Assembly (NCBI GenBank): GCA_038227875.1
Contig: JBBRPR010000013.1
Location: 64,001 to 128,000, forward strand
Source of the DNA: Planctomycetota bacterium
GTDB lineage: Bacteria > Planctomycetota > SZUA-567 > H5-PLA8
DNA length: 64,000 nucleotides
Direction: 5' to 3'
Shown here: positions 1-64,000 of the stretch, piece by piece
Layout: each line of letters starts with the position of its first letter
Numbering within the stretch: position 1 is the first letter of the stretch
The notes under the pieces: model-generated
Seen by the model: only the letters and a program-made list of their open reading frames with translations
Databases searched by the model: none
Told to the model about the DNA's origin: nothing
Translations under genes and position numbers: made by a program

Positions 1-3000
1 CGGTATTGGTCACGTCGCCAAACGCGAAGATCGGAGTGGCTCCGGCCGTGATGTTCGCCGCCGGGAGTATGGCTGTCGGAGTGGCCACGCTGGTCAGCGC
101 GGGAGTGGCGGAGTTGATGCCCGAATCCGAAGAGGTCAGCGTTCCGGACGCGGAGACGAAAGCAAAATTAGTTTTTCCGGGAGTATTGATGAACTGCATT
201 CCGGAGGGAAGATTGTCCGTGAATGTCAGGCCGCTGGTCTTGCCTTCGGGAATCTGCCAGGCCAGGCGGTAGCGGACGACTTCACCAATGGCCACTTCAT
301 TGGCAATCAGATGCGTTTCGGACTGCGAAATCAGAGACTTGACCGGCACGGGACTGAGCACATTGCAAGTGGCGGTGCTCGCCGTGGTATAGTCGTTCAC
401 GCCGCCGCTGCCATCGCGTTCCGTCGACGCGGCATTTGACGTCCGCAGGCCGGGCGTACCATTCAGGCTGGTCCAGGTGATCGTCGCAGGATCCGAGAGC
501 ACTTGACCCGGCTGAACGGTGCCATCGAGCGTGCCGCTGACGATGATCGTGATCGTCGAATTCTTAAACATGTCAATATTGGTCGCGGCAGCCAGATTCA
601 ACGTATTTCCCGTGAACGCGAAGCTGCCTGTGGTCGGAGCGGTGACACTGCCGTTAACCATGATCGTTCCGGTGCTCGCCACGGATACGACAGTCAGGCT
701 CTGTAGCTGAGTGGGGAAGACATCCGCGAGGGTGATGTCGAATGCATCAGTGTCCGTCGCTGCGGCGCCGTTGGTGATGATCACCTGGTAAAACTGCGTA
801 TCGAAAGCATCGGCTCCCGTGTACGTCGAGACATAACTTCCATTCACATTGGAGGTCTTGTTCGCGATGGTCAGCGTCGGTTCGATCACGGTCACGGAGG
901 CCTGCTGCGCCGCCTGCGCGATCGGTGTAACCACGCCCAGCGGGCTGACGTAAGTGTAGCTGAAGACCATCGAATTCTTCAGCACGGTAGCGGTCTGATT
1001 TCCAATGACGTCCAGCACGATCGCGCGGTACTGGATCGTGATGGTATCGGCCACGGCGTCGTTGGCGTTACTGTTAACAATGTCGCCGAAGTCAAAGGTC
1101 AGCACCTGTCCGGCGATGGTCACATTCGTGGGGGTGGTGCCGGTGCCAGGCGTTCTCGTGGGCGAGACACCGGACGACAGGGTCACCGAGGTCACATCAA
1201 CGAAGCCGAGCCCCGCGCCAAGCGTATCGACGACCTTTGCGGCGGAGGTCGTGCCTTCCGGCACGGTCACCACCAATTGATACGTGACAAATTCACCGAT
1301 CACGGCGTGCGAGTTGTCGTTGTTCAAGCTGTTGATTTCGGTGCCGACCAGAATCTTCGTCGCGGAGGCCGGCGCGATTTCGATCTTCGCGCTGTCGGTG
1401 ATGCCGGCCGAGCCAACGAAATTCGGTCCGGACGGCGTGGATGTGTAGCTGGTCAGTGTGGCGGTGTTCGTGATGGTTTCCTTCGCGGTGGCCGTGGTTG
1501 CCACTTGCAGGTCGAAGAGAACCACGACGGCGTTGGAACCATCGGCAGTGGGAGTGTTGGATGCGTCCTGGCCGCGGTTGATCGCGCCAGTGCCGGGGGC
1601 CACGTTGTAATTGTCGATCAGCGTGATGGAGTAACCGCTGGCAGTGGTCGTCGCCGTGTAATCCGTGCCCGCGGTCATCACCGTGCCATCACCGCGGATC
1701 AGTGTCAGATTCAAACCGCCGGAGGAGACCACCATGTCCGTGGGATACGTATCAGAGAGCGAAACGTTGTACGAATCTCCGTGTCCAGTGTTCTGCAATA
1801 CCACCGCATAGCGAATGATGTCACCCGCATCCACCACGCCGGGATAGGTGGGCGAAATCAGGTCGCTGGCACCAATGGCCGCAGCCTGGGCAACAGTGGT
1901 AAGTTTGGTTCCGCCTGTAAACGCCGGCGCCAGCGGCGGCGCGGTGATCACTGGTCCGCCCACTGACAGGGGCGACAGGTTGACTCCGCCGGTCGACTTG
2001 GCGTAACTGACCACGCCCTTATAGATGGGCGTCAGTCCCGGTTCGCCGACGTGGACTTGGACGATCTTGTCGTCGTTGATCGGCGTGCCGGGCACCTGGG
2101 TGCTGTTTTCGGAGGACTGGGCCTGATTGGTGAGGAAGAGGTCGTCGGCGAAAGGCAGATTGGTGACGGTCACCGTGAAGAGCACGTCGACTTTCTGCTG
2201 CGTATTGGCGGTGTTGCTGAACGTGCCGTAGTTGAAGATGACCGTGTTGTTTCCGCTGGCATTATTGATCGTGACGAACGGCACCGCGCCCTGGTTGATC
2301 GGCGGCGGTTGAGCGATCAGCGTGCGGAAGGTTTCGGTCGGTCCAAATTTGACGTGGCCCGCCGCAGGCGCGGCAGCATTGATGAGATCGTCGAAAATGA
2401 ACGCGGCGTTGGAGCCGTTGGCCAGCGGATCGCCGACGAGGAAAATGGGCAGCGGGCAGAAGTCGTTGAGCTTCAGATTTTCAACGTCGCCCGTCGGCAG
2501 TGTGTATTCGAGTCGATAGGTGAGCTGGTCGCCCGGCAGGATGATCAGCGGACTGGGGAGCACCGTGCTGCCGTTGAGCGCGTAGATGGATTTGATCAGC
2601 TTGGGCGGCGCGATTTTTAATCCCGAACCGCTGGTGTCGGTCATCGAATTGCCAGTGGAGGCGAGTGTGTTGCTGGTGACATCCAGCACGTGGCCGGCGA
2701 CGGTGACGTTGTTGCTGATCGCATCGTTGGCATTCAGCGCCGGTTCGCCGCTGGGGAAATTGTTGGTGAACTTATCGTCAATAATGGCCTGATAGACGAT
2801 CTGCGCGGTGGTGCCGCTGTTGAATGTCAGAGGCGGTTTGTTGGGATTGGGGGGAATGAGCGCGCCGGTGCCGGTGTCGGGGATGCCGCCGCCGGGGAAC
2901 TTTCCCGGACTGGCGCCAAAGCCGCGCGAGACGGCTTCGCCGGAGATGTTCAGAATCAGCGTCGACTGTCCCGTCGTCACCAGGTCGCGGCTGAACGAAA

Positions 3001-4369
3001 AGTTGGCGCCGTTCATTGCCGCCGAAGCGGACGTTCCGCCATGGAGCGCGAACTGCGCGTTCGGCGAGGGCGGGATGTTGTAGTGCTGACCGTCGGAGAG
3101 CACATCAGTGATCACAACCGTGTCGTACGCGAAGTAATCGGAGACCTGTACGTTCAGCGTATAGAAAATCGTGTCGCCCGGAATCGGCCCAAGTGCACTC
3201 AAAGGTGAAGGAATCGAATTGCCCTTTTGAATTGCGATTGAGCGATCGATCAGCGTATCGGTCGTGGGCAACGCGGAAACCAGTACGTTCTGCGGATCGA
3301 GGGGATCGATCGGTTTCCAGAGAATGGAGGCATTGGTGGTGTTGACGCTGGTGCTGGGAGCGCCAGTGGCGGCGTTGAGCACGGGGTTGTTCGACGCGTC
3401 GAGACGCGGGACGTAGGCCGTGAAGACCATGGTCACGTCGGTGCCGGCCTGCGCCACAAAGTTAGCCGCGACAGGAGTGAGGCGCACCGTGATCGTTCCG
3501 CCGGGAATGCCGGGATTGGTTACCAGCGGGTTAGCGAAGATGCTCTGGTTAAACGCGCCGAATCCTCCCGCCACAGTCACCGAGTCGAGCGACACGAACT
3601 GCAGATTGTTGGGCAGCACGTCGGAGATGTCGACTTGCGTGACTTTCTGGCCGGTCGCGACATCGACGGTCACGGTGAACTGGCGGGGAAAGTTAGGGCC
3701 GGTCGCCGTTTCGCTTTCCGGGGCGTTGTTCTTGACGGCCGCGGTCAGCACCGTCGGCGTCACCGTCGTTGAGACCGGCGCGCCCTGGATCAGCGTGGGA
3801 TCGCCGCTGGCGGCGTTGTCGAGCGGATCGTTGCCGAACTGAAATCCGGCGCGTGCGTAGGCCTTCATGCCGACGTTGACGTCGGCGCGGTTGTCCATCG
3901 TGGCGTTGACGGTGACCACGGCGGGTGGCTGCGTGGGCGTGAAACTTCCGAACGGCAGCTGGATCACGACAAACTGGTCGCCGGTCCGGGCGCCGGGGAA
4001 ACTGGCGAAGTCGATTACCATCGGATTGCCCAAATTGTCTTTGGCGTAGGGATGATACTGGGTAGTGGCGGTGTTGAGGGTGATCACAGTCGACACCAGC
4101 GGAGCGCCGAGGAACGTGGCGCTGCCAAATGAAATGCCGTCGTAGCCGTCGGTGCCCGTGGTCGGAAGAACAAGGTCAATGTACGGACCGTAACCGGTGA
4201 TCGTAAGCGACGGATTCGAGAAGCTCAGCGAATAGGAAACTGGATCGCCAATGAATGGTGTCGCAGTCGGCGTGGAGATGGTCACGGTAGGCTGCGCATT
4301 CGCAGCAAAGAGAGCCGGAGTAATGACGAGCGCACTGACAACCAGAAACCAGGATGGACGCAACCGCAT
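1..4369 (-). CDS. Giant secreted repeat protein / adhesin (DUF11 / isopeptide-forming fimbrial-type Ig repeats); 5' part only, runs off the left edge
   Basis: Not in the ORF track (no stop inside the window). Manual translation from ATG at 4369 (GGAGG upstream): MRLRPSWFLVVSALVITPALFAANAQPTVTIST (signal peptide), then repeated units such as PGDTIFYTLNVQVSDY..VITDVLSDG, PGDQLTYRLEYTLPTG..LNDFCP, DAGDIIRYAVVLQNTG..LSDTYP, IGEFVTYQLVVTVPEG..VVDTL, IGEVVRYRLAWQIPEG..FTDNLPSG. Translation was spot-checked, not verified codon by codon. Confidence 0.85.
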   Translation of the reverse strand, partial: MRLRPSWFLVVSALVITPALFAANAQPTVTISTPTATPFIGDPVSYSLSFSNPSLTITGYGPYIDLVLPTTGTDGYDGISFGSATFLGAPLVSTVITLNTATTQYHPYAKDNLGNPMVIDFASFPGARTGDQFVVIQLPFGSFTPTQPPAVVTVNATMDNRADVNVGMKAYARAGFQFGNDPLDNAASGDPTLIQGAPVSTTVTPTVLTAAVKNNAPESETATGPNFPRQFTVTVDVATGQKVTQVDISDVLPNNLQFVSLDSVTVAGGFGAFNQSIFANPLVTNPGIPGGTITVRLTPVAANFVAQAGTDVTMVFTAYVPRLDASNNPVLNAATGAPSTSVNTTNASILWKPIDPLDPQNVLVSALPTTDTLIDRSIAIQKGNSIPSPLSALGPIPGDTIFYTLNVQVSDYFAYDTVVITDVLSDGQHYNIPPSPNAQFALHGGTSASAAMNGANFSFSRDLVTTGQSTLILNISGEAVSRGFGASPGKFPGGGIPDTGTGALIPPNPNKPPLTFNSGTTAQIVYQAIIDDKFTNNFPSGEPALNANDAISNNVTVAGHVLDVTSNTLASTGNSMTDTSGSGLKIAPPKLIKSIYALNGSTVLPSPLIILPGDQLTYRLEYTLPTGDVENLKLNDFCPLPIFLVGDPLANGSNAAFIFDDLINAAAPAAGHVKFGPTETFRTLIAQPPPINQGAVPFVTINNASGNNTVIFNYGTFSNTANTQQKVDVLFTVTVTNLPFADDLFLTNQAQSSENSTQVPGTPINDDKIVQVHVGEPGLTPIYKGVVSYAKSTGGVNLSPLSVGGPVITAPPLAPAFTGGTKLTTVAQAAAIGASDLISPTYPGVVDAGDIIRYAVVLQNTGHGDSYNVSLSDTYPTDMVVSSGGLNLTLIRGDGTVMTAGTDYTATTTASGYSITLIDNYNVAPGTGAINRGQDASNTPTADGSNAVVVLFDLQVATTATAKETITNTATLTSYTSTPSGPNFVGSAGITDSAKIEIAPASATKILVGTEINSLNNDNSHAVIGEFVTYQLVVTVPEGTTSAAKVVDTLGAGLGFVDVTSVTLSSGVSPTRTPGTGTTPTNVTIAGQVLTFDFGDIVNSNANDAVADTITIQYRAIVLDVIGNQTATVLKNSMVFSYTYVSPLGVVTPIAQAAQQASVTVIEPTLTIANKTSNVNGSYVSTYTGADAFDTQFYQVIITNGAAATDTDAFDITLADVFPTQLQSLTVVSVASTGTIMVNGSVTAPTTGSFAFTGNTLNLAAATNIDMFKNSTITIIVSGTLDGTVQPGQVLSDPATITWTSLNGTPGLRTSNAASTERDGSGGVNDYTTASTATCNVLSPVPVKSLISQSETHLIANEVAIGEVVRYRLAWQIPEGKTSGLTFTDNLPSGMQFINTPGKTNFAFVSASGTLTSSDSGINSATPALTSVATPTAILPAANITAGATPIFAFGDVTNT

Positions 4370-4553
4370 CGTTCCTCCCAAAGATATTCTCAAAGCTGCG
4401 AAAATCCAAAGTTGCAACAACACAACATCCCGTAACGGCGACTCACCGTTTCCCCAAACCATGTGTAATGGTGGGAACTACGAAACTAGAAGTTCTCGAC
4501 GATCGGTCGTTGAACCACCCAATTTGCGACGGTTTGCTCTGCGCCTAACAGAA

Positions 4554-4569
4554 CGCAAAGAACATGCCC
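4554..4569 (-). promoter_or_regulatory. Candidate sigma54 (-24/-12) promoter for the adhesin gene
   Basis: Minus strand reads GGGCATGTTCTTTGCG = GG-N10-GC with TTGC, about 185 nt upstream of the ATG, with an AT-rich stretch further upstream. Confidence 0.45.
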
Positions 4570-4758
4570 GTGATTGGATCTGCCTGACTAATCAAGCAAC
4601 CTCATACGCTCAATCACTTTCGAACTATAAAATTTATTTCAATTTTGTGTGATTGGGGGCTTAACTGTCGCAGGATGATGTCGATGATGTTGAATCTGCG
4701 CCACAAACAACTACGCCCAGTGGAATTAATGCCTCAGCGCTTGGCCGAATTTTCCGGA

Positions 4759-5529
4759 CTATCTTGCCACTAGAACGAAAACGCGTGTGTATTGCAGTGT
4801 CACTCTTGAAGCTTCGTTGGGTGGGTATGCGGCGCATATTCTCCCGGTATAGTCCCTGAGAAATTCGTTTTGGTCCGCTGGGTTGAGGGCTTCGAGATAG
4901 GGGCGCAGTCCCGTGCCGCGAATCCATTGAACGATGTGTTCGGCGTTGGGCAGAAGGTGTTCGTAAACCGTCTCCCAGGACTTCACGTTGGAATTTCCTT
5001 CGACCAGACCGTAGTAGGCCAGGCCAGACGGCGGTGGTTCGGGCGGCAGAGTCACGTCCTTCAACTTCTGCGCCCACTTGGGTTGAATCGACAGCTCCCG
5101 GGCGACGAGATGAATTGGAAGCTGACGGGCGCGCGGCATTTGTGCGGCTAAAACGCCGCCCGAGTTCAGAAATCCTGTCAGCCGCTTCATCACCGGGATT
5201 AGATTTTCAATCCACTGCAGCGACGCGTTGGCGAAGATCAGATCGAACTTTTCGGCGGGCTGCCAGGTCGCGATGTCGTCGTGGAAGAATTCGCAGCCGC
5301 TCACCCGTTTCCGCGCGGTGGCGAGCATCTCCACGGAATTGTCCATCGCCCAAAGCCTGGCGCGCGGAAATTCTCTCGCCAGCAACTCCGTCGAATTGCC
5401 GGGACCGCAGCCCAGATCGATAATGCGCTGGGGCTCGCGGTTGGGCAACCGCGCGATCAAGTCTGCGCACGGCTGATTCCGTTCGGCCTCGAATTTTTTA
5501 TACAGCTCTGGTTCCCAGGAAAAGCTCAT
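4759..5529 (-). CDS. tam: Trans-aconitate 2-methyltransferase (class I SAM methyltransferase)
   Basis: MSFSWEPELYKKFEAERNQPCADLIAR, IIDLGCGPGNST, DLIFANASLQW, GGVLAAQMP, WIRGTGLRPYL are typical Tam motifs. Confidence 0.85.
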   Translation of the reverse strand: MSFSWEPELYKKFEAERNQPCADLIARLPNREPQRIIDLGCGPGNSTELLAREFPRARLWAMDNSVEMLATARKRVSGCEFFHDDIATWQPAEKFDLIFANASLQWIENLIPVMKRLTGFLNSGGVLAAQMPRARQLPIHLVARELSIQPKWAQKLKDVTLPPEPPPSGLAYYGLVEGNSNVKSWETVYEHLLPNAEHIVQWIRGTGLRPYLEALNPADQNEFLRDYTGRICAAYPPNEASRVTLQYTRVFVLVAR

Positions 5530-5869
5530 GGTATTGCGCAACCTCTTCGTTCGAAATTGTGTTGAACCTTCACGGCCGAGGAGTGAGGCTTTCAACCCTC
5601 GGATAAATTTATACCGACGGTCCCACGCGAATCATCACAAAGTGTGTCCTTCCCGCCTGTAAAATATATATTTTAAACTTTTCGATTCGTACGGCTTTAC
5701 CTTCGAAGTGTGATATAGTTAATTCAGCAAAAGGCTGCTGTTCATACCAGGCCCGATGCGCTGGCGGTCGTAAGTTTCTCATCTTCTGCTTCCACGATTG
5801 ACAGTTCAGTGAGTTGCGTGCTGGCTTTCCATTTTGGCAAGCCAAACAGTCGTATTGGAGTTCATGTTC

Positions 5870-6130
5870 ATGTCGCTATCCAAAGCCCGGCAGATTGAAA
5901 GCAGAAACGACGCCCGCAAAGCGCGCTTGTCCGATGCGGTGCTGCTCGATGTTTTCATGCGTCGCCGCAAGATCTGTCTCGACAGCGGCTACTCGCTGGT
6001 CGCCGCCAGTGACGAAGCGCACGAAGCGGTCGACGAAGTCCAGCGCCGCTCCGCAAACCCCATTGCCCCCGATCCCCTTGAACTGGAACGCACTGCCCGG
6101 AATGCCGGGAAGTGGGCTAACGAAATCTGA
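5870..6130 (+). CDS. Small hypothetical protein
   Basis: GGAG upstream of MFMSLSKARQ; coding-like codon usage; no family recognised; start uncertain. Confidence 0.5.
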   Translation: MSLSKARQIESRNDARKARLSDAVLLDVFMRRRKICLDSGYSLVAASDEAHEAVDEVQRRSANPIAPDPLELERTARNAGKWANEI

Positions 6131-6168
6131 CCGTCCCTCGTCAAACCAAACCGATTGGAGCATCACTT

Positions 6169-6384
6169 ATGTACAGACTGGCTATTCGCTATATGGGCCG
6201 AGATAAGGACGACACGATCACGGCCAGCGTCGCCGAAGAAGCGGCCACGAAATTCCGCGCGGAGTTCGCCGACCCGAAGAACACGTCCGCCTTTGTCACG
6301 GTCGAGGCGCTGGATAAAACCATCATCCTCCGCCGTGACAGCATCATTTGCATCACCGTCGCACTGGACAACCGCGACCGCTGA
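6169..6384 (+). CDS. Small hypothetical protein (71 aa)
   Basis: GGAG 8 nt before the ATG; GC3-rich codons; globular-looking sequence. Confidence 0.6.
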   Translation: MYRLAIRYMGRDKDDTITASVAEEAATKFRAEFADPKNTSAFVTVEALDKTIILRRDSIICITVALDNRDR

Positions 6385-6415
6385 AGTTCACACCTATTCT
6401 CGCCACTAGAAGGAA

Positions 6416-6778
6416 TTGATGATCATGGACCACCCCCTCCCGCCCCCCGGCGAGGATTTTCCGTTCGAAATGGATCTCCGCCCGTTCTCGGAACAGCGGG
6501 CCGGCGCTCATCGCGTCAGCTTTGCGCGCAATCCCGATCGACTGATTCCCAGCCTCGCACCGGGAGCGGGTTCGGTGGACGTGACCTGGCCGGTCGAACG
6601 CCATGAGACGTGGTACTGCGACAACGCGGTGAATCCGCTGACGCACCCGCACATCGCTCCGTACCTGTATTCCTCGTCGCAATCGGCCCGCGAACACTCC
6701 AAACAGATTTCGACTGTTGATGTCTGGTTTGCCGGGCGTGCCTGGGCGATTGTCGACGTGTCGACGCCCGTCGCGTAA
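6416..6778 (+). CDS. Hypothetical protein (~120 aa)
   Basis: AAGGA upstream; follows the previous ORF closely; converges on the hydrolase gene. Confidence 0.55.
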   Translation: MMIMDHPLPPPGEDFPFEMDLRPFSEQRAGAHRVSFARNPDRLIPSLAPGAGSVDVTWPVERHETWYCDNAVNPLTHPHIAPYLYSSSQSAREHSKQISTVDVWFAGRAWAIVDVSTPVA

Positions 6779-6808
6779 CGCAAGCAAGGGATTTATCAAC
6801 GGGCTGCG

Positions 6809-7870
6809 CTACTTCGATTTGGGCTCGAGCGTCTTCTCGGGCTGATTCATGGCGGGACGAACTTTTTGATGTCGCGGAGTCCCTGGAGGATGGTGCTCCA
6901 GGTGGTTGGCGTTTTTCAACGGGCAGACAGTATTAAAGAAGGTCCGCAGCGCGTTGTCGTAGGCCTTGGCGTCTTGAATTCCGATATCGGCGTGCGCACA
7001 GTCCGACAATTCGATGAACTGTTTCGGAACCTCGCGGGCCGCTTCCGGCGCCGCGTCAAAAAGTTGCCGGCCCAAGCCGATCGGCACCAGCGTGTCGCAT
7101 GTACCATGGAGCATCAGGAGTGGGCACTCGACACTTCCGATCCGATCGATCGACGAAAAATTCTGATTCAATATCAACGAGACGGGAATGAACGGATAAA
7201 GCCGCTGCGCCACCTCCAGCATTCGCGGGAACGTGCCTTCCACGACCAATCCGGCCGGCGGCGTCTTCTGCGCGCTCAGTTCGGATGCCAGCCGGATCGC
7301 CACGGCGCCACCCATCGACTCGCCATGAATCACGATCGATTCCGGCTTCACATTTTTCTTCTGCAGGTAATCCCACGCGGCCCGGGCGTCCAGGGCCAGG
7401 CCTTCTTCGGAAGGGCTGCCGCCGCTGTCGCCGTAGCCGCGGTAATCGAAGCAGATCACTTCTGCGCCGAGCGCCGAAAGCCGCCGGAATTTCACGTCGC
7501 GGTAGCTCCGGTTGCCGCGGTTGCCGGTAAAAAACAACACGACCAGCCGTGCCTTCGACAGATCTGCGCGTTGGCCCCCGATCGCCGAAACATGCCAGCC
7601 GCGCAGCGTGATGCCATCGCTGGTCGTCGTTTGAAGATCTTGAGCCTGCTGCGGCGCGAAGCCGTTGTCGACGGCCGTAAGCGCGGTTTCGACCGTGGGC
7701 CGGAAGATCATGCTCTTTTGAAACAGCCACAACCCCACGACCAGCAGCACGTACGCCACGACCAGGCCCACCGCCGCACGAACCGCATAGCGGCCCCACG
7801 GTCGCCGAGGCTTGCCTTCGAGAGCCTGCGCCGCCTGCGCAAATCGCTCCGCCTGTGTCAGTTCCGCCAT
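6809..7870 (-). CDS. Membrane-anchored alpha/beta hydrolase (ABHD12/BEM46-like)
   Basis: N-terminal TM helix, FDYRGYGDSGGSPSEEGL, nucleophile motif GESMGG, MLHGTCDTLVP (Asp), CAHAD (His). Confidence 0.85.
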   Translation of the reverse strand: MAELTQAERFAQAAQALEGKPRRPWGRYAVRAAVGLVVAYVLLVVGLWLFQKSMIFRPTVETALTAVDNGFAPQQAQDLQTTTSDGITLRGWHVSAIGGQRADLSKARLVVLFFTGNRGNRSYRDVKFRRLSALGAEVICFDYRGYGDSGGSPSEEGLALDARAAWDYLQKKNVKPESIVIHGESMGGAVAIRLASELSAQKTPPAGLVVEGTFPRMLEVAQRLYPFIPVSLILNQNFSSIDRIGSVECPLLMLHGTCDTLVPIGLGRQLFDAAPEAAREVPKQFIELSDCAHADIGIQDAKAYDNALRTFFNTVCPLKNANHLEHHPPGTPRHQKVRPAMNQPEKTLEPKSK

Positions 7871-7945
7871 AGTTCCTCAACGCCAACTCAACACTAAAGA
7901 CTACTCGCGCTCACTTCCAATCTAACCGCCATCCCCCCGCTCAAG

Positions 7946-8851
7946 TTACTTCCGCTTCTTGAACAGTCGATTCAACAATCCGCCGGGACCTTTCGGCGTA
8001 TCCTGATGGACCACGCGTTCCAGGTCGTCGGCGAGGTCCGATCCGTCGCGGTAGCGCTTGTCGGGTTCCTTTTCCAGGCACCACAGAATCACGCGCTCGA
8101 GTTTCAAGTCGACGGTCGTCCTCATTTTGCTGGGCGGACGCGGAGGCAGGCACATCGCCATCTGCATCGTTTTCCAGGACGTTTCCGCGACGAACGGAGG
8201 CTTGCCGGTGACGAGATGGTACAGAATCGCGCCGACACTATACACGTCCGTCGCGTCGGTCAGGCGGGCCTCTTCGCCGCGCGCCTGTTCCGGGCTCATG
8301 TACGCCGGCGTGCCGACGATGCTCTGTACGTGTGGATGAACCTTCGAGCCCTTCTGCCAGCTCAGGCCCCAATCGAGCACGAACGGTTCAGTTTTGGGAT
8401 TGATGAGAATATTGCGCGGCTTCAAATCGCGGTGGATCAGCCCCTTGGAATGTGCATGCCCCAGCGCGCGGCTGACTTTTACCATGGCTTCGAGCAGGAA
8501 GGGCAGATCGACGCTTTTTTCGGTGGCGACGGCGTCCAGGCTTTTGCCTTCGATGAACGGGAAACTCAAATACGGAACGCCGTCCACTTCCCCCCGCTGC
8601 CGCAGCGCAATGATGTTCGGGTGCGAAAGCAGGCGCAGCCGCCAGGCTTCCTCCTCCATTTGCTTGCGTTGCTCATCCAGCGGCGCGGCATCCGAGGGAG
8701 CCAGTAATTTTAATGCGACAAACGCCCCATCGCGACTGTCGCGCGCGAGGAACACCGCCGCACGCGGGCCTTTTCCAATTTCCTTTTCGAGCGTGAATGG
8801 GCCGAATTCGCGAGGGAAACGGTTACGGTCTGCACGAATCCGGTGGGGCAT
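7946..8851 (-). CDS. Soluble Hanks-type Ser/Thr protein kinase
   Basis: VALK, HPNII, IHRDLKPRNIL, DWG, GTPAYMSPEQ, DVYSVGAILY; kinase domain only. Confidence 0.9.
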   Translation of the reverse strand: MPHRIRADRNRFPREFGPFTLEKEIGKGPRAAVFLARDSRDGAFVALKLLAPSDAAPLDEQRKQMEEEAWRLRLLSHPNIIALRQRGEVDGVPYLSFPFIEGKSLDAVATEKSVDLPFLLEAMVKVSRALGHAHSKGLIHRDLKPRNILINPKTEPFVLDWGLSWQKGSKVHPHVQSIVGTPAYMSPEQARGEEARLTDATDVYSVGAILYHLVTGKPPFVAETSWKTMQMAMCLPPRPPSKMRTTVDLKLERVILWCLEKEPDKRYRDGSDLADDLERVVHQDTPKGPGGLLNRLFKKRK

Positions 8852-8926
8852 GATGCTTGATCTTCCAATTCAGACGGGCCGCATGCCGCTCGATAGTATC
8901 CGCTTTTCCGGCTGTGGGAACAGGTT

Positions 8927-10531
8927 TCAAACGTACTGTTTGCGGTTGATTTCGCTGTGTTTTTTCCAATGAACATCATCGGTTTTGGGAAAATCGCTGC
9001 GCTGATGCGCACCGCGTGATTCTTCGCGCTTCATCCCCGCACGCAGGATCATCTGCGCACATCCGAGCATGTTCTGGAGTTCCAATCCGGCGACCGAGGT
9101 GAACTCCTCGGCCAGCACGTACTTCTGCCAGAAGTCCAGCATCTGCAGCGCGCTGGTCATCAACTCCGCATTGCGCACCAATCCCGCCGAACGGCTGACG
9201 AGACTGCGCAGCGAATTGCGGACGTCCCAGACATCCAGCGGCAAATTGTCCTTCTCGGATACCGGCCGGATCCACTTTTCCGGGAACGACGGCTGCGATC
9301 CCGAGGCGAGTTTCACCGCCTGCAGCCCCGCTTCGTGACCGAAAACGAGTCCTTCGAGCAGCGAATTCGAAGCGAGCCGATTCGCGCCGTGCACGCCGAC
9401 ACTCGACACTTCGCCCGCGGCCAGCAAGCGATGCACGTCCGTGTGTGTCTCCAAATCCGTGCGCACGCCGCCCATCATATAATGGCACGCGGGCCGCACG
9501 GGAATGCGGTCTTTCATCGGATCGAGGCGGTACTGCGCCAGCATTTTGCAGAGATTGGGGAAGCGCGTCTGGATCATGTTGGGATCGAGATGAGCCATGG
9601 ACAAGAACACATGCGTCGCGCCAGTTGAGATGATTTCCGAATACATCGACCGGGCCACGACATCGCGCGGAGCCAATTCTCCGCGCTCGTCGTAACGCGA
9701 CATGAAGCGCTCGCCCTTGATGTTGAGCAGATGCGCGCCTTCGCCCCGGACGGCTTCGGTGATCAGATGGCGCTTGGCGCCGGCCAGATAAAGCGTGGTC
9801 GGGTGGAATTGCACGAACTCCATGTCCTGCAGCGTCGCGCCCGCGCGCAAGGCGATGGCGAAGCCGTCGCCTGTGGCGACTTCGGGGTTCGTGGTCTCGC
9901 GGTAGATCTGGCCCAGTCCGCCGGTCGCCAGAATCGTGGCCTTGGCTTCAATTTTCAGCAGCTTTCCGGTTTTGGCATCCAGCACGACCGCGCCGTAACA
10001 GACGTTGTTCTTGTGGAGCAGATCGACGCAGAAGTTGTTCTCGAGAATCGTGATGTTGGGATGGTTGCGGAGTTTGCCGATCATGCTGACTTCAATCGCG
10101 CGGCCCGTCGCGTCGCCGTCAGCGTGAATAATGCGATTGTGCGAGTGCCCGCCTTCCAGCGTCAACGCAATCTTCCCGTTCTCGCGGTCAAACGGTGTAC
10201 CCCATTCGATCAACTCGCGCACGCGGCCGGGGCCTTCAGTGACGAGCTTCCGCACCGCATCCTCGTCGCACAAACCCGCGCCGGCAATCAGCGTGTCGCT
10301 CAAATGAGCTTCGATGTCGGCGCCGCCTTCCAAGCTGACAGCGACGCCGCCCTGCGCGTAGTAGGTGTTCGATTCCTGCAGAATGTTTTTGGTGATCAAC
10401 ATCACCGATGCGTCTTCAGCAGCGACAACGGCCGCTGAGATTGCAGCGATGCCCGAGCCGATGATCAGCACGTCCGGTGAAAACGACGGCACGCGCCGCA
10501 GGTCCAGCTCGATCAGGAATTGTTCTTTCAT
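8927..10531 (-). CDS. nadB: L-aspartate oxidase
   Basis: IIGSGIAA, NTYYAQGGVA, LEGGHSHNRIIHA, MEFVQFHPT, LITEAVRGEG, ELAPRDVVAR, HYMMGG, GVHGANRLASNSLLEGLVFG, ESRGAHQRSDFP. Confidence 0.95.
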   Translation of the reverse strand: MKEQFLIELDLRRVPSFSPDVLIIGSGIAAISAAVVAAEDASVMLITKNILQESNTYYAQGGVAVSLEGGADIEAHLSDTLIAGAGLCDEDAVRKLVTEGPGRVRELIEWGTPFDRENGKIALTLEGGHSHNRIIHADGDATGRAIEVSMIGKLRNHPNITILENNFCVDLLHKNNVCYGAVVLDAKTGKLLKIEAKATILATGGLGQIYRETTNPEVATGDGFAIALRAGATLQDMEFVQFHPTTLYLAGAKRHLITEAVRGEGAHLLNIKGERFMSRYDERGELAPRDVVARSMYSEIISTGATHVFLSMAHLDPNMIQTRFPNLCKMLAQYRLDPMKDRIPVRPACHYMMGGVRTDLETHTDVHRLLAAGEVSSVGVHGANRLASNSLLEGLVFGHEAGLQAVKLASGSQPSFPEKWIRPVSEKDNLPLDVWDVRNSLRSLVSRSAGLVRNAELMTSALQMLDFWQKYVLAEEFTSVAGLELQNMLGCAQMILRAGMKREESRGAHQRSDFPKTDDVHWKKHSEINRKQYV

Positions 10532-10710
10532 GGCGTTGGTGGCGCGCGATGGAGACGCCCGCCCGCAGAGCTCCCGGTGAGGGTCCTACCGTTCTGTCCA
10601 ATTTTTAACCGTTGAAGAAGGGTGCGTAAAGGAGAGGTCTGGCATCGGGTGTTGAAAATTTACCAGTTTGTACCCCGTTGTAAATTTGCAACAGGGATAC
10701 CCCGCTCGAA

Positions 10711-12888
10711 TTATTCAGACTTCGGCTTCTGATCCCACTCCGTCCACGCGTACAATGTAGAACGCTGAATGCCGAGCGCCTTGGCAGTCTTGGTCTTGTT
10801 GCCGCTGAATTGTTCGAGTACCCAGCGCGCGTACTCCACCTGCAACTGTTCGAGCGAACGGATCGCATCGGGATCGACCTGAAACGCACCATCCTTGATT
10901 TCCGCCACTGGCGCATCGCCCTTTTTTGTCTCACTCGGCTTTGCCGTCGACTCCGTGAGCAGCGGTCCGATCGCCACGGCGCGGCGGATGTCCAGCGGTA
11001 CGTCCGCAGCCGTCAGCTGCGTCACGGCCGCGCGCGCAGCTTCGCCCGCAAGTGGACGGGCCATCACGGCCATCCGCTCCAGCGTATTGCGGAGTTCGCG
11101 TATGTTTCCCGGCCAGCGGTACGCGCGGAAAATGTCGAGTACCTCCGGATGCAGACGGAATGAACCAAACGGTTCGAGCAGGTGTTCGCAGAGCAGCGTC
11201 AGATCGTCAAGCCGGTCGCGGAGCGGCGGCAGAACGACGTCCATGACGCGGAGGCGGTAGTACAAGTCCGCGCGGAAACGCCCGGCCTTGACTTCTTCCT
11301 CCAGGTTGCGATTGGTCGCGGCAACGATGCGGCAATCGACTTCGCGCAACCGCGATTCGCCCACGCGCGCGACTTTGGATTCTTCCAGCACGCGCAGCAG
11401 GCGCGTCTGCGCGTTGAGCGGGAGTTCGCCGATTTCGTCGAGAAACAGCGTCCCGTGCGAGGCCTGTTCGAAACAGCCCATGCGATTGGCGACCGCGCCG
11501 GTGAACGCGCCGCGCGCGTGGCCGAACAATTCCGACTCGATCAGGTTTTCCGGCAGCGCGCCGCAGTTGATCGCTTCAAACGGTCCGGCGCGGCGCTTCG
11601 ACAGCGTGTGGATGGAACGCGCCACGAGTTCCTTGCCGGTGCCGCTCTCGCCGAGAACCAGGATCGACGAATCGGTCTGCGCAACGCGTTCAACCACGGA
11701 AAGCACCGCGACGATCGGCTTCGACTTCCCGACGATCTGATAGCGGTCGGCGACGCTTTTGCGCAGCCGTTCATTTTCGCTAAGCACCGTCTGGCGGCGA
11801 CGTAGGTTTCCGAGCAGATTGCCGAGCGGATAGGCCGCTGCCGCGACGAATTCCAAGTGAGCTTCGGTAAACGGGCCGGAGAGCTTTTTGCCGACATGAA
11901 ACGGTTTGTAGAGGCGTTCGACGGCCAGAAAGCCCAGCACACCCCGCCCTGCCAACAGCGGACTGACAACCAGCGAAATGTGTTCTCGCTCGTCGGGCGC
12001 GGCCACTTTGGTGCCCGACTTGGGCTCATCGAATTTCTTCCGCGAGCGCGTGCCTGACGCGCGCTCGTCGTGCTCCACATCCCGCGACAGCACCGCCACG
12101 CAGCGCTCCCGCGCATAGGCAATCAGGCGCATGCGCGATTGCGTGAGTTTCGGGTCGAGAATCCGTGTTTCCTGAGTGCGGCGGTCGAGCGGCGACCAGG
12201 CTACAAAATCGTGAGCTGGGCCGTCGTTGGAGCCCGGGGGGCGGTCTTCGTTGGCGACCTCGAAAAGAATGCGCACGCGGCTGCCCGGCAGCGCTTCGGA
12301 AAGAATGCGCGTGGCGGTCGCGAACAATTCGTCTTCCGAATCGCTGGTGTTGGCTTCGCGCAGCAGCGAATACAGGCTGCGCAGCCAGACGCCGTATTCC
12401 GAAACGCCCGACGGCGCGGCGCGGATGGTCGAGGCTTGTATGTCCGGAGTGCGCAGGCCGAAGCGTTCGACCGGAACAAAGACCGCGCCCTGCGGCGCTG
12501 GTGTCGGGCGCTCAGCGGCCTGAGTTTTTACGATCATGCGCGAGGGCCGTGTCTTTGGATTTACGGGTTCCTGGACTTCGTCTGCGTCCGTGTAGGCCGC
12601 GGGAGTGCTGCGCGTGAACAACAGCGAGGCCTCGCCGATGCTGATCTCCTCGCCGTCCTGAAGTGAAACTTCTGATTCGATGCGCTGTCCAGCCAGTAGC
12701 GTGCCGTTGGTGGAATCCAGATCCGTCAGCAGAAAGCGCCCGTTGACCTCGCGGATCTGCGCGTGGCGCTTGCTGGCCATCGGGTCGGTGACAACGATGT
12801 CACAGGTCGTGCCGCGGCCGATGACCGTGTTTTCCGCGAGCCGGAAGACGCGTTGCGCCCCGTTTTCGCGCACGCTCAAAAAACTCAT
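10711..12888 (-). CDS. FHA-GAF-sigma54-dependent transcriptional activator (bEBP) with Fis-type HTH
   Basis: FHA (IGRG..SKRHA..DLDSTNGT), GAF-like middle region, GESGTGKELVA, ESELFGHARGAFTGA, LFLDEIGE, WPGNIRELRN, C-terminal GNKTKTAKALGIQRSTLY. Confidence 0.93.
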   Translation of the reverse strand: MSFLSVRENGAQRVFRLAENTVIGRGTTCDIVVTDPMASKRHAQIREVNGRFLLTDLDSTNGTLLAGQRIESEVSLQDGEEISIGEASLLFTRSTPAAYTDADEVQEPVNPKTRPSRMIVKTQAAERPTPAPQGAVFVPVERFGLRTPDIQASTIRAAPSGVSEYGVWLRSLYSLLREANTSDSEDELFATATRILSEALPGSRVRILFEVANEDRPPGSNDGPAHDFVAWSPLDRRTQETRILDPKLTQSRMRLIAYARERCVAVLSRDVEHDERASGTRSRKKFDEPKSGTKVAAPDEREHISLVVSPLLAGRGVLGFLAVERLYKPFHVGKKLSGPFTEAHLEFVAAAAYPLGNLLGNLRRRQTVLSENERLRKSVADRYQIVGKSKPIVAVLSVVERVAQTDSSILVLGESGTGKELVARSIHTLSKRRAGPFEAINCGALPENLIESELFGHARGAFTGAVANRMGCFEQASHGTLFLDEIGELPLNAQTRLLRVLEESKVARVGESRLREVDCRIVAATNRNLEEEVKAGRFRADLYYRLRVMDVVLPPLRDRLDDLTLLCEHLLEPFGSFRLHPEVLDIFRAYRWPGNIRELRNTLERMAVMARPLAGEAARAAVTQLTAADVPLDIRRAVAIGPLLTESTAKPSETKKGDAPVAEIKDGAFQVDPDAIRSLEQLQVEYARWVLEQFSGNKTKTAKALGIQRSTLYAWTEWDQKPKSE

Positions 12889-13116
12889 CGGAGCGGCCCG
12901 GCACTGGAGAAAGAAGAATGCATGCGCGTACTAGACCGTCTTCCGCGCAATGTGTCAAGTACGTGTACCGCAGGCAGAGAGTGCATCACGACGGCAGGTT
13001 GCTGGCGATACGCCAGAATTTTGCAAAACTTTCACCTCAAAACAATCTATTGCGCCCCGCAAAACGTACTAAGATGGGCGAAACTGTGCCGATCTGTTAG
13101 GAGTTCATCTCAAGAC

Positions 13117-14268
13117 GTGGAACTGTTGACGCTTGCCGTTGGCTGCCTGGCCGGACTTGTTGCGCTGGCCACCACGCCGCTGATGCGGGCGCTGGCGATC
13201 CGCATCGGATTCGTCGACAAACCCGGCGAACGCAAAATTCACACGCGCGAAATCGCCTACGGCGGCGGCGTCGCGGTGGCGGCCGCGTTTGGTGTTTCGC
13301 TCGCCGCGGCCTTCGCGGCGCAGCAGCGCTGGCTTAATATTCCATTCGAACAGGACAAGGTCCGCGTGCCCGTGCTGATCATCGTCGGCTGCGGTGCGAT
13401 TGGCGCGCTGCTGCTGGGCCTGGTCGACGACAAGGTTCGCCTCTCTCCGTACGCAAAACTGATCGGCCAATTCGTGCTCGCCATCGCCGCGGTTGCTGGC
13501 GGCGTGCGCATCACGGCGTTCATCGGCGATGGATTACTGATGCAGACGGTTACCGTTTTCTGGATCGTCGCGATCACCAACAGTTTCAATCTGCTCGACA
13601 ACATGGACGGACTCTGCTCGGGCACGGTCGCCATCGCCGCCGCGATGCTCGCGCTGGTGGCGCTTGATACCGCTAATTGGACGATGACCGTCGTGCTCGC
13701 GGCGCTCTGCGGCTCCTTCTGCGGGTTCTGGGTCTTCAACCGCGCGCCAGCGTCAATTTTCCTCGGTGATGCCGGATCGCTTTTTGCTGGTTTCATGATG
13801 GCCTGCGCGACAGCGCTGGTCACTTACTACCGCGTCTCGCGGCCCAGTCATCTGGCCATCGGCATCCCCGTGCTCATTCTCGCGATTCCTCTGTACGACA
13901 CGATTTCGGTCGTCGTGATTCGCATCAAGGAAGGCCGGCCGATCATGCGCGGCGATACGTCGCATTTCTCGCATCGGCTTGTCGATCTGGGCATGACGCG
14001 GCGGCAGGCGGTCACGACGGTGCATCTGGCGTGTCTGGCGATTGGATTGCCGGCGGTGGTGCTGGGGCAGCTTTCCGAAGAGCGCGGATTGCTCATTATC
14101 TGTCAGGCGTTGCTGGTGCTGACCATGGTCGCGCTGCTGGAACGCGCCGCGCGCAACCGCACGGAGCCGGTATTCCGTAAGCCGCCGCAGCAAGCGACGC
14201 CGCTCGACGACAAAAATCTCGCGCCGCCGGTGAATTCCGGAAGTGAAAATGTCCGCAACGACTCCTGA
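13117..14268 (+). CDS. MraY/WecA/TagO family undecaprenyl-phosphate GlcNAc-1-phosphate transferase
   Basis: VDKPGERKIH, GGVA, GLVDD, NSFNLLDNMDG, IFLGDAGS, HFSHRL; multi-TM. Likely GTG start at 13117 after AGGAG. Confidence 0.9.
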   Translation: MELLTLAVGCLAGLVALATTPLMRALAIRIGFVDKPGERKIHTREIAYGGGVAVAAAFGVSLAAAFAAQQRWLNIPFEQDKVRVPVLIIVGCGAIGALLLGLVDDKVRLSPYAKLIGQFVLAIAAVAGGVRITAFIGDGLLMQTVTVFWIVAITNSFNLLDNMDGLCSGTVAIAAAMLALVALDTANWTMTVVLAALCGSFCGFWVFNRAPASIFLGDAGSLFAGFMMACATALVTYYRVSRPSHLAIGIPVLILAIPLYDTISVVVIRIKEGRPIMRGDTSHFSHRLVDLGMTRRQAVTTVHLACLAIGLPAVVLGQLSEERGLLIICQALLVLTMVALLERAARNRTEPVFRKPPQQATPLDDKNLAPPVNSGSENVRNDS

Positions 14269-16939
14269 GAATTCAACCTCTACTTCAGTGCCTGAAAAGC
14301 GGCCCGCATCATTGGGCTCCGCATTGGGGTTGGGCGTCACGATGCTCGGCGCGATCTTCATCGTCGTCCGGCCGGGTAGCCAATTCACACCCTACGCTGG
14401 CGAAGCGGCGTTTGCCGGCATTGTTGCGTTCATGTTCGCGCTGTTTGTGGCCATGAAGGCATTTACGTCGCCATTGACCGTGTTGTTGCAGCGCCCACTT
14501 GCGATCGTGCTATTGGCGTGGCTGGCGTTGATCGGCTTCGGGCTCGCGCATTCGCCAAATCTGGGAGCGGGAGTTCCCGTGGCATCGGACGCGGGTGGCT
14601 ACGTCCTGCTGCTGCTGTGCGGATTTTTGCTCGCGAGACTTGAGCCGTCGCTAGTTTCACTCTTCACGCGAGCGCTGATCGGCATGTGCGCCGTTGAAGC
14701 GTTTGCGGCGATCTGGCAATGCATCATCGACCTCCCCCAACTCCGCGTGCAGATAGCCAACGGTAAAGTGGCGCTGCCGCATGAACTGCAGACGGGCCTG
14801 GCGGCGGCTCGCATCGCCGGAAATCTGGGCTACGGTTCATTCGCGAATCCCAATTCGCTGGCCGGGTTTCTGCTGATCGGAATTTTCCTGCTGCTGGGTC
14901 TGCTCTGGAGCCGCAAGCGCGCCGATACGGGCGAGCCTGCGAGCAGTTCCGTGGCGGCACAGATTCCCGGCTGGTTTATTCTGGCCCTGCTCGTCGGCGG
15001 CCTTGGATACAGCGGATCGAAGGGCGGATTTTTTGCGGCGCTCGCCGGGGCATGTTTCTTCGCCGCGCAAAAGGTTTCTGCAGATCGTCCGGCGCTCCGC
15101 CGAAAGTTGGCGCTCACCACCTTTATAGGGGTAGGCGCGGCCGTGGCGCTACTCGCCATCGGCACCGCTGGCTGGCTGGGCGCGAAGCCTTTCGGGCTAT
15201 CGATGGAAGTGCGGCTGGATTATTGGCGCTCTGCGTTCGGCATGTGGAAGTCGCATCCGCTGGGCGGCGTGGGTCTCGCGGGATTCGCGGATTACTATCC
15301 GTTTTTCAAAATGCCGCTCGGCGAGGAAGTGAAAGACGCGCACAACGACTATGTTCAGTTCGCGGCGGAACTGGGCATTCTGGGACCGCTGTTTTTTGGC
15401 GCGTTGTGGTGGCTGACATTGAAGCCCGGCCGCGAGCAGGTCGAAATTCCGCCTGAGCCGGATCTCGAACGCGCGAAACTGCTGGAACTATCGCTGATCA
15501 TCGGCGGCGTGCTTGCCTTCGTGTTGATGGACGGCGGATTTATGTGGTTCAATTCTGCCGACGCACTGAATGTGATTCACGGCCACCTCGATAAAGCAGC
15601 AGCGATCGGAGCATTTCACACGCTGGCGCTGCCATTCATTTTCGCCTGTGTAGTGATTGCGCTCCGTCCCCGGTTCGAAACTCTGGCTTGGTCGTTCGGC
15701 GCGCGAGCGGCGGTGGGTGCGGTCCTGGTGCATCAGCTGGTGGACTTCGATTTCCGTTCCCCTGCTACCATGGGCGGAATTTTTCTGATCGGCGGCATGC
15801 TGGCGTCGCTGCAACAAACGCCTCCAGAATCTTCCCCAGTTAAATCCAAACGCGCAGCGGCAACGGTGCTGTTACTCGCGCTGCTGCTGTTTCCGGCGAT
15901 GGTGTGGATTCCGATCAATTCCAGCAGTCCGCGCGCCAACGCCTCCGACATGGAATCCGAGATCCAGGATCAGACGCGCCTGGCCGCGTTGACTCCTGAT
16001 TCCGTCGACGCGCAACGCGCTCAGCAGATGCGCCAGGATATTTTCGACGAACGCAAACGCGCCCGCGATGCTACACCTTTCGACGCTGAGGCATGGATCG
16101 ATCTTGGATTTGCGTACGATCTGCTGCCAGACGCGTCGACGTCCAATCGCAAGGCCGCTTTGGAATGCTTCGAAAAAGCAGAGCAACTCCGGCCTGTCTC
16201 GCCGCTGCCGAAGCTTACACTCGCTCAATTTTATACGCGACATGCCTTTGAGGCGCTGCAGGCCAGGGACGCACAGGCCGACGACTATTTTCAGCACGCA
16301 GAGAAATACTACGCAGCCGCCGCGGAACGCTACCCGCTCCATCCGGGCATCCGGCTGTGGCAGGGCGATTCCGCAATGATGATTGGCAATGCGGCATCGG
16401 CCGCGGACGCGTACGCGCAGGCGTTGGCGGTTGACCTCGGCATTGAAGACACCAGCGTGCGCCTCAGCGCGATCTTTACCGATCCCCGCCCGGGCGCGTT
16501 TGCGCGACACGGCAACGACATTGCCGTGCGCAAGCTCATCGACCGGGAACTCGCTGACGAAAAGTCAGCCGCGAAATTGAACCCCAAACAGAAACAAGGT
16601 CTGCTCGTCCGCCGCATGGTCGCGCTGGCCTGGCTGCTTCACGAGCATGAGCAGCATCATGTGCTCGAGGCGAAGGATGTCAGCCGCACGCGCGATGAAC
16701 TGCTCGGCACCACGGAGAAATTGGTGTCGGGTACTGACGATCCAGCCGAACGCGCTCACTTGGCGCTCTTCCGCGCATTGGCGTATCGCATCATCGATGG
16801 TGAGAAGAATTTTACGGACGCCGCCAAAGCCGCGTGGACGGAAGCACGCGCACTCCAGCAAAAATCAATCGAATCCGGTCGACCGGGAACGCCTGAACGG
16901 ACATTCCAATCCATCCAAAATTTGTATGGCCCAAAATAG
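14249..16939 (+). CDS. O-antigen-ligase-like (Wzy_C/WaaL-type) membrane protein with C-terminal TPR-like region
   Basis: Multi-TM; GSFANPNSLAGFL, SGSKGG, VRLDYW..A..MWKSHPLGGVG, DAHNDYVQFAAELG; TPR-like helices after about aa 600; overlaps the end of the WecA-like gene. Confidence 0.85.
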   Translation: MSATTPENSTSTSVPEKRPASLGSALGLGVTMLGAIFIVVRPGSQFTPYAGEAAFAGIVAFMFALFVAMKAFTSPLTVLLQRPLAIVLLAWLALIGFGLAHSPNLGAGVPVASDAGGYVLLLLCGFLLARLEPSLVSLFTRALIGMCAVEAFAAIWQCIIDLPQLRVQIANGKVALPHELQTGLAAARIAGNLGYGSFANPNSLAGFLLIGIFLLLGLLWSRKRADTGEPASSSVAAQIPGWFILALLVGGLGYSGSKGGFFAALAGACFFAAQKVSADRPALRRKLALTTFIGVGAAVALLAIGTAGWLGAKPFGLSMEVRLDYWRSAFGMWKSHPLGGVGLAGFADYYPFFKMPLGEEVKDAHNDYVQFAAELGILGPLFFGALWWLTLKPGREQVEIPPEPDLERAKLLELSLIIGGVLAFVLMDGGFMWFNSADALNVIHGHLDKAAAIGAFHTLALPFIFACVVIALRPRFETLAWSFGARAAVGAVLVHQLVDFDFRSPATMGGIFLIGGMLASLQQTPPESSPVKSKRAAATVLLLALLLFPAMVWIPINSSSPRANASDMESEIQDQTRLAALTPDSVDAQRAQQMRQDIFDERKRARDATPFDAEAWIDLGFAYDLLPDASTSNRKAALECFEKAEQLRPVSPLPKLTLAQFYTRHAFEALQARDAQADDYFQHAEKYYAAAAERYPLHPGIRLWQGDSAMMIGNAASAADAYAQALAVDLGIEDTSVRLSAIFTDPRPGAFARHGNDIAVRKLIDRELADEKSAAKLNPKQKQGLLVRRMVALAWLLHEHEQHHVLEAKDVSRTRDELLGTTEKLVSGTDDPAERAHLALFRALAYRIIDGEKNFTDAAKAAWTEARALQQKSIESGRPGTPERTFQSIQNLYGPK

Positions 16940-16968
16940 CGAATGCGCGAGATCAAAAAACCAACTGT

Positions 16969-17394
16969 TCACGTGCCCGCACGAACCAACAACAATGGAA
17001 TCTTCGAATCGTGCCGCACTCGTTCAATTGTGCTGCCGAGCAGAAGGTCGGCGAAAAGTTTGTGCCCGTGGGTGGTCATCGCGATCAGGTTGCACTCTTC
17101 CGCGGTGGCCGTCTTCAAGATTTGATCAGGCGGATTGCCCAGCGCGAGCACGGTTTTTACGGTCAGTCCGCTTTCGCGCATCTGCGCGGCGACTTTTTCA
17201 AGGTACTCGCGATCGGACTTCATCTCTTCCGATTCGGCCATCTGGAGCGAATCGAAATTTCGAGCGACCCAGCCATCTGCAACGTGGACGAGCAGCAACT
17301 CCGATTTGAGCAGCCCCGCCAGTTGCGTGATTTCGCTGATCACACACGCATCACGCGAGCTATGTTCCAGCGCTACCAGAATCTTTCGATACAT
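16969..17394 (-). CDS. Universal stress protein
   Basis: MYRKILVALE, LLLVHV, GNPPDQIL, LIAMTTHGH..DLLLGSTIERV..PLLLVR; GGAG upstream. Confidence 0.9.
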   Translation of the reverse strand: MYRKILVALEHSSRDACVISEITQLAGLLKSELLLVHVADGWVARNFDSLQMAESEEMKSDREYLEKVAAQMRESGLTVKTVLALGNPPDQILKTATAEECNLIAMTTHGHKLFADLLLGSTIERVRHDSKIPLLLVRAGT

Positions 17395-17468
17395 GTCCGA
17401 CTCCCCCATATAAGGAAGGGAGAGTCTAAAAGGGCGGCAGTGAATTGCGAGGATTACCGCAAAAAAAG

Positions 17469-20435
17469 TTACGCGTAGACAGACTTCAGTAACGCTTCCG
17501 TTTCAGCGGCGATCTCTCCGCTTCCGGCCGCGGTGATCCGCCGCGCTTCTTGAATGACATTCAACAACAGGCGGTCCGCCGCGGGATTGGCGTCGAGTGT
17601 TTCCAGGATGCGGAGCGTGTTGAGCAGGATTCGCCCGTGTCCGAGGCGATGACTGCTGAGCAGCGTTCCGGAGACATATCCGCCAGAGACATTGGGCTGC
17701 CCGCAAGCGCCGGTGGCGAACGCGGCAGCGTAGACTTCGTCCGGTGCGGATTGATGCTGAAAAATCTCACGACTGATCAACGCGTTGTAATATTCCCAAT
17801 CCATCACGCCGGGTCCGTCGAGCCCGGAGAACACCGCGTGGCGCTTGGATACGCATTCCTTGTGGTAGAGCCAGTCGTTGTATTCGATGCAGGTTCCCTG
17901 CTCTTTCAGTGGCAACCAACCGGTCTTCTTTTCGCCGCGCGTGAGGACTTGCGGACGGAGGAACACCGCGGTGCTGCCACGCGCAATCTGGCGCGCAAAC
18001 TTCATCCATTCCGCTGCGTCGGGTGGTGTTTTGAAATGATTACCAACCAGCACGATTTCCGGAGCGTTGATGCCGTCCAACTTGAGCGGCGTGCACGTGA
18101 CGCCGTGGCGCGATAACCAGGTCACGCTCGCTTCATCGATGCCCCACGTCGACACGCATTCGTTCAACTTTGGCAACGCAGCAGAATCGGAGACATGAAA
18201 CGTGAGTCGTCCACCTGCCGGAGCAGCGCCGCGCTCGATGTTCGCCGCGAACGTGTATTCACCCGGAGGACCACTAATCGTGATCTCCTGCGCGAGCACC
18301 GGAACTGCCAGCGCGCTGCTGGTGATCTTCAATACAGAGCTGTGCTCCCACGCCAATCCCGCAGGACCAAAAATGCGCAGCTGTACCGGATAGTCGCCAG
18401 GCTTGAGCACGTCCTCGTTGGCGAGCACCGCTTCGATTTTAAATGGGCGGTCGGTGTAGACATGCATGGGTTCGACGAAGAGACACCAGCGCAACGGCGC
18501 CCAACCGTCGCTGACGGCATCGAACGTCCCCTGCTTCCAGCGCCGCCAGAAAGTCCACAGTCCTTCGCCCGTGATCGCATGATCCAGCATGCCGGTGAGG
18601 TTGTAGCCGCAAAATTTCGAGTTGGAACGCAGGCAATCGAATGTGAAGGCGCGCTGGCGTGAATGCAGTCGCTGGCTTTCGAGAAATAAATCTTCTGGAA
18701 ACGGGTACACCGTGTCGAATCCCCAGCGGCTCCAATCGTTGAGGAATTTCTCCGTCATCGAGCGGTTCAGCGCGAAGTCTTTCAACGCCGGATTCAAGCC
18801 AGCCTGCTCAAAGTGCCGCAGTTCGTGGATTGAATTCTGAAGACTCCCGATGCCGTACTCGGAAAGAAACATCGGTTTCGTTTCTGCACCGACGGTCCGC
18901 ACGAATTTTGTAGCAAACGGAGCCTGCGGAACGCGCGTGTACACATGGCAGTCGCCGGCTTGCTGCGCGTAACCGGCGACCTTGCTGTCATAATCGCACC
19001 AGGTCAGATTCGCGGGGAGCGGTAGGGCATTCGGAGCTTCCAAGCCCCAGGCGTGTTCCCACGATTGGCTTCCCGGATTGCAGACCGAACCGATATCCTG
19101 CCTGCCATCCCAGCGTCCGCTGCTCAGCAGGACCAGTCGCGAGTCATCCTGTTCGCGAACCACTGTCAATGCCGCCACCGCTTGATCAAAGACCGCTCCC
19201 GCCGGCGTCTCATTCAACATGCCCCAGATTGTGACGCTGGGATGGTTGCGATCGCGCTTGACCATTTCGCGCACGCCCCGGTCGAAGCGTTCCTTCATCT
19301 GCGGAGAATCCTGCAGGCACCAACCGGCATTGCATTCCTCGTAGACCATCAGGCCAAGTTCGTCACAGAAATCGAGTTGCTCCGGACACGCCACGCCGGA
19401 GATGAAACGGACCATGTTGAAGCCGCTGGCCTTGGCGTAGATCATGTCGCGCCGGAGAAATTCATGATCCGGCGGAGCCACTTGCCCGCCAGGAAGATGA
19501 TTGCCGGTGTGTGTGGATTTCAGAAAGAGACGTTTGCCGTTGAGCGTGAAGAAACCATCGACGACGCGAAAATCACGGAAGCCGCAGCGTACTGAAAGTG
19601 TGTGCACGGCCTTAGTGGACTCCGTCGCCGACACGCGGGCTGTCACTCGATAGAGATACGGATCGTCCAGGCTCCACAGCCGCGGGTTCGCGATCGTGAT
19701 TTGAGTCGAGAGTGTGGAACTGCCCACCGCGAGTTCATGATCAAGCTGTACTGTTTCGCGCGTACCGCCCTGCGCCGCGGGAGCGACGTCGAATTCCAGC
19801 GCGACATCGGTGGCCGCGCCTAGCGTATTGCGCACCGTCGTTGTGATTGTGAGCGTTTGGGTTTTTGCATCAGCTTTCACGAAGACGTCTTCGATATACA
19901 CAGCGGGAACGAGCAGCAGTTCGACGTTGCCGATGATTCCGCCGTAGTTGAAGGAGGCACCGGGCGCGCACTCGATGGAATCGCTCTTGTTCCGATTGGG
20001 ACGCTGGGCCCGAGCCTCGCCAACGGGATTGAGCACACGAACGGCAACCAGATTCGACGCATTCAACTTGAGGGCGTCGGTGATATCGAGCGTAAATGGC
20101 GTTTCAGGATTGTTAAAGCCGCCGACTTCCCGTCCGTTGATCCAGACGATCGATTCGTTATCGACCGCGCCGAAACGAAGTAGGTATCGTCCCTGTTGAT
20201 GCGGATTTTCCGCAGGCGTGAAGGTCATGTAATACCAGACCACGCCATGGCAATCGGGCAACGCCTGCTGGATGATCCCCGGCACGGGACAACTCACAGT
20301 CGCGGGCACTTGAGATTTGAACCACGCCTGCTTCATGCCGGCATCATCAGGATCCGCGGCGAGTTGCCACTGACCGTTCAGAGATTGCACGATGGTACCG
20401 CTGGTGAGGGACAATTCCCTGGGCTGCGTCATCAT
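17469..20435 (-). CDS. Glycoside hydrolase family 2 protein (no signal peptide seen)
   Basis: SLNGQW, LRFGAVD..VWING, PRLWSLDDPYLY, GFRDF..F.LNGKR, CDELGLMVYEE, RDRNHPSVTIWGMLNE (acid/base), FLSEYG (nucleophile). Start uncertain (20435 or 20474). Confidence 0.88.
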   Translation of the reverse strand: MMTQPRELSLTSGTIVQSLNGQWQLAADPDDAGMKQAWFKSQVPATVSCPVPGIIQQALPDCHGVVWYYMTFTPAENPHQQGRYLLRFGAVDNESIVWINGREVGGFNNPETPFTLDITDALKLNASNLVAVRVLNPVGEARAQRPNRNKSDSIECAPGASFNYGGIIGNVELLLVPAVYIEDVFVKADAKTQTLTITTTVRNTLGAATDVALEFDVAPAAQGGTRETVQLDHELAVGSSTLSTQITIANPRLWSLDDPYLYRVTARVSATESTKAVHTLSVRCGFRDFRVVDGFFTLNGKRLFLKSTHTGNHLPGGQVAPPDHEFLRRDMIYAKASGFNMVRFISGVACPEQLDFCDELGLMVYEECNAGWCLQDSPQMKERFDRGVREMVKRDRNHPSVTIWGMLNETPAGAVFDQAVAALTVVREQDDSRLVLLSSGRWDGRQDIGSVCNPGSQSWEHAWGLEAPNALPLPANLTWCDYDSKVAGYAQQAGDCHVYTRVPQAPFATKFVRTVGAETKPMFLSEYGIGSLQNSIHELRHFEQAGLNPALKDFALNRSMTEKFLNDWSRWGFDTVYPFPEDLFLESQRLHSRQRAFTFDCLRSNSKFCGYNLTGMLDHAITGEGLWTFWRRWKQGTFDAVSDGWAPLRWCLFVEPMHVYTDRPFKIEAVLANEDVLKPGDYPVQLRIFGPAGLAWEHSSVLKITSSALAVPVLAQEITISGPPGEYTFAANIERGAAPAGGRLTFHVSDSAALPKLNECVSTWGIDEASVTWLSRHGVTCTPLKLDGINAPEIVLVGNHFKTPPDAAEWMKFARQIARGSTAVFLRPQVLTRGEKKTGWLPLKEQGTCIEYNDWLYHKECVSKRHAVFSGLDGPGVMDWEYYNALISREIFQHQSAPDEVYAAAFATGACGQPNVSGGYVSGTLLSSHRLGHGRILLNTLRILETLDANPAADRLLLNVIQEARRITAAGSGEIAAETEALLKSVYA

Positions 20436-20589
20436 TGTGTCGATTAGACTCCGAAGATACTGCGCCGCATGCACAGCATGCCGCGTCTTTGAAGGATGTT
20501 TACTTATACCCGTCGCGATGCGGAACTCGCCATGGCGCGAAGTCCGAATTTCATGTCAATTTGTCTGGCTTCGGCTAGCATAGATCCGG

Positions 20590-21438
20590 ATGAACAAGAC
20601 ACTCGATACAATTTTAAGCACTTCACTGCGCTTTGAATACCAAATGGGGAACTGCACGCCGCTGAAACGGCCGCACTCCACCGGCTGGCGCACGTTGCCG
20701 GGTCTGATGTGCTCCCAAGCCCATGGCGGCGGCAGCGAGAGCATCGAACTGAGCGACGGAAAAGTTCGCATTGCGAAGCCGGGGGAATTGATTGTGCTGC
20801 CCGCCGGCGTCTTTCACAAAGTCGATGTCGTGACGCCGCGAGAAGTGCGGCGCTGGGTGCATGTCAATTATTTCGTATTCGATAGTCTCGACCTATTCAC
20901 GCTATTTGACGTGGATGTCCTGGTGGGCAAGAAGCTGGGTGTGAAAATTGGCGATCTGATCGAAGACTGGATTGGAATTCACAAGGAAGCATCGCAACGC
21001 GATACGCTCTGGTTCAATGCGCGCTGCAACCAATTTGGCTTTGAGCTGCTGGCCTGCCTGGCGCAGATTTCAAAGCCCAAGCCAGGCGTCGGAGAAAAAT
21101 GGGACCACGCCAGAGAGCTCTGGCCGGTGATTCAATACATGCATGCGAATTTCAGCCAGCCGATTGAGCGCGACACGCTGGCGGAGCTCGCGTGCCTCTC
21201 GCCGGCGCAGTTTCATCACGTCTTCAAGCTGACGACCGGCGCTACGCCGATCGACTACCTGCGATCCATCCGCGTCCGTCATGCGCAGCAATTGTTGATT
21301 ACGACTTCTGATTCCGTCTTCGAAATCGCGCGGCGCTGCGGCTACGAGGACCCGTTCGTCTTCAGCAAGGCATTCAAGCGCGTCTGCAACGCCAGTCCGC
21401 GGGATTACCGGCGGACCGTGCGGCATTCTGAGTCCTGA
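20590..21438 (+). CDS. AraC family transcriptional regulator
   Basis: Cupin-like N-terminus, LAELACLSPAQFHHVFK, IARRCGYEDPFVFSKAFKR..SPRDYR. Confidence 0.92.
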   Translation: MNKTLDTILSTSLRFEYQMGNCTPLKRPHSTGWRTLPGLMCSQAHGGGSESIELSDGKVRIAKPGELIVLPAGVFHKVDVVTPREVRRWVHVNYFVFDSLDLFTLFDVDVLVGKKLGVKIGDLIEDWIGIHKEASQRDTLWFNARCNQFGFELLACLAQISKPKPGVGEKWDHARELWPVIQYMHANFSQPIERDTLAELACLSPAQFHHVFKLTTGATPIDYLRSIRVRHAQQLLITTSDSVFEIARRCGYEDPFVFSKAFKRVCNASPRDYRRTVRHSES

Positions 21439-21444
21439 CACACC

Positions 21445-22329
21445 TCAAGCGTGCGCCGTTTCCTGTGCGCCAACGCCTGCCATCACGCCCGATCCGGGCG
21501 GGGTCTTGTGTTTCCACGGGTAGACGATCTGGCGGCGTTCCGGCGTCAGGCGGGACATCAAGCCGGGTGAAGGAACGTAACCGAAGCGGAAGTTGCCCCA
21601 GGACGGTCCGTAGCGGTAGACGACGATGCGGCGCTCACCGGGATTTTTGCGCGTCGCGGAACCGTGACAGATGCCGTCCACGAACAGAATGACGTCGCCG
21701 GCGTTCATGTAAACTTCAATCGCGCCGGTTACGCCTTCCATAGAGCCGCCTTCGCGGATGAAATGCGCTTCGGTCTCCGGATGGCGCATGTTCGATTTGT
21801 GGCTGCCGGGGATCACCATCGTCGCGCCGTCGCCGGGGCCGATGTCGGTCAGCGCCAATAGCATGTTCACCTGGCCGCACATGAATTCGCCGTGCTTGTA
21901 TTGGTACTGGCAGCGTTTGACGCATTCGCGCCCGCCGGAATGCATGCCAATGCCCTGATGCGGTCCGCGCAGACTCGCGAAGTTTTCATCGATAAACAAC
22001 GGGCCATGGAGATAGTCGAACGAATCCTTGCCGCCGACGTAATGTTTGATGTGATTGATGTAGTGCGGGTGATCGATCAGGCGCTCGAAGGGTTCGCCGG
22101 CTTCGTAGATCTGTTGCAATGCCACGCCGCGGGACTTCTCCACGTTCTCGCTGTGAATATAGCCGTGCCAACCGTTGGGTTCGAGCGGCGGGACCTGGTC
22201 GATGATCGCGTTCATCTCTTTGATGTGCGTGCGCGAAACTGCGCCTTTGATGTGCAGGAAGCCGTTCAAGTCGAACAGATAATCGTCCAAGGCACTGGGT
22301 TGCGTGACGTCTCTTGCTTTGTCGCTCAT
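21445..22329 (-). CDS. Phytanoyl-CoA dioxygenase (PhyH)-like Fe(II)/2OG oxygenase
   Basis: YLFDLNGF, LALTDIGPGDGATMVIPGSHK, AGDVILF..ICHGS..R; the usual HxD motif reads HSG here. Confidence 0.8.
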   Translation of the reverse strand: MSDKARDVTQPSALDDYLFDLNGFLHIKGAVSRTHIKEMNAIIDQVPPLEPNGWHGYIHSENVEKSRGVALQQIYEAGEPFERLIDHPHYINHIKHYVGGKDSFDYLHGPLFIDENFASLRGPHQGIGMHSGGRECVKRCQYQYKHGEFMCGQVNMLLALTDIGPGDGATMVIPGSHKSNMRHPETEAHFIREGGSMEGVTGAIEVYMNAGDVILFVDGICHGSATRKNPGERRIVVYRYGPSWGNFRFGYVPSPGLMSRLTPERRQIVYPWKHKTPPGSGVMAGVGAQETAHA

Positions 22330-22398
22330 CGCTCGATTGACTCCTTTGAAGGTTCCCAGGTCACTGTTCGATACTCAAAATACCTCCTGAATGGAGAT

Positions 22399-22430
22399 TA
22401 TCTTCTTGACTGGCGTCCATATTTTCTTGA
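22399..22430. promoter_or_regulatory. Tandem direct repeat (TATCTTCTTGA / TATTTTCTTGA, 21-bp period), candidate AraC-family operator
   Basis: Copies at 22399-22409 and 22420-22430 in the divergent PhyH/AraC intergenic region. Confidence 0.5.
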
Positions 22431-22445
22431 AAAGTAACCTTTAAG

Positions 22446-23318
22446 ATGAAAAAGAAACTCGGCACCGGCATCGAACGCGTTTCAGCCCTCGGCTTTCGCA
22501 TCTGGTCGTTCACCGCGACGCACTCGATGCAGATGGCGCGTGCGCACAGCCATGCCGATTTCGAACTGAACTTCCTCACCCGCGGACATTTGAAGTACGC
22601 CTTTGGCGGCTCCATCGTCACGGTCATGCCCGGCAGCATGGCGTTATTCTGGGGCAGCATTCCGCACCAGTCGATCGAGACCTCCACCGACGCCCTGGGA
22701 TTCTGGGCCACGCTGCCGCTGACGCTGGTCTTAAGTTGGAATCTGCCAAAGAAGCTCGATGACCGCATGCTACGCGGCGAGTTCGTGACCGCGCGCGAAT
22801 CACCGGACACAGCCGCCAGCGACACGCTGCTGCTCAGCCATTGGCCCGCCGATTACCAGCGCAAGGATCCGGAATTGCGGCGCACGCTGCTGCTTGAAAT
22901 TGAAGCGCGCATACGGCGCCTCGCTCACGATAGCGCTGCGCCGACGCTCCACGGTGCAGCCAAGCGCCCGGAACCGGGAATCGAGAGCGCGCTGGCATTC
23001 CTGCACGCGCATTATCTCGAAGACATCCAGGCCGAAGACGCGGGGGCGGCGGCGGGCTGGCATCCGAAGTATCTGATGCGGCAGTTCAAGCAGACGCTGA
23101 ATATGACCGTCGGCGAATACCTGATGCGGCTGCGCATTTCGCATGCGCAGTGGCTGCTGATCTCGTCGGAGAAGTCGATGCTCGACATCGCCTTCGATTC
23201 GGGCTTTCAGTCGCTCGCACCGTTTTACCAAGCATTCCGCAAGGTCGTTCCGGAGGCTTCTCCCCTGCAGTTCCGCAAAGATGCGCGCAAGAAGAACGAG
23301 CTCGGCGCAGACTCCTGA
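22446..23318 (+). CDS. AraC family transcriptional regulator (MelR-like)
   Basis: HSHADFELNF, ALFWGSIPHQ, HPKYLMRQFK, IAFDSGFQSLAPFYQAF. Confidence 0.9.
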   Translation: MKKKLGTGIERVSALGFRIWSFTATHSMQMARAHSHADFELNFLTRGHLKYAFGGSIVTVMPGSMALFWGSIPHQSIETSTDALGFWATLPLTLVLSWNLPKKLDDRMLRGEFVTARESPDTAASDTLLLSHWPADYQRKDPELRRTLLLEIEARIRRLAHDSAAPTLHGAAKRPEPGIESALAFLHAHYLEDIQAEDAGAAAGWHPKYLMRQFKQTLNMTVGEYLMRLRISHAQWLLISSEKSMLDIAFDSGFQSLAPFYQAFRKVVPEASPLQFRKDARKKNELGADS

Positions 23319-23324
23319 TCGAGC

Positions 23325-25241
23325 TCAAGGCCCCGATTTGACATGATCCAATCGGAAGATGTCCTGCTTGAGATTCTTCGGCGGATCGGGCTCCAGTACC
23401 TCGGCCTTATTGAACGAATTCATGGTGCCGCGCACATCCGGGGCGTTGGGATGAAGCGAGAGCTGGTTCATCAGGTCCTTGCTGATGCATTCGGATTCCG
23501 ACGGCGTGCTGAGGATATGCGGCCGGACCACGACGATCAGTTCGTGGCGTGTGCGGCCGGAATTCTGCCGGCGGAACGGAATGCCCAGCACGGGAATGCG
23601 CCCAAGGACCGGCACTTCGGCGCGCTGATCGGTCACGTTTTCTTCGATCAAGCCACCGACGGCGATTTCCAGATCGTCCTTCGCGATGATCGTCCCGCTG
23701 ACCGTGCGCGAGGCGACGACGTCCACGGGTTGGTTCTGCACCGAACCGTTGCCGGTGACGACGGGAATCGTCGCTCCGTTGGAGTTGATGCTCGAATTTT
23801 CCTGCAACAGCCGCAGCGTTACGGTGCGGTCGGAATTGATATTGGGTGTGAGCAGCAGCGTGGTGCCGACCGGACGGAATTCGATGGTCGTGTTCGGAGT
23901 GGTCGTCGACGTGTTGTTGTTCTGCACGGTGTTGCTGGAAATGTTGCGCACGATTGGCCGCTCTTCGCCGATGAACAGGCGCGAGACTTCGTTATTCGCC
24001 GTCATCAGCAGGGGCGTCGCCAGTGTCGTAACTTTATTCTTAGTCTGCAGCATCTGCAGACGCGCGCGGAAATTCTTGTTCACGAACTGAAACGTCAGAT
24101 CGCCGTTGCGTACCGCCGTACCGCCCACATCCAGCGGAGCAGCCCTGCGCGCCGCGCCGCTGAGGACATCGGCCAGCGGCGGTTGAATGCTGCCGCTGGA
24201 AAACCCGCCCGCCGTGGTGACGCCGTCGGAAAACTGGAAATCGAACATCGAGTTCAAGCCGTCCTCGAGATCGACGGAGAGCACTTTGACTTCCAGCAGC
24301 ACCAGCGGCGTCGGCACATCCAGGCGGTGAACGAGTGTGCTGATTTCGTCGAGACTCTTCTGATCGCTGGTGCGCAGTAGCACGATGTTGTTCTTGCGGC
24401 TGATCGAGACAAAGATGCTCGCCGTCTGACGGCGGAACTTCTGCAGCGCCGCGTCGGCATCGCCATTTCCCTTTTCGATCAGCTTCTGGACAAGATCAGC
24501 CTGTTCCGGCGTCAGCGAACGGAAGGTGTTCTCCGCATCGCGCCGGTTGGAATTCAGTCGCATTTGCGGGCCGTTCAACGCGTTGTCGGAGGATGCCGTA
24601 CTCGACGAAAATCGGTTGTTCCCCGGCCCGCTGACTGACGTGTTGCTTCCGCCGGAGCCGGTGCTGTTGGACGAGAACAGACCCAAACCCTGACTGCGTT
24701 GATCGACAATATCGAAGCGGTCGAAGCGTGCATTGAGATCGTTAGCTTCATCGGTTGTGGCTTCGCGGTTGAACGACAATTGCACGCGATCGCCGTAGAG
24801 ATCGCGAATCGCCAGCGCAATCGAGACGGCGTTGGGATACAGCAGCGTGAACACTTCCGTCTTCTCTTCGCGGAAGCTGACCAGATCGCGTTCGAACTCC
24901 GGCATGGTGACGATGCGCACGATGCCTGATTTTTCATCCTGCCGGAACCAGAGGTTATGGGCTTTGCACAGCTCTTCGATCGCCGACTTTGCCGTGACGT
25001 TGTGCAGGAAAAGCGAGACTGGGATTTTCCCGGCGTCAGTCGACGAAACAATATTCAGACCCGTCTGCTGCGAAAGCATCCGTGTCGCGTCGATCAGCGG
25101 CAGCGCGCGAAAATCTACATTTTCAATCATCGCCACCGGCGCCGTTTCAGCAGCCGCACGCGCGGAAGAACAGGCCAGCAGGCAGACTAATGATCCTGCC
25201 CAGCAGAGGCTGCGTCTCATTTTCGATTTTCGACTCACCAT
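23325..25241 (-). CDS. Secretin (GspD/PilQ/MshL-like outer-membrane pore)
   Basis: Signal peptide, N-domains, LDVPTPLVLLEVKV, TLATPLLMTANNE..IGEERP, GTTLLLTPNIN, VGGLI..VPVLGRIPVLG..ELIVVVRPHI. Confidence 0.9.
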   Translation of the reverse strand: MVSRKSKMRRSLCWAGSLVCLLACSSARAAAETAPVAMIENVDFRALPLIDATRMLSQQTGLNIVSSTDAGKIPVSLFLHNVTAKSAIEELCKAHNLWFRQDEKSGIVRIVTMPEFERDLVSFREEKTEVFTLLYPNAVSIALAIRDLYGDRVQLSFNREATTDEANDLNARFDRFDIVDQRSQGLGLFSSNSTGSGGSNTSVSGPGNNRFSSSTASSDNALNGPQMRLNSNRRDAENTFRSLTPEQADLVQKLIEKGNGDADAALQKFRRQTASIFVSISRKNNIVLLRTSDQKSLDEISTLVHRLDVPTPLVLLEVKVLSVDLEDGLNSMFDFQFSDGVTTAGGFSSGSIQPPLADVLSGAARRAAPLDVGGTAVRNGDLTFQFVNKNFRARLQMLQTKNKVTTLATPLLMTANNEVSRLFIGEERPIVRNISSNTVQNNNTSTTTPNTTIEFRPVGTTLLLTPNINSDRTVTLRLLQENSSINSNGATIPVVTGNGSVQNQPVDVVASRTVSGTIIAKDDLEIAVGGLIEENVTDQRAEVPVLGRIPVLGIPFRRQNSGRTRHELIVVVRPHILSTPSESECISKDLMNQLSLHPNAPDVRGTMNSFNKAEVLEPDPPKNLKQDIFRLDHVKSGP

Positions 25242-25278
25242 AACTCCCCCCATTCACCACAACGTCACGAATGAAATT

Positions 25279-25725
25279 TCAGCGGACTAAAATTGGATTC
25301 TTGCGATCGGCAGCTTCCAGTTCCACGGCATCACTGTTGATTTTCTGCACGGTCAGGATGACGGATTGTCCATCGCTCAGCTGCACAGTGAACTGCGAAC
25401 CTTCAGAAACGGAAATCAGCGCACCTTTGAGCTCGATCATGGCAGAAGCACTTTTGCCTTTGGCTTGTACGATTCCCTTTAAGGTCATTTGCGGCAACGT
25501 CGCAGGAGGTTTCGGCGCCGGTGCGGCCTTCTCCGGACCGCGCAATGCCTGCTTCAACCTCTCACTGGCAGCAGTGGGATCGCGGAGCGGCCGGCTGTCG
25601 TCGGTATGTTCGATGGGTTTAGGCACCACCGGACCAGGTTCTTCCGCCCGCCCCGCGTACGGCCACGAGCCGGCCAGAAAAACCATGAGCGACATGAACT
25701 TCACGACACTGCGTTTAAAGGACAT
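25279..25725 (-). CDS. Exported pilus-assembly accessory protein (MshK/PilP-like)
   Basis: Signal peptide, LRDPT motif, MTLKGIV..SAMIE..VSEG beta domain; lies immediately upstream of the secretin. Confidence 0.55.
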   Translation of the reverse strand: MSFKRSVVKFMSLMVFLAGSWPYAGRAEEPGPVVPKPIEHTDDSRPLRDPTAASERLKQALRGPEKAAPAPKPPATLPQMTLKGIVQAKGKSASAMIELKGALISVSEGSQFTVQLSDGQSVILTVQKINSDAVELEAADRKNPILVR

Positions 25726-25741
25726 TTACGCCACGCCTTTC

Positions 25742-26956
25742 TCAACCCGCCAGAGAGAACAACGCCAGGAAAAACGCAATGTATACAAAGCCCACCACTC
25801 CTCCGACCACCACGATGACCGCCGGCTCGATCAAGACGCTCAAGCGCCGGACCAGCGCGTCGAACTGCTTCTCGTGAAAGTTCGCGACTTCCTTGAGCAC
25901 CGGGTCGAGCGTGCCGGTCTCTTCGCCGATCGCAGCCATACGCCCCAGCATTGGCATGAAGGACGACTTGGCGATCAGCGGCGCCGCCAGCGTGCCGCCT
26001 TGGAGAACGACGTGCCGGACCATGCCGATTTGACTGGAGAGTGCGCGATTCGAGATCAGATTCTCGACGGTTTGCAGTCCCTCGAGCAGCGTGACGCCGC
26101 TTTCGAGCAGCAGGCTCAGGCTGCGCGCGAACATCGCCGTAGCCGACAGCCGAAACAGTTTGCCGATCAGCGGCACGCGCAGCAGAAACCGGTCAATGAT
26201 CATCCGGCCGGAAGGCGCCTTGTACATCAGCACCAAGCCCACGACCACGCCAACAAATCCGATCAGGACATACGTGCCGTTGAGCTGAAACCATGTCGAA
26301 AAGTCGAGCAGCATCTGCGTCATCGCCGGCAATCTGCGGCCGCGTGCGGAGAGAAATTTCTGCAGCTTGGGGATGATGCCCACAAGCATGAAAATGGCCA
26401 CTCCGACGGCCATGATCAGTACGATCGCCGGATACATCAGCGCGTTGAAGAGTTTGACGCGCATTTCGCGTCCGCGCTCCAAATGTTCGGCGGCGCGGTT
26501 GAGGACGACTTCGAGTTGTCCGGACGCTTCGCCCACTTTCACAAGTTGCACGACGTATTCCGGAAAGTGCCGGGGATGCGCGCGCAATGCTTCGGTAAAA
26601 GAGGAACCCGCTTCGATGCGCGCGTACACTTCCCGCCAGATTTCGCCCATCGCCGGCCGGCGGACTTGTTCCGAGGCGGTTTTGATCGCCGACATCAGCG
26701 TCAACCCGCTGCGCAGCATCGTGGCGATCTGCTGCAGCCCGACTTCCACGTCGAAGCTCGTCGCGGGAAGCCACATCGCCGGATTCAGACGCGCGAACAG
26801 ATCGAGCCCCGATTTCGCCGACGCCGATTGCACGTCCAGCACGATCCAGCCGCGGCTGCGCAGTTGCGCAGTCACGTCGCCGGGCGAACCGGCGGTCAGC
26901 GTGCCGCTCTGAGGGCGGCCGCTGCCATCGCGTGCAGAAAACAGGAAGGACGGCAT
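25742..26956 (-). CDS. Type II secretion F / PilC platform protein
   Basis: MPSFLFSARD..G, QIATMLRSGL, VGEASGQL, LMYPAIVL, IGEETGTLD, LIEPAVIV. Confidence 0.93.
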   Translation of the reverse strand: MPSFLFSARDGSGRPQSGTLTAGSPGDVTAQLRSRGWIVLDVQSASAKSGLDLFARLNPAMWLPATSFDVEVGLQQIATMLRSGLTLMSAIKTASEQVRRPAMGEIWREVYARIEAGSSFTEALRAHPRHFPEYVVQLVKVGEASGQLEVVLNRAAEHLERGREMRVKLFNALMYPAIVLIMAVGVAIFMLVGIIPKLQKFLSARGRRLPAMTQMLLDFSTWFQLNGTYVLIGFVGVVVGLVLMYKAPSGRMIIDRFLLRVPLIGKLFRLSATAMFARSLSLLLESGVTLLEGLQTVENLISNRALSSQIGMVRHVVLQGGTLAAPLIAKSSFMPMLGRMAAIGEETGTLDPVLKEVANFHEKQFDALVRRLSVLIEPAVIVVVGGVVGFVYIAFFLALFSLAG

Positions 26957-26995
26957 GGTGAGTTGTGTTGACCCTTTCTTCGTTCAAGTACTTGC

Positions 26996-28492
26996 TTAGT
27001 ACGTCTCGACTGAATTCATCACGTCACGCACGGTCGTTTGTCCGGTGAAAATTTTATCCATCCCGTCATCGAGAAGGAATTTCGCGCCGCGGCTTTTCAA
27101 TTCCGCGATGATCTGTTCTTCCGAAACACCGGTATTGATGCGTTCGGACAACGCAGCATCCGGCGCGACCAATTCGAACACGCCCAGCCGGCCGGCGTAT
27201 CCCCGGCCCGCGCAATACACGCAGCCGACGGGCTCGTACACCAGGCGGCCGGCAGCGTCGGGACGTTTCAGCGCGTTGGCTTCTGAAGGTGTCATTTCCC
27301 GGCCTTTGCGGCAGTGGCGGCAGAGCTTACGGACGAGACGCTGGGCCACACACAACCGCAACGTCGCGCCAATCAGGTACCTCGGCAGGCCCATGTCGGC
27401 CAAACGCGTCACGGCGCTCACGGCGCTATTGGTGTGCAGCGTGGAAAGCACCAGATGTCCCGTGAGGGACGCCTTGATGGCAATATCGAGTGTTTCGATG
27501 TCGCGGATTTCGCCGATCATGACCACATCCGGATCGTGACGCAGCACCGAACGCAGCGCTTTGGCGAAGCTGACTTTGTCGGCTGAGTCGACTTCGACCT
27601 GCGCCACGCCGGGGATGTCGTATTCGATCGGATCTTCGACGGTGATGATGTTCAACTCTTCCGAAGCGATCAGCTTCTGGAGCGCGGCGTAGAGTGTGGA
27701 AGTTTTGCCGCTGCCGGTCGGTCCGGTCAGCAACATCAGACCGTGCGGCTGACTTAAAATCCGTTCGACCACCTTGAGATCGTCGTCGCACATGCCCAGG
27801 TTGCTGAGCGTCAGCGATTCATTGTTAAGCCCCAGCAGACGCAGCGTCATCCGTTCGCCATATTTGGTCGGCAGCGTCGCGGCGCGAATGTCCAGTCGTC
27901 GCGCGTCCGCAGTGAAACCGGAGGAATGCGAAAAACCGCCGTCCTGCGGCGCTCGCTTTTCGGCGATGTCCATCCCGGACATCACCTTCAGACGGCTGAC
28001 CAGGCCGGCCTCGGCGCTCAGCGGCAGCTTCTGGTATTCTTCCAGTTTGCCGTCGACACGGAAGCAAACGCGCAAACATTCGCGTGACGGTTGGATGTGA
28101 ATATCCGAAGCCTTCGAGACCACCGCAGCGCGGATCAGATCGTTGGACAACGTCACTGCATCGTCGGCGGCGGGCAGGGCCTCTCCCGGCAACTGGAACG
28201 TACGCGACGATTGCCGCATGCCGTCACCGTAAATCCGGCGCAGAGCACGCTGAAGCGAATCGCGCTCCGCGACCGTCACGGTGATATTCTGACCCGTAAA
28301 CCGTTCGACAGCTTCCAGCGCCGCGACATCTCCGGTTTCCGCCACCGCCACGCAGACACTGCCGTCGATCGACGCGAACGGCAGCACTTGGCGGCGCAGC
28401 GCGAGACTGGCAGGAACGCGCAGCGCCCAGACCGGATCGATCGTTACGTCGTCCATGTTTAGCAATTCGGGTTCGGTATCCAGGTCGCTCAT
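26996..28492 (-). CDS. GspE/PilB assembly ATPase
   Basis: ASDIHI, MDIAEKRAPQDG, GPTGSGKT, TVEDPIEY, LRHDPDVVMIGEIRD, GHLVLSTLHTN, CRHC..CVYC Zn site; ATGA overlap with the pilT stop. Confidence 0.93.
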   Translation of the reverse strand: MSDLDTEPELLNMDDVTIDPVWALRVPASLALRRQVLPFASIDGSVCVAVAETGDVAALEAVERFTGQNITVTVAERDSLQRALRRIYGDGMRQSSRTFQLPGEALPAADDAVTLSNDLIRAAVVSKASDIHIQPSRECLRVCFRVDGKLEEYQKLPLSAEAGLVSRLKVMSGMDIAEKRAPQDGGFSHSSGFTADARRLDIRAATLPTKYGERMTLRLLGLNNESLTLSNLGMCDDDLKVVERILSQPHGLMLLTGPTGSGKTSTLYAALQKLIASEELNIITVEDPIEYDIPGVAQVEVDSADKVSFAKALRSVLRHDPDVVMIGEIRDIETLDIAIKASLTGHLVLSTLHTNSAVSAVTRLADMGLPRYLIGATLRLCVAQRLVRKLCRHCRKGREMTPSEANALKRPDAAGRLVYEPVGCVYCAGRGYAGRLGVFELVAPDAALSERINTGVSEEQIIAELKSRGAKFLLDDGMDKIFTGQTTVRDVMNSVETY

Positions 28493-29724
28493 CGCGCCCC
28501 CCCGTATGCCGTGGGTTGATTCAGCCGACTGCGCAGCAGCGCCACGCGATCGCGAAGTTGGCCAGGATTGCGCGCCGTCGCCACCGCCACTGCCTCGCTG
28601 ATCGCGCCGCGCACCCACAGCTTCGCCAGATCCGCTTCCAGCGTCTGCATGCCCGCCGACTGCCCAGTCTCCATCGACGAATAGACCTGCGAGCTTTTGG
28701 CTGACGCGATCAGGTTGGCGATGGCCGGCGTTACAAATAGCACTTCACTCGCCACCACCCGGCGCGGTCGAGCCGCGCTGCTGCTGACCAGCACGGCGCC
28801 TTCCACTGCGGGAACGCCATCGGACTTCTCGGAGTTCTCTTGCTCGGCCAGTGACGACGGCAGCAAATGCTGTGAGACAATCGCGCGCAGCGTCAGCGCC
28901 AACTGCCGTCGGATTCCGTCCTGTTCGTTGGCGGGAAACACAGAGACCAGGCGCTCAATCGAGCCGGCGCAATCGCCAGCATGCAGCGAGGCGAACACGA
29001 GATGCCCGGTCTCGGCCGCGGAAATCGCAGTGCGGATGGTGTCCAGATCGCGGATTTCGCCGACGAGCACGACGTCCGGATCCTGACGTAGCGCAGAGAC
29101 CAGCGCGTCGTTGAAACTCGGTGCGTCAATGCCGATCTGGCGCTGGTTGATGACGCTCTTGATCGGTTTGTGAATGTATTCCACCGGATCTTCAATGGTG
29201 ATGATGTGGCTGGCGCGCGAAGCGTTGATGCGGTCGATCAACGTCGCAATCGTTGTGCTCTTTCCCGAGCCTGTCGCGCCGCTGATGATCACCAATCCGT
29301 CGCGCAATTCGCACAGTCGGTAGAGGCTCTCGGGAAGCCCAAGTTCCGACAGCGGTTTAAATTCGTCCTCCAGTCGGCGCAGCACCAGCGCGACCTGATT
29401 CTGCCGGAGAAAAATGTTGAAGCGGAAGCGTGTGCCGTCAGATGCACTGACGGCGCCGTCGATGGCACCCTTCGCCACAATCGCCTCGTCCAGCGGCCGG
29501 GCCGTCGGCCCCTGCATGGCGATGACGGCTTCACCCAGCTGCCGCGTCTCGGATGCCGTCAACGTGGCTTCCGGCAGCGCGGTCAACTCGCCTTCAATTC
29601 GCAGGTACGGCGGCAATCCCGGCGTGAGATGCAAATCCGAAGCGCCGCGACGCACGCAGGCCAGCAGCAGCGCGCGAATGCGCTGCGAAAAGTCCTGCTT
29701 GCTCTGTGCTGCCGACTCACTCAT
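28489..29724 (-). CDS. pilT: PilT/PilU-family retraction ATPase
   Basis: GASDLHL, RFRFNIF, GATGSGKSTT, ITIEDPVEY, ALRQDPDVVLVGEIRD, AAETGHLVFASLH, AIANLI (AIRNLIRE-like), GMQTLE. Confidence 0.88.
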   Translation of the reverse strand: MSESAAQSKQDFSQRIRALLLACVRRGASDLHLTPGLPPYLRIEGELTALPEATLTASETRQLGEAVIAMQGPTARPLDEAIVAKGAIDGAVSASDGTRFRFNIFLRQNQVALVLRRLEDEFKPLSELGLPESLYRLCELRDGLVIISGATGSGKSTTIATLIDRINASRASHIITIEDPVEYIHKPIKSVINQRQIGIDAPSFNDALVSALRQDPDVVLVGEIRDLDTIRTAISAAETGHLVFASLHAGDCAGSIERLVSVFPANEQDGIRRQLALTLRAIVSQHLLPSSLAEQENSEKSDGVPAVEGAVLVSSSAARPRRVVASEVLFVTPAIANLIASAKSSQVYSSMETGQSAGMQTLEADLAKLWVRGAISEAVAVATARNPGQLRDRVALLRSRLNQPTAYGGAR

Positions 29725-29738
29725 CGTCGCATTTCCAA

Positions 29739-30329
29739 TTACATCCACACCGTCAGGGACCAGATCAGAAGGGATTCGTCGCCCTCGCTGGGTTCCATGT
29801 CCAGCGCCACGGGTACGATCATCTGGTCGACGGTCGAAAGATCTTTCAGCGCTCCGGTCATGCTGGTGTAGGTTCCGCTCACTTCCAGCACCCACAGCTT
29901 GGGCTGCGCGATGCCGTATTCCTTGATCAGCCTGTTGGACAATTCAGTGGCGTCCGCGGGCAAGCTCTGCCCCTTACCATTGGCGTCCGCGGCTTTGCTG
30001 CTCGACAGCGTCATTCCACGCTTGCTCAGAATTTCCGTGATCTTCTGAATCGCCAGTGGGCGATCGTGCGACGGCTTGGGTTCGAAAACGGCCGTGGGAG
30101 CTTTGGGTTTCGCGGCGTTGTCGCGCTCTCGCGTCAACTCCTCGACTTCCCGCTTGCGAGCGTACATTACTGACGCCGCTGGAATGCTTTCGCGACTGCG
30201 CGCCGCCTCTTCGCTCGCCGCGGAAAGCTGCTGGAAACCAGGTCGCGCGAACCAGAATACGTAGATCACGCCGGTTAGAATTCCTGGCAGCAAAGCTTTC
30301 AGCCACGCATCGCGTTCGGATGTGTTCAT
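29739..30329 (-). CDS. PilO/GspM-like alignment protein
   Basis: Single TM, coiled coil, LEVSGTY..L motif; ATGA-coupled to the upstream gene. Confidence 0.55.
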   Translation of the reverse strand: MNTSERDAWLKALLPGILTGVIYVFWFARPGFQQLSAASEEAARSRESIPAASVMYARKREVEELTRERDNAAKPKAPTAVFEPKPSHDRPLAIQKITEILSKRGMTLSSSKAADANGKGQSLPADATELSNRLIKEYGIAQPKLWVLEVSGTYTSMTGALKDLSTVDQMIVPVALDMEPSEGDESLLIWSLTVWM

Positions 30330-31741
30330 TCGTTGCTCCCCCCGACCGGGGTTGCCGCCAGATGTTTCGCTGGCTGTGTTGCTGTGTTCAGTTGCTTTTC
30401 CGAATGCTGAACCATCAGCACGAAATTCCACGGGCTGCCTTCCACCGGCTGTGCCTTCTGCTTGATCACGGGCACCACTTCCAGGTGCAGCGATTTCACA
30501 CGCTCCGACAGCCGCGACGCCAGTTCGTCGGCCTGAGCGGCGTCGAGCGAAAGTCCGCCCACCAGCACCCGGCCTCCCCCTTCGGATTTAATGGACTCGA
30601 TCACGACGTCATCAGGCCGGGCCGCAGACAGTTCCGTCAGCAGCGTAGCCAATCGCATCCGCTGCAGATCCATGTCCTGGCTAAGCGCCGTGTTGGCGTC
30701 GTCTTTTCTCTTCCGTTCGGCGATGAGTTTCACCGTCTCGGCTTTCAGTTCGTCGGCCTTCTTGTTGAGTGTCGTCACCTGATCGACGGAAGCCTTTGCT
30801 TCGACCGCGATCTTGCGTGCGTCGGCGATTTTTCCAGTGTTCGTAACGTAGTGAAAATAGCACCCGGCGATGACCACCAGTTCCAACAAAATCCCAGCTG
30901 CGGCCAGCGTCGCGGTGGACACCGGAAAGACTTTCGCCGAAACCAAAGGCACGCCGGCGTCCTGTGGCTTGACCAACGCCTGCGCCCACGCTGCAAGGAA
31001 ACGCTGAAGATCCTTTTCAGTCTCCAGCGAAAAAATGGTGCCTTGCGTCGCGTCCTTATTCGCGCCGGCCGGGCGGCCCAGGAGTGTTTCGGTGATGTCG
31101 CTGACCGCCGACAAGCGCCAGCTTGACGTCGAATTCGTCGCCCGGTTCGCGCCGCCGGCTCCCGCGCCGAAAATCTGGACGCGCGGCGATTTTCCGGTGC
31201 TGTCGGCGCTGATCGACACCTGCGACCAGATTTCCGACCGCCGATAGACTTTGGCGTCGGCCATCAGCGGAACCGGAACTCCGCCCGGATGGAGAATACC
31301 GCCCAGTTTTCCACCCGCCTTTTTAATCACGGCCTGAATGCGGTCGCGTTCGTACGCGGGGATAACCGTGGTCCAGAAATTCTGCCCCGCATTGGTTTTG
31401 CCCAACGGAGCGAAGCCGGCGACGGCGTCCAACGCGGGGATGCCCGCGAGCGGTTCGGCTTCGAAGGCGATGGCTCTCGCGAGCGCGTCGGCATCCAACC
31501 CCGCGATGGCCGAGGCGGGCAGCGAGAGCACGCTGGTCCAGAGGTCTTCGCAGAGCACGAACACTTTTCCGCCGCACCCGGTTCCCAGGTCCAGGGCCGC
31601 TTCGGTCAACTCCCCCAGCCCCATCCCCGGACGTCGAGGCGCTTCCGCAAACGCGACCAGCGTCTTCGGCGCGGACACGTTGAAGTCGGCGCGCGCGAAG
31701 CGGTCGGTTTTGATCAGGATGAGGGTGTGGGAGGTGGCCAT
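30326..31741 (-). CDS. GspL/PilM-PilN-like alignment protein
   Basis: Cytoplasmic N-domain (LARAIAFEAEP), TM helix, coiled coil, PilN-like LTELSAARPDDVVIESI..VGGLSL. Confidence 0.6.
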   Translation of the reverse strand: MATSHTLILIKTDRFARADFNVSAPKTLVAFAEAPRRPGMGLGELTEAALDLGTGCGGKVFVLCEDLWTSVLSLPASAIAGLDADALARAIAFEAEPLAGIPALDAVAGFAPLGKTNAGQNFWTTVIPAYERDRIQAVIKKAGGKLGGILHPGGVPVPLMADAKVYRRSEIWSQVSISADSTGKSPRVQIFGAGAGGANRATNSTSSWRLSAVSDITETLLGRPAGANKDATQGTIFSLETEKDLQRFLAAWAQALVKPQDAGVPLVSAKVFPVSTATLAAAGILLELVVIAGCYFHYVTNTGKIADARKIAVEAKASVDQVTTLNKKADELKAETVKLIAERKRKDDANTALSQDMDLQRMRLATLLTELSAARPDDVVIESIKSEGGGRVLVGGLSLDAAQADELASRLSERVKSLHLEVVPVIKQKAQPVEGSPWNFVLMVQHSEKQLNTATQPAKHLAATPVGGSNE

Positions 31742-31752
31742 GGGAGTCCTGT

Positions 31753-32715
31753 TCAGGGCACCGCGATCGAAATCGTACCCAATGGCACCGCACCGGCGGT
31801 GGCCTGAAATGAAATTGGAGTGCAGGACCCGACAATAGCTCCGCCACGCTCGACACGAACCCAGAGCACACGCGTACCGGCCGTCATATTCTTGTATTGC
31901 GATTGTGAAAGCGGTGGAATTGGCGCCGTCGAGGCTGCGGCAATGTTGTAGAGGTACTGCGCCGTCGGAATTGTGGGAGGAGACGTTTGTGTAGTGCCAT
32001 CAATGATAAAGCCCGACGAATTATCCACGCCTGAATTTGGAACTGCAACGTCGTTCGACTGCCACCAGATTCTCACCGCGGGATTCGATTGATCCGCGTC
32101 CGGTCCGTAAACCACAGCAACAACTTTATACGCATTGGTAGACGATGGCTTCACATTCACCTGGAAAGACACCGATGAAACAAGGAATTCCGATGTTGGA
32201 ATGTTCACGATCAGATCGTCGGTCGACACATTTACGTCCGGGCCTTGCGACATCAGCACGACCGGATCTGCTCCGACCGTATAACTAAAAGCGTTACCCC
32301 AACCATCCGCCAGGGTGGACTGGCCCGGTCCCAACCGCAGGTACGAGCGCCATCCACGCGGCACTGCCACAAAGTATGTGTTCGCGGGCGAATAACTGAT
32401 GCTATCGGCAAACACTTTTGCTGATGCGTAGAGAGCGTTTGAATCGGCAGGCGGTTTGATGAGATCATCCAGAGTCGCGGGCACGCCGCCGACATCTGCC
32501 ACGAATCCGCTCATAATCGGCGTACCGTCGACCTGTTTCAAGTTCTTGGCGCCCGTAATCGCGTCGTGAATTTCATTCATCTGTCGCGTCGTCATATCGA
32601 AACGTGACTGATCCTGCACCCCTTCCAGCGACGTGGCCGCAACAGCCGTCAGCGTCACCAGGATCACCAGCACCACCAGCAGTTCGATGAGCGTAAAGCC
32701 GCGCGGCTTATTCAT
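31753..32715 (-). CDS. Prepilin-type N-terminal cleavage/methylation protein (large minor pilin)
   Basis: MNKPRG/FTLIELLVVLVIL; GF..DVG..P..L..L and DGWGN motifs. Confidence 0.9.
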   Translation of the reverse strand: MNKPRGFTLIELLVVLVILVTLTAVAATSLEGVQDQSRFDMTTRQMNEIHDAITGAKNLKQVDGTPIMSGFVADVGGVPATLDDLIKPPADSNALYASAKVFADSISYSPANTYFVAVPRGWRSYLRLGPGQSTLADGWGNAFSYTVGADPVVLMSQGPDVNVSTDDLIVNIPTSEFLVSSVSFQVNVKPSSTNAYKVVAVVYGPDADQSNPAVRIWWQSNDVAVPNSGVDNSSGFIIDGTTQTSPPTIPTAQYLYNIAAASTAPIPPLSQSQYKNMTAGTRVLWVRVERGGAIVGSCTPISFQATAGAVPLGTISIAVP

Positions 32716-33469
32716 AGATGTCCGCCCTGTTCAAAAAGAGAATGATGTCGTCTCCACGTGACGTGACTCCAGTGGACGTACGACCAGCAAGCGGATCATT
32801 GGGATCGGTCTGGATTTTGCCATCTGCACCGGCGGAAACGACGCGCGCAAATTTCCAGCAGTCCACACTGTTGAGAACATGAGCGACACCGCTTTTGTCG
32901 GTGAATGTCGTGCCAGCGATCGGAATCTGCACTACGACGGGATTGCCCCACGTGTCCGCCGCGACGGGATCGCCGACATGGCCGTAGAGATCCGAACCAT
33001 CGCTTTTGAAAAAATTCCGCGTCCTGAACGTCTCGGCGTCCCCATTGAAGCGCTTATCGTCTACATCGGGATAAACCAGGGTTGACGTGGGATGCGTGAA
33101 GTTGGCAACCGGCTGGTTCGCTGAAACATAAGGACCATTCCAGCCCAGATGCGAGTTGTGATCCCAGGCGGCGAACGGGACGTGAATGCCGCCGTCTTTG
33201 ACAAACAAATCCGCCATCCTGCATTGGGTATAGTCAAAGCCGCTGCTGAATTTCACATCCTGCGCCAGTTGCAGCCAGCCGGAGCGCAGATTAGCCATCG
33301 TCACCTGCGTCAGGTCAGCTTGCGCACTCGCTTGCGTCGAATTCAGCGCCGGCAATACCAGCCCCGCCAGCGCCGCCAAAATCGCAACGACCACGACCAT
33401 TTCCAGCAGCGTGAATCCACGACGGATCCGAAGCATTTTCACGTCGCGCATACTTGACTCGTTCTTCAT
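32708..33469 (-). CDS. Prepilin-type protein (GspG-like pseudopilin)
   Basis: RRG/FTLLEMVVVVAIL; GWNGPYV, DTWGNP, VSAGADG..DDI motifs; start uncertain. Confidence 0.9.
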   Translation of the reverse strand: MKNESSMRDVKMLRIRRGFTLLEMVVVVAILAALAGLVLPALNSTQASAQADLTQVTMANLRSGWLQLAQDVKFSSGFDYTQCRMADLFVKDGGIHVPFAAWDHNSHLGWNGPYVSANQPVANFTHPTSTLVYPDVDDKRFNGDAETFRTRNFFKSDGSDLYGHVGDPVAADTWGNPVVVQIPIAGTTFTDKSGVAHVLNSVDCWKFARVVSAGADGKIQTDPNDPLAGRTSTGVTSRGDDIILFLNRADIYE

Positions 33470-33516
33470 TCTCAATCCCGCAACGTCCGCTAACAGGAAA
33501 CCTTTTGTTAAGCCTA

Positions 33517-33549
33517 AAGCGGACGAGCGTATTTCACGCCCGTCCGCTT
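33517..33549. terminator. Intercistronic hairpin after the first pilin gene
   Basis: AAGCGGACGAGCGT-atttc-ACGCCCGTCCGCTT; 14-bp stem with one G:U pair on the minus-strand transcript. Confidence 0.65.
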
Positions 33550-33583
33550 AGTTTTTTCCGTACTACAATTCGAGCAGTACAAC

Positions 33584-34444
33584 CTACTTGGTCGTGTAGT
33601 ACTCGTTGATTTCGTCGGCCATCAGGTCGCAGTCAGCACCCGTCGCCAGTTTGAACGACGCGCGGCTGCCATCCTGATAGGCTTCGAAAAAGACCACGAA
33701 GCGGTTGTAGTAGGCCGTCTGATCCAGGTTCGGATAGAAGGGCACGTCCTGCAGAGTCGATCCGATCGCCGAATTGTTCGGGCCGAACCCGAAGGCCACC
33801 AGTTTCGCGCCAACCGGCTGCTTGCCACCGTTGCCGTAAATCTTTGTGAAGATGGCTTGGGCGTCGCCGTCGCCGCCCGTCAACGTGCCCGACGCATCGA
33901 CTGTAACGTTCAACGTGGCGATTTTGACAGTGCTCGTGAAATCCAGCGAGCGGGGCTGATCGAACTTGTTGCCGGGAATTGCATTGTTGACGTGGTCCAG
34001 AGCATCGAAAACAGTCGTGATTCCCATGCGGTTAAGGGAACGGCCATAGGCACTCGTTGCGCCATCCGCCGGCAGCGTGTCCAGCTTCAATTTTTGCGGG
34101 GTGTTGGCCGGGAGCCCGGACGTATCGCCGCCCGTCAATTCCGGGTGCAGGCCGATCTTAAACGTCGGATCCGTCGGGGAAGATCCGGTCGTGGTCCAGA
34201 ATGCGCCAGAGGTATCCAGCAGCGAATCCATCTTGTCCGGGTAAATGTTGTTCAGCACGCGGTGCGTCTGAATATACCGAGACACGCCGCTGATGTTGCT
34301 GGCCGACACGCCCTTGTTGGCCTTCAAAATGTAAGTGTCCAACTTCGGCAGCACCAAGCCCGCCAAGATTGCAAGGACGGCGACCACCACAACCAACTCG
34401 ATCAATGTAAACCCGCTGTTCCGGCGCTGCTGTCGTGACTTCAT
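33584..34444 (-). CDS. Prepilin-type protein, probable major pilin
   Basis: MKSRQQRRNSG/FTLIELVVVVAVL; strong GGAGGA RBS; first gene of the operon. Confidence 0.9.
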   Translation of the reverse strand: MKSRQQRRNSGFTLIELVVVVAVLAILAGLVLPKLDTYILKANKGVSASNISGVSRYIQTHRVLNNIYPDKMDSLLDTSGAFWTTTGSSPTDPTFKIGLHPELTGGDTSGLPANTPQKLKLDTLPADGATSAYGRSLNRMGITTVFDALDHVNNAIPGNKFDQPRSLDFTSTVKIATLNVTVDASGTLTGGDGDAQAIFTKIYGNGGKQPVGAKLVAFGFGPNNSAIGSTLQDVPFYPNLDQTAYYNRFVVFFEAYQDGSRASFKLATGADCDLMADEINEYYTTK

Positions 34445-34566
34445 TCTTCCTCCTGTCCCAGGTTGAGGGCTCAATTCCAAAGAGACAGTTCACCACTAGC
34501 GCGCTCAGCCACCCAAGGCGAGGCGCTTAATATGAAGAACCCATCTCGAAGCTCAATGGAGGTAAT

Positions 34567-34582
34567 GGCAAAGTGAATGCCA
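34567..34582 (-). promoter_or_regulatory. Sigma54 (-24/-12) promoter candidate for the pilus operon
   Basis: Minus strand TGGCATTCACTTTGCC = TGGCA-N6-TTGC (GG-N10-GC), about 120 nt upstream of the pilin ATG; AT-rich tract and dyads further upstream. Confidence 0.7.
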
Positions 34583-34781
34583 TCATTGTAATTAAATCGT
34601 AATGTTGAAAATTAGTGACACAGAACGCCTATTGTTCATAGGTAAATTGGTGTGTTTTCACTTCAATTAGTGGCCGGCCTTCGGCCATTTGCACAATGCG
34701 CAAGGATGTTCATTGTACACCGCGTGCACCCGGCAATGACAATGCCGTGTACATCTCTTAGACACTTTTTCGAATGATTGA

Positions 34782-37445
34782 TTACCGTGGCAGGGCGTCA
34801 CGGAACTGGCGGACGCGGTCTTCGTATTCTTTGCGCGACTGTGGGGCGGCGTTGGCGGGAAGCAGCGTGATTGCTTTCTCTTCGGTGCTGAGTGCCACCG
34901 CTGCCCTGCCGTTAGAAAAATAAGCCAGCGCGAGCGTGTCGAGAATAATTGGGTCCGCGTGCTTTGTCAGCTCCGCGCTCTTTTCGGAGTACTGCAACGC
35001 CACTTTCGGGTCGCGCAGACTGTTGTCGGCACACGTCAGCAACTCCCACGCGTAGTAATTCATCGCCTGTGCCGATTCAGGTTTTGAATCGGCCCATTGC
35101 TTCAGGTAACTCATCATCTCCCGGTAATTCTTCAATTGGCGGGCGATGTCTGCCAGTTGCTGATACGCGCCTTTGACCCCGATGGACGGATCGCGCTTCA
35201 ATACTTCCTTCAGGTCCTCAGCGCATTCCGCCACACGTCCGAGTTCCAAACGCGAATGCGCGCGCGCTAACAGATCGTTAACACTATCGAGCGCTTTCCC
35301 TTCTAGCGGTTTCCCCATCTGAATCGCTCGCGCACGCTGAGCATCGTGTTGCAGTCGTTGCTCCATTTGAGCGACGGTTGACTGGCTCATCTGCGCCGCG
35401 GTCTCCACTGCTTTGTGGTACTCGTCGTCGCGGCTCAACCCGAAGCAGATCATCGCGCGCAATCCCCACGACTGCCAGGTTTTTGAACCCAGCGCGATGG
35501 CCTGGTCAACATCGGCCAACGCGCCGAAGTTGTCGCCGAGCTGAAATTTCATGGCCGCGCGATTGTGAAAAATGGCGTGCTGATTGGAATCCAATTGCAC
35601 GGCTTTGTCGAGATCGGCAATCGCGCCAGCATAGTCGTGAGCTTCAGCGCAGGTCCGTCCGTGGTTTAACAGCGCGGAGAGGCTCTCCCCCTGTTCCTTG
35701 GACGTCGCGATGATACGAACGGGCGGCGTTGAGTCCATGGGGTTGGGCGGAGTGGGCGGAGCCGGCGGAGCCGTCAGCTTTCCTTTCAAAATGCGCGCGC
35801 GCGAACCGGCCATGGTCTCGGAGAATTCCTTCTCGAAGATATCGATCGCTGCGACTTTCTGCTCGACGGTGGCAAGCGTGGCGAGCTTCTTCTCCAATCC
35901 GTCAAATTCAATCTGAGCCCGGCGCTCCAGTTGAACCGACTCCGTGGCGAAGTCGCTGGTGCCATCGCCGCCTTGTGTGGAGTGATTCACTGAAGGCGGA
36001 GGCTGCGGAGGAAGCACCGGATTCGACGGCGACGGTAGTGACGGGAGCGCGACGCTGCCCGGATCCTTCGAAGCACCCACCCCGGTTTGGGTCGAAGAGA
36101 AAGTTGTGGTCAACGCGACCTTGGTATTCGTCAACTTATCCTGCGAGAACATGCTGGCCACAAGCGCGCAGCCCACCAGCACCAATGCGGCGACGCTGAG
36201 AATCCCGATCAGACTCGATTTGGCTTGAGCGTTCATGCGTTCGGCTACGAGCCGGCGCACGGAATGCTGCGCGGGCGGCGTCTTCGTGCGGGAGGCCGCG
36301 ATGCCTATTCCGGCACCGGACGCGCGGGCCGGCTTTTCCGCAACCACGCGCGCTACCTGCTCCACCCGCTCCACCTGTTCCATGGAATCCGACGAGCCTA
36401 CCGAGATTGGATCCTGGCCGGACATCACCCGGTGCAAATCCGTCAGCAGCGCATCGCAATCGCTGTAACGCTCGGCGGGATTGCGCGCCATCATTTTCCA
36501 TAACAAGGCTACGACACCGTCGGGGATATCAGCCTGGACGTCCTGCGGATTGGGCACGTCGTCGGTGAGATGCTTGAGCATCACGGTCGCCGCCGTCGGT
36601 CCGTCAAACGGCGGCTCGCCGGCTAGCAGATGATAGAACGTCGCGCCGAGTCCATAAATATCCGCGCGACCATCGATCTTCTCGCCCTTCGCCTGCTCCG
36701 GCGACATGTAATGCGGCGTGCCGACGGCATTGCCGCTCTGGGTATGAAACGACGAGCCGGGATCCTCCACATCTTTGGACAGTCCCAGGTCGAGAATCTT
36801 TGCAGTGTCATTGGTTGTTAGAAAAATGTTGTCCGGCTTGATGTCGCGGTGAAGCACTCCGTTTTCGTGTGCGTGTTTCAACCCTTCGGCCACTTGTGTG
36901 ACGATGGATACCGCGCGCTGCCACGGCAAAAATTTCACCGACTTGAGCAATTGCGACAGCGGCTTGCCCGCGCAATACTCCATCGCGTAATAGTGCCGGC
37001 CTTGATCTTCTCCCGCATCAAACGCCGCGACGATATTCTGGTGGTTGAGCTTGCCGGTCGCTTTCGCTTCGCGCCGGAACCGGCTGATGAAATCGCGGTT
37101 CTCGGCGAGCTTCTTCGACAATACTTTCAGCGCAACCTGGCGTCCGGCCAGCGTGTCTTCCGCCAGAAAGACCTTGCCCATCCCGCCGCGGCCCAACTCC
37201 TTCAGAATCTTGTATTTTCCCAGTTTGGCGATCGAGCCCTGGCCGATGAGCGTTTTCAGCGCTTGATCGCGCTGCTCTTTTGAAATGATGCCATCGGCGA
37301 CCAGAATGTCCGGCAACTGCAGCGTGTGACCCGACTGCTGCGCCAGTGCCTGAGCATGCCGGGCGGCACGGATTTGCTCAAACGTGGCGAGCTTCGCCTG
37401 GACGACGTGGCGCGCAAAGATTTCGTCAGAGACACCGTCGGTCAT
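34782..37445 (-). CDS. Membrane Ser/Thr protein kinase with C-terminal TPR domain
   Basis: LGRGGMGKVF, VALK, HRDIKPDN, DLG, GTPHYMSPEQ; TM helix, Pro-rich linker, TPRs ending in NYYAWEL..ILDTLALAY. Confidence 0.92.
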   Translation of the reverse strand: MTDGVSDEIFARHVVQAKLATFEQIRAARHAQALAQQSGHTLQLPDILVADGIISKEQRDQALKTLIGQGSIAKLGKYKILKELGRGGMGKVFLAEDTLAGRQVALKVLSKKLAENRDFISRFRREAKATGKLNHQNIVAAFDAGEDQGRHYYAMEYCAGKPLSQLLKSVKFLPWQRAVSIVTQVAEGLKHAHENGVLHRDIKPDNIFLTTNDTAKILDLGLSKDVEDPGSSFHTQSGNAVGTPHYMSPEQAKGEKIDGRADIYGLGATFYHLLAGEPPFDGPTAATVMLKHLTDDVPNPQDVQADIPDGVVALLWKMMARNPAERYSDCDALLTDLHRVMSGQDPISVGSSDSMEQVERVEQVARVVAEKPARASGAGIGIAASRTKTPPAQHSVRRLVAERMNAQAKSSLIGILSVAALVLVGCALVASMFSQDKLTNTKVALTTTFSSTQTGVGASKDPGSVALPSLPSPSNPVLPPQPPPSVNHSTQGGDGTSDFATESVQLERRAQIEFDGLEKKLATLATVEQKVAAIDIFEKEFSETMAGSRARILKGKLTAPPAPPTPPNPMDSTPPVRIIATSKEQGESLSALLNHGRTCAEAHDYAGAIADLDKAVQLDSNQHAIFHNRAAMKFQLGDNFGALADVDQAIALGSKTWQSWGLRAMICFGLSRDDEYHKAVETAAQMSQSTVAQMEQRLQHDAQRARAIQMGKPLEGKALDSVNDLLARAHSRLELGRVAECAEDLKEVLKRDPSIGVKGAYQQLADIARQLKNYREMMSYLKQWADSKPESAQAMNYYAWELLTCADNSLRDPKVALQYSEKSAELTKHADPIILDTLALAYFSNGRAAVALSTEEKAITLLPANAAPQSRKEYEDRVRQFRDALPR

Positions 37446-37672
37446 GAACCCAAGTCCGCCCAGTACAAATGCTGCTCATGTGAGCTCGACAGGCAGAAAC
37501 TGCCGTCGTTGCCAAAAGCGCCATCCTTGATTGGTGCTCATTAATCTTGTGCAATTGAAGTGCCCGCACACAAAATCATCGTCCGCTAATCTGAAAAGTT
37601 TAGTCACCCGTGCGTGATCTTTACTAATGGCTGACTTAAAACAACATGCAACTTTCCAGCCTGCCACACCGA

Positions 37673-37689
37673 CTGGCGCTCCCCTTGCT
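37673..37689 (+). promoter_or_regulatory. Sigma54 (-24/-12) promoter candidate for the STAS gene
   Basis: CTGGCGCTCCCCTTGCT matches YTGGC-N7-TTGCW, about 100 nt upstream of the ATG. Confidence 0.6.
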
Positions 37690-37787
37690 CATGACTTTTC
37701 GCCCGCTGAAGACTGTTCGCTTTTGCGACAGCACGAACCCCAAGCGCTAACGTGTGCGCTTGTGAACGGTACAGATTGGAGTTGCCC

Positions 37788-38162
37788 ATGGCAGACGCGC
37801 CCCTGCTCGTTTGGTTCGATCTTCTGGAAGAACTGGGAATCGTGGTGCTCACCGCCAAGGGTCCGGTCGACGGCTACACCTACGATCTCCTCCAGAAGCG
37901 CATCAACCAATCCATCGCCGACGGACACTACCGCATCGTCGTGGACCTGTCGGGCGTGAACTATATATCGTCGGCGGGACTGGGCGTGTTCATCGCCGCG
38001 CGCAACCGAGTCATCGAAAAGGGCGGCTCGATCGTGCTGCTGAATCTGTCCAAGCCTGTCCGCGAAATTTTCAGAGCGTTGAGCATGGACGAATACATGA
38101 ACGTCGCCGCGAGCATGCAAGACGCCATTCAAGCCTTCCACCCCAAGAAAAAAACCGGCTGA
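37788..38162 (+). CDS. STAS domain anti-sigma-factor antagonist
   Basis: KGPVD, IVVDLSGVNYISSAGLGVF, GGSIVLLNL..VREIF; GGAG RBS. Confidence 0.92.
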   Translation: MADAPLLVWFDLLEELGIVVLTAKGPVDGYTYDLLQKRINQSIADGHYRIVVDLSGVNYISSAGLGVFIAARNRVIEKGGSIVLLNLSKPVREIFRALSMDEYMNVAASMQDAIQAFHPKKKTG

Positions 38163-38185
38163 AGCCGCTCAAGCCTCAAGCCTGA

Positions 38186-38221
38186 AACGAAAAGCCCCGC
38201 GAACTCGCGGGGCTTTTCGTT
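38186..38221. terminator. Bidirectional intrinsic terminator
   Basis: AACGAAAAGCCCCGCGA-ac-TCGCGGGGCTTTTCGTT, a perfect inverted repeat between convergent genes. Confidence 0.9.
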
Positions 38222-38244
38222 CCTCACGCCTCACTCATTGTTCA

Positions 38245-39789
38245 TCACTTGCCGTCATCGGTCGGCAGCAGCGCCGTGACTTCCTTGATGATCGCCACCG
38301 GCAGCGCCAATTCGCAGCGCAGTCCGTCAGCCGCCGGCTCGGCTTTGAACGTGATCGGCGTGGTCGCCTTCGCCAGCGACGCGGCCAGCGCTGGCGGCAA
38401 GGGCAGCGGCGTCTTCTGCTTCTTGTTCACCGCGTCGATCGTTTTAGCGACATCGATTTGAATATACGCGCCCTTCTTCAACTGCTGGTTCGGTACGTCC
38501 TGGTCCAACGGCATCGTTTCGACGAACTTCTTGTCGCTGTCCGAGATGGTCATGTAAACGCGCTTGCCCTTCGAGAGAAAATCGATGTACGCGAATGGTT
38601 TTTCCTTATCGAACAGCGTCTCGCGAACGACCTTCGCTCCGGCCGCGGTCGTGTACGTCTCGACCTTCAGATGTTCCTTTTCGCCGTCAACGGCACTCAA
38701 CTTCGTGGCGTCTGCGGCGAGTTTTTTCAGAATGGCTTCGATGTCCTCTTCCTTCGAATTCTGCCGCACAACATACGCCACGCAGGCATCGTCCTTCACT
38801 GTCCAGCCCAGCGAGTTGGCTTCGCCGGAAAAATGCGCGGCCAGGTAGTCGGCAATGAATCCGCGGATGTCCGCTTCGGGTACCTTGGAGCTCTTTGGCG
38901 GAGAAACACCCGAATCGATCACCCACTTTATTCCGCTGTCCCATATATCGCGGTTCGGCGCGGTGCACACCAGGTCCACGCGTCCCGCGCAATCCGCCGG
39001 CAGAACCGGCATCGCCACGGGCGCATCCGCGCCATTCCACGGCGGCGGCGGAGCGATCAGCATACGCACGGCCAGCGAATCGGCGGTGCTCTTCAACACG
39101 CTCAGTTCCAGCCGATCCAGCACCTTCTCGAAATAATTATAGACCATCTCCCGCCCGAATTTCTCACCGTCTGTTTCAGCGGGCTTGTCCACGTCCTTCT
39201 TGCGCATGTCGTCGATAAACGCTTTGATGATTTCAGGATGGTTCTTGCGGATGTCTTTGATGTCGCCCCACGTCGCGGCAATCGTCTTGCCATCGGCGTA
39301 CTGCTTGGCCAGCGCCACATCGTCGGCAAACTTCAACGCCGTTTCCGTTCCGCCGAAGATCACCCGATCCTTCGTAAACTTGATGAAGATCGGTCCGAGC
39401 GGGAAGACGTCCTGGCCTTCCACGGCCGTTTTTGCGCCCTGCTCCTTCAATTTGGCCAGGTACGAGGCGGGATCCTTGGACGGGAATGAGAAGAAGGCGC
39501 GATTGGACTGCGGAATGTCCGGCCGAGCCAAAAACGTGATGCTGCACGGACGCTTGTCGTCGACGCCGCCCAAAAACGGAAACGTGCCATCGATGCCTTC
39601 CGCCGACAGCGTCGGCGGCACCGGCACACCCAACTCTTTCAACTGACTGACCAGCGCCGAAATGGACGCAAACGAGGCCTCAGCAACAATCGGCTCCGTC
39701 GCCGCCTTCTCCGCATCCGCCGCCCGAATCCATCCCGGGAGTAGACCGGCCAGACACAGCGCGACCACCATCAAACAGCGCAAACGCAT
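38245..39789 (-). CDS. Exported hypothetical protein
   Basis: 514-aa ORF, signal peptide ending ..IRA-AD, GGAGGA RBS, strong codon bias; no family recognised. Confidence 0.8.
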   Translation of the reverse strand: MRLRCLMVVALCLAGLLPGWIRAADAEKAATEPIVAEASFASISALVSQLKELGVPVPPTLSAEGIDGTFPFLGGVDDKRPCSITFLARPDIPQSNRAFFSFPSKDPASYLAKLKEQGAKTAVEGQDVFPLGPIFIKFTKDRVIFGGTETALKFADDVALAKQYADGKTIAATWGDIKDIRKNHPEIIKAFIDDMRKKDVDKPAETDGEKFGREMVYNYFEKVLDRLELSVLKSTADSLAVRMLIAPPPPWNGADAPVAMPVLPADCAGRVDLVCTAPNRDIWDSGIKWVIDSGVSPPKSSKVPEADIRGFIADYLAAHFSGEANSLGWTVKDDACVAYVVRQNSKEEDIEAILKKLAADATKLSAVDGEKEHLKVETYTTAAGAKVVRETLFDKEKPFAYIDFLSKGKRVYMTISDSDKKFVETMPLDQDVPNQQLKKGAYIQIDVAKTIDAVNKKQKTPLPLPPALAASLAKATTPITFKAEPAADGLRCELALPVAIIKEVTALLPTDDGK

Positions 39790-39896
39790 TCAAAATCCTC
39801 CAGTTGGGGTTGCGAGGATCATCGTCGCTGGGGGCGCGGATACAAGAAGAAACCGCTCCACCCCGCGCGTACCCTCCGTCCCAACGTGAGGTTTAG

Positions 39897-42845
39897 TTAA
39901 GGCTTCGCCGTCACCGCGGAAGTCCGAACTGGCGCGTCTTTCAACACGACTTTCTCCTCTGTGGCGTATCCGAGTTTTACGCTCAGGATGCGGTAGTTGG
40001 CGTAGTCGGCAATGAACAGCCGCCGGTCGGAATGCGTGGCCACGTAGCACGGTGCGGCCAGCGCCACTTCGTCGCCGCCCATGGCTCGCGGTGCTCCCGG
40101 TCCACCCTCGGCAATCAGTGGTGTGCCGCAGTCCACATTTCCATACCGGCCAATGCGCATGATCAGGCTGCCGTTGGTGTCCAGCACCGCCACCGTGGAT
40201 CGCCCCAGTTCCGTCACGAACGAGCGGGCGTACAGATCCAGCGCGCCGCGCGAATTCCAGCATGAACAATTCGGAGCCCAATGCGGAATGAAGCCGTCCC
40301 GCCCCACTCCGCCGTACATCCATTCCGCGCCTTCCACCCACGTGTTCTCGCCAAACGCCATGTCCACATCGGCCGGACGCTTCGGTGTCATTTCGGGCGA
40401 AAGCGGTATCGGGAGTTCCTTGCTGTGACTGATCACCTTGCCCACCTTCGGCTTGAACTTCATCAACGTTTCGGAGCACACCGGCAGAGTGTCCTTGCCG
40501 TCAATCAAGCGCCGGCCGGCAGCCAGAGCATAGATATTGTCGTCGCGGTCCAGGTTCATGCCGTCGGTCAAACTTAAGCCCGGCACCGCGTCCTGGTAGA
40601 TCGGCTTGCCGTGCTTGTCCCAGACATGCACCTCCGCGTAGCGTACCCGCCCCGGAAAATTCGATGGTTCGTAGGCCTTGCCCGCCTGCGATATGATCCG
40701 GGGCGCGTTGGGATCCAGAGCACGGGTATCTTTGATGTTGAAGCACGAGACCACAATGTTGCCCCGCGGCGAGACGCCAAACCCACCCAGATGAAACTGG
40801 CCCGGCTTGCCCGCGCCCGGCAGCGGAATCACCGCCAGCGTCGCGTGTGCGTCGCCATCGAATCCAGGATTGGTCATCTCATCGCCGTAGTCCCAGGGGA
40901 CCTCGCGCATGGTCGTCGGATCGTAGCGAGCCACCACCACGTCGGTCCGCAGGTAGATCAGCCCTTCCAGATCGAACGCAATTTCCTCCGTCGAGAACGG
41001 CAGCGTCATCGGCGTGCATTTGCCGGTAGCGGGATCGATTCGCAAGAGTTCCCGCGTCGATTTTCCCACGCCGCCGTCGCCTTCCATCACGTAAAGCATT
41101 CCGTCTTTCGGATTCACATAGAGTCGTTGTCGTCCGTGTGCCGGGCATTGCGGCGGCGTGATGCGCGTGATGGCTTCGCCGACATCTTTGGCGAAATTGA
41201 CTTTCTCTTCCAGTTTTCCGTTCTTCTCCACCAGGAGTTGATAGAAGGACTTTGCCCAGCCCTCAAATTGCCACTGCCCTTTGGAATAATCCCGCCGCTG
41301 CTGCATCACCTTTTCCGTGCTGTCGCCGGTGCCCGGAACCAGCCAGATCGTTGGAGGCTCGGTGTTGAAATCCATCGCGATTTCGTGGGTGTCGTACGTC
41401 CGGTTCATGAACGCCTGATCGGCGTAGCCGGAGAGCGTCAGCGGATACGTGGCCACGGTTTTCGGGTCGTCCACCGGCCCCAGATGCGTGAACGTGGCAG
41501 CCAGTTTGCCCTGAATCCGCGGCGTAACGTAAAACCACGATGCGAAATAGATGTGCCCGGTTTTGGGATGCACGAAGACCCGCAACGGCTTCACTGCGGG
41601 AACGCTCTTCACCAGTTTTCCATCCGGCGAGAGCACCTGGATTCGGTCGTTATCGTAATCGGCGACGTACACGCGGCCCTGGCTATCGCACGCGATGCTC
41701 ATGGGACTGCTGAACTGATTCTCTCCCGCGCCGCCTTTGTCGTACTGAAGACTGCCCGCCCACAATTCCGGGCCCTTGTCTCCCTCGTACGACATGCGCA
41801 GCACCGCCGGAATAAATCCGGCCGGTCGCGAATCCCCGTACGGCCAGCCGTACCGAAAGCCCGACAGGTAAATCCACTTGCCGTCCGGTGAAACCGCTGC
41901 GCTTTGCGGAATGCCTTCGTTGTGATTGACTCCAGCCGCGGGTTCAACCGTGGTCTTCGGCCCCTGCAGCGACAAGCCGTCCGTCGTGCCGTCGGAGGCC
42001 ACGCGATTCAGTGAGCGTTTGATCAGCGCGATGTGGCTGGGTTTTCCAGCCTCTGCCGGCAGCAGCGCCATGGCCGAAGCCGCCGCCCCGTACTTGGTGG
42101 GATTGATCCGGCCCGTGCCTGTTCCCGCGTCGTCGCCGGACGTCAGCAGCGTGCTGAACATCAACCCCTGCCACTCCGGATACAGCTTTCCGTCCTGAGG
42201 AAGTTCCAGCCACTTCAAGCCGACCACTTTGCTCAGCGCCGATTGCAGGCTCGTCGCCGAATTCGATTTGGCATCCGCAGAGGAATAGTCCGCGGGAAAC
42301 GGATACACGGTGCGAACGTAATTCCCCTGATGGTCGAACAGGCGCAGGTGATCCACGCCGCCGCCTTCGAACGCGTACATCCCTTCCGGACCGGCAGCGA
42401 AGATCGGCCGGATGCCCGGCGCGATGCGCTTCTTCGGGCTCCAGAACAACGTCCGCTCAAACTGCGGCTTCAATCCCAGTGAGACACGAATCACTTCTCC
42501 GTTCACGTACTCGCCCCGGTCGTCCTTGCCGTCCCAGACGATCCGCTGTTTCTTCGAATTTTTTTGAAACGGTTCCGGCGCGTTGGGCCCCAGCACGCCG
42601 CTGACGAAGTGTCGCAAAATCTTCCCGCCGGCGTCTTCGACCGCCACGGTCACATCGCAGAAGCCCACGGTTTCGAATTCAATCGACACATCTTTTTCGT
42701 TCAGACGTGAAACCACCGGCTTCTGCGCGAATTCAAAGACCTGCTCCCGCTTGATTTTGAATTCGTCCGCTTCCGCCGCGCAAACCTGCAGCGCCAGAAG
42801 TGATGGAAGCATACCGAGCAGTATGCATGCGAGTACCCTTCTCAT
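39897..42845 (-). CDS. Secreted protein with FlgD-like Ig domain and NHL/beta-propeller repeats
   Basis: Signal peptide; DVTVAVEDAGGKILRH..IVWDGKDDRG (FlgD-like); FSSPMSIACDSQGRVYVADYDNDRIQV (NHL). Confidence 0.8.
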   Translation of the reverse strand: MRRVLACILLGMLPSLLALQVCAAEADEFKIKREQVFEFAQKPVVSRLNEKDVSIEFETVGFCDVTVAVEDAGGKILRHFVSGVLGPNAPEPFQKNSKKQRIVWDGKDDRGEYVNGEVIRVSLGLKPQFERTLFWSPKKRIAPGIRPIFAAGPEGMYAFEGGGVDHLRLFDHQGNYVRTVYPFPADYSSADAKSNSATSLQSALSKVVGLKWLELPQDGKLYPEWQGLMFSTLLTSGDDAGTGTGRINPTKYGAAASAMALLPAEAGKPSHIALIKRSLNRVASDGTTDGLSLQGPKTTVEPAAGVNHNEGIPQSAAVSPDGKWIYLSGFRYGWPYGDSRPAGFIPAVLRMSYEGDKGPELWAGSLQYDKGGAGENQFSSPMSIACDSQGRVYVADYDNDRIQVLSPDGKLVKSVPAVKPLRVFVHPKTGHIYFASWFYVTPRIQGKLAATFTHLGPVDDPKTVATYPLTLSGYADQAFMNRTYDTHEIAMDFNTEPPTIWLVPGTGDSTEKVMQQRRDYSKGQWQFEGWAKSFYQLLVEKNGKLEEKVNFAKDVGEAITRITPPQCPAHGRQRLYVNPKDGMLYVMEGDGGVGKSTRELLRIDPATGKCTPMTLPFSTEEIAFDLEGLIYLRTDVVVARYDPTTMREVPWDYGDEMTNPGFDGDAHATLAVIPLPGAGKPGQFHLGGFGVSPRGNIVVSCFNIKDTRALDPNAPRIISQAGKAYEPSNFPGRVRYAEVHVWDKHGKPIYQDAVPGLSLTDGMNLDRDDNIYALAAGRRLIDGKDTLPVCSETLMKFKPKVGKVISHSKELPIPLSPEMTPKRPADVDMAFGENTWVEGAEWMYGGVGRDGFIPHWAPNCSCWNSRGALDLYARSFVTELGRSTVAVLDTNGSLIMRIGRYGNVDCGTPLIAEGGPGAPRAMGGDEVALAAPCYVATHSDRRLFIADYANYRILSVKLGYATEEKVVLKDAPVRTSAVTAKP

Positions 42846-42967
42846 GCGCGTCTCCTTCCATATGTGGTTCGCGCGGCCGATTGGACCTCGGCCTGTGAGA
42901 AAGAGTACACCAGAATAGTTTCACTACATACAAAAATCTTTCTATAAATTTATATTACAGATGCGTG

Positions 42968-44761
42968 TCATTTCTCCGGACGCGGCCCATACTGCGGAAG
43001 TTCCTCGCCCAACTCATACGCGCCCAGGTCGGGTGCCTTGCCTTTGAAACCGTCGTTGAAGCCGGGCAGCACCTCGCCCGCATCCACCGCCGCACTTTCA
43101 GGCTTCAACCGCGCATCGACCTTGGTATTCGAGAACTGGACCCCGCGGTCCTCCGGCGGACGCAGCCCCGAAGCAAACGCCGTGGCCGGATCCACCACCA
43201 CCGCATGTTTGTAGCACGGCGCGTTCGGGGCGCTCTTGAGCTGCTCCAGCGTGTCGAACTTCGCGCCGTTGTATTTCAGGAACTTCTCCCACGGTCCGCC
43301 GCCGAAGCCGTCGTAATCGAAATCGCAGCCCAGCATCTTCGGATCACATTCAAACGCGTACGTGCTCTTGGTACCGATGAACAGGTTGTTCCGCTGCATG
43401 CAATTGCGTACAGGCTCCGGCGTCCACACCGCCCACGCGTTATCTTTCTTGACGACGGTGTTGTGGAAAAAAATCGCGCCGGACGGCGAGTTGTGATACT
43501 TGAACGGCTCTTCCCCGCAGTTGTAGACCACATTGCGGAACACGTACACCGGACCGCCGAAAATCGGCTGCACGGAAATCCCCTGGAACACGTTGGTGAA
43601 GCGGTTGAAAAAGCAGCGCGTATTCCGCTCGGAATAATCCATCTCGATGCCGTCGTCGTTCGATTCACTGCAATCGTTGTGATGAAAGTCGATCGCGCAG
43701 GTGATGCTTGAAGGACTCACGTCGAGCGCATCCTTAAAATGGTGGATGCGGTTGTAGCAGATGTCGTGACCGCAACCGGCCAGCTCAATGCCGCGCCATT
43801 CCGTCTCCCAGAGTTTCTCCCACTCCTTGTTGTGATTGCCCACCGGGCCGCAGTCGAGCCACGAATAGAACTGTCCTTCGAGCAGATTGTCCGCGATGAA
43901 AAATCCGGTGCAGTGTTCTTTCCGGTTTCCCGACGCCGTGATGCCTTCGTTGATTTTGTAAAAGTGACAGCGGCGAATGACCAGGCGCTGACCGTCGTGG
44001 GCGACCAGACCCCACTCGGAATTCCGCACGCTCAATTTCTCAAACCAGACGTCGTGAGCGTCATTGGCCGTAATTACATTCCCCTTGCCCGTTCCTTCGA
44101 TCACGGACTCGCCATCCCCCGCCCCGCGCCAGATGATCGGTTTGCCCTGCTCGCCGGACTTTGTGATTTCCCAGACACCACCGTAGACGCCGGCATGCAC
44201 GAGAAACAAATCCCCCGGCTTTGCCGCCGCCTGGGCTGCAGCCAGGCCTTTGAACGGATCTGATGCACTCCCGCTTCCGCCGCCCGCTCCCGGAGCGACG
44301 TGAAGCGTATGCATGTCTTTGGGCGCCACCGGCTCAGCGTTGGTTCTGCATTTCAGCACGCGCTCCGCGCTGCCGCCATCCGGATCGGTCAGTGAGAGCT
44401 GCAGCTCGTAATCAGTATCCGGAGTCAACAACACCACGCTTCCCGCGAATAGCCACGCGCCTTCCGGCACATCAAGCTTGCTGTGATGCTTGTCTTTCAT
44501 GCGGATGCCGTTGTGTGCGCCCTTTTCGACGCGCAGCATCGGCATGCTCTTGGTCCACGCGGAAGTTCCCGCTTTTCGGTACGCCATACCCACCGCGGCG
44601 TTGGAATTGTCATCGCCTTTAATGATCCAGTACGCGCCCAGCGAGTGCAGCGTCGGCGGATCGAGCACCGGATCGGCCAGCGGCGACGACGCATTCTCCG
44701 CCCACACGCTGGCAGCCAACAGCAACGTCATCCCCAAAACAGTGCAGCGATGTCGAATCAT
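42968..44761 (-). CDS. Secreted right-handed beta-helix (pectin-lyase fold) protein
   Basis: Signal peptide; HVAPG..GSASDPF..A..AKPGD..VHAGVY; repeated I..N.I units; C-terminal SAAVDAG..APDLGAYE. Confidence 0.8.
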   Translation of the reverse strand: MIRHRCTVLGMTLLLAASVWAENASSPLADPVLDPPTLHSLGAYWIIKGDDNSNAAVGMAYRKAGTSAWTKSMPMLRVEKGAHNGIRMKDKHHSKLDVPEGAWLFAGSVVLLTPDTDYELQLSLTDPDGGSAERVLKCRTNAEPVAPKDMHTLHVAPGAGGGSGSASDPFKGLAAAQAAAKPGDLFLVHAGVYGGVWEITKSGEQGKPIIWRGAGDGESVIEGTGKGNVITANDAHDVWFEKLSVRNSEWGLVAHDGQRLVIRRCHFYKINEGITASGNRKEHCTGFFIADNLLEGQFYSWLDCGPVGNHNKEWEKLWETEWRGIELAGCGHDICYNRIHHFKDALDVSPSSITCAIDFHHNDCSESNDDGIEMDYSERNTRCFFNRFTNVFQGISVQPIFGGPVYVFRNVVYNCGEEPFKYHNSPSGAIFFHNTVVKKDNAWAVWTPEPVRNCMQRNNLFIGTKSTYAFECDPKMLGCDFDYDGFGGGPWEKFLKYNGAKFDTLEQLKSAPNAPCYKHAVVVDPATAFASGLRPPEDRGVQFSNTKVDARLKPESAAVDAGEVLPGFNDGFKGKAPDLGAYELGEELPQYGPRPEK

Positions 44762-44870
44762 TGCGTGTCACCTCGTCCAGTGTCGGCTTCCACTCTCCAT
44801 ATCTTTCCTGAGAAATCTTTATGGGAGATTTTTGGCAGGAACCCGCCGCCTGGCCTGCTACATTTGCTGC

Positions 44871-45323
44871 ATGGAACCCTTGATCGAAATTGCTCGTGCC
44901 GACCGCCCGGACGCCGTCGCCTTGATCGCCGCGCTCGACACCTATCTCGAAGCGCTCTACCCGGCAGCCAGCAACCATCTGCTCAGCGTTAGCGAATTGC
45001 TCAAACCGGAATTCGTCTTCCTGTTGGCAACCGTCGAGGGTCAGACTGTCGGCTGCGGCGCACTGCGAAATTGCGGGGAGTATGGCGAGATCAAACGAAT
45101 GTTCGTGAAACCCGAGCAGCGTGGGAAGCGCATCGGCGTGCAGTTGCTCTCGCGGTTGGAAAAACTCGCCGCGGAACAAGGTCTGCGCGTACTGCGCCTG
45201 GAAACAGGCGTCGCGCAGCCGGAATCGCTCCGGCTTTACGAACGCTGTGGCTACCACCGCATCGGCGCGTTTGGGCCGTACACGGAAGATGCGCTCAGTC
45301 TGTTTTACGAGAAGACGCTTTAA
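44871..45323 (+). CDS. GNAT family N-acetyltransferase
   Basis: VGCGAL, GEIKRMFVKPEQRGKRIG, LRLETGVAQPESLRLYERCGY, SLFYEKTL. Confidence 0.9.
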   Translation: MEPLIEIARADRPDAVALIAALDTYLEALYPAASNHLLSVSELLKPEFVFLLATVEGQTVGCGALRNCGEYGEIKRMFVKPEQRGKRIGVQLLSRLEKLAAEQGLRVLRLETGVAQPESLRLYERCGYHRIGAFGPYTEDALSLFYEKTL

Positions 45324-45326
45324 AGT

Positions 45327-46145
45327 TCAGGACGCGACGCGTTCCACCGCAAGCAAGCGACGCTGCCGCGCCAGCCGTTCGGCGGGCGTCGTGTTCTTGC
45401 TCGAAAGTCCCGCACCCAGGCGCCGCAATTCCTCGCTCCGCGGCGGCGTGTAGACATCCAGCAGCAGGCGCTGCCGCCGTTTGAGCGTCTCGGCCGAGGC
45501 GTAAAGCTCCGTCACCTTCTCGCGCGTGATGCGCATCGCCACCGTGTCCGCTTCCTTGAATCGAGCGTCGCGCACCGGCTGGCCAAACGGCACGAACCCC
45601 AGGCACCGCTCGTAGAAATGCTGGTGCGACGGCTTGAGCGTCACAATCGCGTCGGTCGCTTGAGTGAAGTGCAGCAGGAACAGCGTCGCCTGCCGGAACA
45701 TCTGCAGAAACACTTTCGACGACGTCTTCTCACGCTCCAGGCTCACCGCCAGCGAACACACTTCGCACGGCGAGCGGCCGAGGCTGCGCAGCGCCTCCAA
45801 TTCGTTCGCGTAGAGGCTTTCCATCGGCAGTCCGCGCGCCGAATCAGTCACCACGGAAACGGTGCCGTGAACCACATGATCCTCGCGCGCGATGAAGACA
45901 GTCGCCTGATCGAAGCTGTGATGCTCCGTAAAGAACGGCTGCGACTCGCCGTGGCTTTCATCGAGATACCCCGCCTCGCGGTACATCCGCGCGACCAGCA
46001 TTCCGGCTGCGTAACGCTCACCGGGCGTCGTTGCCATGCTCACATCCAAGCCGGGATTTTGGCACTCACGCGGACTAAGCCGATCGCCAGTCTGAGCATG
46101 AAGGGCGAGCGATTGAAGCCGCTGGGAGATTCCGGTGGTCTGCAT
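45327..46145 (-). CDS. FeeM-like N-acyl amino acid synthase (GNAT-fold N-acyltransferase), copy 1
   Basis: LVARMYREAGY, GTVSVVTDSARGLPMESLYANELEALR..CEVCSLAV, VTLKPSHQHFYERCLGF. Confidence 0.78.
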   Translation of the reverse strand: MQTTGISQRLQSLALHAQTGDRLSPRECQNPGLDVSMATTPGERYAAGMLVARMYREAGYLDESHGESQPFFTEHHSFDQATVFIAREDHVVHGTVSVVTDSARGLPMESLYANELEALRSLGRSPCEVCSLAVSLEREKTSSKVFLQMFRQATLFLLHFTQATDAIVTLKPSHQHFYERCLGFVPFGQPVRDARFKEADTVAMRITREKVTELYASAETLKRRQRLLLDVYTPPRSEELRRLGAGLSSKNTTPAERLARQRRLLAVERVAS

Positions 46146-46282
46146 GGCGCCTCACTTTCCGGGAAATTGAGTTGTCGTTACTACCACACCAGTCCGACCC
46201 CGCGTGCCTTCCGCCCACAAATGGAAAATACAAAAACTGTAAATCTGATAGGTGCACGTGGGCAAAAACGCGTACGAAAATG

Positions 46283-46313
46283 GATATAATTATATCATAG
46301 GGACTATAGTCCC
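46283..46313. promoter_or_regulatory. Two adjacent perfect 14-bp palindromes (GATATAATTATATC; GGGACTATAGTCCC), candidate operators
   Basis: At 46283-46296 and 46300-46313, in the AT-rich spacer upstream of the FeeM-like gene. Confidence 0.6.
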
Positions 46314-46331
46314 CATGTTGACTTTTGACCC

Positions 46332-47162
46332 TCAGGACAGTTGGCCACAAGTTTCGGCGACGCTCCAGCTCACCGGATCAACGACCACCATCGCCGGCGC
46401 CAGCGGCACCGCTTCCCCCCTTATAAGGTGGACGAGCAACGAAGCCGTCAGCGACGCCGCCGAGAACGTCCCCGCGCCGAGCTGTGAAATCGGACACGGC
46501 TTGCGATCCCGAATCTGCGCGAACTGCGCGTGCACGACTTCCGCGACATACGGCGGCAGCCCGTCGCCCAACTTCGCCAGCGCTTCCAAAAAGAGCGCCG
46601 AATACGTGATGCCTTCCGGCACGTCGCCGTCTTTCAGTCCGACCAGATCGTGCAGCGACGCGCCGCCCTTGTTCGGATCGAACACCAGCGCCGCGCTGCC
46701 CCACCCCGCGGCCACCGGCGAGATGATCGGAATCCCGCGCCGCCGCGCTTCGCTGTGCAGCGCCAGGATGGCCGACGCGTCGAGAAAATCGATGCTGTCG
46801 ACGATCACGTCAATCTCTTCCATCAGCGCGGGGATATTCCCGCCGTCGAGCATGCACGGCAACGCTCGCGCATGAATGTCCGGATGAATCGCGCACAACC
46901 GCGCCGCCAGCCGTTCGGCCTTGTTGCCGCCGACGTCGCTGAAATCAAAAAGCTGCCGGTTGAGGTTATGGACGTCGACGCTGTCCCCGTCGGCGACGGT
47001 GATCTCGGTGAAGCCCGTCCGCGCCAGAACCTCGGCGATCACGCTGCCCAGGCCACAGCCGGCGACCAGCACGCGCGCACGGCGAATCTTCTGCTGCACG
47101 TCCTGGCCGAGAAAACCTGTATTGCGGGAGGTCCACGTCGCGTATTCGGCGGTCGCATGCAT
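46332..47162 (-). CDS. ThiF-family adenylyltransferase (non-canonical, no Zn CxxC), copy 1
   Basis: SRNTGF..QQKIRRARVLVAGCGLGS, ADGDSVDVHNLNRQ, NKAE, VIVDSID, PISQLG. Confidence 0.88.
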   Translation of the reverse strand: MHATAEYATWTSRNTGFLGQDVQQKIRRARVLVAGCGLGSVIAEVLARTGFTEITVADGDSVDVHNLNRQLFDFSDVGGNKAERLAARLCAIHPDIHARALPCMLDGGNIPALMEEIDVIVDSIDFLDASAILALHSEARRRGIPIISPVAAGWGSAALVFDPNKGGASLHDLVGLKDGDVPEGITYSALFLEALAKLGDGLPPYVAEVVHAQFAQIRDRKPCPISQLGAGTFSAASLTASLLVHLIRGEAVPLAPAMVVVDPVSWSVAETCGQLS

Positions 47163-47188
47163 GGGGCAGTCTCCAAAAAAGGTGAACG

Positions 47189-48655
47189 TCAGTTGCCGTA
47201 GGTGATGCGCAAATTGTCGATCAGAAAATTCGCGCCGTAGATTTCATAGAACTCGACAGACTTCGCATCGGTCCACGCGGGCGCCTTTGATTCTTCGAGG
47301 TAATCGCCGCGCTGCACGCCGTCGTAAAGCGAACGGGTGATGACGACGCCGTGGTCTTCGCGCACGGTCCGTTGGACATGAATCCAGACGCCGCCCTTCC
47401 ACGTCGTCGGCACGGTGTCCTTCTGAAGTTTCAGAATGTCACGGGTCGGTCCGCCGGCATTGCGGCCGGTCCAGATCCCGATGCTCATGGTGTTGGGATC
47501 GAGCACCCAGAGCTCGAATTCAAATTTGACCGGCAACTGCGTGACGGGAATGCCAGTCTTCAGAAACAGACTCGCGCCAGAGGCCGGAAACTTCAGCGCG
47601 CCCGACCCATCCTTGCCGGACTTGGTCACGAAAGTCGGCAGCGGGAAGTTGGCGCGCAGTTCGCCACTCGCCCAATGCCCCCGGTCGACAAATTCCGCCC
47701 CAAGTCCCGTGTCGAAATTCCAGTTCAACACCGTCGGCGCCGGGACGGCCGGAACTGCCGGAACTGCCGGAGCTGCCGGCGTTGGCAGGGCTGCCGGGGC
47801 GACCAGCGGAGCAGGCGGCGCGGAAGGCGTTCGAGTTAATGCGAATACTCCAGCCGCCGCGAGTGCCACGGTGACGGCCGTCGCGGGCATCCAGCTCCCC
47901 GTTTTGCCCGCGCGCGCCAGCCGACCTGTTCGTTTTGACAGTTCGCGGGCCGCATGCATTCCGGGACCGTCGAGACGGCTGAGAATCTTCGCCGTCAATT
48001 CCGGCGGGCAGGTGTGGCCGCCACGCGCGGCTTGCGTCAGCGCTTCCATGCTCGCCCCGGCCAGCGGAATCGCCGCCGCTAGTCCGGCACGCGTAAGACT
48101 GGAACGGAGACGCTCCAGCGCCTTCTGAATTTTCTCCGTCACGCTCGAGCGCGAGAGGCTGAACGTTTCCGCGATGTGCTGGTGCGTCATGTTCGCACCG
48201 TAGCAGCACGTCAGGAGCTGGCATTCCAACTCCGGAAGCGTGTCGAGATGCTGGCGCACCGCCGCGATCAACTCCGCGTTGGCGGCGGAGTCGGCACCGG
48301 AAGACTGCAGCTGGTTGCGCTCCGCGCTCACCCGCTCCTCCCGCTTGGCGCTCTGGTTCAGGCTGCGGCGCAGATCGATGCTTTTGTGGATGATGATTCC
48401 CATGATCCAATTCTCGGCATTGCCACGTTGTTTGGGGAGTGCGGACGGCTCAGTCAGCCAGATGGCGAGCATCGCGTCCTGGACGGCGTCTTCAGCGAGT
48501 TCAGACTTTCGCAGAATGCGCACGGCGAAGCTGTACGCGCGGTCGCGGTGGCGTTCACACAACTCCGTGAACGCCGCCCGGTCGCGCCGCGTCGCGATGG
48601 CCTCCAGCAGTGCCGCGTCCTCAAGTCCGCTCATGTCCGCCTGGTTCCTGTCCAT
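47189..48655 (-). CDS. ECF sigma-70 factor with TM helix and C-terminal extracytoplasmic domain, paralog 1
   Basis: DRAAFTELCERH..AEDAVQDAMLAIW (region 2), region 4 HTH, TM helix, Pro/Ala linker, beta-rich C-domain. Confidence 0.85.
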   Translation of the reverse strand: MDRNQADMSGLEDAALLEAIATRRDRAAFTELCERHRDRAYSFAVRILRKSELAEDAVQDAMLAIWLTEPSALPKQRGNAENWIMGIIIHKSIDLRRSLNQSAKREERVSAERNQLQSSGADSAANAELIAAVRQHLDTLPELECQLLTCCYGANMTHQHIAETFSLSRSSVTEKIQKALERLRSSLTRAGLAAAIPLAGASMEALTQAARGGHTCPPELTAKILSRLDGPGMHAARELSKRTGRLARAGKTGSWMPATAVTVALAAAGVFALTRTPSAPPAPLVAPAALPTPAAPAVPAVPAVPAPTVLNWNFDTGLGAEFVDRGHWASGELRANFPLPTFVTKSGKDGSGALKFPASGASLFLKTGIPVTQLPVKFEFELWVLDPNTMSIGIWTGRNAGGPTRDILKLQKDTVPTTWKGGVWIHVQRTVREDHGVVITRSLYDGVQRGDYLEESKAPAWTDAKSVEFYEIYGANFLIDNLRITYGN

Positions 48656-48685
48656 TGTCTTCGTCTTTCAACAGTGTCTCGGAAC

Positions 48686-48719
48686 CGATCGCGAGTTGGT
48701 CGGAAGAAAGTTGAAAAAT
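48686..48719 (-). promoter_or_regulatory. Conserved upstream motif shared with 56152-56185 (probable ECF autoregulatory promoter)
   Basis: ATTTTTCAActtTCTTCCGaCCAACTcgCgATCG; 27/34 identical to the element upstream of ECF paralog 2. Confidence 0.6.
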
Positions 48720-48740
48720 CTTTTCAGGCGGGCGAAATAC

Positions 48741-49805
48741 CTATGACCGGGGGCGGGTCAGCAACGCCTGTTTAAAGCGTTCCAGCAGCTCTTCAGTGTA
48801 GCAGGCCCGCGCCGCACACCGCAGCAGATTGTGCCGGGGCTCTGACGGATATTTGAAGTAAGGCGCGACCAGGCCGAAGGTTACCAGATGCGCGGCCAGT
48901 GCCGCGGCTTCGTGTTCATCTTTGAGCATCAGCGCGACAATCGGCGAATCCGGACAGACTACGCCCAACCCCGCCGTGCGCGCCGTCTCCCGCATGAACG
49001 TAGCGTGTTTCCACATTTTCTCGCGCAGACCGGGCTCAGTCCGCACGATTTCCATCGCCTTAACGCACGCCGCCGAGATCGGTGGCGGCGGCATCGACGC
49101 GCCAGAATTGTGCGACGAACGCCGGTACTGCTCCACGCGTTCGCGGCTGCCGAGCAGGAATCCACCGTTACATCCCAGCGCCTTGCTCATGCTGCCCAGA
49201 ATCACCGCGTCATTGGGCTGCAACCCGCACGCTTCCGCCGCGCCGCGTCCGGATTTTCCCAGCGCGAAAACGCCGTGCGCATCGTCGATGAACAATTCCG
49301 CGCCATGCGCCTTGGCCACGGCATAAAGTTCCTGCAGCGGCGCGACCTCGCCGCTGATGCCGTAAACACCGTCGGTGGCGACAATCGGTGGCGGTCCGGA
49401 ATGCGCGGCAAGCTGACGCTTCAAGTCCGCGGCATCGAGGTGCTTGAAACGCCGGATCGTGAATCCGGCCGACTTCATGCCCATGTACTGATTGGAGTGC
49501 ACCGTCTCATCGCAATAAACGGTGTCAGATTTCGTCCGCGCAACTTCGTAGTACACGGCGCCGCCCAAGTACGTCGCGCCGAGAATACAACTGTCCTCCG
49601 CGCCAAAGTACGCCGCCAGATCGGACTCCAGGCGTGCATGAATTTCCGTCCAGCCCAGCGCCCAGCGGGAGCTCATCGACGACACCCCGTGCCGCCGCGC
49701 GCCCTCGTACATGGCATCCGCCAGGCGCGGATCGCCCGCCAATCCGAGGTAATCGTTTCCAGCGAACGCGGTTTTTCCGGGCGTCAGAGCGATCTGCGGC
49801 GGCAT
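48741..49805 (-). CDS. PLP-dependent alpha-oxoamine synthase (BioF/Kbl/SPT family), divergent
   Basis: FAGNDYLGL, HARLE..LA, FKHLD, TDGVYGISG, FIDDAHG, GSMSKALG (PLP Lys). Confidence 0.85.
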   Translation of the reverse strand: MPPQIALTPGKTAFAGNDYLGLAGDPRLADAMYEGARRHGVSSMSSRWALGWTEIHARLESDLAAYFGAEDSCILGATYLGGAVYYEVARTKSDTVYCDETVHSNQYMGMKSAGFTIRRFKHLDAADLKRQLAAHSGPPPIVATDGVYGISGEVAPLQELYAVAKAHGAELFIDDAHGVFALGKSGRGAAEACGLQPNDAVILGSMSKALGCNGGFLLGSRERVEQYRRSSHNSGASMPPPPISAACVKAMEIVRTEPGLREKMWKHATFMRETARTAGLGVVCPDSPIVALMLKDEHEAAALAAHLVTFGLVAPYFKYPSEPRHNLLRCAARACYTEELLERFKQALLTRPRS

Positions 49806-49886
49806 GGTTTTTCGTCTCCCGAATGGAGGCGGATTTATACACCGCTCACATTTGGCAGCGAACTAAAAACAAGAATTTCAGCGCGA

Positions 49887-52004
49887 CTACTTCAATTCCT
49901 TCAGCTCCTTCAATACCTTCGCCGCCATTTTCCGAACCTCCGGATCGCCATCGTTCAGCGCCTTCTCAATCCGCTTCGCGGCATTGGCCTCGCCCACGCT
50001 CCCCAGTGCAGCGATGGCCTGGCCTCTCACCTCGGGGCTCTTATCATCCAGGGCCTGCAGCAGCAACTCCTCGGCTTCTGCGTTGCCGATTTCGCCCAGC
50101 GCGTATATCGCGTCGCCGCGCACGGCCGGGTGTGCGTCGCTGCTCAGCCGCTTGAGCAACGCGAGCGATTTTTCGCCGCCGATGCTGCCCAACCCGTAGG
50201 CCACGCCTTCGCGCAGTCGAAAGTCGGGAGATTCCGCGAGTTTCTCAAGAAATGGCAACGCCGGCCAACCGCCACCATGACCGACCGCAGCCGCCGCCGC
50301 ATAACGCACGTCTGGATTGGCATCCGCGCAAGCTTGCTCGACCAGGCGCAGCGCCTCGGCGTTGTACATGTAGCCCAAGGCACACACCAGACTTTGTCGT
50401 TCTCCCGTGGCATCCGCTTTGAGTTCGGACAATCTATTTTGAAAGAGAATCACGTCGCGCTCATCGTTCAGTGCCGCCAATGCCAGGTACGCCTGATTCC
50501 TGACCGCACGATCGACGTCGGGCAGCGTGTCCTTCACCAGCGCTCTGGCTTTTTCGCCGCCGAATAGACCCAGCGCTTTCACCGCTGTCGTACGGACTTT
50601 TGCGTCCGGCGAATGGAGCGCGCGTTCCAGTAGCGGCAGCGTCTTCTCGTCATGGCAACGTCCAATTTCGGAGGAGAGAAAAGGAAAGCCCAGGTTGGCA
50701 TCCTCTTCCAACGCACCCCACACGCCTCCGTCCAATGCCGCGACCGCATCCCAGACCAACGAACGCAATGACGCCAAGGCTGCGCGCTTTACTTCCACAT
50801 CCTTGTCATGAACCGCCTTCAGGATTAGGGGAACGGTGCGCACATCTTCCAGTGTGGCTGCACGCTTCGCCGCATCGCGGCGCTTTGCGGCGTCGGCAGA
50901 TTCCAGATCCGTGCGAAGTTGCGCGATTTCACCATCACTCGCACCCGGAAAGAGCACCGCGGATTTTCCATCCGCCGACCACTGGACTTTCCAGCCGTAC
51001 TTTTGCGCCACACCCTCCACCAACTGTGCGCCCGACGTCCGCGCAAACCGCATCGCGCCAGGCACCAACGGAAATTTCTGGCTACCCAGAACGGAGATCG
51101 ACAAGCCCTGCGCTTGCAATGCCTGAAACGCGACCGACGCCGGCGAACCTATCGGCGCGACATAGAGCGAGGCCGCGAAGACTGAAGATCCACTCGCAGG
51201 TGCAGGCGTCTGAATTTTCAGCACGCCGAACGCCACGGCGCCGCTGAGCGCGCCAGCCAGCACCACCATGGCGACGGCCGTCTTGACCTTCACCCACCAC
51301 ATCGCCTTGGCGGTAGCGTTGGCCAGCAGCGCCACCTTCGCCGACGCCGATCCGCTCGCCACTGCAGCCGAAAGCGCGGCGGCTCCCGCCGGCACCGTAG
51401 TTGTCGCATGTGAGGTCAGCAGCAGACCGAATGCCGCGACCGTCAGTTGCGTGTCGCGCACGCCCAGCTTGCGGCGAAGCGCTTCCAGCCCACGGCGGCA
51501 ATATCCCGCCAAAACATTTCGCGGCACGCCCATCGCCGTCGAGACTTCCTCCTGCGTGCGCCCTTCCAGGTAACAGGCCGCCAGCGCCAGCCGGTGTTTT
51601 TCAGGCAGGGAACTCAGCGCAGCGTCGAGCTTCGGGCTGATGGCTTCCCAGATCGATTCGCTGGCGACCTGACTTTGTCTGGACGAAACCACGTTGCCTG
51701 CCTCCTTCTCCCGAGCCGCGCGCCGCCGCCGTTCACGCAAAACCACCGTCGCCGCGTACCACGCAGAGCGGTGCATCCAGCCGGCCAGATCGTTTTTCGA
51801 AACAAGTTCCGCGGCTTTGCGGCTGAGCATCAGAAAGACCGACTGCATCACTTCTTCCGCTTCACCCGTCTGGCCCAGCACGCGGCGGCAAACGGCCAGC
51901 ACCAGCGCGCCGTGGCGGCGCACAATCTCTTCGAACGCCTGTGGATCACCGGCGAGGTAGGCGGCCAGCAGCTCGCCGTCCGGCTTCATGGACTCATTGC
52001 TCAT
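49887..52004 (-). CDS. ECF sigma-70 factor with TM segment and C-terminal HEAT repeats
   Basis: DPQAFEEIVRRHG..AEEVMQSVF, LPEKHR..YLEGRTQEE, TM segment, multiple D..VR..A..ALG repeats. Confidence 0.88.
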   Translation of the reverse strand: MSNESMKPDGELLAAYLAGDPQAFEEIVRRHGALVLAVCRRVLGQTGEAEEVMQSVFLMLSRKAAELVSKNDLAGWMHRSAWYAATVVLRERRRRAAREKEAGNVVSSRQSQVASESIWEAISPKLDAALSSLPEKHRLALAACYLEGRTQEEVSTAMGVPRNVLAGYCRRGLEALRRKLGVRDTQLTVAAFGLLLTSHATTTVPAGAAALSAAVASGSASAKVALLANATAKAMWWVKVKTAVAMVVLAGALSGAVAFGVLKIQTPAPASGSSVFAASLYVAPIGSPASVAFQALQAQGLSISVLGSQKFPLVPGAMRFARTSGAQLVEGVAQKYGWKVQWSADGKSAVLFPGASDGEIAQLRTDLESADAAKRRDAAKRAATLEDVRTVPLILKAVHDKDVEVKRAALASLRSLVWDAVAALDGGVWGALEEDANLGFPFLSSEIGRCHDEKTLPLLERALHSPDAKVRTTAVKALGLFGGEKARALVKDTLPDVDRAVRNQAYLALAALNDERDVILFQNRLSELKADATGERQSLVCALGYMYNAEALRLVEQACADANPDVRYAAAAAVGHGGGWPALPFLEKLAESPDFRLREGVAYGLGSIGGEKSLALLKRLSSDAHPAVRGDAIYALGEIGNAEAEELLLQALDDKSPEVRGQAIAALGSVGEANAAKRIEKALNDGDPEVRKMAAKVLKELKELK

Positions 52005-52012
52005 GGCACGTT

Positions 52013-52042
52013 GTTACCGGCACCGAAGGACAGGATGTGCGC
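52013..52042 (-). promoter_or_regulatory. ECF-type promoter GCGCACAT-N15-CGGTAAC facing the HEAT-ECF gene
   Basis: Minus strand GCGCACATcctgtccttcggtgcCGGTAAC, ending 8 nt before the ATG. Confidence 0.7.
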
Positions 52043-52086
52043 TAAATCCGCGCAAAATTTATCTTTACCAAAATTATCGAGATTCC

Positions 52087-52116
52087 GCGCACATGTTTCA
52101 CCCCGGCGGCGGTAAC
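52087..52116 (+). promoter_or_regulatory. ECF-type promoter GCGCACAT-N15-CGGTAAC facing the TPR/peptidase operon
   Basis: GCGCACATgtttcaccccggcggCGGTAAC; same boxes and spacing as the opposite-strand copy. Confidence 0.7.
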
Positions 52117-52154
52117 CCAGCGAAAGCACCGTTCCGCCGTCCGGGAGATCGACC

Positions 52155-53273
52155 ATGCGCACCTGCCTTGGAATCGCCACGCTGACTCTCGCCGCGTATC
52201 TTTTCGTCCAATTCAGTGTCTGCGCCGCCGAGCCCGAAGAGACCACCCTCCCCCCGGCCTACTTCCTCGACATGGCCGAACTAAAAGTCCGCTACAAGCT
52301 CTATCCGGAGGCGCTGGCGCTGTACAAGACGGCGCTGGAAAAGTCGTCCGACAAAATGGAGCGCTCGCGCTGCCAGATGGGAATCGCGTTTCTCCTGGAA
52401 GCCCAGGGCAACGCCTCCGAATCCCTGAACGCCTGGAAACGTCTCGCCGCGTCGACAGACGACCCGGTTGTCGCGAGTCGCGCGCGCCTGGTCCTTGGAC
52501 AGCGCTACGCCGATGCCGGAAAAATCGATGAGGCCATCGCTACTCTAGAAGCCGTCGTGCTTCGCGAGAAGATGGAGATTCTCCGCCAGACCGCCGCGAC
52601 GAAGCTTTCCACGCTGCTGCTCTCAACATCGCGCGCAAAAGAAAAACTCGCCGCCTATCAGCAACTTCTTATCGCAAACCCGAAAGATGCGGTGCTGCTC
52701 CAGTTGGTGATTGGCCTGCAGGAAGACGATCCGGCCGGTCGCGCGGCGACCTTCAGCGCCGTCTCAAAGTCCGCGACGCTCGATGCGTATCAGTTGGATC
52801 AGTGGGGCAGCGCCCTGATCGACGCCGGAAAGACCGACGAAGCCACGCAGCTCTACCAGACGCTGGCGAAGAAGGACGCGGCACAGGCCGGCCTGCTCTA
52901 CGACCGCCTTGCGGCCATCGCCGTCAAGAATGGAAAGCTCGACGACGCCGAAGCACTCGTCGTCAGCGGCAGCAACCTCGAGCCGGGGGACGTGCGCGGC
53001 GAACTGGAGGTCTGCCGCAAACTGCTCGCGTTGAACCTGTACCCCGGCGCGGAAAAACACGGCCGCGCCGCCTACCAGGCGGTCACGGAGCCGGTCATGA
53101 AAGGCGCCGTGGCGATGGAGCTGGGCGAAGCGCTCTTCCGGCAGAACAAGCTCGATGAAGCGCGGGTGTTGCTTGCGCCACTGGCCGATCAGGATGCATG
53201 GCAGGGATTAAAGCAGCGTGCTCGCGCCATACTGGCGGACTTTCCTCCTACAGCCACCGCGGAAAAATTTTGA
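52155..53273 (+). CDS. Exported tetratricopeptide repeat protein
   Basis: Signal peptide, repeated LG..Y...GK.DEA...L/Y helices; GGGAG RBS. Confidence 0.82.
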   Translation: MRTCLGIATLTLAAYLFVQFSVCAAEPEETTLPPAYFLDMAELKVRYKLYPEALALYKTALEKSSDKMERSRCQMGIAFLLEAQGNASESLNAWKRLAASTDDPVVASRARLVLGQRYADAGKIDEAIATLEAVVLREKMEILRQTAATKLSTLLLSTSRAKEKLAAYQQLLIANPKDAVLLQLVIGLQEDDPAGRAATFSAVSKSATLDAYQLDQWGSALIDAGKTDEATQLYQTLAKKDAAQAGLLYDRLAAIAVKNGKLDDAEALVVSGSNLEPGDVRGELEVCRKLLALNLYPGAEKHGRAAYQAVTEPVMKGAVAMELGEALFRQNKLDEARVLLAPLADQDAWQGLKQRARAILADFPPTATAEKF

Positions 53274-53306
53274 ACCGGACTTGGGTCCTCGTGGAGAACT
53301 GAACTC

Positions 53307-56003
53307 ATGCGCAAAATTCTGATCGGCTTGGCAATGCTGGCGTTCGCTACGTCGGCTTTCGGAGCCAGCCAGGACTTAAGCCCGCTCATGCCCCCGCCGA
53401 TGGACCAGAAATGGCCGCTGGTTCCCAGCTGCGGCAGCTGTACGTTCGGCTACGCGCTCAAGACATACTACGAGGGCCTCGACCGGGGCTGGAGCGTGCT
53501 GACGCCCAATCACCAGTTCGCGCCGAACTACCTCCACAATCAGGTGCAGTATCAGGAAGGGCTGGGCATCAACGAAGGTGAACGCAATTGCTGGATCATG
53601 GCCAACCGCGGCATTTGCACGCTGGCCGATGAACCGTACACGACCGATCAGCTCACGTGGCCCACCGCCGCGCAATGCCAGGCCGGTTTGAATTATCAGA
53701 ACGACCTGATCGGCGGGCTGCCCTACGGTTCGATCGTGGGCTACGATTCCGTCACCCGCAAACCCAATCTCACCAACATCCGCGCGGCGTTGGACCAGGG
53801 CAAGGTGCTGGGCATGTACTTTGTCTACTTCAACGGTTTTGAGACGCTGAGCAGCGCGACGAATTATGTTTACTACTCCGTCTACCAGAGCGGCACCCAG
53901 ACTTACCATTGGATCACCATCGTCGGCTACGACGACACGCGGACCGACGGCACCGGCCACGTGGGCGCGCTGAAGGTTCAAAATTCATTCGGAGCGACAT
54001 GGGCCGATCACGGCTATGGCTGGATCGCTTACGACGCGTTGAACTACGCGAGCATGCCGGTCGCCAACACGCAGGGAAAATTTTACTACCTGAAAAATCT
54101 GCCCGCGACGTACGTCTCGACCCTTTCAGCGCGCATTTCGCTCAATCATCCGCTCGTCGCCGGAACGCGCATCAGCGTGGGCGTCGGCGACATCGCAGCT
54201 CCGTCCTGGACGCATACGTTCTACGATTTCACTCCCGATTACTTCACCGACCTCGCCGATCCCGTTCACGCCAATTTCTCGACCGTGGTCGATCTCACCG
54301 GCGCCAGCGCGTTCTGGCCGCCGTCGGCAGCCCGGCCGTGGTGGGTCAAAGTCGAAGACCCGTTGACCGATGGCTTGACCGGTACGATCACTGAATTTTC
54401 CGTGACGCAAGGCGGCACAACGTTCTCCACAAAGACGCCGCTGCCGGTCAGCATTCCCGACACCGGATCGGCCTACGCCTACATCTACGGCAATCGCCCG
54501 CCGGTGATCACGTCCGCGATTTCAGCCACGCCCAACCCGGCCAAGGTCGGCCAGACCGTCACGTTCTCTGCCGCCGCGACCGATCCAGACGGCGATGCGC
54601 TGACCTACAGGTGGACGTTCGGCGACTCCGCGACGCAAACCGGCGCGACGACCTCGCACGCCTACGCCGCGCCGGGCGTCTACCCGGTCACCGTCACCGC
54701 CACCGATGGCGGCGGACTTTTCGCGACAACCTCGGCTTCGGTCACCGTCACGGCGCTCGCGACGCCGGTCGTCATCACCACTGCATCGCCGCTGCCCAGC
54801 GGCACCGTGGGCACCGCATACTCGTTGCAATTCACGGCCTCCGGCGGTACGCCGCCGTATCACTGGTCGTCAATCGATCCGCTCGGACTCGGCGCGCTGC
54901 CGCCCCCCGGATTGGTGTTCTCAAACGGCGGCTTATTGCTGGGTACGCCGAAAACCGCCGGCACCTACAGTTTCATGATTGGCTGCAACGACAGCGCCAG
55001 CGGCAGCGCATCGGCCACCGTTACGATCACCATCAACTCCGCGCCCGTCGCGCCCTCGATTCAGACGCAGCCGTCGAACGCCACCGTGATCGCCGGACAG
55101 ACCGCGACCTTCAGCGTCGCTGCCACGGGAACAGCGCTCACCTATCAATGGTTCCGCAACGGCGTCAACATCGCCGGCGCAACGGGTGCGTCGAATACCA
55201 CGCCGGCGACCACGGTCACGGATAGTGGTTCCACCTATTACGTCGTCGTGAAAAATACCTTGGGCAACGTCACGAGCGCCACGGCCACGTTGACGGTCAA
55301 TCCGGCGGTACAACCCGTCACGATCACCACCGTCTCTCCGCTGCTCAGCGGCACCGTGGGCTCGGCCTACCGCTTGCAATTTACGGCGACGGGAGGTACG
55401 GCGCCGTATCAATGGTCGTCGATCGATCCACTGGGGCTTGGCGCGTTGCCTCCGCCCGGCATGCTCTTCTCCACCGGTGGTCTGCTTTTGGGAACTCCGA
55501 AGACCGCGGGCACATACTCGTTTATGGTCGGTTGCCGCGCTTCGTCCGGTGGTTCGGCCACGGCCACGGTTACGATCACCATTAACGCCGCCAAGCCGCT
55601 CACTGTTACTGCTCTTCAGGGCAGCGTGAGCTTCGTGGCGAGCGGACGCGACACCGCTTCCGTTTCCGGCACGATTCCCGGATCGTCACTGCTTGCCACG
55701 AACGGCCAGTCGATCAGTTTGAATCTCGGTGGCGTCACGCAGTCCTTTGTGCTGGACGCGAAGGGGCATGGCAAGTCGGCCAACGGCATCGCCACAGTTT
55801 CGACCAAAGGCGGCCGCACGACGTTTACCGCGAAGCTCCACTCGGGCTCGTTTAAAGAAGCGTTTGGTCTCAGCGCATCGCACACGTCGACCAAGTCCCG
55901 GACGACGCTGACCGTCTATCTCGAAGTGGGCGGAGAAACCTATGCGTCAGACGTAAACGTGTCGTGTCTGACCAAGACGAGCGGCGGAAGTTTTAAAAAG
56001 TAG
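53307..56003 (+). CDS. Secreted papain-like (C1) peptidase with PKD, Ig-like and duplicated putative-Ig domains
   Basis: Signal peptide; DQ..PSCGSC (Cys), HWITIVGYDD (His), KVQNSFG..W..GYGWI (Asn); PKD (DPDGDALTYRWTFGD..HAYAAPGVY); I-set-like PSIQTQP..YQWFRNG. Confidence 0.85.
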   Translation: MRKILIGLAMLAFATSAFGASQDLSPLMPPPMDQKWPLVPSCGSCTFGYALKTYYEGLDRGWSVLTPNHQFAPNYLHNQVQYQEGLGINEGERNCWIMANRGICTLADEPYTTDQLTWPTAAQCQAGLNYQNDLIGGLPYGSIVGYDSVTRKPNLTNIRAALDQGKVLGMYFVYFNGFETLSSATNYVYYSVYQSGTQTYHWITIVGYDDTRTDGTGHVGALKVQNSFGATWADHGYGWIAYDALNYASMPVANTQGKFYYLKNLPATYVSTLSARISLNHPLVAGTRISVGVGDIAAPSWTHTFYDFTPDYFTDLADPVHANFSTVVDLTGASAFWPPSAARPWWVKVEDPLTDGLTGTITEFSVTQGGTTFSTKTPLPVSIPDTGSAYAYIYGNRPPVITSAISATPNPAKVGQTVTFSAAATDPDGDALTYRWTFGDSATQTGATTSHAYAAPGVYPVTVTATDGGGLFATTSASVTVTALATPVVITTASPLPSGTVGTAYSLQFTASGGTPPYHWSSIDPLGLGALPPPGLVFSNGGLLLGTPKTAGTYSFMIGCNDSASGSASATVTITINSAPVAPSIQTQPSNATVIAGQTATFSVAATGTALTYQWFRNGVNIAGATGASNTTPATTVTDSGSTYYVVVKNTLGNVTSATATLTVNPAVQPVTITTVSPLLSGTVGSAYRLQFTATGGTAPYQWSSIDPLGLGALPPPGMLFSTGGLLLGTPKTAGTYSFMVGCRASSGGSATATVTITINAAKPLTVTALQGSVSFVASGRDTASVSGTIPGSSLLATNGQSISLNLGGVTQSFVLDAKGHGKSANGIATVSTKGGRTTFTAKLHSGSFKEAFGLSASHTSTKSRTTLTVYLEVGGETYASDVNVSCLTKTSGGSFKK
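54771..55586 (+). repeat. Intragenic duplication of an ~89-aa Ig-like domain (approx. 54771-55037 and 55320-55586)
   Basis: Both copies contain WSSIDPLGLGALPPPG..GGLLLGTPKTAGTYSFM.GC...ATVTITIN. Confidence 0.9.
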
Positions 56004-56067
56004 CACACCAGAACTTCCGTTTAATACGGAGAGGGCACAATTTACAAAGCATTATCAGCAATGATAT

Positions 56068-56092
56068 TGCGCGCCAAAAGGCGCGCATTTTT
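56068..56092 (+). terminator. Probable intrinsic terminator after the peptidase gene
   Basis: TGCGCGCC-aaaa-GGCGCGCA followed by TTTTT. Confidence 0.65.
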
Positions 56093-56151
56093 GTTTCCCA
56101 AGACTCCCTATTTGCACATGTTCCTTCCGCTCTGATAAAAGTCCGTCGTAC

Positions 56152-56185
56152 ATTTTTCAAGAATCTTCCGCCCAACTTTCAATCG
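56152..56185 (+). promoter_or_regulatory. Conserved upstream motif shared with 48686-48719
   Basis: ATTTTTCAAgaaTCTTCCGcCCAACTttCaATCG, upstream of ECF paralog 2. Confidence 0.6.
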
Positions 56186-56247
56186 TCTCGGAATAACCTT
56201 TCAGAGCAGCAAAGAATGTTGGCTGCCTGGCGTCCGGTGAGACTACA

Positions 56248-57717
56248 ATGGCCGTCCGAGTTTCAAACCTGGCTGGTGCGACCGCGATGGAAACGATGGA
56301 CGACATTTCGTTGCTGAAAGCCATCGCCGAACGGCGGGATCACGCGGCCTTCGCGGAACTCTGCGAGCGCTGCCACAAACGCGCCTTCAATCTCGCCTTT
56401 CGAATTCTGCGCAATCCGGCGGCAGCCGAAGATGCGGTTCAAGAAGCCATGCTCGCGGTCTGGCTCTCGGCAGGTTCGTTTCAGCCGGACCGGGGAAACC
56501 CACAATCGTGGATACTGAGTATCGTGATGAATAAATGCGTCAACTTAGGGGCCGCTCAGCGACAACGCGCCAAGCGCGAGGAGCGTCTGGCCATGGAACG
56601 AAGCAGTCTGGAGTCCGAATCCACATCCCGGATTGAAGACCGGGAGTTGATCGTCACGCTGCGCAGTCACCTCGACCGGTTGCCGGATCTGGACGGCCGG
56701 ATCCTGGCGTGCTGCTACGGCGCCAACATGTCGCATCAGAAGGCCGCGGAATTTCTGGGCATCCCCCGGCGCACGGTCTCCGAGAAGATCCAGCGCGCGC
56801 TCGATTCCCTCCGCGGCAGCCTGTTGAAGGCCGGTGTCGCCGCGGTGGTGCCGCTGCTCAGCGCCGAGAATCTCTTTGAAGCCATGACCACCGGCCACGA
56901 ATGCCCGCCCGGCATGGGTGAACGGATTGTCCGCCACGTCACGTCGGCGGGACGCTCCGCGCGCGCCTTGCCGCGCCGTCCGGTCCCCGCGAAGGGCGGC
57001 ATCGGCATGTTCCTGGCTGTCGGCGCGGTGGCCGCCGTCGCCGTAGGCGTCGTTGCCAGCCGCGGCTATTTCACGCCAACCCCGAATTCCGCCGCGCCGA
57101 CTCTCGCTCCCGCCCCGGACGCGCTGCATCTCCATTGGTCGTTCGAGAAGGAAGCACCTGCCGATCTGCGCGTGTTGCAGCAAAGTTGGACGTGGAAGTA
57201 CTCCGAGGAAAAGAAGACTGGCTACCTCGCCACGCCGTCCGGCGAATCGAACGCCGTCTTCGTGACTCTGCCCTTCACGCTTCCGGCGCAGCCGGTTCTG
57301 ATCCACTCGGAAGCTTTTCTGCCGCTGGAAGGCGTGTTTGCGCTGAGCGCCATGCCGATGCGAGGCAACCAGGTTCTGCCCACGGTACGCTGGCGCACGT
57401 TCTATAATTTGCGCGGAACCACCGTGTCCAGTCTGCAAGTCACGCATCACAGCGACATCTACATTGTCGATCACCACATCGTCCAGTTGCTGGACGGTCA
57501 TGTGATGGAAATCCGGATTGTCCCAGAAGCCGCAACCTCGATCGCACTGGGCATCCGCAATTGGGGCCTGCTGAGCATGGATGTCAAAACCATCAGCCCG
57601 GCGGACCTGCCCGCTCCGCTCAAGGATGTTCCGGCGTTGATTCTAACGATGAAGGAAGGGCCCGAAAAAGAAAACGTGCCCGGCGATCCGCCGCCCAGGG
57701 AGCCCGTCCGTAACTGA
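56248..57717 (+). CDS. ECF sigma-70 factor with TM helix and C-terminal extracytoplasmic domain, paralog 2
   Basis: RDHAAFAELCERC..AEDAVQEAMLAVW; shares AKREER, CCYGANM.HQ, EKIQ.AL..LR.SL..AG and GH.CPP with 47189-48655. Start may be 56287. Confidence 0.85.
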   Translation: MAVRVSNLAGATAMETMDDISLLKAIAERRDHAAFAELCERCHKRAFNLAFRILRNPAAAEDAVQEAMLAVWLSAGSFQPDRGNPQSWILSIVMNKCVNLGAAQRQRAKREERLAMERSSLESESTSRIEDRELIVTLRSHLDRLPDLDGRILACCYGANMSHQKAAEFLGIPRRTVSEKIQRALDSLRGSLLKAGVAAVVPLLSAENLFEAMTTGHECPPGMGERIVRHVTSAGRSARALPRRPVPAKGGIGMFLAVGAVAAVAVGVVASRGYFTPTPNSAAPTLAPAPDALHLHWSFEKEAPADLRVLQQSWTWKYSEEKKTGYLATPSGESNAVFVTLPFTLPAQPVLIHSEAFLPLEGVFALSAMPMRGNQVLPTVRWRTFYNLRGTTVSSLQVTHHSDIYIVDHHIVQLLDGHVMEIRIVPEAATSIALGIRNWGLLSMDVKTISPADLPAPLKDVPALILTMKEGPEKENVPGDPPPREPVRN

Positions 57718-57830
57718 TTAACCGCCCGCCGCCGCGGGAAACAAAACAACAGGGAATAGAACAGGAAAGACACCGTGCGTGTGCTTGATGGAGCCTCATT
57801 GTCCCGCGTTTTCCAAACTAAGGAGCCGCC

Positions 57831-58523
57831 ATGTTCCAGTCGCAGAGTGAAGACGTGCGTACGTTACCGAAGTCCTCGAAGATTTCGCAGGCCTTGCGCG
57901 CCATTCAGCCCAGCGCGATCGGAACCGCCGAAACCGAAAACGTGGCCGAGCCCGAGGTCATCATCCGTCCGATTCTCGGCGAGCACGAACTCGATCGCGT
58001 CTATCAACTGACCTACGACGCCTACGTCGAACGCGGGTACTGCGAAGAACACCCGTCGCGCCGGCTGATTCATTATCCGCATCTCGACCGTATCCCCGAG
58101 ACCACGGTCCTGGTCGCGGTCGTGGACGGCAAGATCGTCGGCACCAATTCCTGGACCTTGGACGGGCCCAATGGTCTCCATGTGGACAAGGATTTCCATG
58201 CGGAGACCCGCGTCGTGCGCAGCGAAGGCCGCCGCCTGGCCGCGTCCTGGCGTATCGCCACTTCAAGTTGCTTCCGGGCCGAACGCAAAGTGGTCATGGC
58301 GCTGATTCAGCAGACCTGCCAGGGAATCGTCGCCGCCAACGTGGACACCTCGATCTTCACCTTCAACCCACGGCACGAACGCATTTATCAGCGCCTGCTG
58401 AACATGAAGACCATCGCGACCAGCGCGGGCACCAACGGTCTGCGCAATGCGCCCGCCGTGTTGATGCGCCTGGACCTGAAGGACTTGCCGGAACGCTGGC
58501 TGCAGCCCATGTCCGTCGGTTGA
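57831..58523 (+). CDS. FeeM-like N-acyl amino acid synthase (N-acyltransferase), copy 2
   Basis: VYQLTYDAYVERGY, TTVLVA..IVGTNSWTLDGPNGLHVDKDF, FTFNPRHERIYQRLL, APAVLMRLD; AAGGAG RBS. Confidence 0.78.
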   Translation: MFQSQSEDVRTLPKSSKISQALRAIQPSAIGTAETENVAEPEVIIRPILGEHELDRVYQLTYDAYVERGYCEEHPSRRLIHYPHLDRIPETTVLVAVVDGKIVGTNSWTLDGPNGLHVDKDFHAETRVVRSEGRRLAASWRIATSSCFRAERKVVMALIQQTCQGIVAANVDTSIFTFNPRHERIYQRLLNMKTIATSAGTNGLRNAPAVLMRLDLKDLPERWLQPMSVG

Positions 58524-58654
58524 TGAGAATTTAAAACATTTCTTTGGTCAAACCGGGCGCAGCTGGTTTTGCATAGTGGAAGACAGTCGTAACTCACGTT
58601 TTAGATCGGGAGTCGCCAGGAAACGCACAATGTAGTTCAACGGAGCCGTTCATC

Positions 58655-59608
58655 ATGCCCAGCAGCGCGGTTTTCGAATACGACAACGCCTTCGCCCGCA
58701 ACCTCGGGTTGGTCAACGTTGATGAACAGTCCCGCCTGCGCCAGACCCGCGTCGGCTTGCCGGGACTAGGCGGCGTCGGCGGTGCGCATCTGCAGGCGCT
58801 GGCCCGCATGGGCATCGGGGCGTTTCATCTCGCCGATCCGGATACGTTCGACGTCGTCAACATGAATCGCCAGCTCGGCGCGTCGATGAACACCGTCGGA
58901 CGCTCCAAGGCGGAAGTCGTCGGCGAATCCTTGAAGACCATCAATCCCGACGCGCAGGTCGAACTCTTCCGCGACGGCATCAACGCACAGAACATCGATG
59001 CTTTCTTGGATGGCGTCGACGTCGTCGTCGATGGACTGGAGTTCTTCCGCATCGAAACGCGGCGCATGCTCTACCGCGCCTGTCGCGAACGCGGCATTCC
59101 GGTCGTCAACGCCGGCCCGATCGGCTTTGGCGCGGCAGTGCTGGTCTTCATGCCCAACGCGATGTCCTTCGACGAATACTTCCGCATCAACGACGCGATG
59201 ACCCGCGCCGAACAGTTGCTCGCGATGGCGCTGGGACTGGCGCCCGGCCTGGTCAGCGATGTCGATCCCGCGCGCGTCGACGTGGAGAACGAGAAGGGCC
59301 CCGCCCTCGCATCGGCCTGCTTTCTCTGCGCCGCCGCCGCTGCGACGGAAGTGCTCAAGCTGGTCTGCGGTCGAGGACGGGTCACCGCCGCGCCGCGCGG
59401 CATCTACTACGATCCATATCGCGGCAAAACCGTCCGCCTCCGCCCGCGACCCGCGTTGACCTCCAGCCTGCGCGGCCGGGTCCTGCGCTGGATGAGCTTC
59501 CGCCGCTTTCCCGCTTTCCGCACCATGCACGAGCGTGAATTGCTCGAGCGCAAAAACATTCGCCAGCTGGATCTCGAGGCTGCCTCCCATGCCGCGCCAA
59601 CGGTCTGA
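58655..59608 (+). CDS. ThiF-family adenylyltransferase (non-canonical, no Zn CxxC), copy 2
   Basis: FEYDNAFARNLGLV..EQ.RL, GLGGVGG, ADPDTFDVVNMNRQ, SKAEV, VVVDGLEFF, AGPIGFG, MSFDEYF, GPALASAC. Confidence 0.9.
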   Translation: MPSSAVFEYDNAFARNLGLVNVDEQSRLRQTRVGLPGLGGVGGAHLQALARMGIGAFHLADPDTFDVVNMNRQLGASMNTVGRSKAEVVGESLKTINPDAQVELFRDGINAQNIDAFLDGVDVVVDGLEFFRIETRRMLYRACRERGIPVVNAGPIGFGAAVLVFMPNAMSFDEYFRINDAMTRAEQLLAMALGLAPGLVSDVDPARVDVENEKGPALASACFLCAAAAATEVLKLVCGRGRVTAAPRGIYYDPYRGKTVRLRPRPALTSSLRGRVLRWMSFRRFPAFRTMHERELLERKNIRQLDLEAASHAAPTV

Positions 59609-59843
59609 AAAAGAAGTCGATGAACTGATCGCGCTCGCGCGCACGTACTGCGAAATTCGCGCGCGATTGAACGATGCCCCTGCCGATTGGCCGGCCGACG
59701 AACGCACGCGCGCGCACCTCGCCCAGCTCGACGAGAAAATCGCGCTGCTGAACAGCTACAGCGAGCTGGACCGCAAGAAGGCCCGCGCCATCCGCAACAC
59801 CAACATCGTCCAATTGCATCGCACCCGGAGGGCGGCCCGATGA
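59589..59843 (+). CDS. Small coiled-coil hypothetical protein (~84 aa)
   Basis: Overlaps the ThiF 3' end and is ATGA-coupled to the nitroreductase; coding-like codon usage; start uncertain. Confidence 0.6.
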   Translation: MPRQRSEKEVDELIALARTYCEIRARLNDAPADWPADERTRAHLAQLDEKIALLNSYSELDRKKARAIRNTNIVQLHRTRRAAR

Positions 59844-60910
59844 ACGTCATGGAATGCATTCCGCACGTGGCCGCGCCGACACTGCAAAAATGCCTGGCCG
59901 CCGCCGTGCGCGCGCCGTCCGGCGACAACACACAGCCCTGGCGTTTTGAAACGGATGACTCCGCTGGACGCATTTCCGTATTCATCGACGAAACGCGCGA
60001 TTCATCGCCGATGAACTGCGGGCAGACCATGTCGCGCATGGCCTGCGGCGCGGCGGTGGAAAACATCCTGATCCAGGCCGCCGCGGATGGCTGGGCCGCC
60101 TCCGTGGAAGAAGGCTTCGGCAACCACGTCGCCACGATTCAGCTCGATCAGGAATCGCCGCTGAGCCCCGTCACCCGCCAGACGCTGAACGCCATATACA
60201 ATCGCGTCAGCAACCGCCGCCTTTACGACGCCAGGCCCGTGGATCCGCTTGTGCTCTCCACGCTGAATGAATCGACCCCGCTCCTCGACGACGTCCGCAC
60301 GCATTGGTGCACCGAACGCAGCCGCATCAACACGCTTGCGCCGATCATTGGCGCGGCCGACGGCATTCTGTTTGGCGAAAGTTCAATGCGCAATGCCTTC
60401 CTCGCCAACGTCCGCTTCGATCGTCCGGTGAATGAAGAAGTCGACTCCGGTCTTTCGCTGGCGTCGCTGGAGCTCTCCCTGCCTGACCGCGCCGCCATGC
60501 GCATGATGAGTCATATTCCCAGCGTGGTGCTGAAAGCCACCGGCGCTTCGCGTCTCTTCAACCTGCACGCGCGGAAGCTGATCAAGAGCGCCTCCGGCGT
60601 TTGCGCGATCTCTGTTCCAGAAGCACACACGTCGTATTTCCAGGCCGGCCGAGCCCTCCAGCGGGCATGGCTGGTGCTCACGGAACTGGGCTTCGCCGTG
60701 CAGCCGATGATGTCCCTAATGGTCTTGCTGAATGCACTGCATCACGGATCGTCGCAACTGAAGGTGGCACTAGGCACTAAGCGGATAATTGAATTAGCAG
60801 CACAATTTGACACAGCAATTCCGGAATTCACCTGCAGAAAACCCCTGTTCCTGCTACGCTTTGGATACGCCAAATCACCGAGCGGACGGACAGGGCGATT
60901 GCAACCATGA
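59840..60910 (+). CDS. Nitroreductase-superfamily flavoprotein (double-domain, Acg/TyzC-like)
   Basis: AAVRAPSGDNTQPWRF, ACGAAVENI, IYNRVSNRRLY, AGRALQRAWL..TELGFAVQPM, LLRFGY. Confidence 0.85.
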   Translation: MNVMECIPHVAAPTLQKCLAAAVRAPSGDNTQPWRFETDDSAGRISVFIDETRDSSPMNCGQTMSRMACGAAVENILIQAAADGWAASVEEGFGNHVATIQLDQESPLSPVTRQTLNAIYNRVSNRRLYDARPVDPLVLSTLNESTPLLDDVRTHWCTERSRINTLAPIIGAADGILFGESSMRNAFLANVRFDRPVNEEVDSGLSLASLELSLPDRAAMRMMSHIPSVVLKATGASRLFNLHARKLIKSASGVCAISVPEAHTSYFQAGRALQRAWLVLTELGFAVQPMMSLMVLLNALHHGSSQLKVALGTKRIIELAAQFDTAIPEFTCRKPLFLLRFGYAKSPSGRTGRLQP

Positions 60911-62052
60911 TGAGTATTGGATGGCGGAATTTGAAGCGCGATCCCTGGCGCGCGGCCGTCGCCGTGCTCGGGGTTGTCTTCGCTGTCGTCCTGGTCACTG
61001 TCGAAGTCGGCATGCTCATGGGCCTCGTCCGCAACGCCTCGCTCCTGATCGATCAATCTCGCGCCGATCTCTGGGTCTCCACCGTCGATGTGAAAACCTT
61101 CGACTTCGCCACGCCCGTGGACAACCGCAAGCGCTACCGCATCGCGGCTGTTCCCGGCGTCGATCATGTCGAAGAATTCAATGTCACCTACAGCGTCTGG
61201 AAATTGCCCAGCGGCGGAAACGCCAACTGCCAGGTCATTGCCCTCGACGAACACGGCACCCTCGCCCCGCCCTTGAACCTGATCGAAGGCAGTGTGGAAG
61301 CGCTGCACAACCAGGACGCCGTAATCATCGATAAAGGCGACTGCGCCAAGCTGGGCAACATCCACGTCGGCGACACGGTTGAAATCCTCGAACGCCGCGC
61401 CAGAGTCGTCGGGCTGACGCAGGGCATGAGTTCCTTCACCACCACGCCGTATATTTTCACGTCTCTGCGCCGCGGCGAGCGCTACGGATACCTGACTTCC
61501 GATTCCGGTTCGCCCAGCGGCAAGCAGTCGATTTATTTTCTGGTCAAACTCAGTCCCGGCGCCGATCTCGAAACCGTCCGCAATGCCATCACCTCGGGAA
61601 TTCCCGGCGTCGAAGTTCACACGCGCGAGAGCTTCAGTTACCGCACGCGAAAGTATTGGCTGATCGAGACGGGCGTGGGCCTGGGCTTCCTGGCCGCGGC
61701 CGTGCTGGGCTTGCTCGTCGGCGGCGTGATCGTCTCGCAGATTCTTTACGCCATGACCATGGAAAAACTCCCCGAGTTTGGCGTGATGAAAGCGCTCGGC
61801 GCGGGCATGGGTGAAATCTCCCGCGTCGTCCTCGACCAGGGCCTGATCTGCGGCGGCGTCGGGCTGGTCATCGGAATCGCCTGCAGTTATGGCATCGCCG
61901 CGGCGGCAGCGGCGGCGGGAACCACGGTTGAAATTCCCACTGGACTGCTCATCGGCGTTTCGGTGATCACCGCATTGCTGTGTACGTTTGCGTCCCTGTT
62001 TTCAATTCTCCGCTTACGGCGCGTCGAGCCGGGGATGGTGTTCCGCACATGA
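60907..62052 (+). CDS. ABC transporter permease (FtsX/DevC-like)
   Basis: IGWRNL..D..R, ADLWV, periplasmic domain, QILYA..EFGVMKALGA, VEPGMVFR. Confidence 0.9.
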   Translation: MMSIGWRNLKRDPWRAAVAVLGVVFAVVLVTVEVGMLMGLVRNASLLIDQSRADLWVSTVDVKTFDFATPVDNRKRYRIAAVPGVDHVEEFNVTYSVWKLPSGGNANCQVIALDEHGTLAPPLNLIEGSVEALHNQDAVIIDKGDCAKLGNIHVGDTVEILERRARVVGLTQGMSSFTTTPYIFTSLRRGERYGYLTSDSGSPSGKQSIYFLVKLSPGADLETVRNAITSGIPGVEVHTRESFSYRTRKYWLIETGVGLGFLAAAVLGLLVGGVIVSQILYAMTMEKLPEFGVMKALGAGMGEISRVVLDQGLICGGVGLVIGIACSYGIAAAAAAAGTTVEIPTGLLIGVSVITALLCTFASLFSILRLRRVEPGMVFRT

Positions 62053-62795
62053 CCCCCACAATCTCGGTGCGCTCCGTCTCCAAGCACTACGCAGGCGGCG
62101 AATCCTGGGCCGTCCGCGGCATCTCGCTCTCCGTGTTTCCCGCTGAAGTCACCGTGCTGATGGGACCCTCGGGCAGCGGCAAGACAACGCTGCTCTCCAT
62201 GATCGGCGGCGTCCTTACGCCCACCGAAGGCTCGCTCAGTGTCTGCGGCGTGGAACTCAGCGGCTGCGACGAATCGCAATTGCAGAGCTTCCGGCGCGGC
62301 CAGATCGGTTTCATTTTCCAGAGCTTCAATCTGCTCTCGTCGCTGACCGCGCTGGAAAACATTGAACTGGCGCTTTCCCTGCGCGGCAAAGGACCCTCGA
62401 CTGCCGCGGAACTGCTCGACCATGTCGGCCTGGCCGCCAAAGCGCAGGCGTATCCGATGGAACTGTCCGGCGGACAGCGCCAGCGCATCGGCGTCGCACG
62501 CGCGCTGGCCGGCGATCCTCCGGTGCTCCTGGCCGACGAACCGACCGCCGCGCTCGATGCCTTTCAAGGCCGCCGCGTCATGGATCTGCTCCGCACCCGC
62601 GCCCGTGAATCCGGCACGACGGTGCTGGTCGTCACGCACGATCCGCGTGTCCGTGAATTCGCCGACCGCGTGATCGAGATGGAAGATGGAAAACTCAAGC
62701 GCATCGTCCGCCGCGTGCGGCCGGAGCAGGCTGAGGATGGGCAGTGGTTGGTTTCCCGAACCGGCACGATTGTAGCCGAGACTGCGAGCACCTGA
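62049..62795 (+). CDS. ABC transporter ATP-binding protein (DevA/LolD-like)
   Basis: GPSGSGKTT, IGFIFQSFNL, LSGGQRQR, LLADEPTAALD, VVTHD; ATGA-coupled. Confidence 0.93.
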   Translation: MTPTISVRSVSKHYAGGESWAVRGISLSVFPAEVTVLMGPSGSGKTTLLSMIGGVLTPTEGSLSVCGVELSGCDESQLQSFRRGQIGFIFQSFNLLSSLTALENIELALSLRGKGPSTAAELLDHVGLAAKAQAYPMELSGGQRQRIGVARALAGDPPVLLADEPTAALDAFQGRRVMDLLRTRARESGTTVLVVTHDPRVREFADRVIEMEDGKLKRIVRRVRPEQAEDGQWLVSRTGTIVAETAST

Positions 62796-64000
62796 TGGCC
62801 AAAGAGGCCAAAGAACCCTCCGAGTCCACCCCTGCCGCCGCCCCCCAGGCTGCCGCCCATGATCTCATGGACGCGGAAGCGGCTCGTCAGCTCTTGAAAA
62901 TGCCGGCGGCCAAGTTCGAATTGCTCATCTCCACCGGACAGGTACGCGTCTTCCGTTCCGACGGACAGCCGTGCTTCCGCCGCGAAGACATTGCCGCGCT
63001 GGCCTTGAAGCGACAGGCCGCGCCGGCCAAGAGCGCCGCACCGCGCAAAGTTGCTCCGCCTGCGGCTGCTCCCGCCGCACCGGGCGCATCTGCCGCGAAA
63101 TCCTCTCCGCGCAGTGAAGCCGTGAAACCGCCGGCGTCCAAGGCCACTCCTTCCATTCCCAAGCCTTCTGAACCCGACGATATGGAAGAGGAGGAATTTG
63201 AAGAACCGCCGCCGCCCGCGCCGCGCCAGAAATCACGCGCCGTCTCGCGGTTCCTGTTGCCGGCCGCGATCGTGATCGCGATCATCGCATTCGCCTGGAC
63301 CTTCAACACCGCCAGCAAACACAGCGAGCTGCCGATGGCAGTACCGCCGCCCGCGCCGGGAGCTTTCGCCAATTCGAAGGCGGCACCGGGGCTGATCGAA
63401 TCCGTCTCTGGCGAACGCCCGCTCTCCTTTGAGGTAGGTGGAAAAATTCACGCCGTCCTGGTCGAAGAAGGCCAGTCCGTGAATGTCGGCGATACGATCG
63501 CTGAGCTGGAAAACGCGGACCTGAACGCGAAGCTGAAATCCAGCCAGGCCGATTTAAGCGCCGCCGAGGCGAAGCTGGGCATGCTCAATGGCAATCTCGA
63601 GAGCGATCTCAAGAAATCCGAAAGCGAAGTCGCACGGTTGAAGGCCGAAATACTCCTGCTCGAACCCCGCAAGGAAGACATTGAGCGCGCGCGCGCCGAA
63701 ACGGCCGCAACCGAGGCCGACTGCACGCGCCTGACTGAGGACGCCAAGCGCAACGCCGACATCCATGCTCAGAATACGGGAGCGGTGCCGCAGCAACTCG
63801 TCGATCAGACGAAACGGCTCGCGGAAGCAGCCGCCGCAAAATGCAACGCCTCGAAAGCCCAGCTTCACGCTCTGGAAGCCGGTTCGCGTCCCGAGGAAAA
63901 GGATCGTCTCAGTGCCATGCTCGCGAGCGCCGAAGCCGAAGTCTCCCGCCAGAAAACCACCAGCGCGTATCAAATCCAGTCCGTTCAGGCGCAGGTTGAT
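62795..64000 (+). CDS. HlyD/DevB-like periplasmic adaptor with N-terminal HTH-like domain; runs off the right edge
   Basis: Not in the ORF track. TGATG overlap at 62793-62797; MAKEAKE..LMDAEAARQLLKMPAAKFELLISTGQVRVFRSDGQPCFRREDI, Pro/Ala linker, TM helix, APGLIE..LSFEVGGKIHAVLVEEGQSVNVGDTIAELEN (lipoyl-like), long coiled coil. Confidence 0.85.
   Translation, partial: MAKEAKEPSESTPAAAPQAAAHDLMDAEAARQLLKMPAAKFELLISTGQVRVFRSDGQPCFRREDIAALALKRQAAPAKSAAPRKVAPPAAAPAAPGASAAKSSPRSEAVKPPASKATPSIPKPSEPDDMEEEEFEEPPPPAPRQKSRAVSRFLLPAAIVIAIIAFAWTFNTASKHSELPMAVPPPAPGAFANSKAAPGLIESVSGERPLSFEVGGKIHAVLVEEGQSVNVGDTIAELENADLNAKLKSSQADLSAAEAKLGMLNGNLESDLKKSESEVARLKAEILLLEPRKEDIERARAETAATEADCTRLTEDAKRNADIHAQNTGAVPQQLVDQTKRLAEAAAAKCNASKAQLHALEAGSRPEEKDRLSAMLASAEAEVSRQKTTSAYQIQSVQAQVD

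Follow-up and report, generated by a model that had tools for sequence, protein, structure and literature searches.

What does a run of eight co-oriented genes at the 3' end of the window (the whole 64,000-nucleotide stretch of DNA that was analysed) produce, and what switches it on? The reading that we favour, and hold to be likely from the sequence, is that the locus forms an operon whose product is a modified N-acyl amino acid lipid and which sits directly downstream of its own membrane-anchored ECF sigma factor and probably controlled by it. The chemical steps, substrate, product, export and sigma regulation are what we infer; the gene content is plain. All the genes named in the preliminary description are present and lie on the + strand:

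56068..56087, + strand: terminator-like hairpin of 8 pairs, 7 of them G-C, followed by a T run (read in the sequence)
56248..57717, + strand: long ECF sigma factor, 489 aa (Pfam, NCBIfam, paralogue alignment, hydrophobicity, AF2)
57831..58523, + strand: FeeM-family N-acyl amino acid synthase, 230 aa (PF21926)
58655..59608, + strand: ThiF-like ATP-dependent enzyme, presumed cyclase, 317 aa, single CxxC (NF006077, PF00899)
59589..59843, + strand: conserved 84-residue protein of no known family, modelled as three helices (paralogue and positional homologues)
59840..60910, + strand: nitroreductase-superfamily flavin-dependent oxidase (FDO type), 356 aa (NF005901, NF011424, Acg family)
60907..62052, + strand: FtsX/MacB-type ABC permease, DevC-like (PF12704, PF02687, TIGR01185)
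62049..62795, + strand: ABC ATPase, DevA-like (PF00005, TIGR02982)
62795..64000 (window edge), + strand: HlyD-type membrane-fusion adaptor, DevB-like (TIGR02971)

The hairpin closes an upstream gene encoding PKD/Ig repeats and marks the 5' limit of the locus; at the other end the adaptor gene extends 441 nt beyond the window, to L027:10694. A terminator-like site was looked for on the + strand of the gap between the ECF and FeeM genes and none was found, and the sequence AAGGAG stands 6 nt upstream of the FeeM ATG. The small ORF, listed as 59535-59843, likely starts at the ATG at 59589, as judged from its paralogues, and the oxidase ORF, listed from 59687, at the ATG at 59840, as read in the sequence. 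From the ThiF-like gene onward the genes overlap, as had been proposed: the end of the ThiF gene and the start of the small ORF (ATG) share 20 nt, and four overlaps of 1-4 nt follow, in the form of ATGA at the small ORF/oxidase, oxidase/permease and permease/ATPase junctions and of TGATG at the ATPase/adaptor junction.

Family assignments point to a lipid-modifying enzyme set. The acyltransferase, for which a profile search had been proposed, scores far above the Pfam cut-off (PF21926, E 6.8e-34, 117 bits versus 27) and matches the FeeM structure 2g0b in the PDB at E 1.4e-3. The oxidase aligns along the full length of the oxidase half both in the Rv1355c family NF005901 (positions 367-712 of 722, E 3.8e-50) and in NF011424 (positions 322-668 of 679, E 2.2e-47), as well as with the Acg family (E 2.5e-39) and the PDB Acg structure 2ymv (E 4.7e-8), and its scores on the fusion families NF011424 and NF011425 are far above those on classical nitroreductase models. 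The ThiF-like protein matches PF00899 (162 bits) and NF006077/PRK08223 (356 bits, cut-off 266), and reaches 293 bits on the ThiF portion of the ThiF-oxidase family NF011424 and 234 bits on that of the FeeM-ThiF-oxidase family NF011425, against at most 99 bits on canonical ThiF/MoeB models. Clustering with sulfur-carrier activators, singled out beforehand as the result that would count against the pathway, is therefore not what these scores indicate. Its alignment with PDB relatives is limited to the N-terminal ~150 residues. Cysteines occur at residues 143, 222, 225 and 238 only, and thus form one CxxC and not the two pairs that make up the MoeB/ThiF zinc site, so that the motifs described as lacking are indeed missing as pairs, although a single CxxC is present. 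Across 12 relatives, the glycine-rich loop, D61, R72/Q73, K85 and D126 are among the invariant residues. All seven organism-named relatives, at 55-69% identity, are MAG proteins of Planctomycetota/Planctomycetes; a search for FtsZ/tubulin returned a match in 13 of 14 control genomes but none in this one, which is 88% complete, and both observations fit the planctomycete origin suggested earlier.

Small partner proteins are common targets of ThiF-family enzymes, and the small ORF lies directly 3' of a ThiF gene in four of its five occurrences, which could be read as an E1/carrier pair that serves sulfur transfer or protein tagging and has nothing to do with the lipid enzymes. We disfavour this reading as very improbable. 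The AF2 model of the small protein (pLDDT 73.5) is all-helical, the protein's C-terminus is not conserved and carries no Gly-Gly, and its neighbour prefers oxidase-fused families to ThiF/MoeB and misses the second CxxC pair. Furthermore, at the locus of its paralogue (C49; 41% identity, E 3e-18) the small ORF precedes an oxidase gene, and the 189 nt 5' of the small ORF show no evident ThiF coding sequence. No Pfam family matched the protein, which has positional homologues in three other genomes and is matched by 16 clusters of proteins 82-95 aa long, two of them organism-named and both from Planctomycetota/Planctomycetes; we found no earlier description of it in the literature.

In the lipid pathway that we favour, the FeeM-type synthase would acylate an amino acid with a fatty acyl group taken from acyl-ACP or acyl-CoA, the flavin oxidase would desaturate the C-alpha/C-beta bond with O2, and the ThiF-like enzyme would adenylate the carboxylate, allowing the amide oxygen to close an oxazolone ring. 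Homologous sets perform such chemistry. TyzA, TyzC and TyzB of M. tuberculosis carry out acylation, O2-dependent desaturation and ATP-dependent cyclisation (PMC10404671); compared by families and description, they share with our locus a split N-acyltransferase, ThiF-like cyclase and FDO-type oxidase, to which the Acg likeness of our oxidase may be added. The Tyz pathway differs in phylum and gene order, tyzA being divergent from tyzBC, and its neighbouring transporter is MmpL9, not an ABC system (PMC10404671). The chemistry expected of our locus is also that of OxzA/OxzB of Pseudoalteromonas rubra (bioRxiv 10.1101/2020.06.11.147165) and TrzA/TrzS of mycobacteria (PMC12856293), and our ThiF-like protein and oxidase match the fusion families NF011424 and NF005901; in those systems the two are one polypeptide, whereas here they are separate genes with the 84-residue protein encoded between them. 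The three family assignments thus lend support to the split-enzyme route, to an oxazolone or a related N-acyl amino acid, that the preliminary description had put forward.

Its statement that nothing of the kind was described in the lineage is outdated. In two planctomycetes, Stieleria neptunia and S. maiorica, candidate stieleriacine clusters (PMC12479983, from 2025) hold the same three enzymes as separate genes (NasY plus ThiF-family and nitroreductase-family proteins), probably in the same phylum, and a methyltransferase occurs both there and in some cassettes of our genome. In contrast, the cassette described here, one of 19, adds to these enzymes an ECF gene, the conserved 84-residue protein and a tripartite ABC exporter; the words "sigma", "ECF", "transporter", "export" and "ABC" are absent from the text of PMC12479983, and "sigma" and "ABC" from the S. 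maiorica cluster annotation table (PMC7293339 supplement).

The Stieleria data also bear on the end product. According to that paper, N-acyl dehydrotyrosines and no oxazolone were observed, with the same enzyme set, and therefore the ring may not be the end product; more broadly, acyl-oxazolones were unseen in three compound families from organisms with this set, Stieleria included (PMC12479983). The ring may persist; alternatively it may open, as in stieleriacines, to give an N-acyl dehydro-amino acid. It is quite possible, if not what we would bet on, that the product is such an open-chain N-acyl 2,3-dehydro-amino acid, with the oxazolone transient or with the ThiF-like enzyme activating the carboxylate for transfer to another nucleophile. 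Loci in the genomes G006 and G012 of genus g7, arranged FeeM-ThiF-small ORF-DevC-DevA, keep ThiF without the oxidase, pointing in the same direction and to a ThiF role independent of desaturation. However, the characterised homologues TyzB (PMC10404671), TrzS (PMC12856293) and OxzB (bioRxiv 10.1101/2020.06.11.147165) do yield oxazolones, and sequence does not tell the two outcomes apart. The words "complete" and "oxazolone" of the preliminary description are best kept provisional.

The translationally coupled permease, ATPase and adaptor would extract the lipid from the cytoplasmic membrane. The permease contains PF12704 and PF02687 and the ATPase PF00005, and the best-matching families are those of the Dev exporter, as had been claimed, but none of the three proteins reaches its curated cut-off: 117 bits versus 290 for TIGR01185 (devC), 232 versus 295.8 for TIGR02982, and 95 versus 129 for TIGR02971, the adaptor being read at full length in L027. 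As in DevBCA and MacAB tripartite exporters, an FtsX-type permease with a MacB periplasmic domain, a DevA-like ATPase and an HlyD-type adaptor form a coupled string; the gene order here is C-A-B, and the adaptor has a long, Ala/Pro-rich N-terminal extension (~190 residues). No outer-membrane channel gene was found within the locus. DevBCA exports glycolipids, and together with these best matches this could mean that an envelope-sensing sigma factor switches on membrane-lipid synthesis and that the pump inserts the lipid into the outer layers, as an envelope component and not a released signal. We think this rather unlikely. Oxazolones of M. tuberculosis and Rhodococcus were found mainly in cell fractions (PMC10404671), but stieleriacines act on biofilms of other bacteria (PMC12479983), and nineteen cassettes with different tailoring are more what one would expect of diversified secondary metabolites than of a bulk lipid. 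Matches of the ATPase extend to MacB (E 1e-51) and to the ATPases of bacteriocin and darobactin exporters, and some marine N-acyl amino acids are moderately antimicrobial (PMC12479983). An antimicrobial product, with the ABC system mainly a MacAB-kind efflux pump for self-protection, is nevertheless improbable in our view, and self-protection and export are not mutually exclusive.

Dedicated export of the modified lipid, as first proposed, is supported by the recurrence of an exporter beside ThiF relatives in unrelated metagenome loci, for which we found no earlier description. The oxidase adjoins ThiF relatives in 48 of the 80 metagenome loci that carry them. Of the 17 loci flanked by 4 kb or more on either side, the oxidase is present in 13, FeeM in 9 (a lower bound, the FeeM profile being built from this genome's own sequences), two or more Dev-like parts in 8 (by DevA and DevB profiles of the same making, whose matches are therefore not specific to the Dev family) and all three in 4. 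On one metagenome contig, L052, the complete order recurs: ECF C-domain, FeeM, ThiF, oxidase, DevC, DevA, DevB. This ECF occurs in 0 of the 17 well-flanked loci, and the sigma link is thus lineage-limited.

Within the genome the link is pervasive. The same profile finds 19 FeeM genes, again a lower bound, corresponding to about nineteen such cassettes; an intact co-oriented long ECF gene lies within about 2 kb of 16, upstream in 15, and these ECFs are paralogues of each other. Since the pairing recurs 16 times, the gene arrangement is not due to chance. In a sister genus, 16 of 23 full FeeM hits (a lower bound too) have a long ECF alongside, as counted by eye. The distance matrices of ECF and FeeM are uncorrelated over the 16 pairs (Mantel r = -0.10, p = 0.70), as are those of the ECF C-terminal domain and FeeM (r = 0.11, p = 0.21), and the pairs are thus without sign of co-diversification. 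No shared -35/-10 dyad rose above shuffled controls upstream of the 19 ECF genes.

Regulatory C-terminal extensions are known in ECF41, ECF42 and similar ECF sigma factors. The present protein resembles such extended ECFs (ECF classification 2.0, PMC7826278, whose main text lacks the word "acyltransferase") in fusing a sigma2/sigma4 core (Sigma70_r2 E 3.7e-15, r4 E 9.6e-9) to an extra C-terminal part, with no separate anti-sigma gene evident; it differs in that the extension passes the membrane once and ends in a predicted lectin-like beta-sandwich, and we could place it in no numbered ECF group. An alignment of 19 paralogues resolves, after the core, a conserved linker, a basic stretch, a membrane helix, a Pro-rich spacer and a ~190-residue C-terminal domain, and hydrophobicity places the single helix at about residues 251-271, in agreement with the membrane anchoring proposed at the outset. 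The model of the C-terminal domain (AF2, pLDDT 89.1, pTM 0.86) matches concanavalin/galectin-like lectin domains with Z up to 11.2. The core would thus lie in the cytoplasm and the beta-sandwich outside, as a predicted outward-facing sensor. We found no earlier description of such a lectin-like extracytoplasmic ECF terminus, nor of a genome with about nineteen of these cassettes, nearly all beside their own membrane-anchored sigma factor, which we regard as a new feature. In the present cassette the sigma factor probably makes transcription respond to a signal from outside the cell.

The segment from 56248 to 64000 holds eight genes in a single orientation, seven of which receive family names from profile searches; all lie on the + strand:

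From 56248, +: ECF sigma factor of 489 residues
Ending at 58523, +: FeeM-family N-acyl amino acid synthase (PF21926, 117 bits, cut-off 27)
From 58655, +: ThiF-family protein (NF006077, 356 bits, cut-off 266)
From a likely ATG at 59589, +: small ORF without a family (junction reading)
Likely start 59840, +: nitroreductase-superfamily oxidase (profile searches, junction reading)
Likely start 60907, +: FtsX/MacB-type permease (profile searches, junction reading)
Likely start 62049, +: ABC ATPase (profile searches, junction reading)
Likely start 62795, +, running 441 nt beyond the end of the window: HlyD-type adaptor (profile searches, junction reading)

The FeeM stop (58523) is separated by 131 nt from the start of ThiF (58655), whose own stop overlaps the likely ATG of the small ORF (59589) by 20 nt. 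The oxidase (59840), the permease (60907) and the ATPase (62049) each begin in an ATGA overlap with the gene before, and the junction between ATPase and adaptor (62795) reads TGATG. A terminator-like hairpin at the end of the upstream gene (56068-56087) has no counterpart in the interval between ECF and FeeM; downstream of the adaptor follow a TPR protein and a sulfatase. The preliminary description had read this segment as a co-oriented run from sigma factor to exporter, and gene calls, profile matches and junctions together show its gene-by-gene account to be correct. The functions of the whole locus are putative, assigned from homology and gene linkage. Directly upstream (53307-56003), a gene ended by a strong terminator encodes a secreted protein of 898 residues carrying PKD, He_PIG and Ig repeats; it appears unrelated to the cassette.

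The FeeM protein covers nearly the whole PF21926 profile (117.4 bits, gathering threshold 27, positions 2-158 of 158), also matches the first part of the 989-residue FeeM-ThiF-oxidase fusion family NF011425, and finds the FeeM of the PDB (2g0b) with a weak sequence match (E 1.4e-3, residues 41-215). The ThiF protein scores 293 bits on the 679-residue ThiF-oxidase fusion family NF011424 and 234 bits on NF011425, whereas no canonical ThiF, MoeB or MoeZ model gives it more than 99 bits. Together with the 356 bits on NF006077, this places it closer to the oxidase-linked families than to the sulfur-carrier activators, a placement made from family-profile scores and PDB sequence matches. Its cysteines (143, 222, 225 and 238) include a single CxxC, bearing out the earlier claim that the paired zinc motifs of MoeB and ThiF are lacking. 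The PDB relatives are TcdA (1e-18), ThiF (3e-15), MoeB (2e-12), PaaA (1e-9) and MccB (4e-7), and the alignment to these solved structures covers the N-terminal nucleotide-binding part only (about residues 12-175). D126 and D61 are invariant among 12 relatives; in TrzS the conserved aspartate of the adenylation motif is Asp217. The gene adjoins both an FDO-type oxidase and the N-acyltransferase. The oxidase, in turn, spans the entire oxidase half of the fusion families (NF005901, the Rv1355c family, positions 367-712 of 722, E 3.8e-50; NF011424, positions 322-668 of 679, E 2.2e-47). Its sole solved relative is Acg, and it falls below the curated cut-off of the Acg family NF047509 (135.6 bits against 199).

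Enzymes of these families have been characterised elsewhere. In Mycobacterium tuberculosis TyzA acylates Tyr or Phe, TyzC carries out an O2-dependent desaturation and TyzB an ATP-dependent cyclisation (PMC10404671), TrzS is a fusion performing both steps, cyclisation first (PMC12856293), and OxzB is a proteobacterial fusion (bioRxiv 10.1101/2020.06.11.147165). In planctomycetes, Stieleria neptunia and S. maiorica carry NAS, ThiF-family and nitroreductase-family genes side by side, a set tied to the 2,3-double bond of the stieleriacines in a report which stresses that oxazolones were not seen (PMC12479983). The core chemistry is thus of a known kind, reported for the phylum before. The preliminary description had known of no such set in the lineage or in this exporter and sigma-factor context; since the Stieleria clusters are published, the first part no longer holds. 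In full-text literature, whose coverage leaves out most subscription journals, nothing was found joining N-acyl amino acid synthases with ECF factors, N-acyl amino acids with DevBCA, or acyl amino acids with Planctomycetota, antiSMASH and ECF. The Stieleria papers mention neither sigma factors nor transporters for the clusters, and the tuberculosis paper only speculates about the neighbouring MmpL9 (PMC10404671). What appears new here is a sigma factor of the locus's own, anchored in the membrane and bearing a putative lectin-like sensor, together with the expansion of the cassette to many copies, an ABC exporter that recurs beside ThiF relatives and a small protein that is conserved.

The genome to which the window belongs (9.34 Mb, 176 contigs, 88% complete) gave no FtsZ/tubulin match, while 13 of 14 control genomes did, and all seven ThiF relatives bearing organism names (55-69% identity) carry the label of a Planctomycetota or Planctomycetes MAG; the planctomycete origin suspected from the start fits both results. 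A search for PF07596 (DUF1559) gave no match in this genome or in any of the controls, and is therefore uninformative. The genome holds 19 FeeM matches above the cut-off and 11 ThiF matches, and tblastn with the locus proteins, together with Pfam searches of 20 fetched loci, shows about 20 long ECFs (466-533 residues) forming one family. An intact, co-oriented long ECF lies within about 2 kb of 16 of the 19 FeeM genes, upstream in 15 and downstream in one (contig C51). The three exceptions are on C83, where FeeM lies 1.2 kb from the contig end, on C105, where the only ECF remnant is a 97-residue fragment 4 kb upstream, and on C95, which has none. Tailoring genes between or after the pair vary by locus: some cassettes hold ThiF with or without the oxidase, four have FAD_binding_4 oxidases and two methyltransferases, and an EryCIII-like glycosyltransferase, a PLP enzyme of the beta-eliminating-lyase type, YgaP-like mini membrane proteins and sigma fragments also occur. 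The mini proteins (PF11127, YgaP-like TM; about 100-112 residues) are encoded shortly before FeeM in three cassettes (C15, L028:4046-4384; C17, L029:4091-4402; C105, L042:10554-10892), in two of the three between ECF and FeeM. A second cassette with ECF, ThiF and FeeM (45327-48655, minus strand) lies in the window itself, beside an aminotransferase gene and with neither oxidase nor exporter between 45327 and 49805:

48741-49805, minus: aminotransferase
47189-48655, minus: long ECF
46332-47162, minus: divergent ThiF (NF006077 only 108 bits, about its canonical ThiF score)
46075-46350, minus: 91-residue ORF
45327-46145, minus: FeeM

Several cassettes look decayed (C64, C89, C105 and C17; loci L034, L038, L042 and L029), with Dev-like genes reduced to fragments or fused ORFs. 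The 97-residue ECF fragment is 64% identical to the ECF of the window locus, the ThiF at the end of C17 is broken by a TAA, and in three loci ORFs with sigma region 4 only follow FeeM. Part of this decay may be assembly error in a draft MAG.

Among relatives, FeeM occurs in 13 of 41 genomes. A sister genus (G004) shows 24 matches to FeeM and 68 to the long ECF; of the 23 full FeeM hits there, 16, as counted from two tables, have a co-oriented ECF within 1.5 kb. Long ECFs also stand away from FeeM, about 4 of 20 in the window's own genome and most of the 68 in the sister genus. Two genomes of the same class and another family (G021 and G028) have 47 and 13 FeeM matches, with no long ECF beside any of them. 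Many of these matches form part of longer open frames (600-1200 residues), and a split at about profile position 41-44 is frequent among them, which suggests that the FeeM domains are fused into larger proteins or carry an insertion.

The sigma factor of the locus scores 84.5 bits on TIGR02937 (cut-off 42.9), matches PF04542 and PF04545 and has sigma2 and sigma4 as its only sigma regions, as expected of an ECF (group 4) factor. In an alignment of 19 paralogues, sigma2 and then sigma4 are followed by a conserved segment (consensus AGxAAxxPL..AE.L.EA...G..CPP), a run of basic residues, a hydrophobic helix (about residues 251-271), a Pro-rich spacer and a domain of some 190 residues. Because basic residues precede the helix, the sigma core is probably cytoplasmic and the C-terminal domain outside. 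For membrane-bound regulators the usual model of activation is proteolytic release.

This C-terminal domain is the most divergent part of the protein, the paralogues being 13-27% identical to the window's copy, and a word-based search with it found only itself. A profile run against 1.84 billion representative proteins recovered 557 at E <= 0.001, 61 of them at E <= 1e-30, and 39 of the proteins were sampled for Sigma70 content. Sigma70 domains were present in all 13 of at least 484 residues, region 4 alone in six of ten of 370-430 residues, and no sigma domain in any of the 16 shorter than 350, as would be the case if these were truncated gene calls. The domain occurs twice in certain proteins of 650-730 residues. 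The AF2 model is an all-beta sandwich (pLDDT 89.1, pTM 0.86) whose best VIA-align match is the lectin domain of galactocerebrosidase (Z 11.2, rmsd 3.4 over 151 residues), followed by the Vibrio sialidase lectin domain (Z 10.1) and a galectin-like Bacillus protein (Z 9.4), with CBM66, ERGIC-53 and DUF1080 among further matches. Nearly all of the 46 chains at Z >= 8 are lectins, CBMs or glucanases; Foldseek reached E 1.5e-4, and the ESM Atlas gave only sialidase-like CBM leads, with scores of at most 0.85. The predicted structure points to a concanavalin A-like lectin/glucanase fold, a resemblance of fold that implies no ligand.

The small ORF, with its likely start at 59589, is a genuine gene. 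A paralogue (41% identity, E 3e-18) stands at the start of contig C49, again just before an oxidase and DevC, and weak matches in three relatives (G004, G006 and G012) each lie directly after a ThiF that follows FeeM. Five aligned sequences share 13 invariant columns, and a profile search recovered 16 clusters of 82-95 residues, of which both that are named by organism come from Planctomycetes/Planctomycetota MAGs. No Pfam family was found for any of the five members; three helices are predicted (pLDDT 73.5), and the model has no Foldseek match at E <= 0.001. In G006 and G012 the locus runs FeeM-ThiF-small protein-DevC-DevA without any oxidase, and the small protein is therefore independent of the oxidase.

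The exporter proteins match PF12704, PF02687, PF00005, and HlyD_3 with HlyD_D23 in one operon, the composition of a MacB/FtsX-type tripartite exporter. The preliminary description had compared it with DevBCA-type systems. The Dev models are indeed its best-matching families, but all three proteins fall under the curated cut-offs (DevC, TIGR01185, 117 against 290; DevA, TIGR02982, 232 against 296; DevB, TIGR02971, 95 against 129), and Dev-like therefore denotes resemblance, not membership. Within the genome the Dev-like exporter is complete in the window locus and on C9 but apparently truncated or decayed on C64, C89 and C105; the start of C49 gave a DevC match only. A metagenome scan with the ThiF alignment yielded 80 loci (41-70% identity), searched with profiles from our own alignments, the FeeM profile being lineage-trained and those of DevA and DevB each built from a single sequence. 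The oxidase adjoins ThiF in 48 of the 80. Seventeen loci are flanked by 4 kb or more on each side: 13 contain the oxidase, nine FeeM and four all of oxidase, FeeM and Dev-like genes, at least two Dev-like parts are found in eight (in six of which the DevC profile, the more specific one, matches), and this ECF in none. A metagenome scan with an eight-row FeeM alignment matched 595 stretches, of which none was confirmed. Judged from gene neighbourhoods, the putative link to the exporter is wider than that to the sigma factor. The entire order, from the ECF C-terminal domain through DevB, is kept on contig L052, whose ThiF is 62% identical to ours.

The adaptor begins with an extension of about 190 residues (62795-63360), in which a short segment leaves the impression of an excisionase-like helix-turn-helix, though with no Pfam match at E 0.01, and then gives way to Ala/Pro-rich low-complexity sequence that precedes the membrane helix. 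A ThiF search of genome contigs gave just two loci. In one of them (L022, 6276-9940, from a MAG labelled 'bacterium') a gene for a response-regulator receiver stands before one of 439 residues that resembles FeeM and autoinducer synthases, and this pair diverges from the genes for a ThiF (49% identical to the window's) and an FDO-type oxidase: another regulator, the same theme.

We put forward that each ECF-FeeM cassette might be a self-contained signalling channel, in which the exported N-acyl amino acid derivative or a cassette-specific glycan would be read by the lectin-like outer domain of the neighbouring sigma factor, which would then drive its own cassette, although we consider this improbable. 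Such channels would resemble LuxI/LuxR pairs but rest on sigma factors; PMC10404671 lists FeeM as one of the nearest structural homologues of acyltransferases of the AHL-synthase type. Against the stronger readings, many long ECFs have no FeeM for a neighbour, and the sensor fold is of a carbohydrate-binding type, not one typical of lipid binding. Upstream of the 19 long ECF genes no common promoter motif was found, a dyad search (5-mer, gap of 15-19 nt, 4-mer) reaching at most four sequences, equal to shuffles. Mantel tests on 16 ECF-FeeM pairs found the divergences uncorrelated, and thus no co-diversification was seen; since each ECF is just 24-50% identical to its nearest paralogue, saturation may mask a signal.

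Among bacterial lipids, N-acyl amino acids and acyl-oxazolones have only lately been recognised as a class, in mycobacteria and in marine planctomycetes, and the stieleriacines of the latter reshape biofilms (PMC12479983). Two protein families are opened by this locus, the lectin-like sigma extension (557 representative clusters) and the predicted helical protein of 84 residues. The paralogous cassettes, variously equipped with ThiF (alone or beside the oxidase), an FAD oxidase, a methyltransferase, a glycosyltransferase or a PLP enzyme, offer a panel for finding new lipid structures. Together with its 18 paralogous cassettes, the locus sets out a natural circuit from putative sensor and sigma factor through synthase and tailoring enzymes to the pump, on which the regulation and export of this lipid class can be tested directly. 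If the cassettes were indeed self-contained channels, this Planctomycetota family would possess many-channelled lipid signalling, with about 19 cassettes here and 68 sigma factors in the sister genus.
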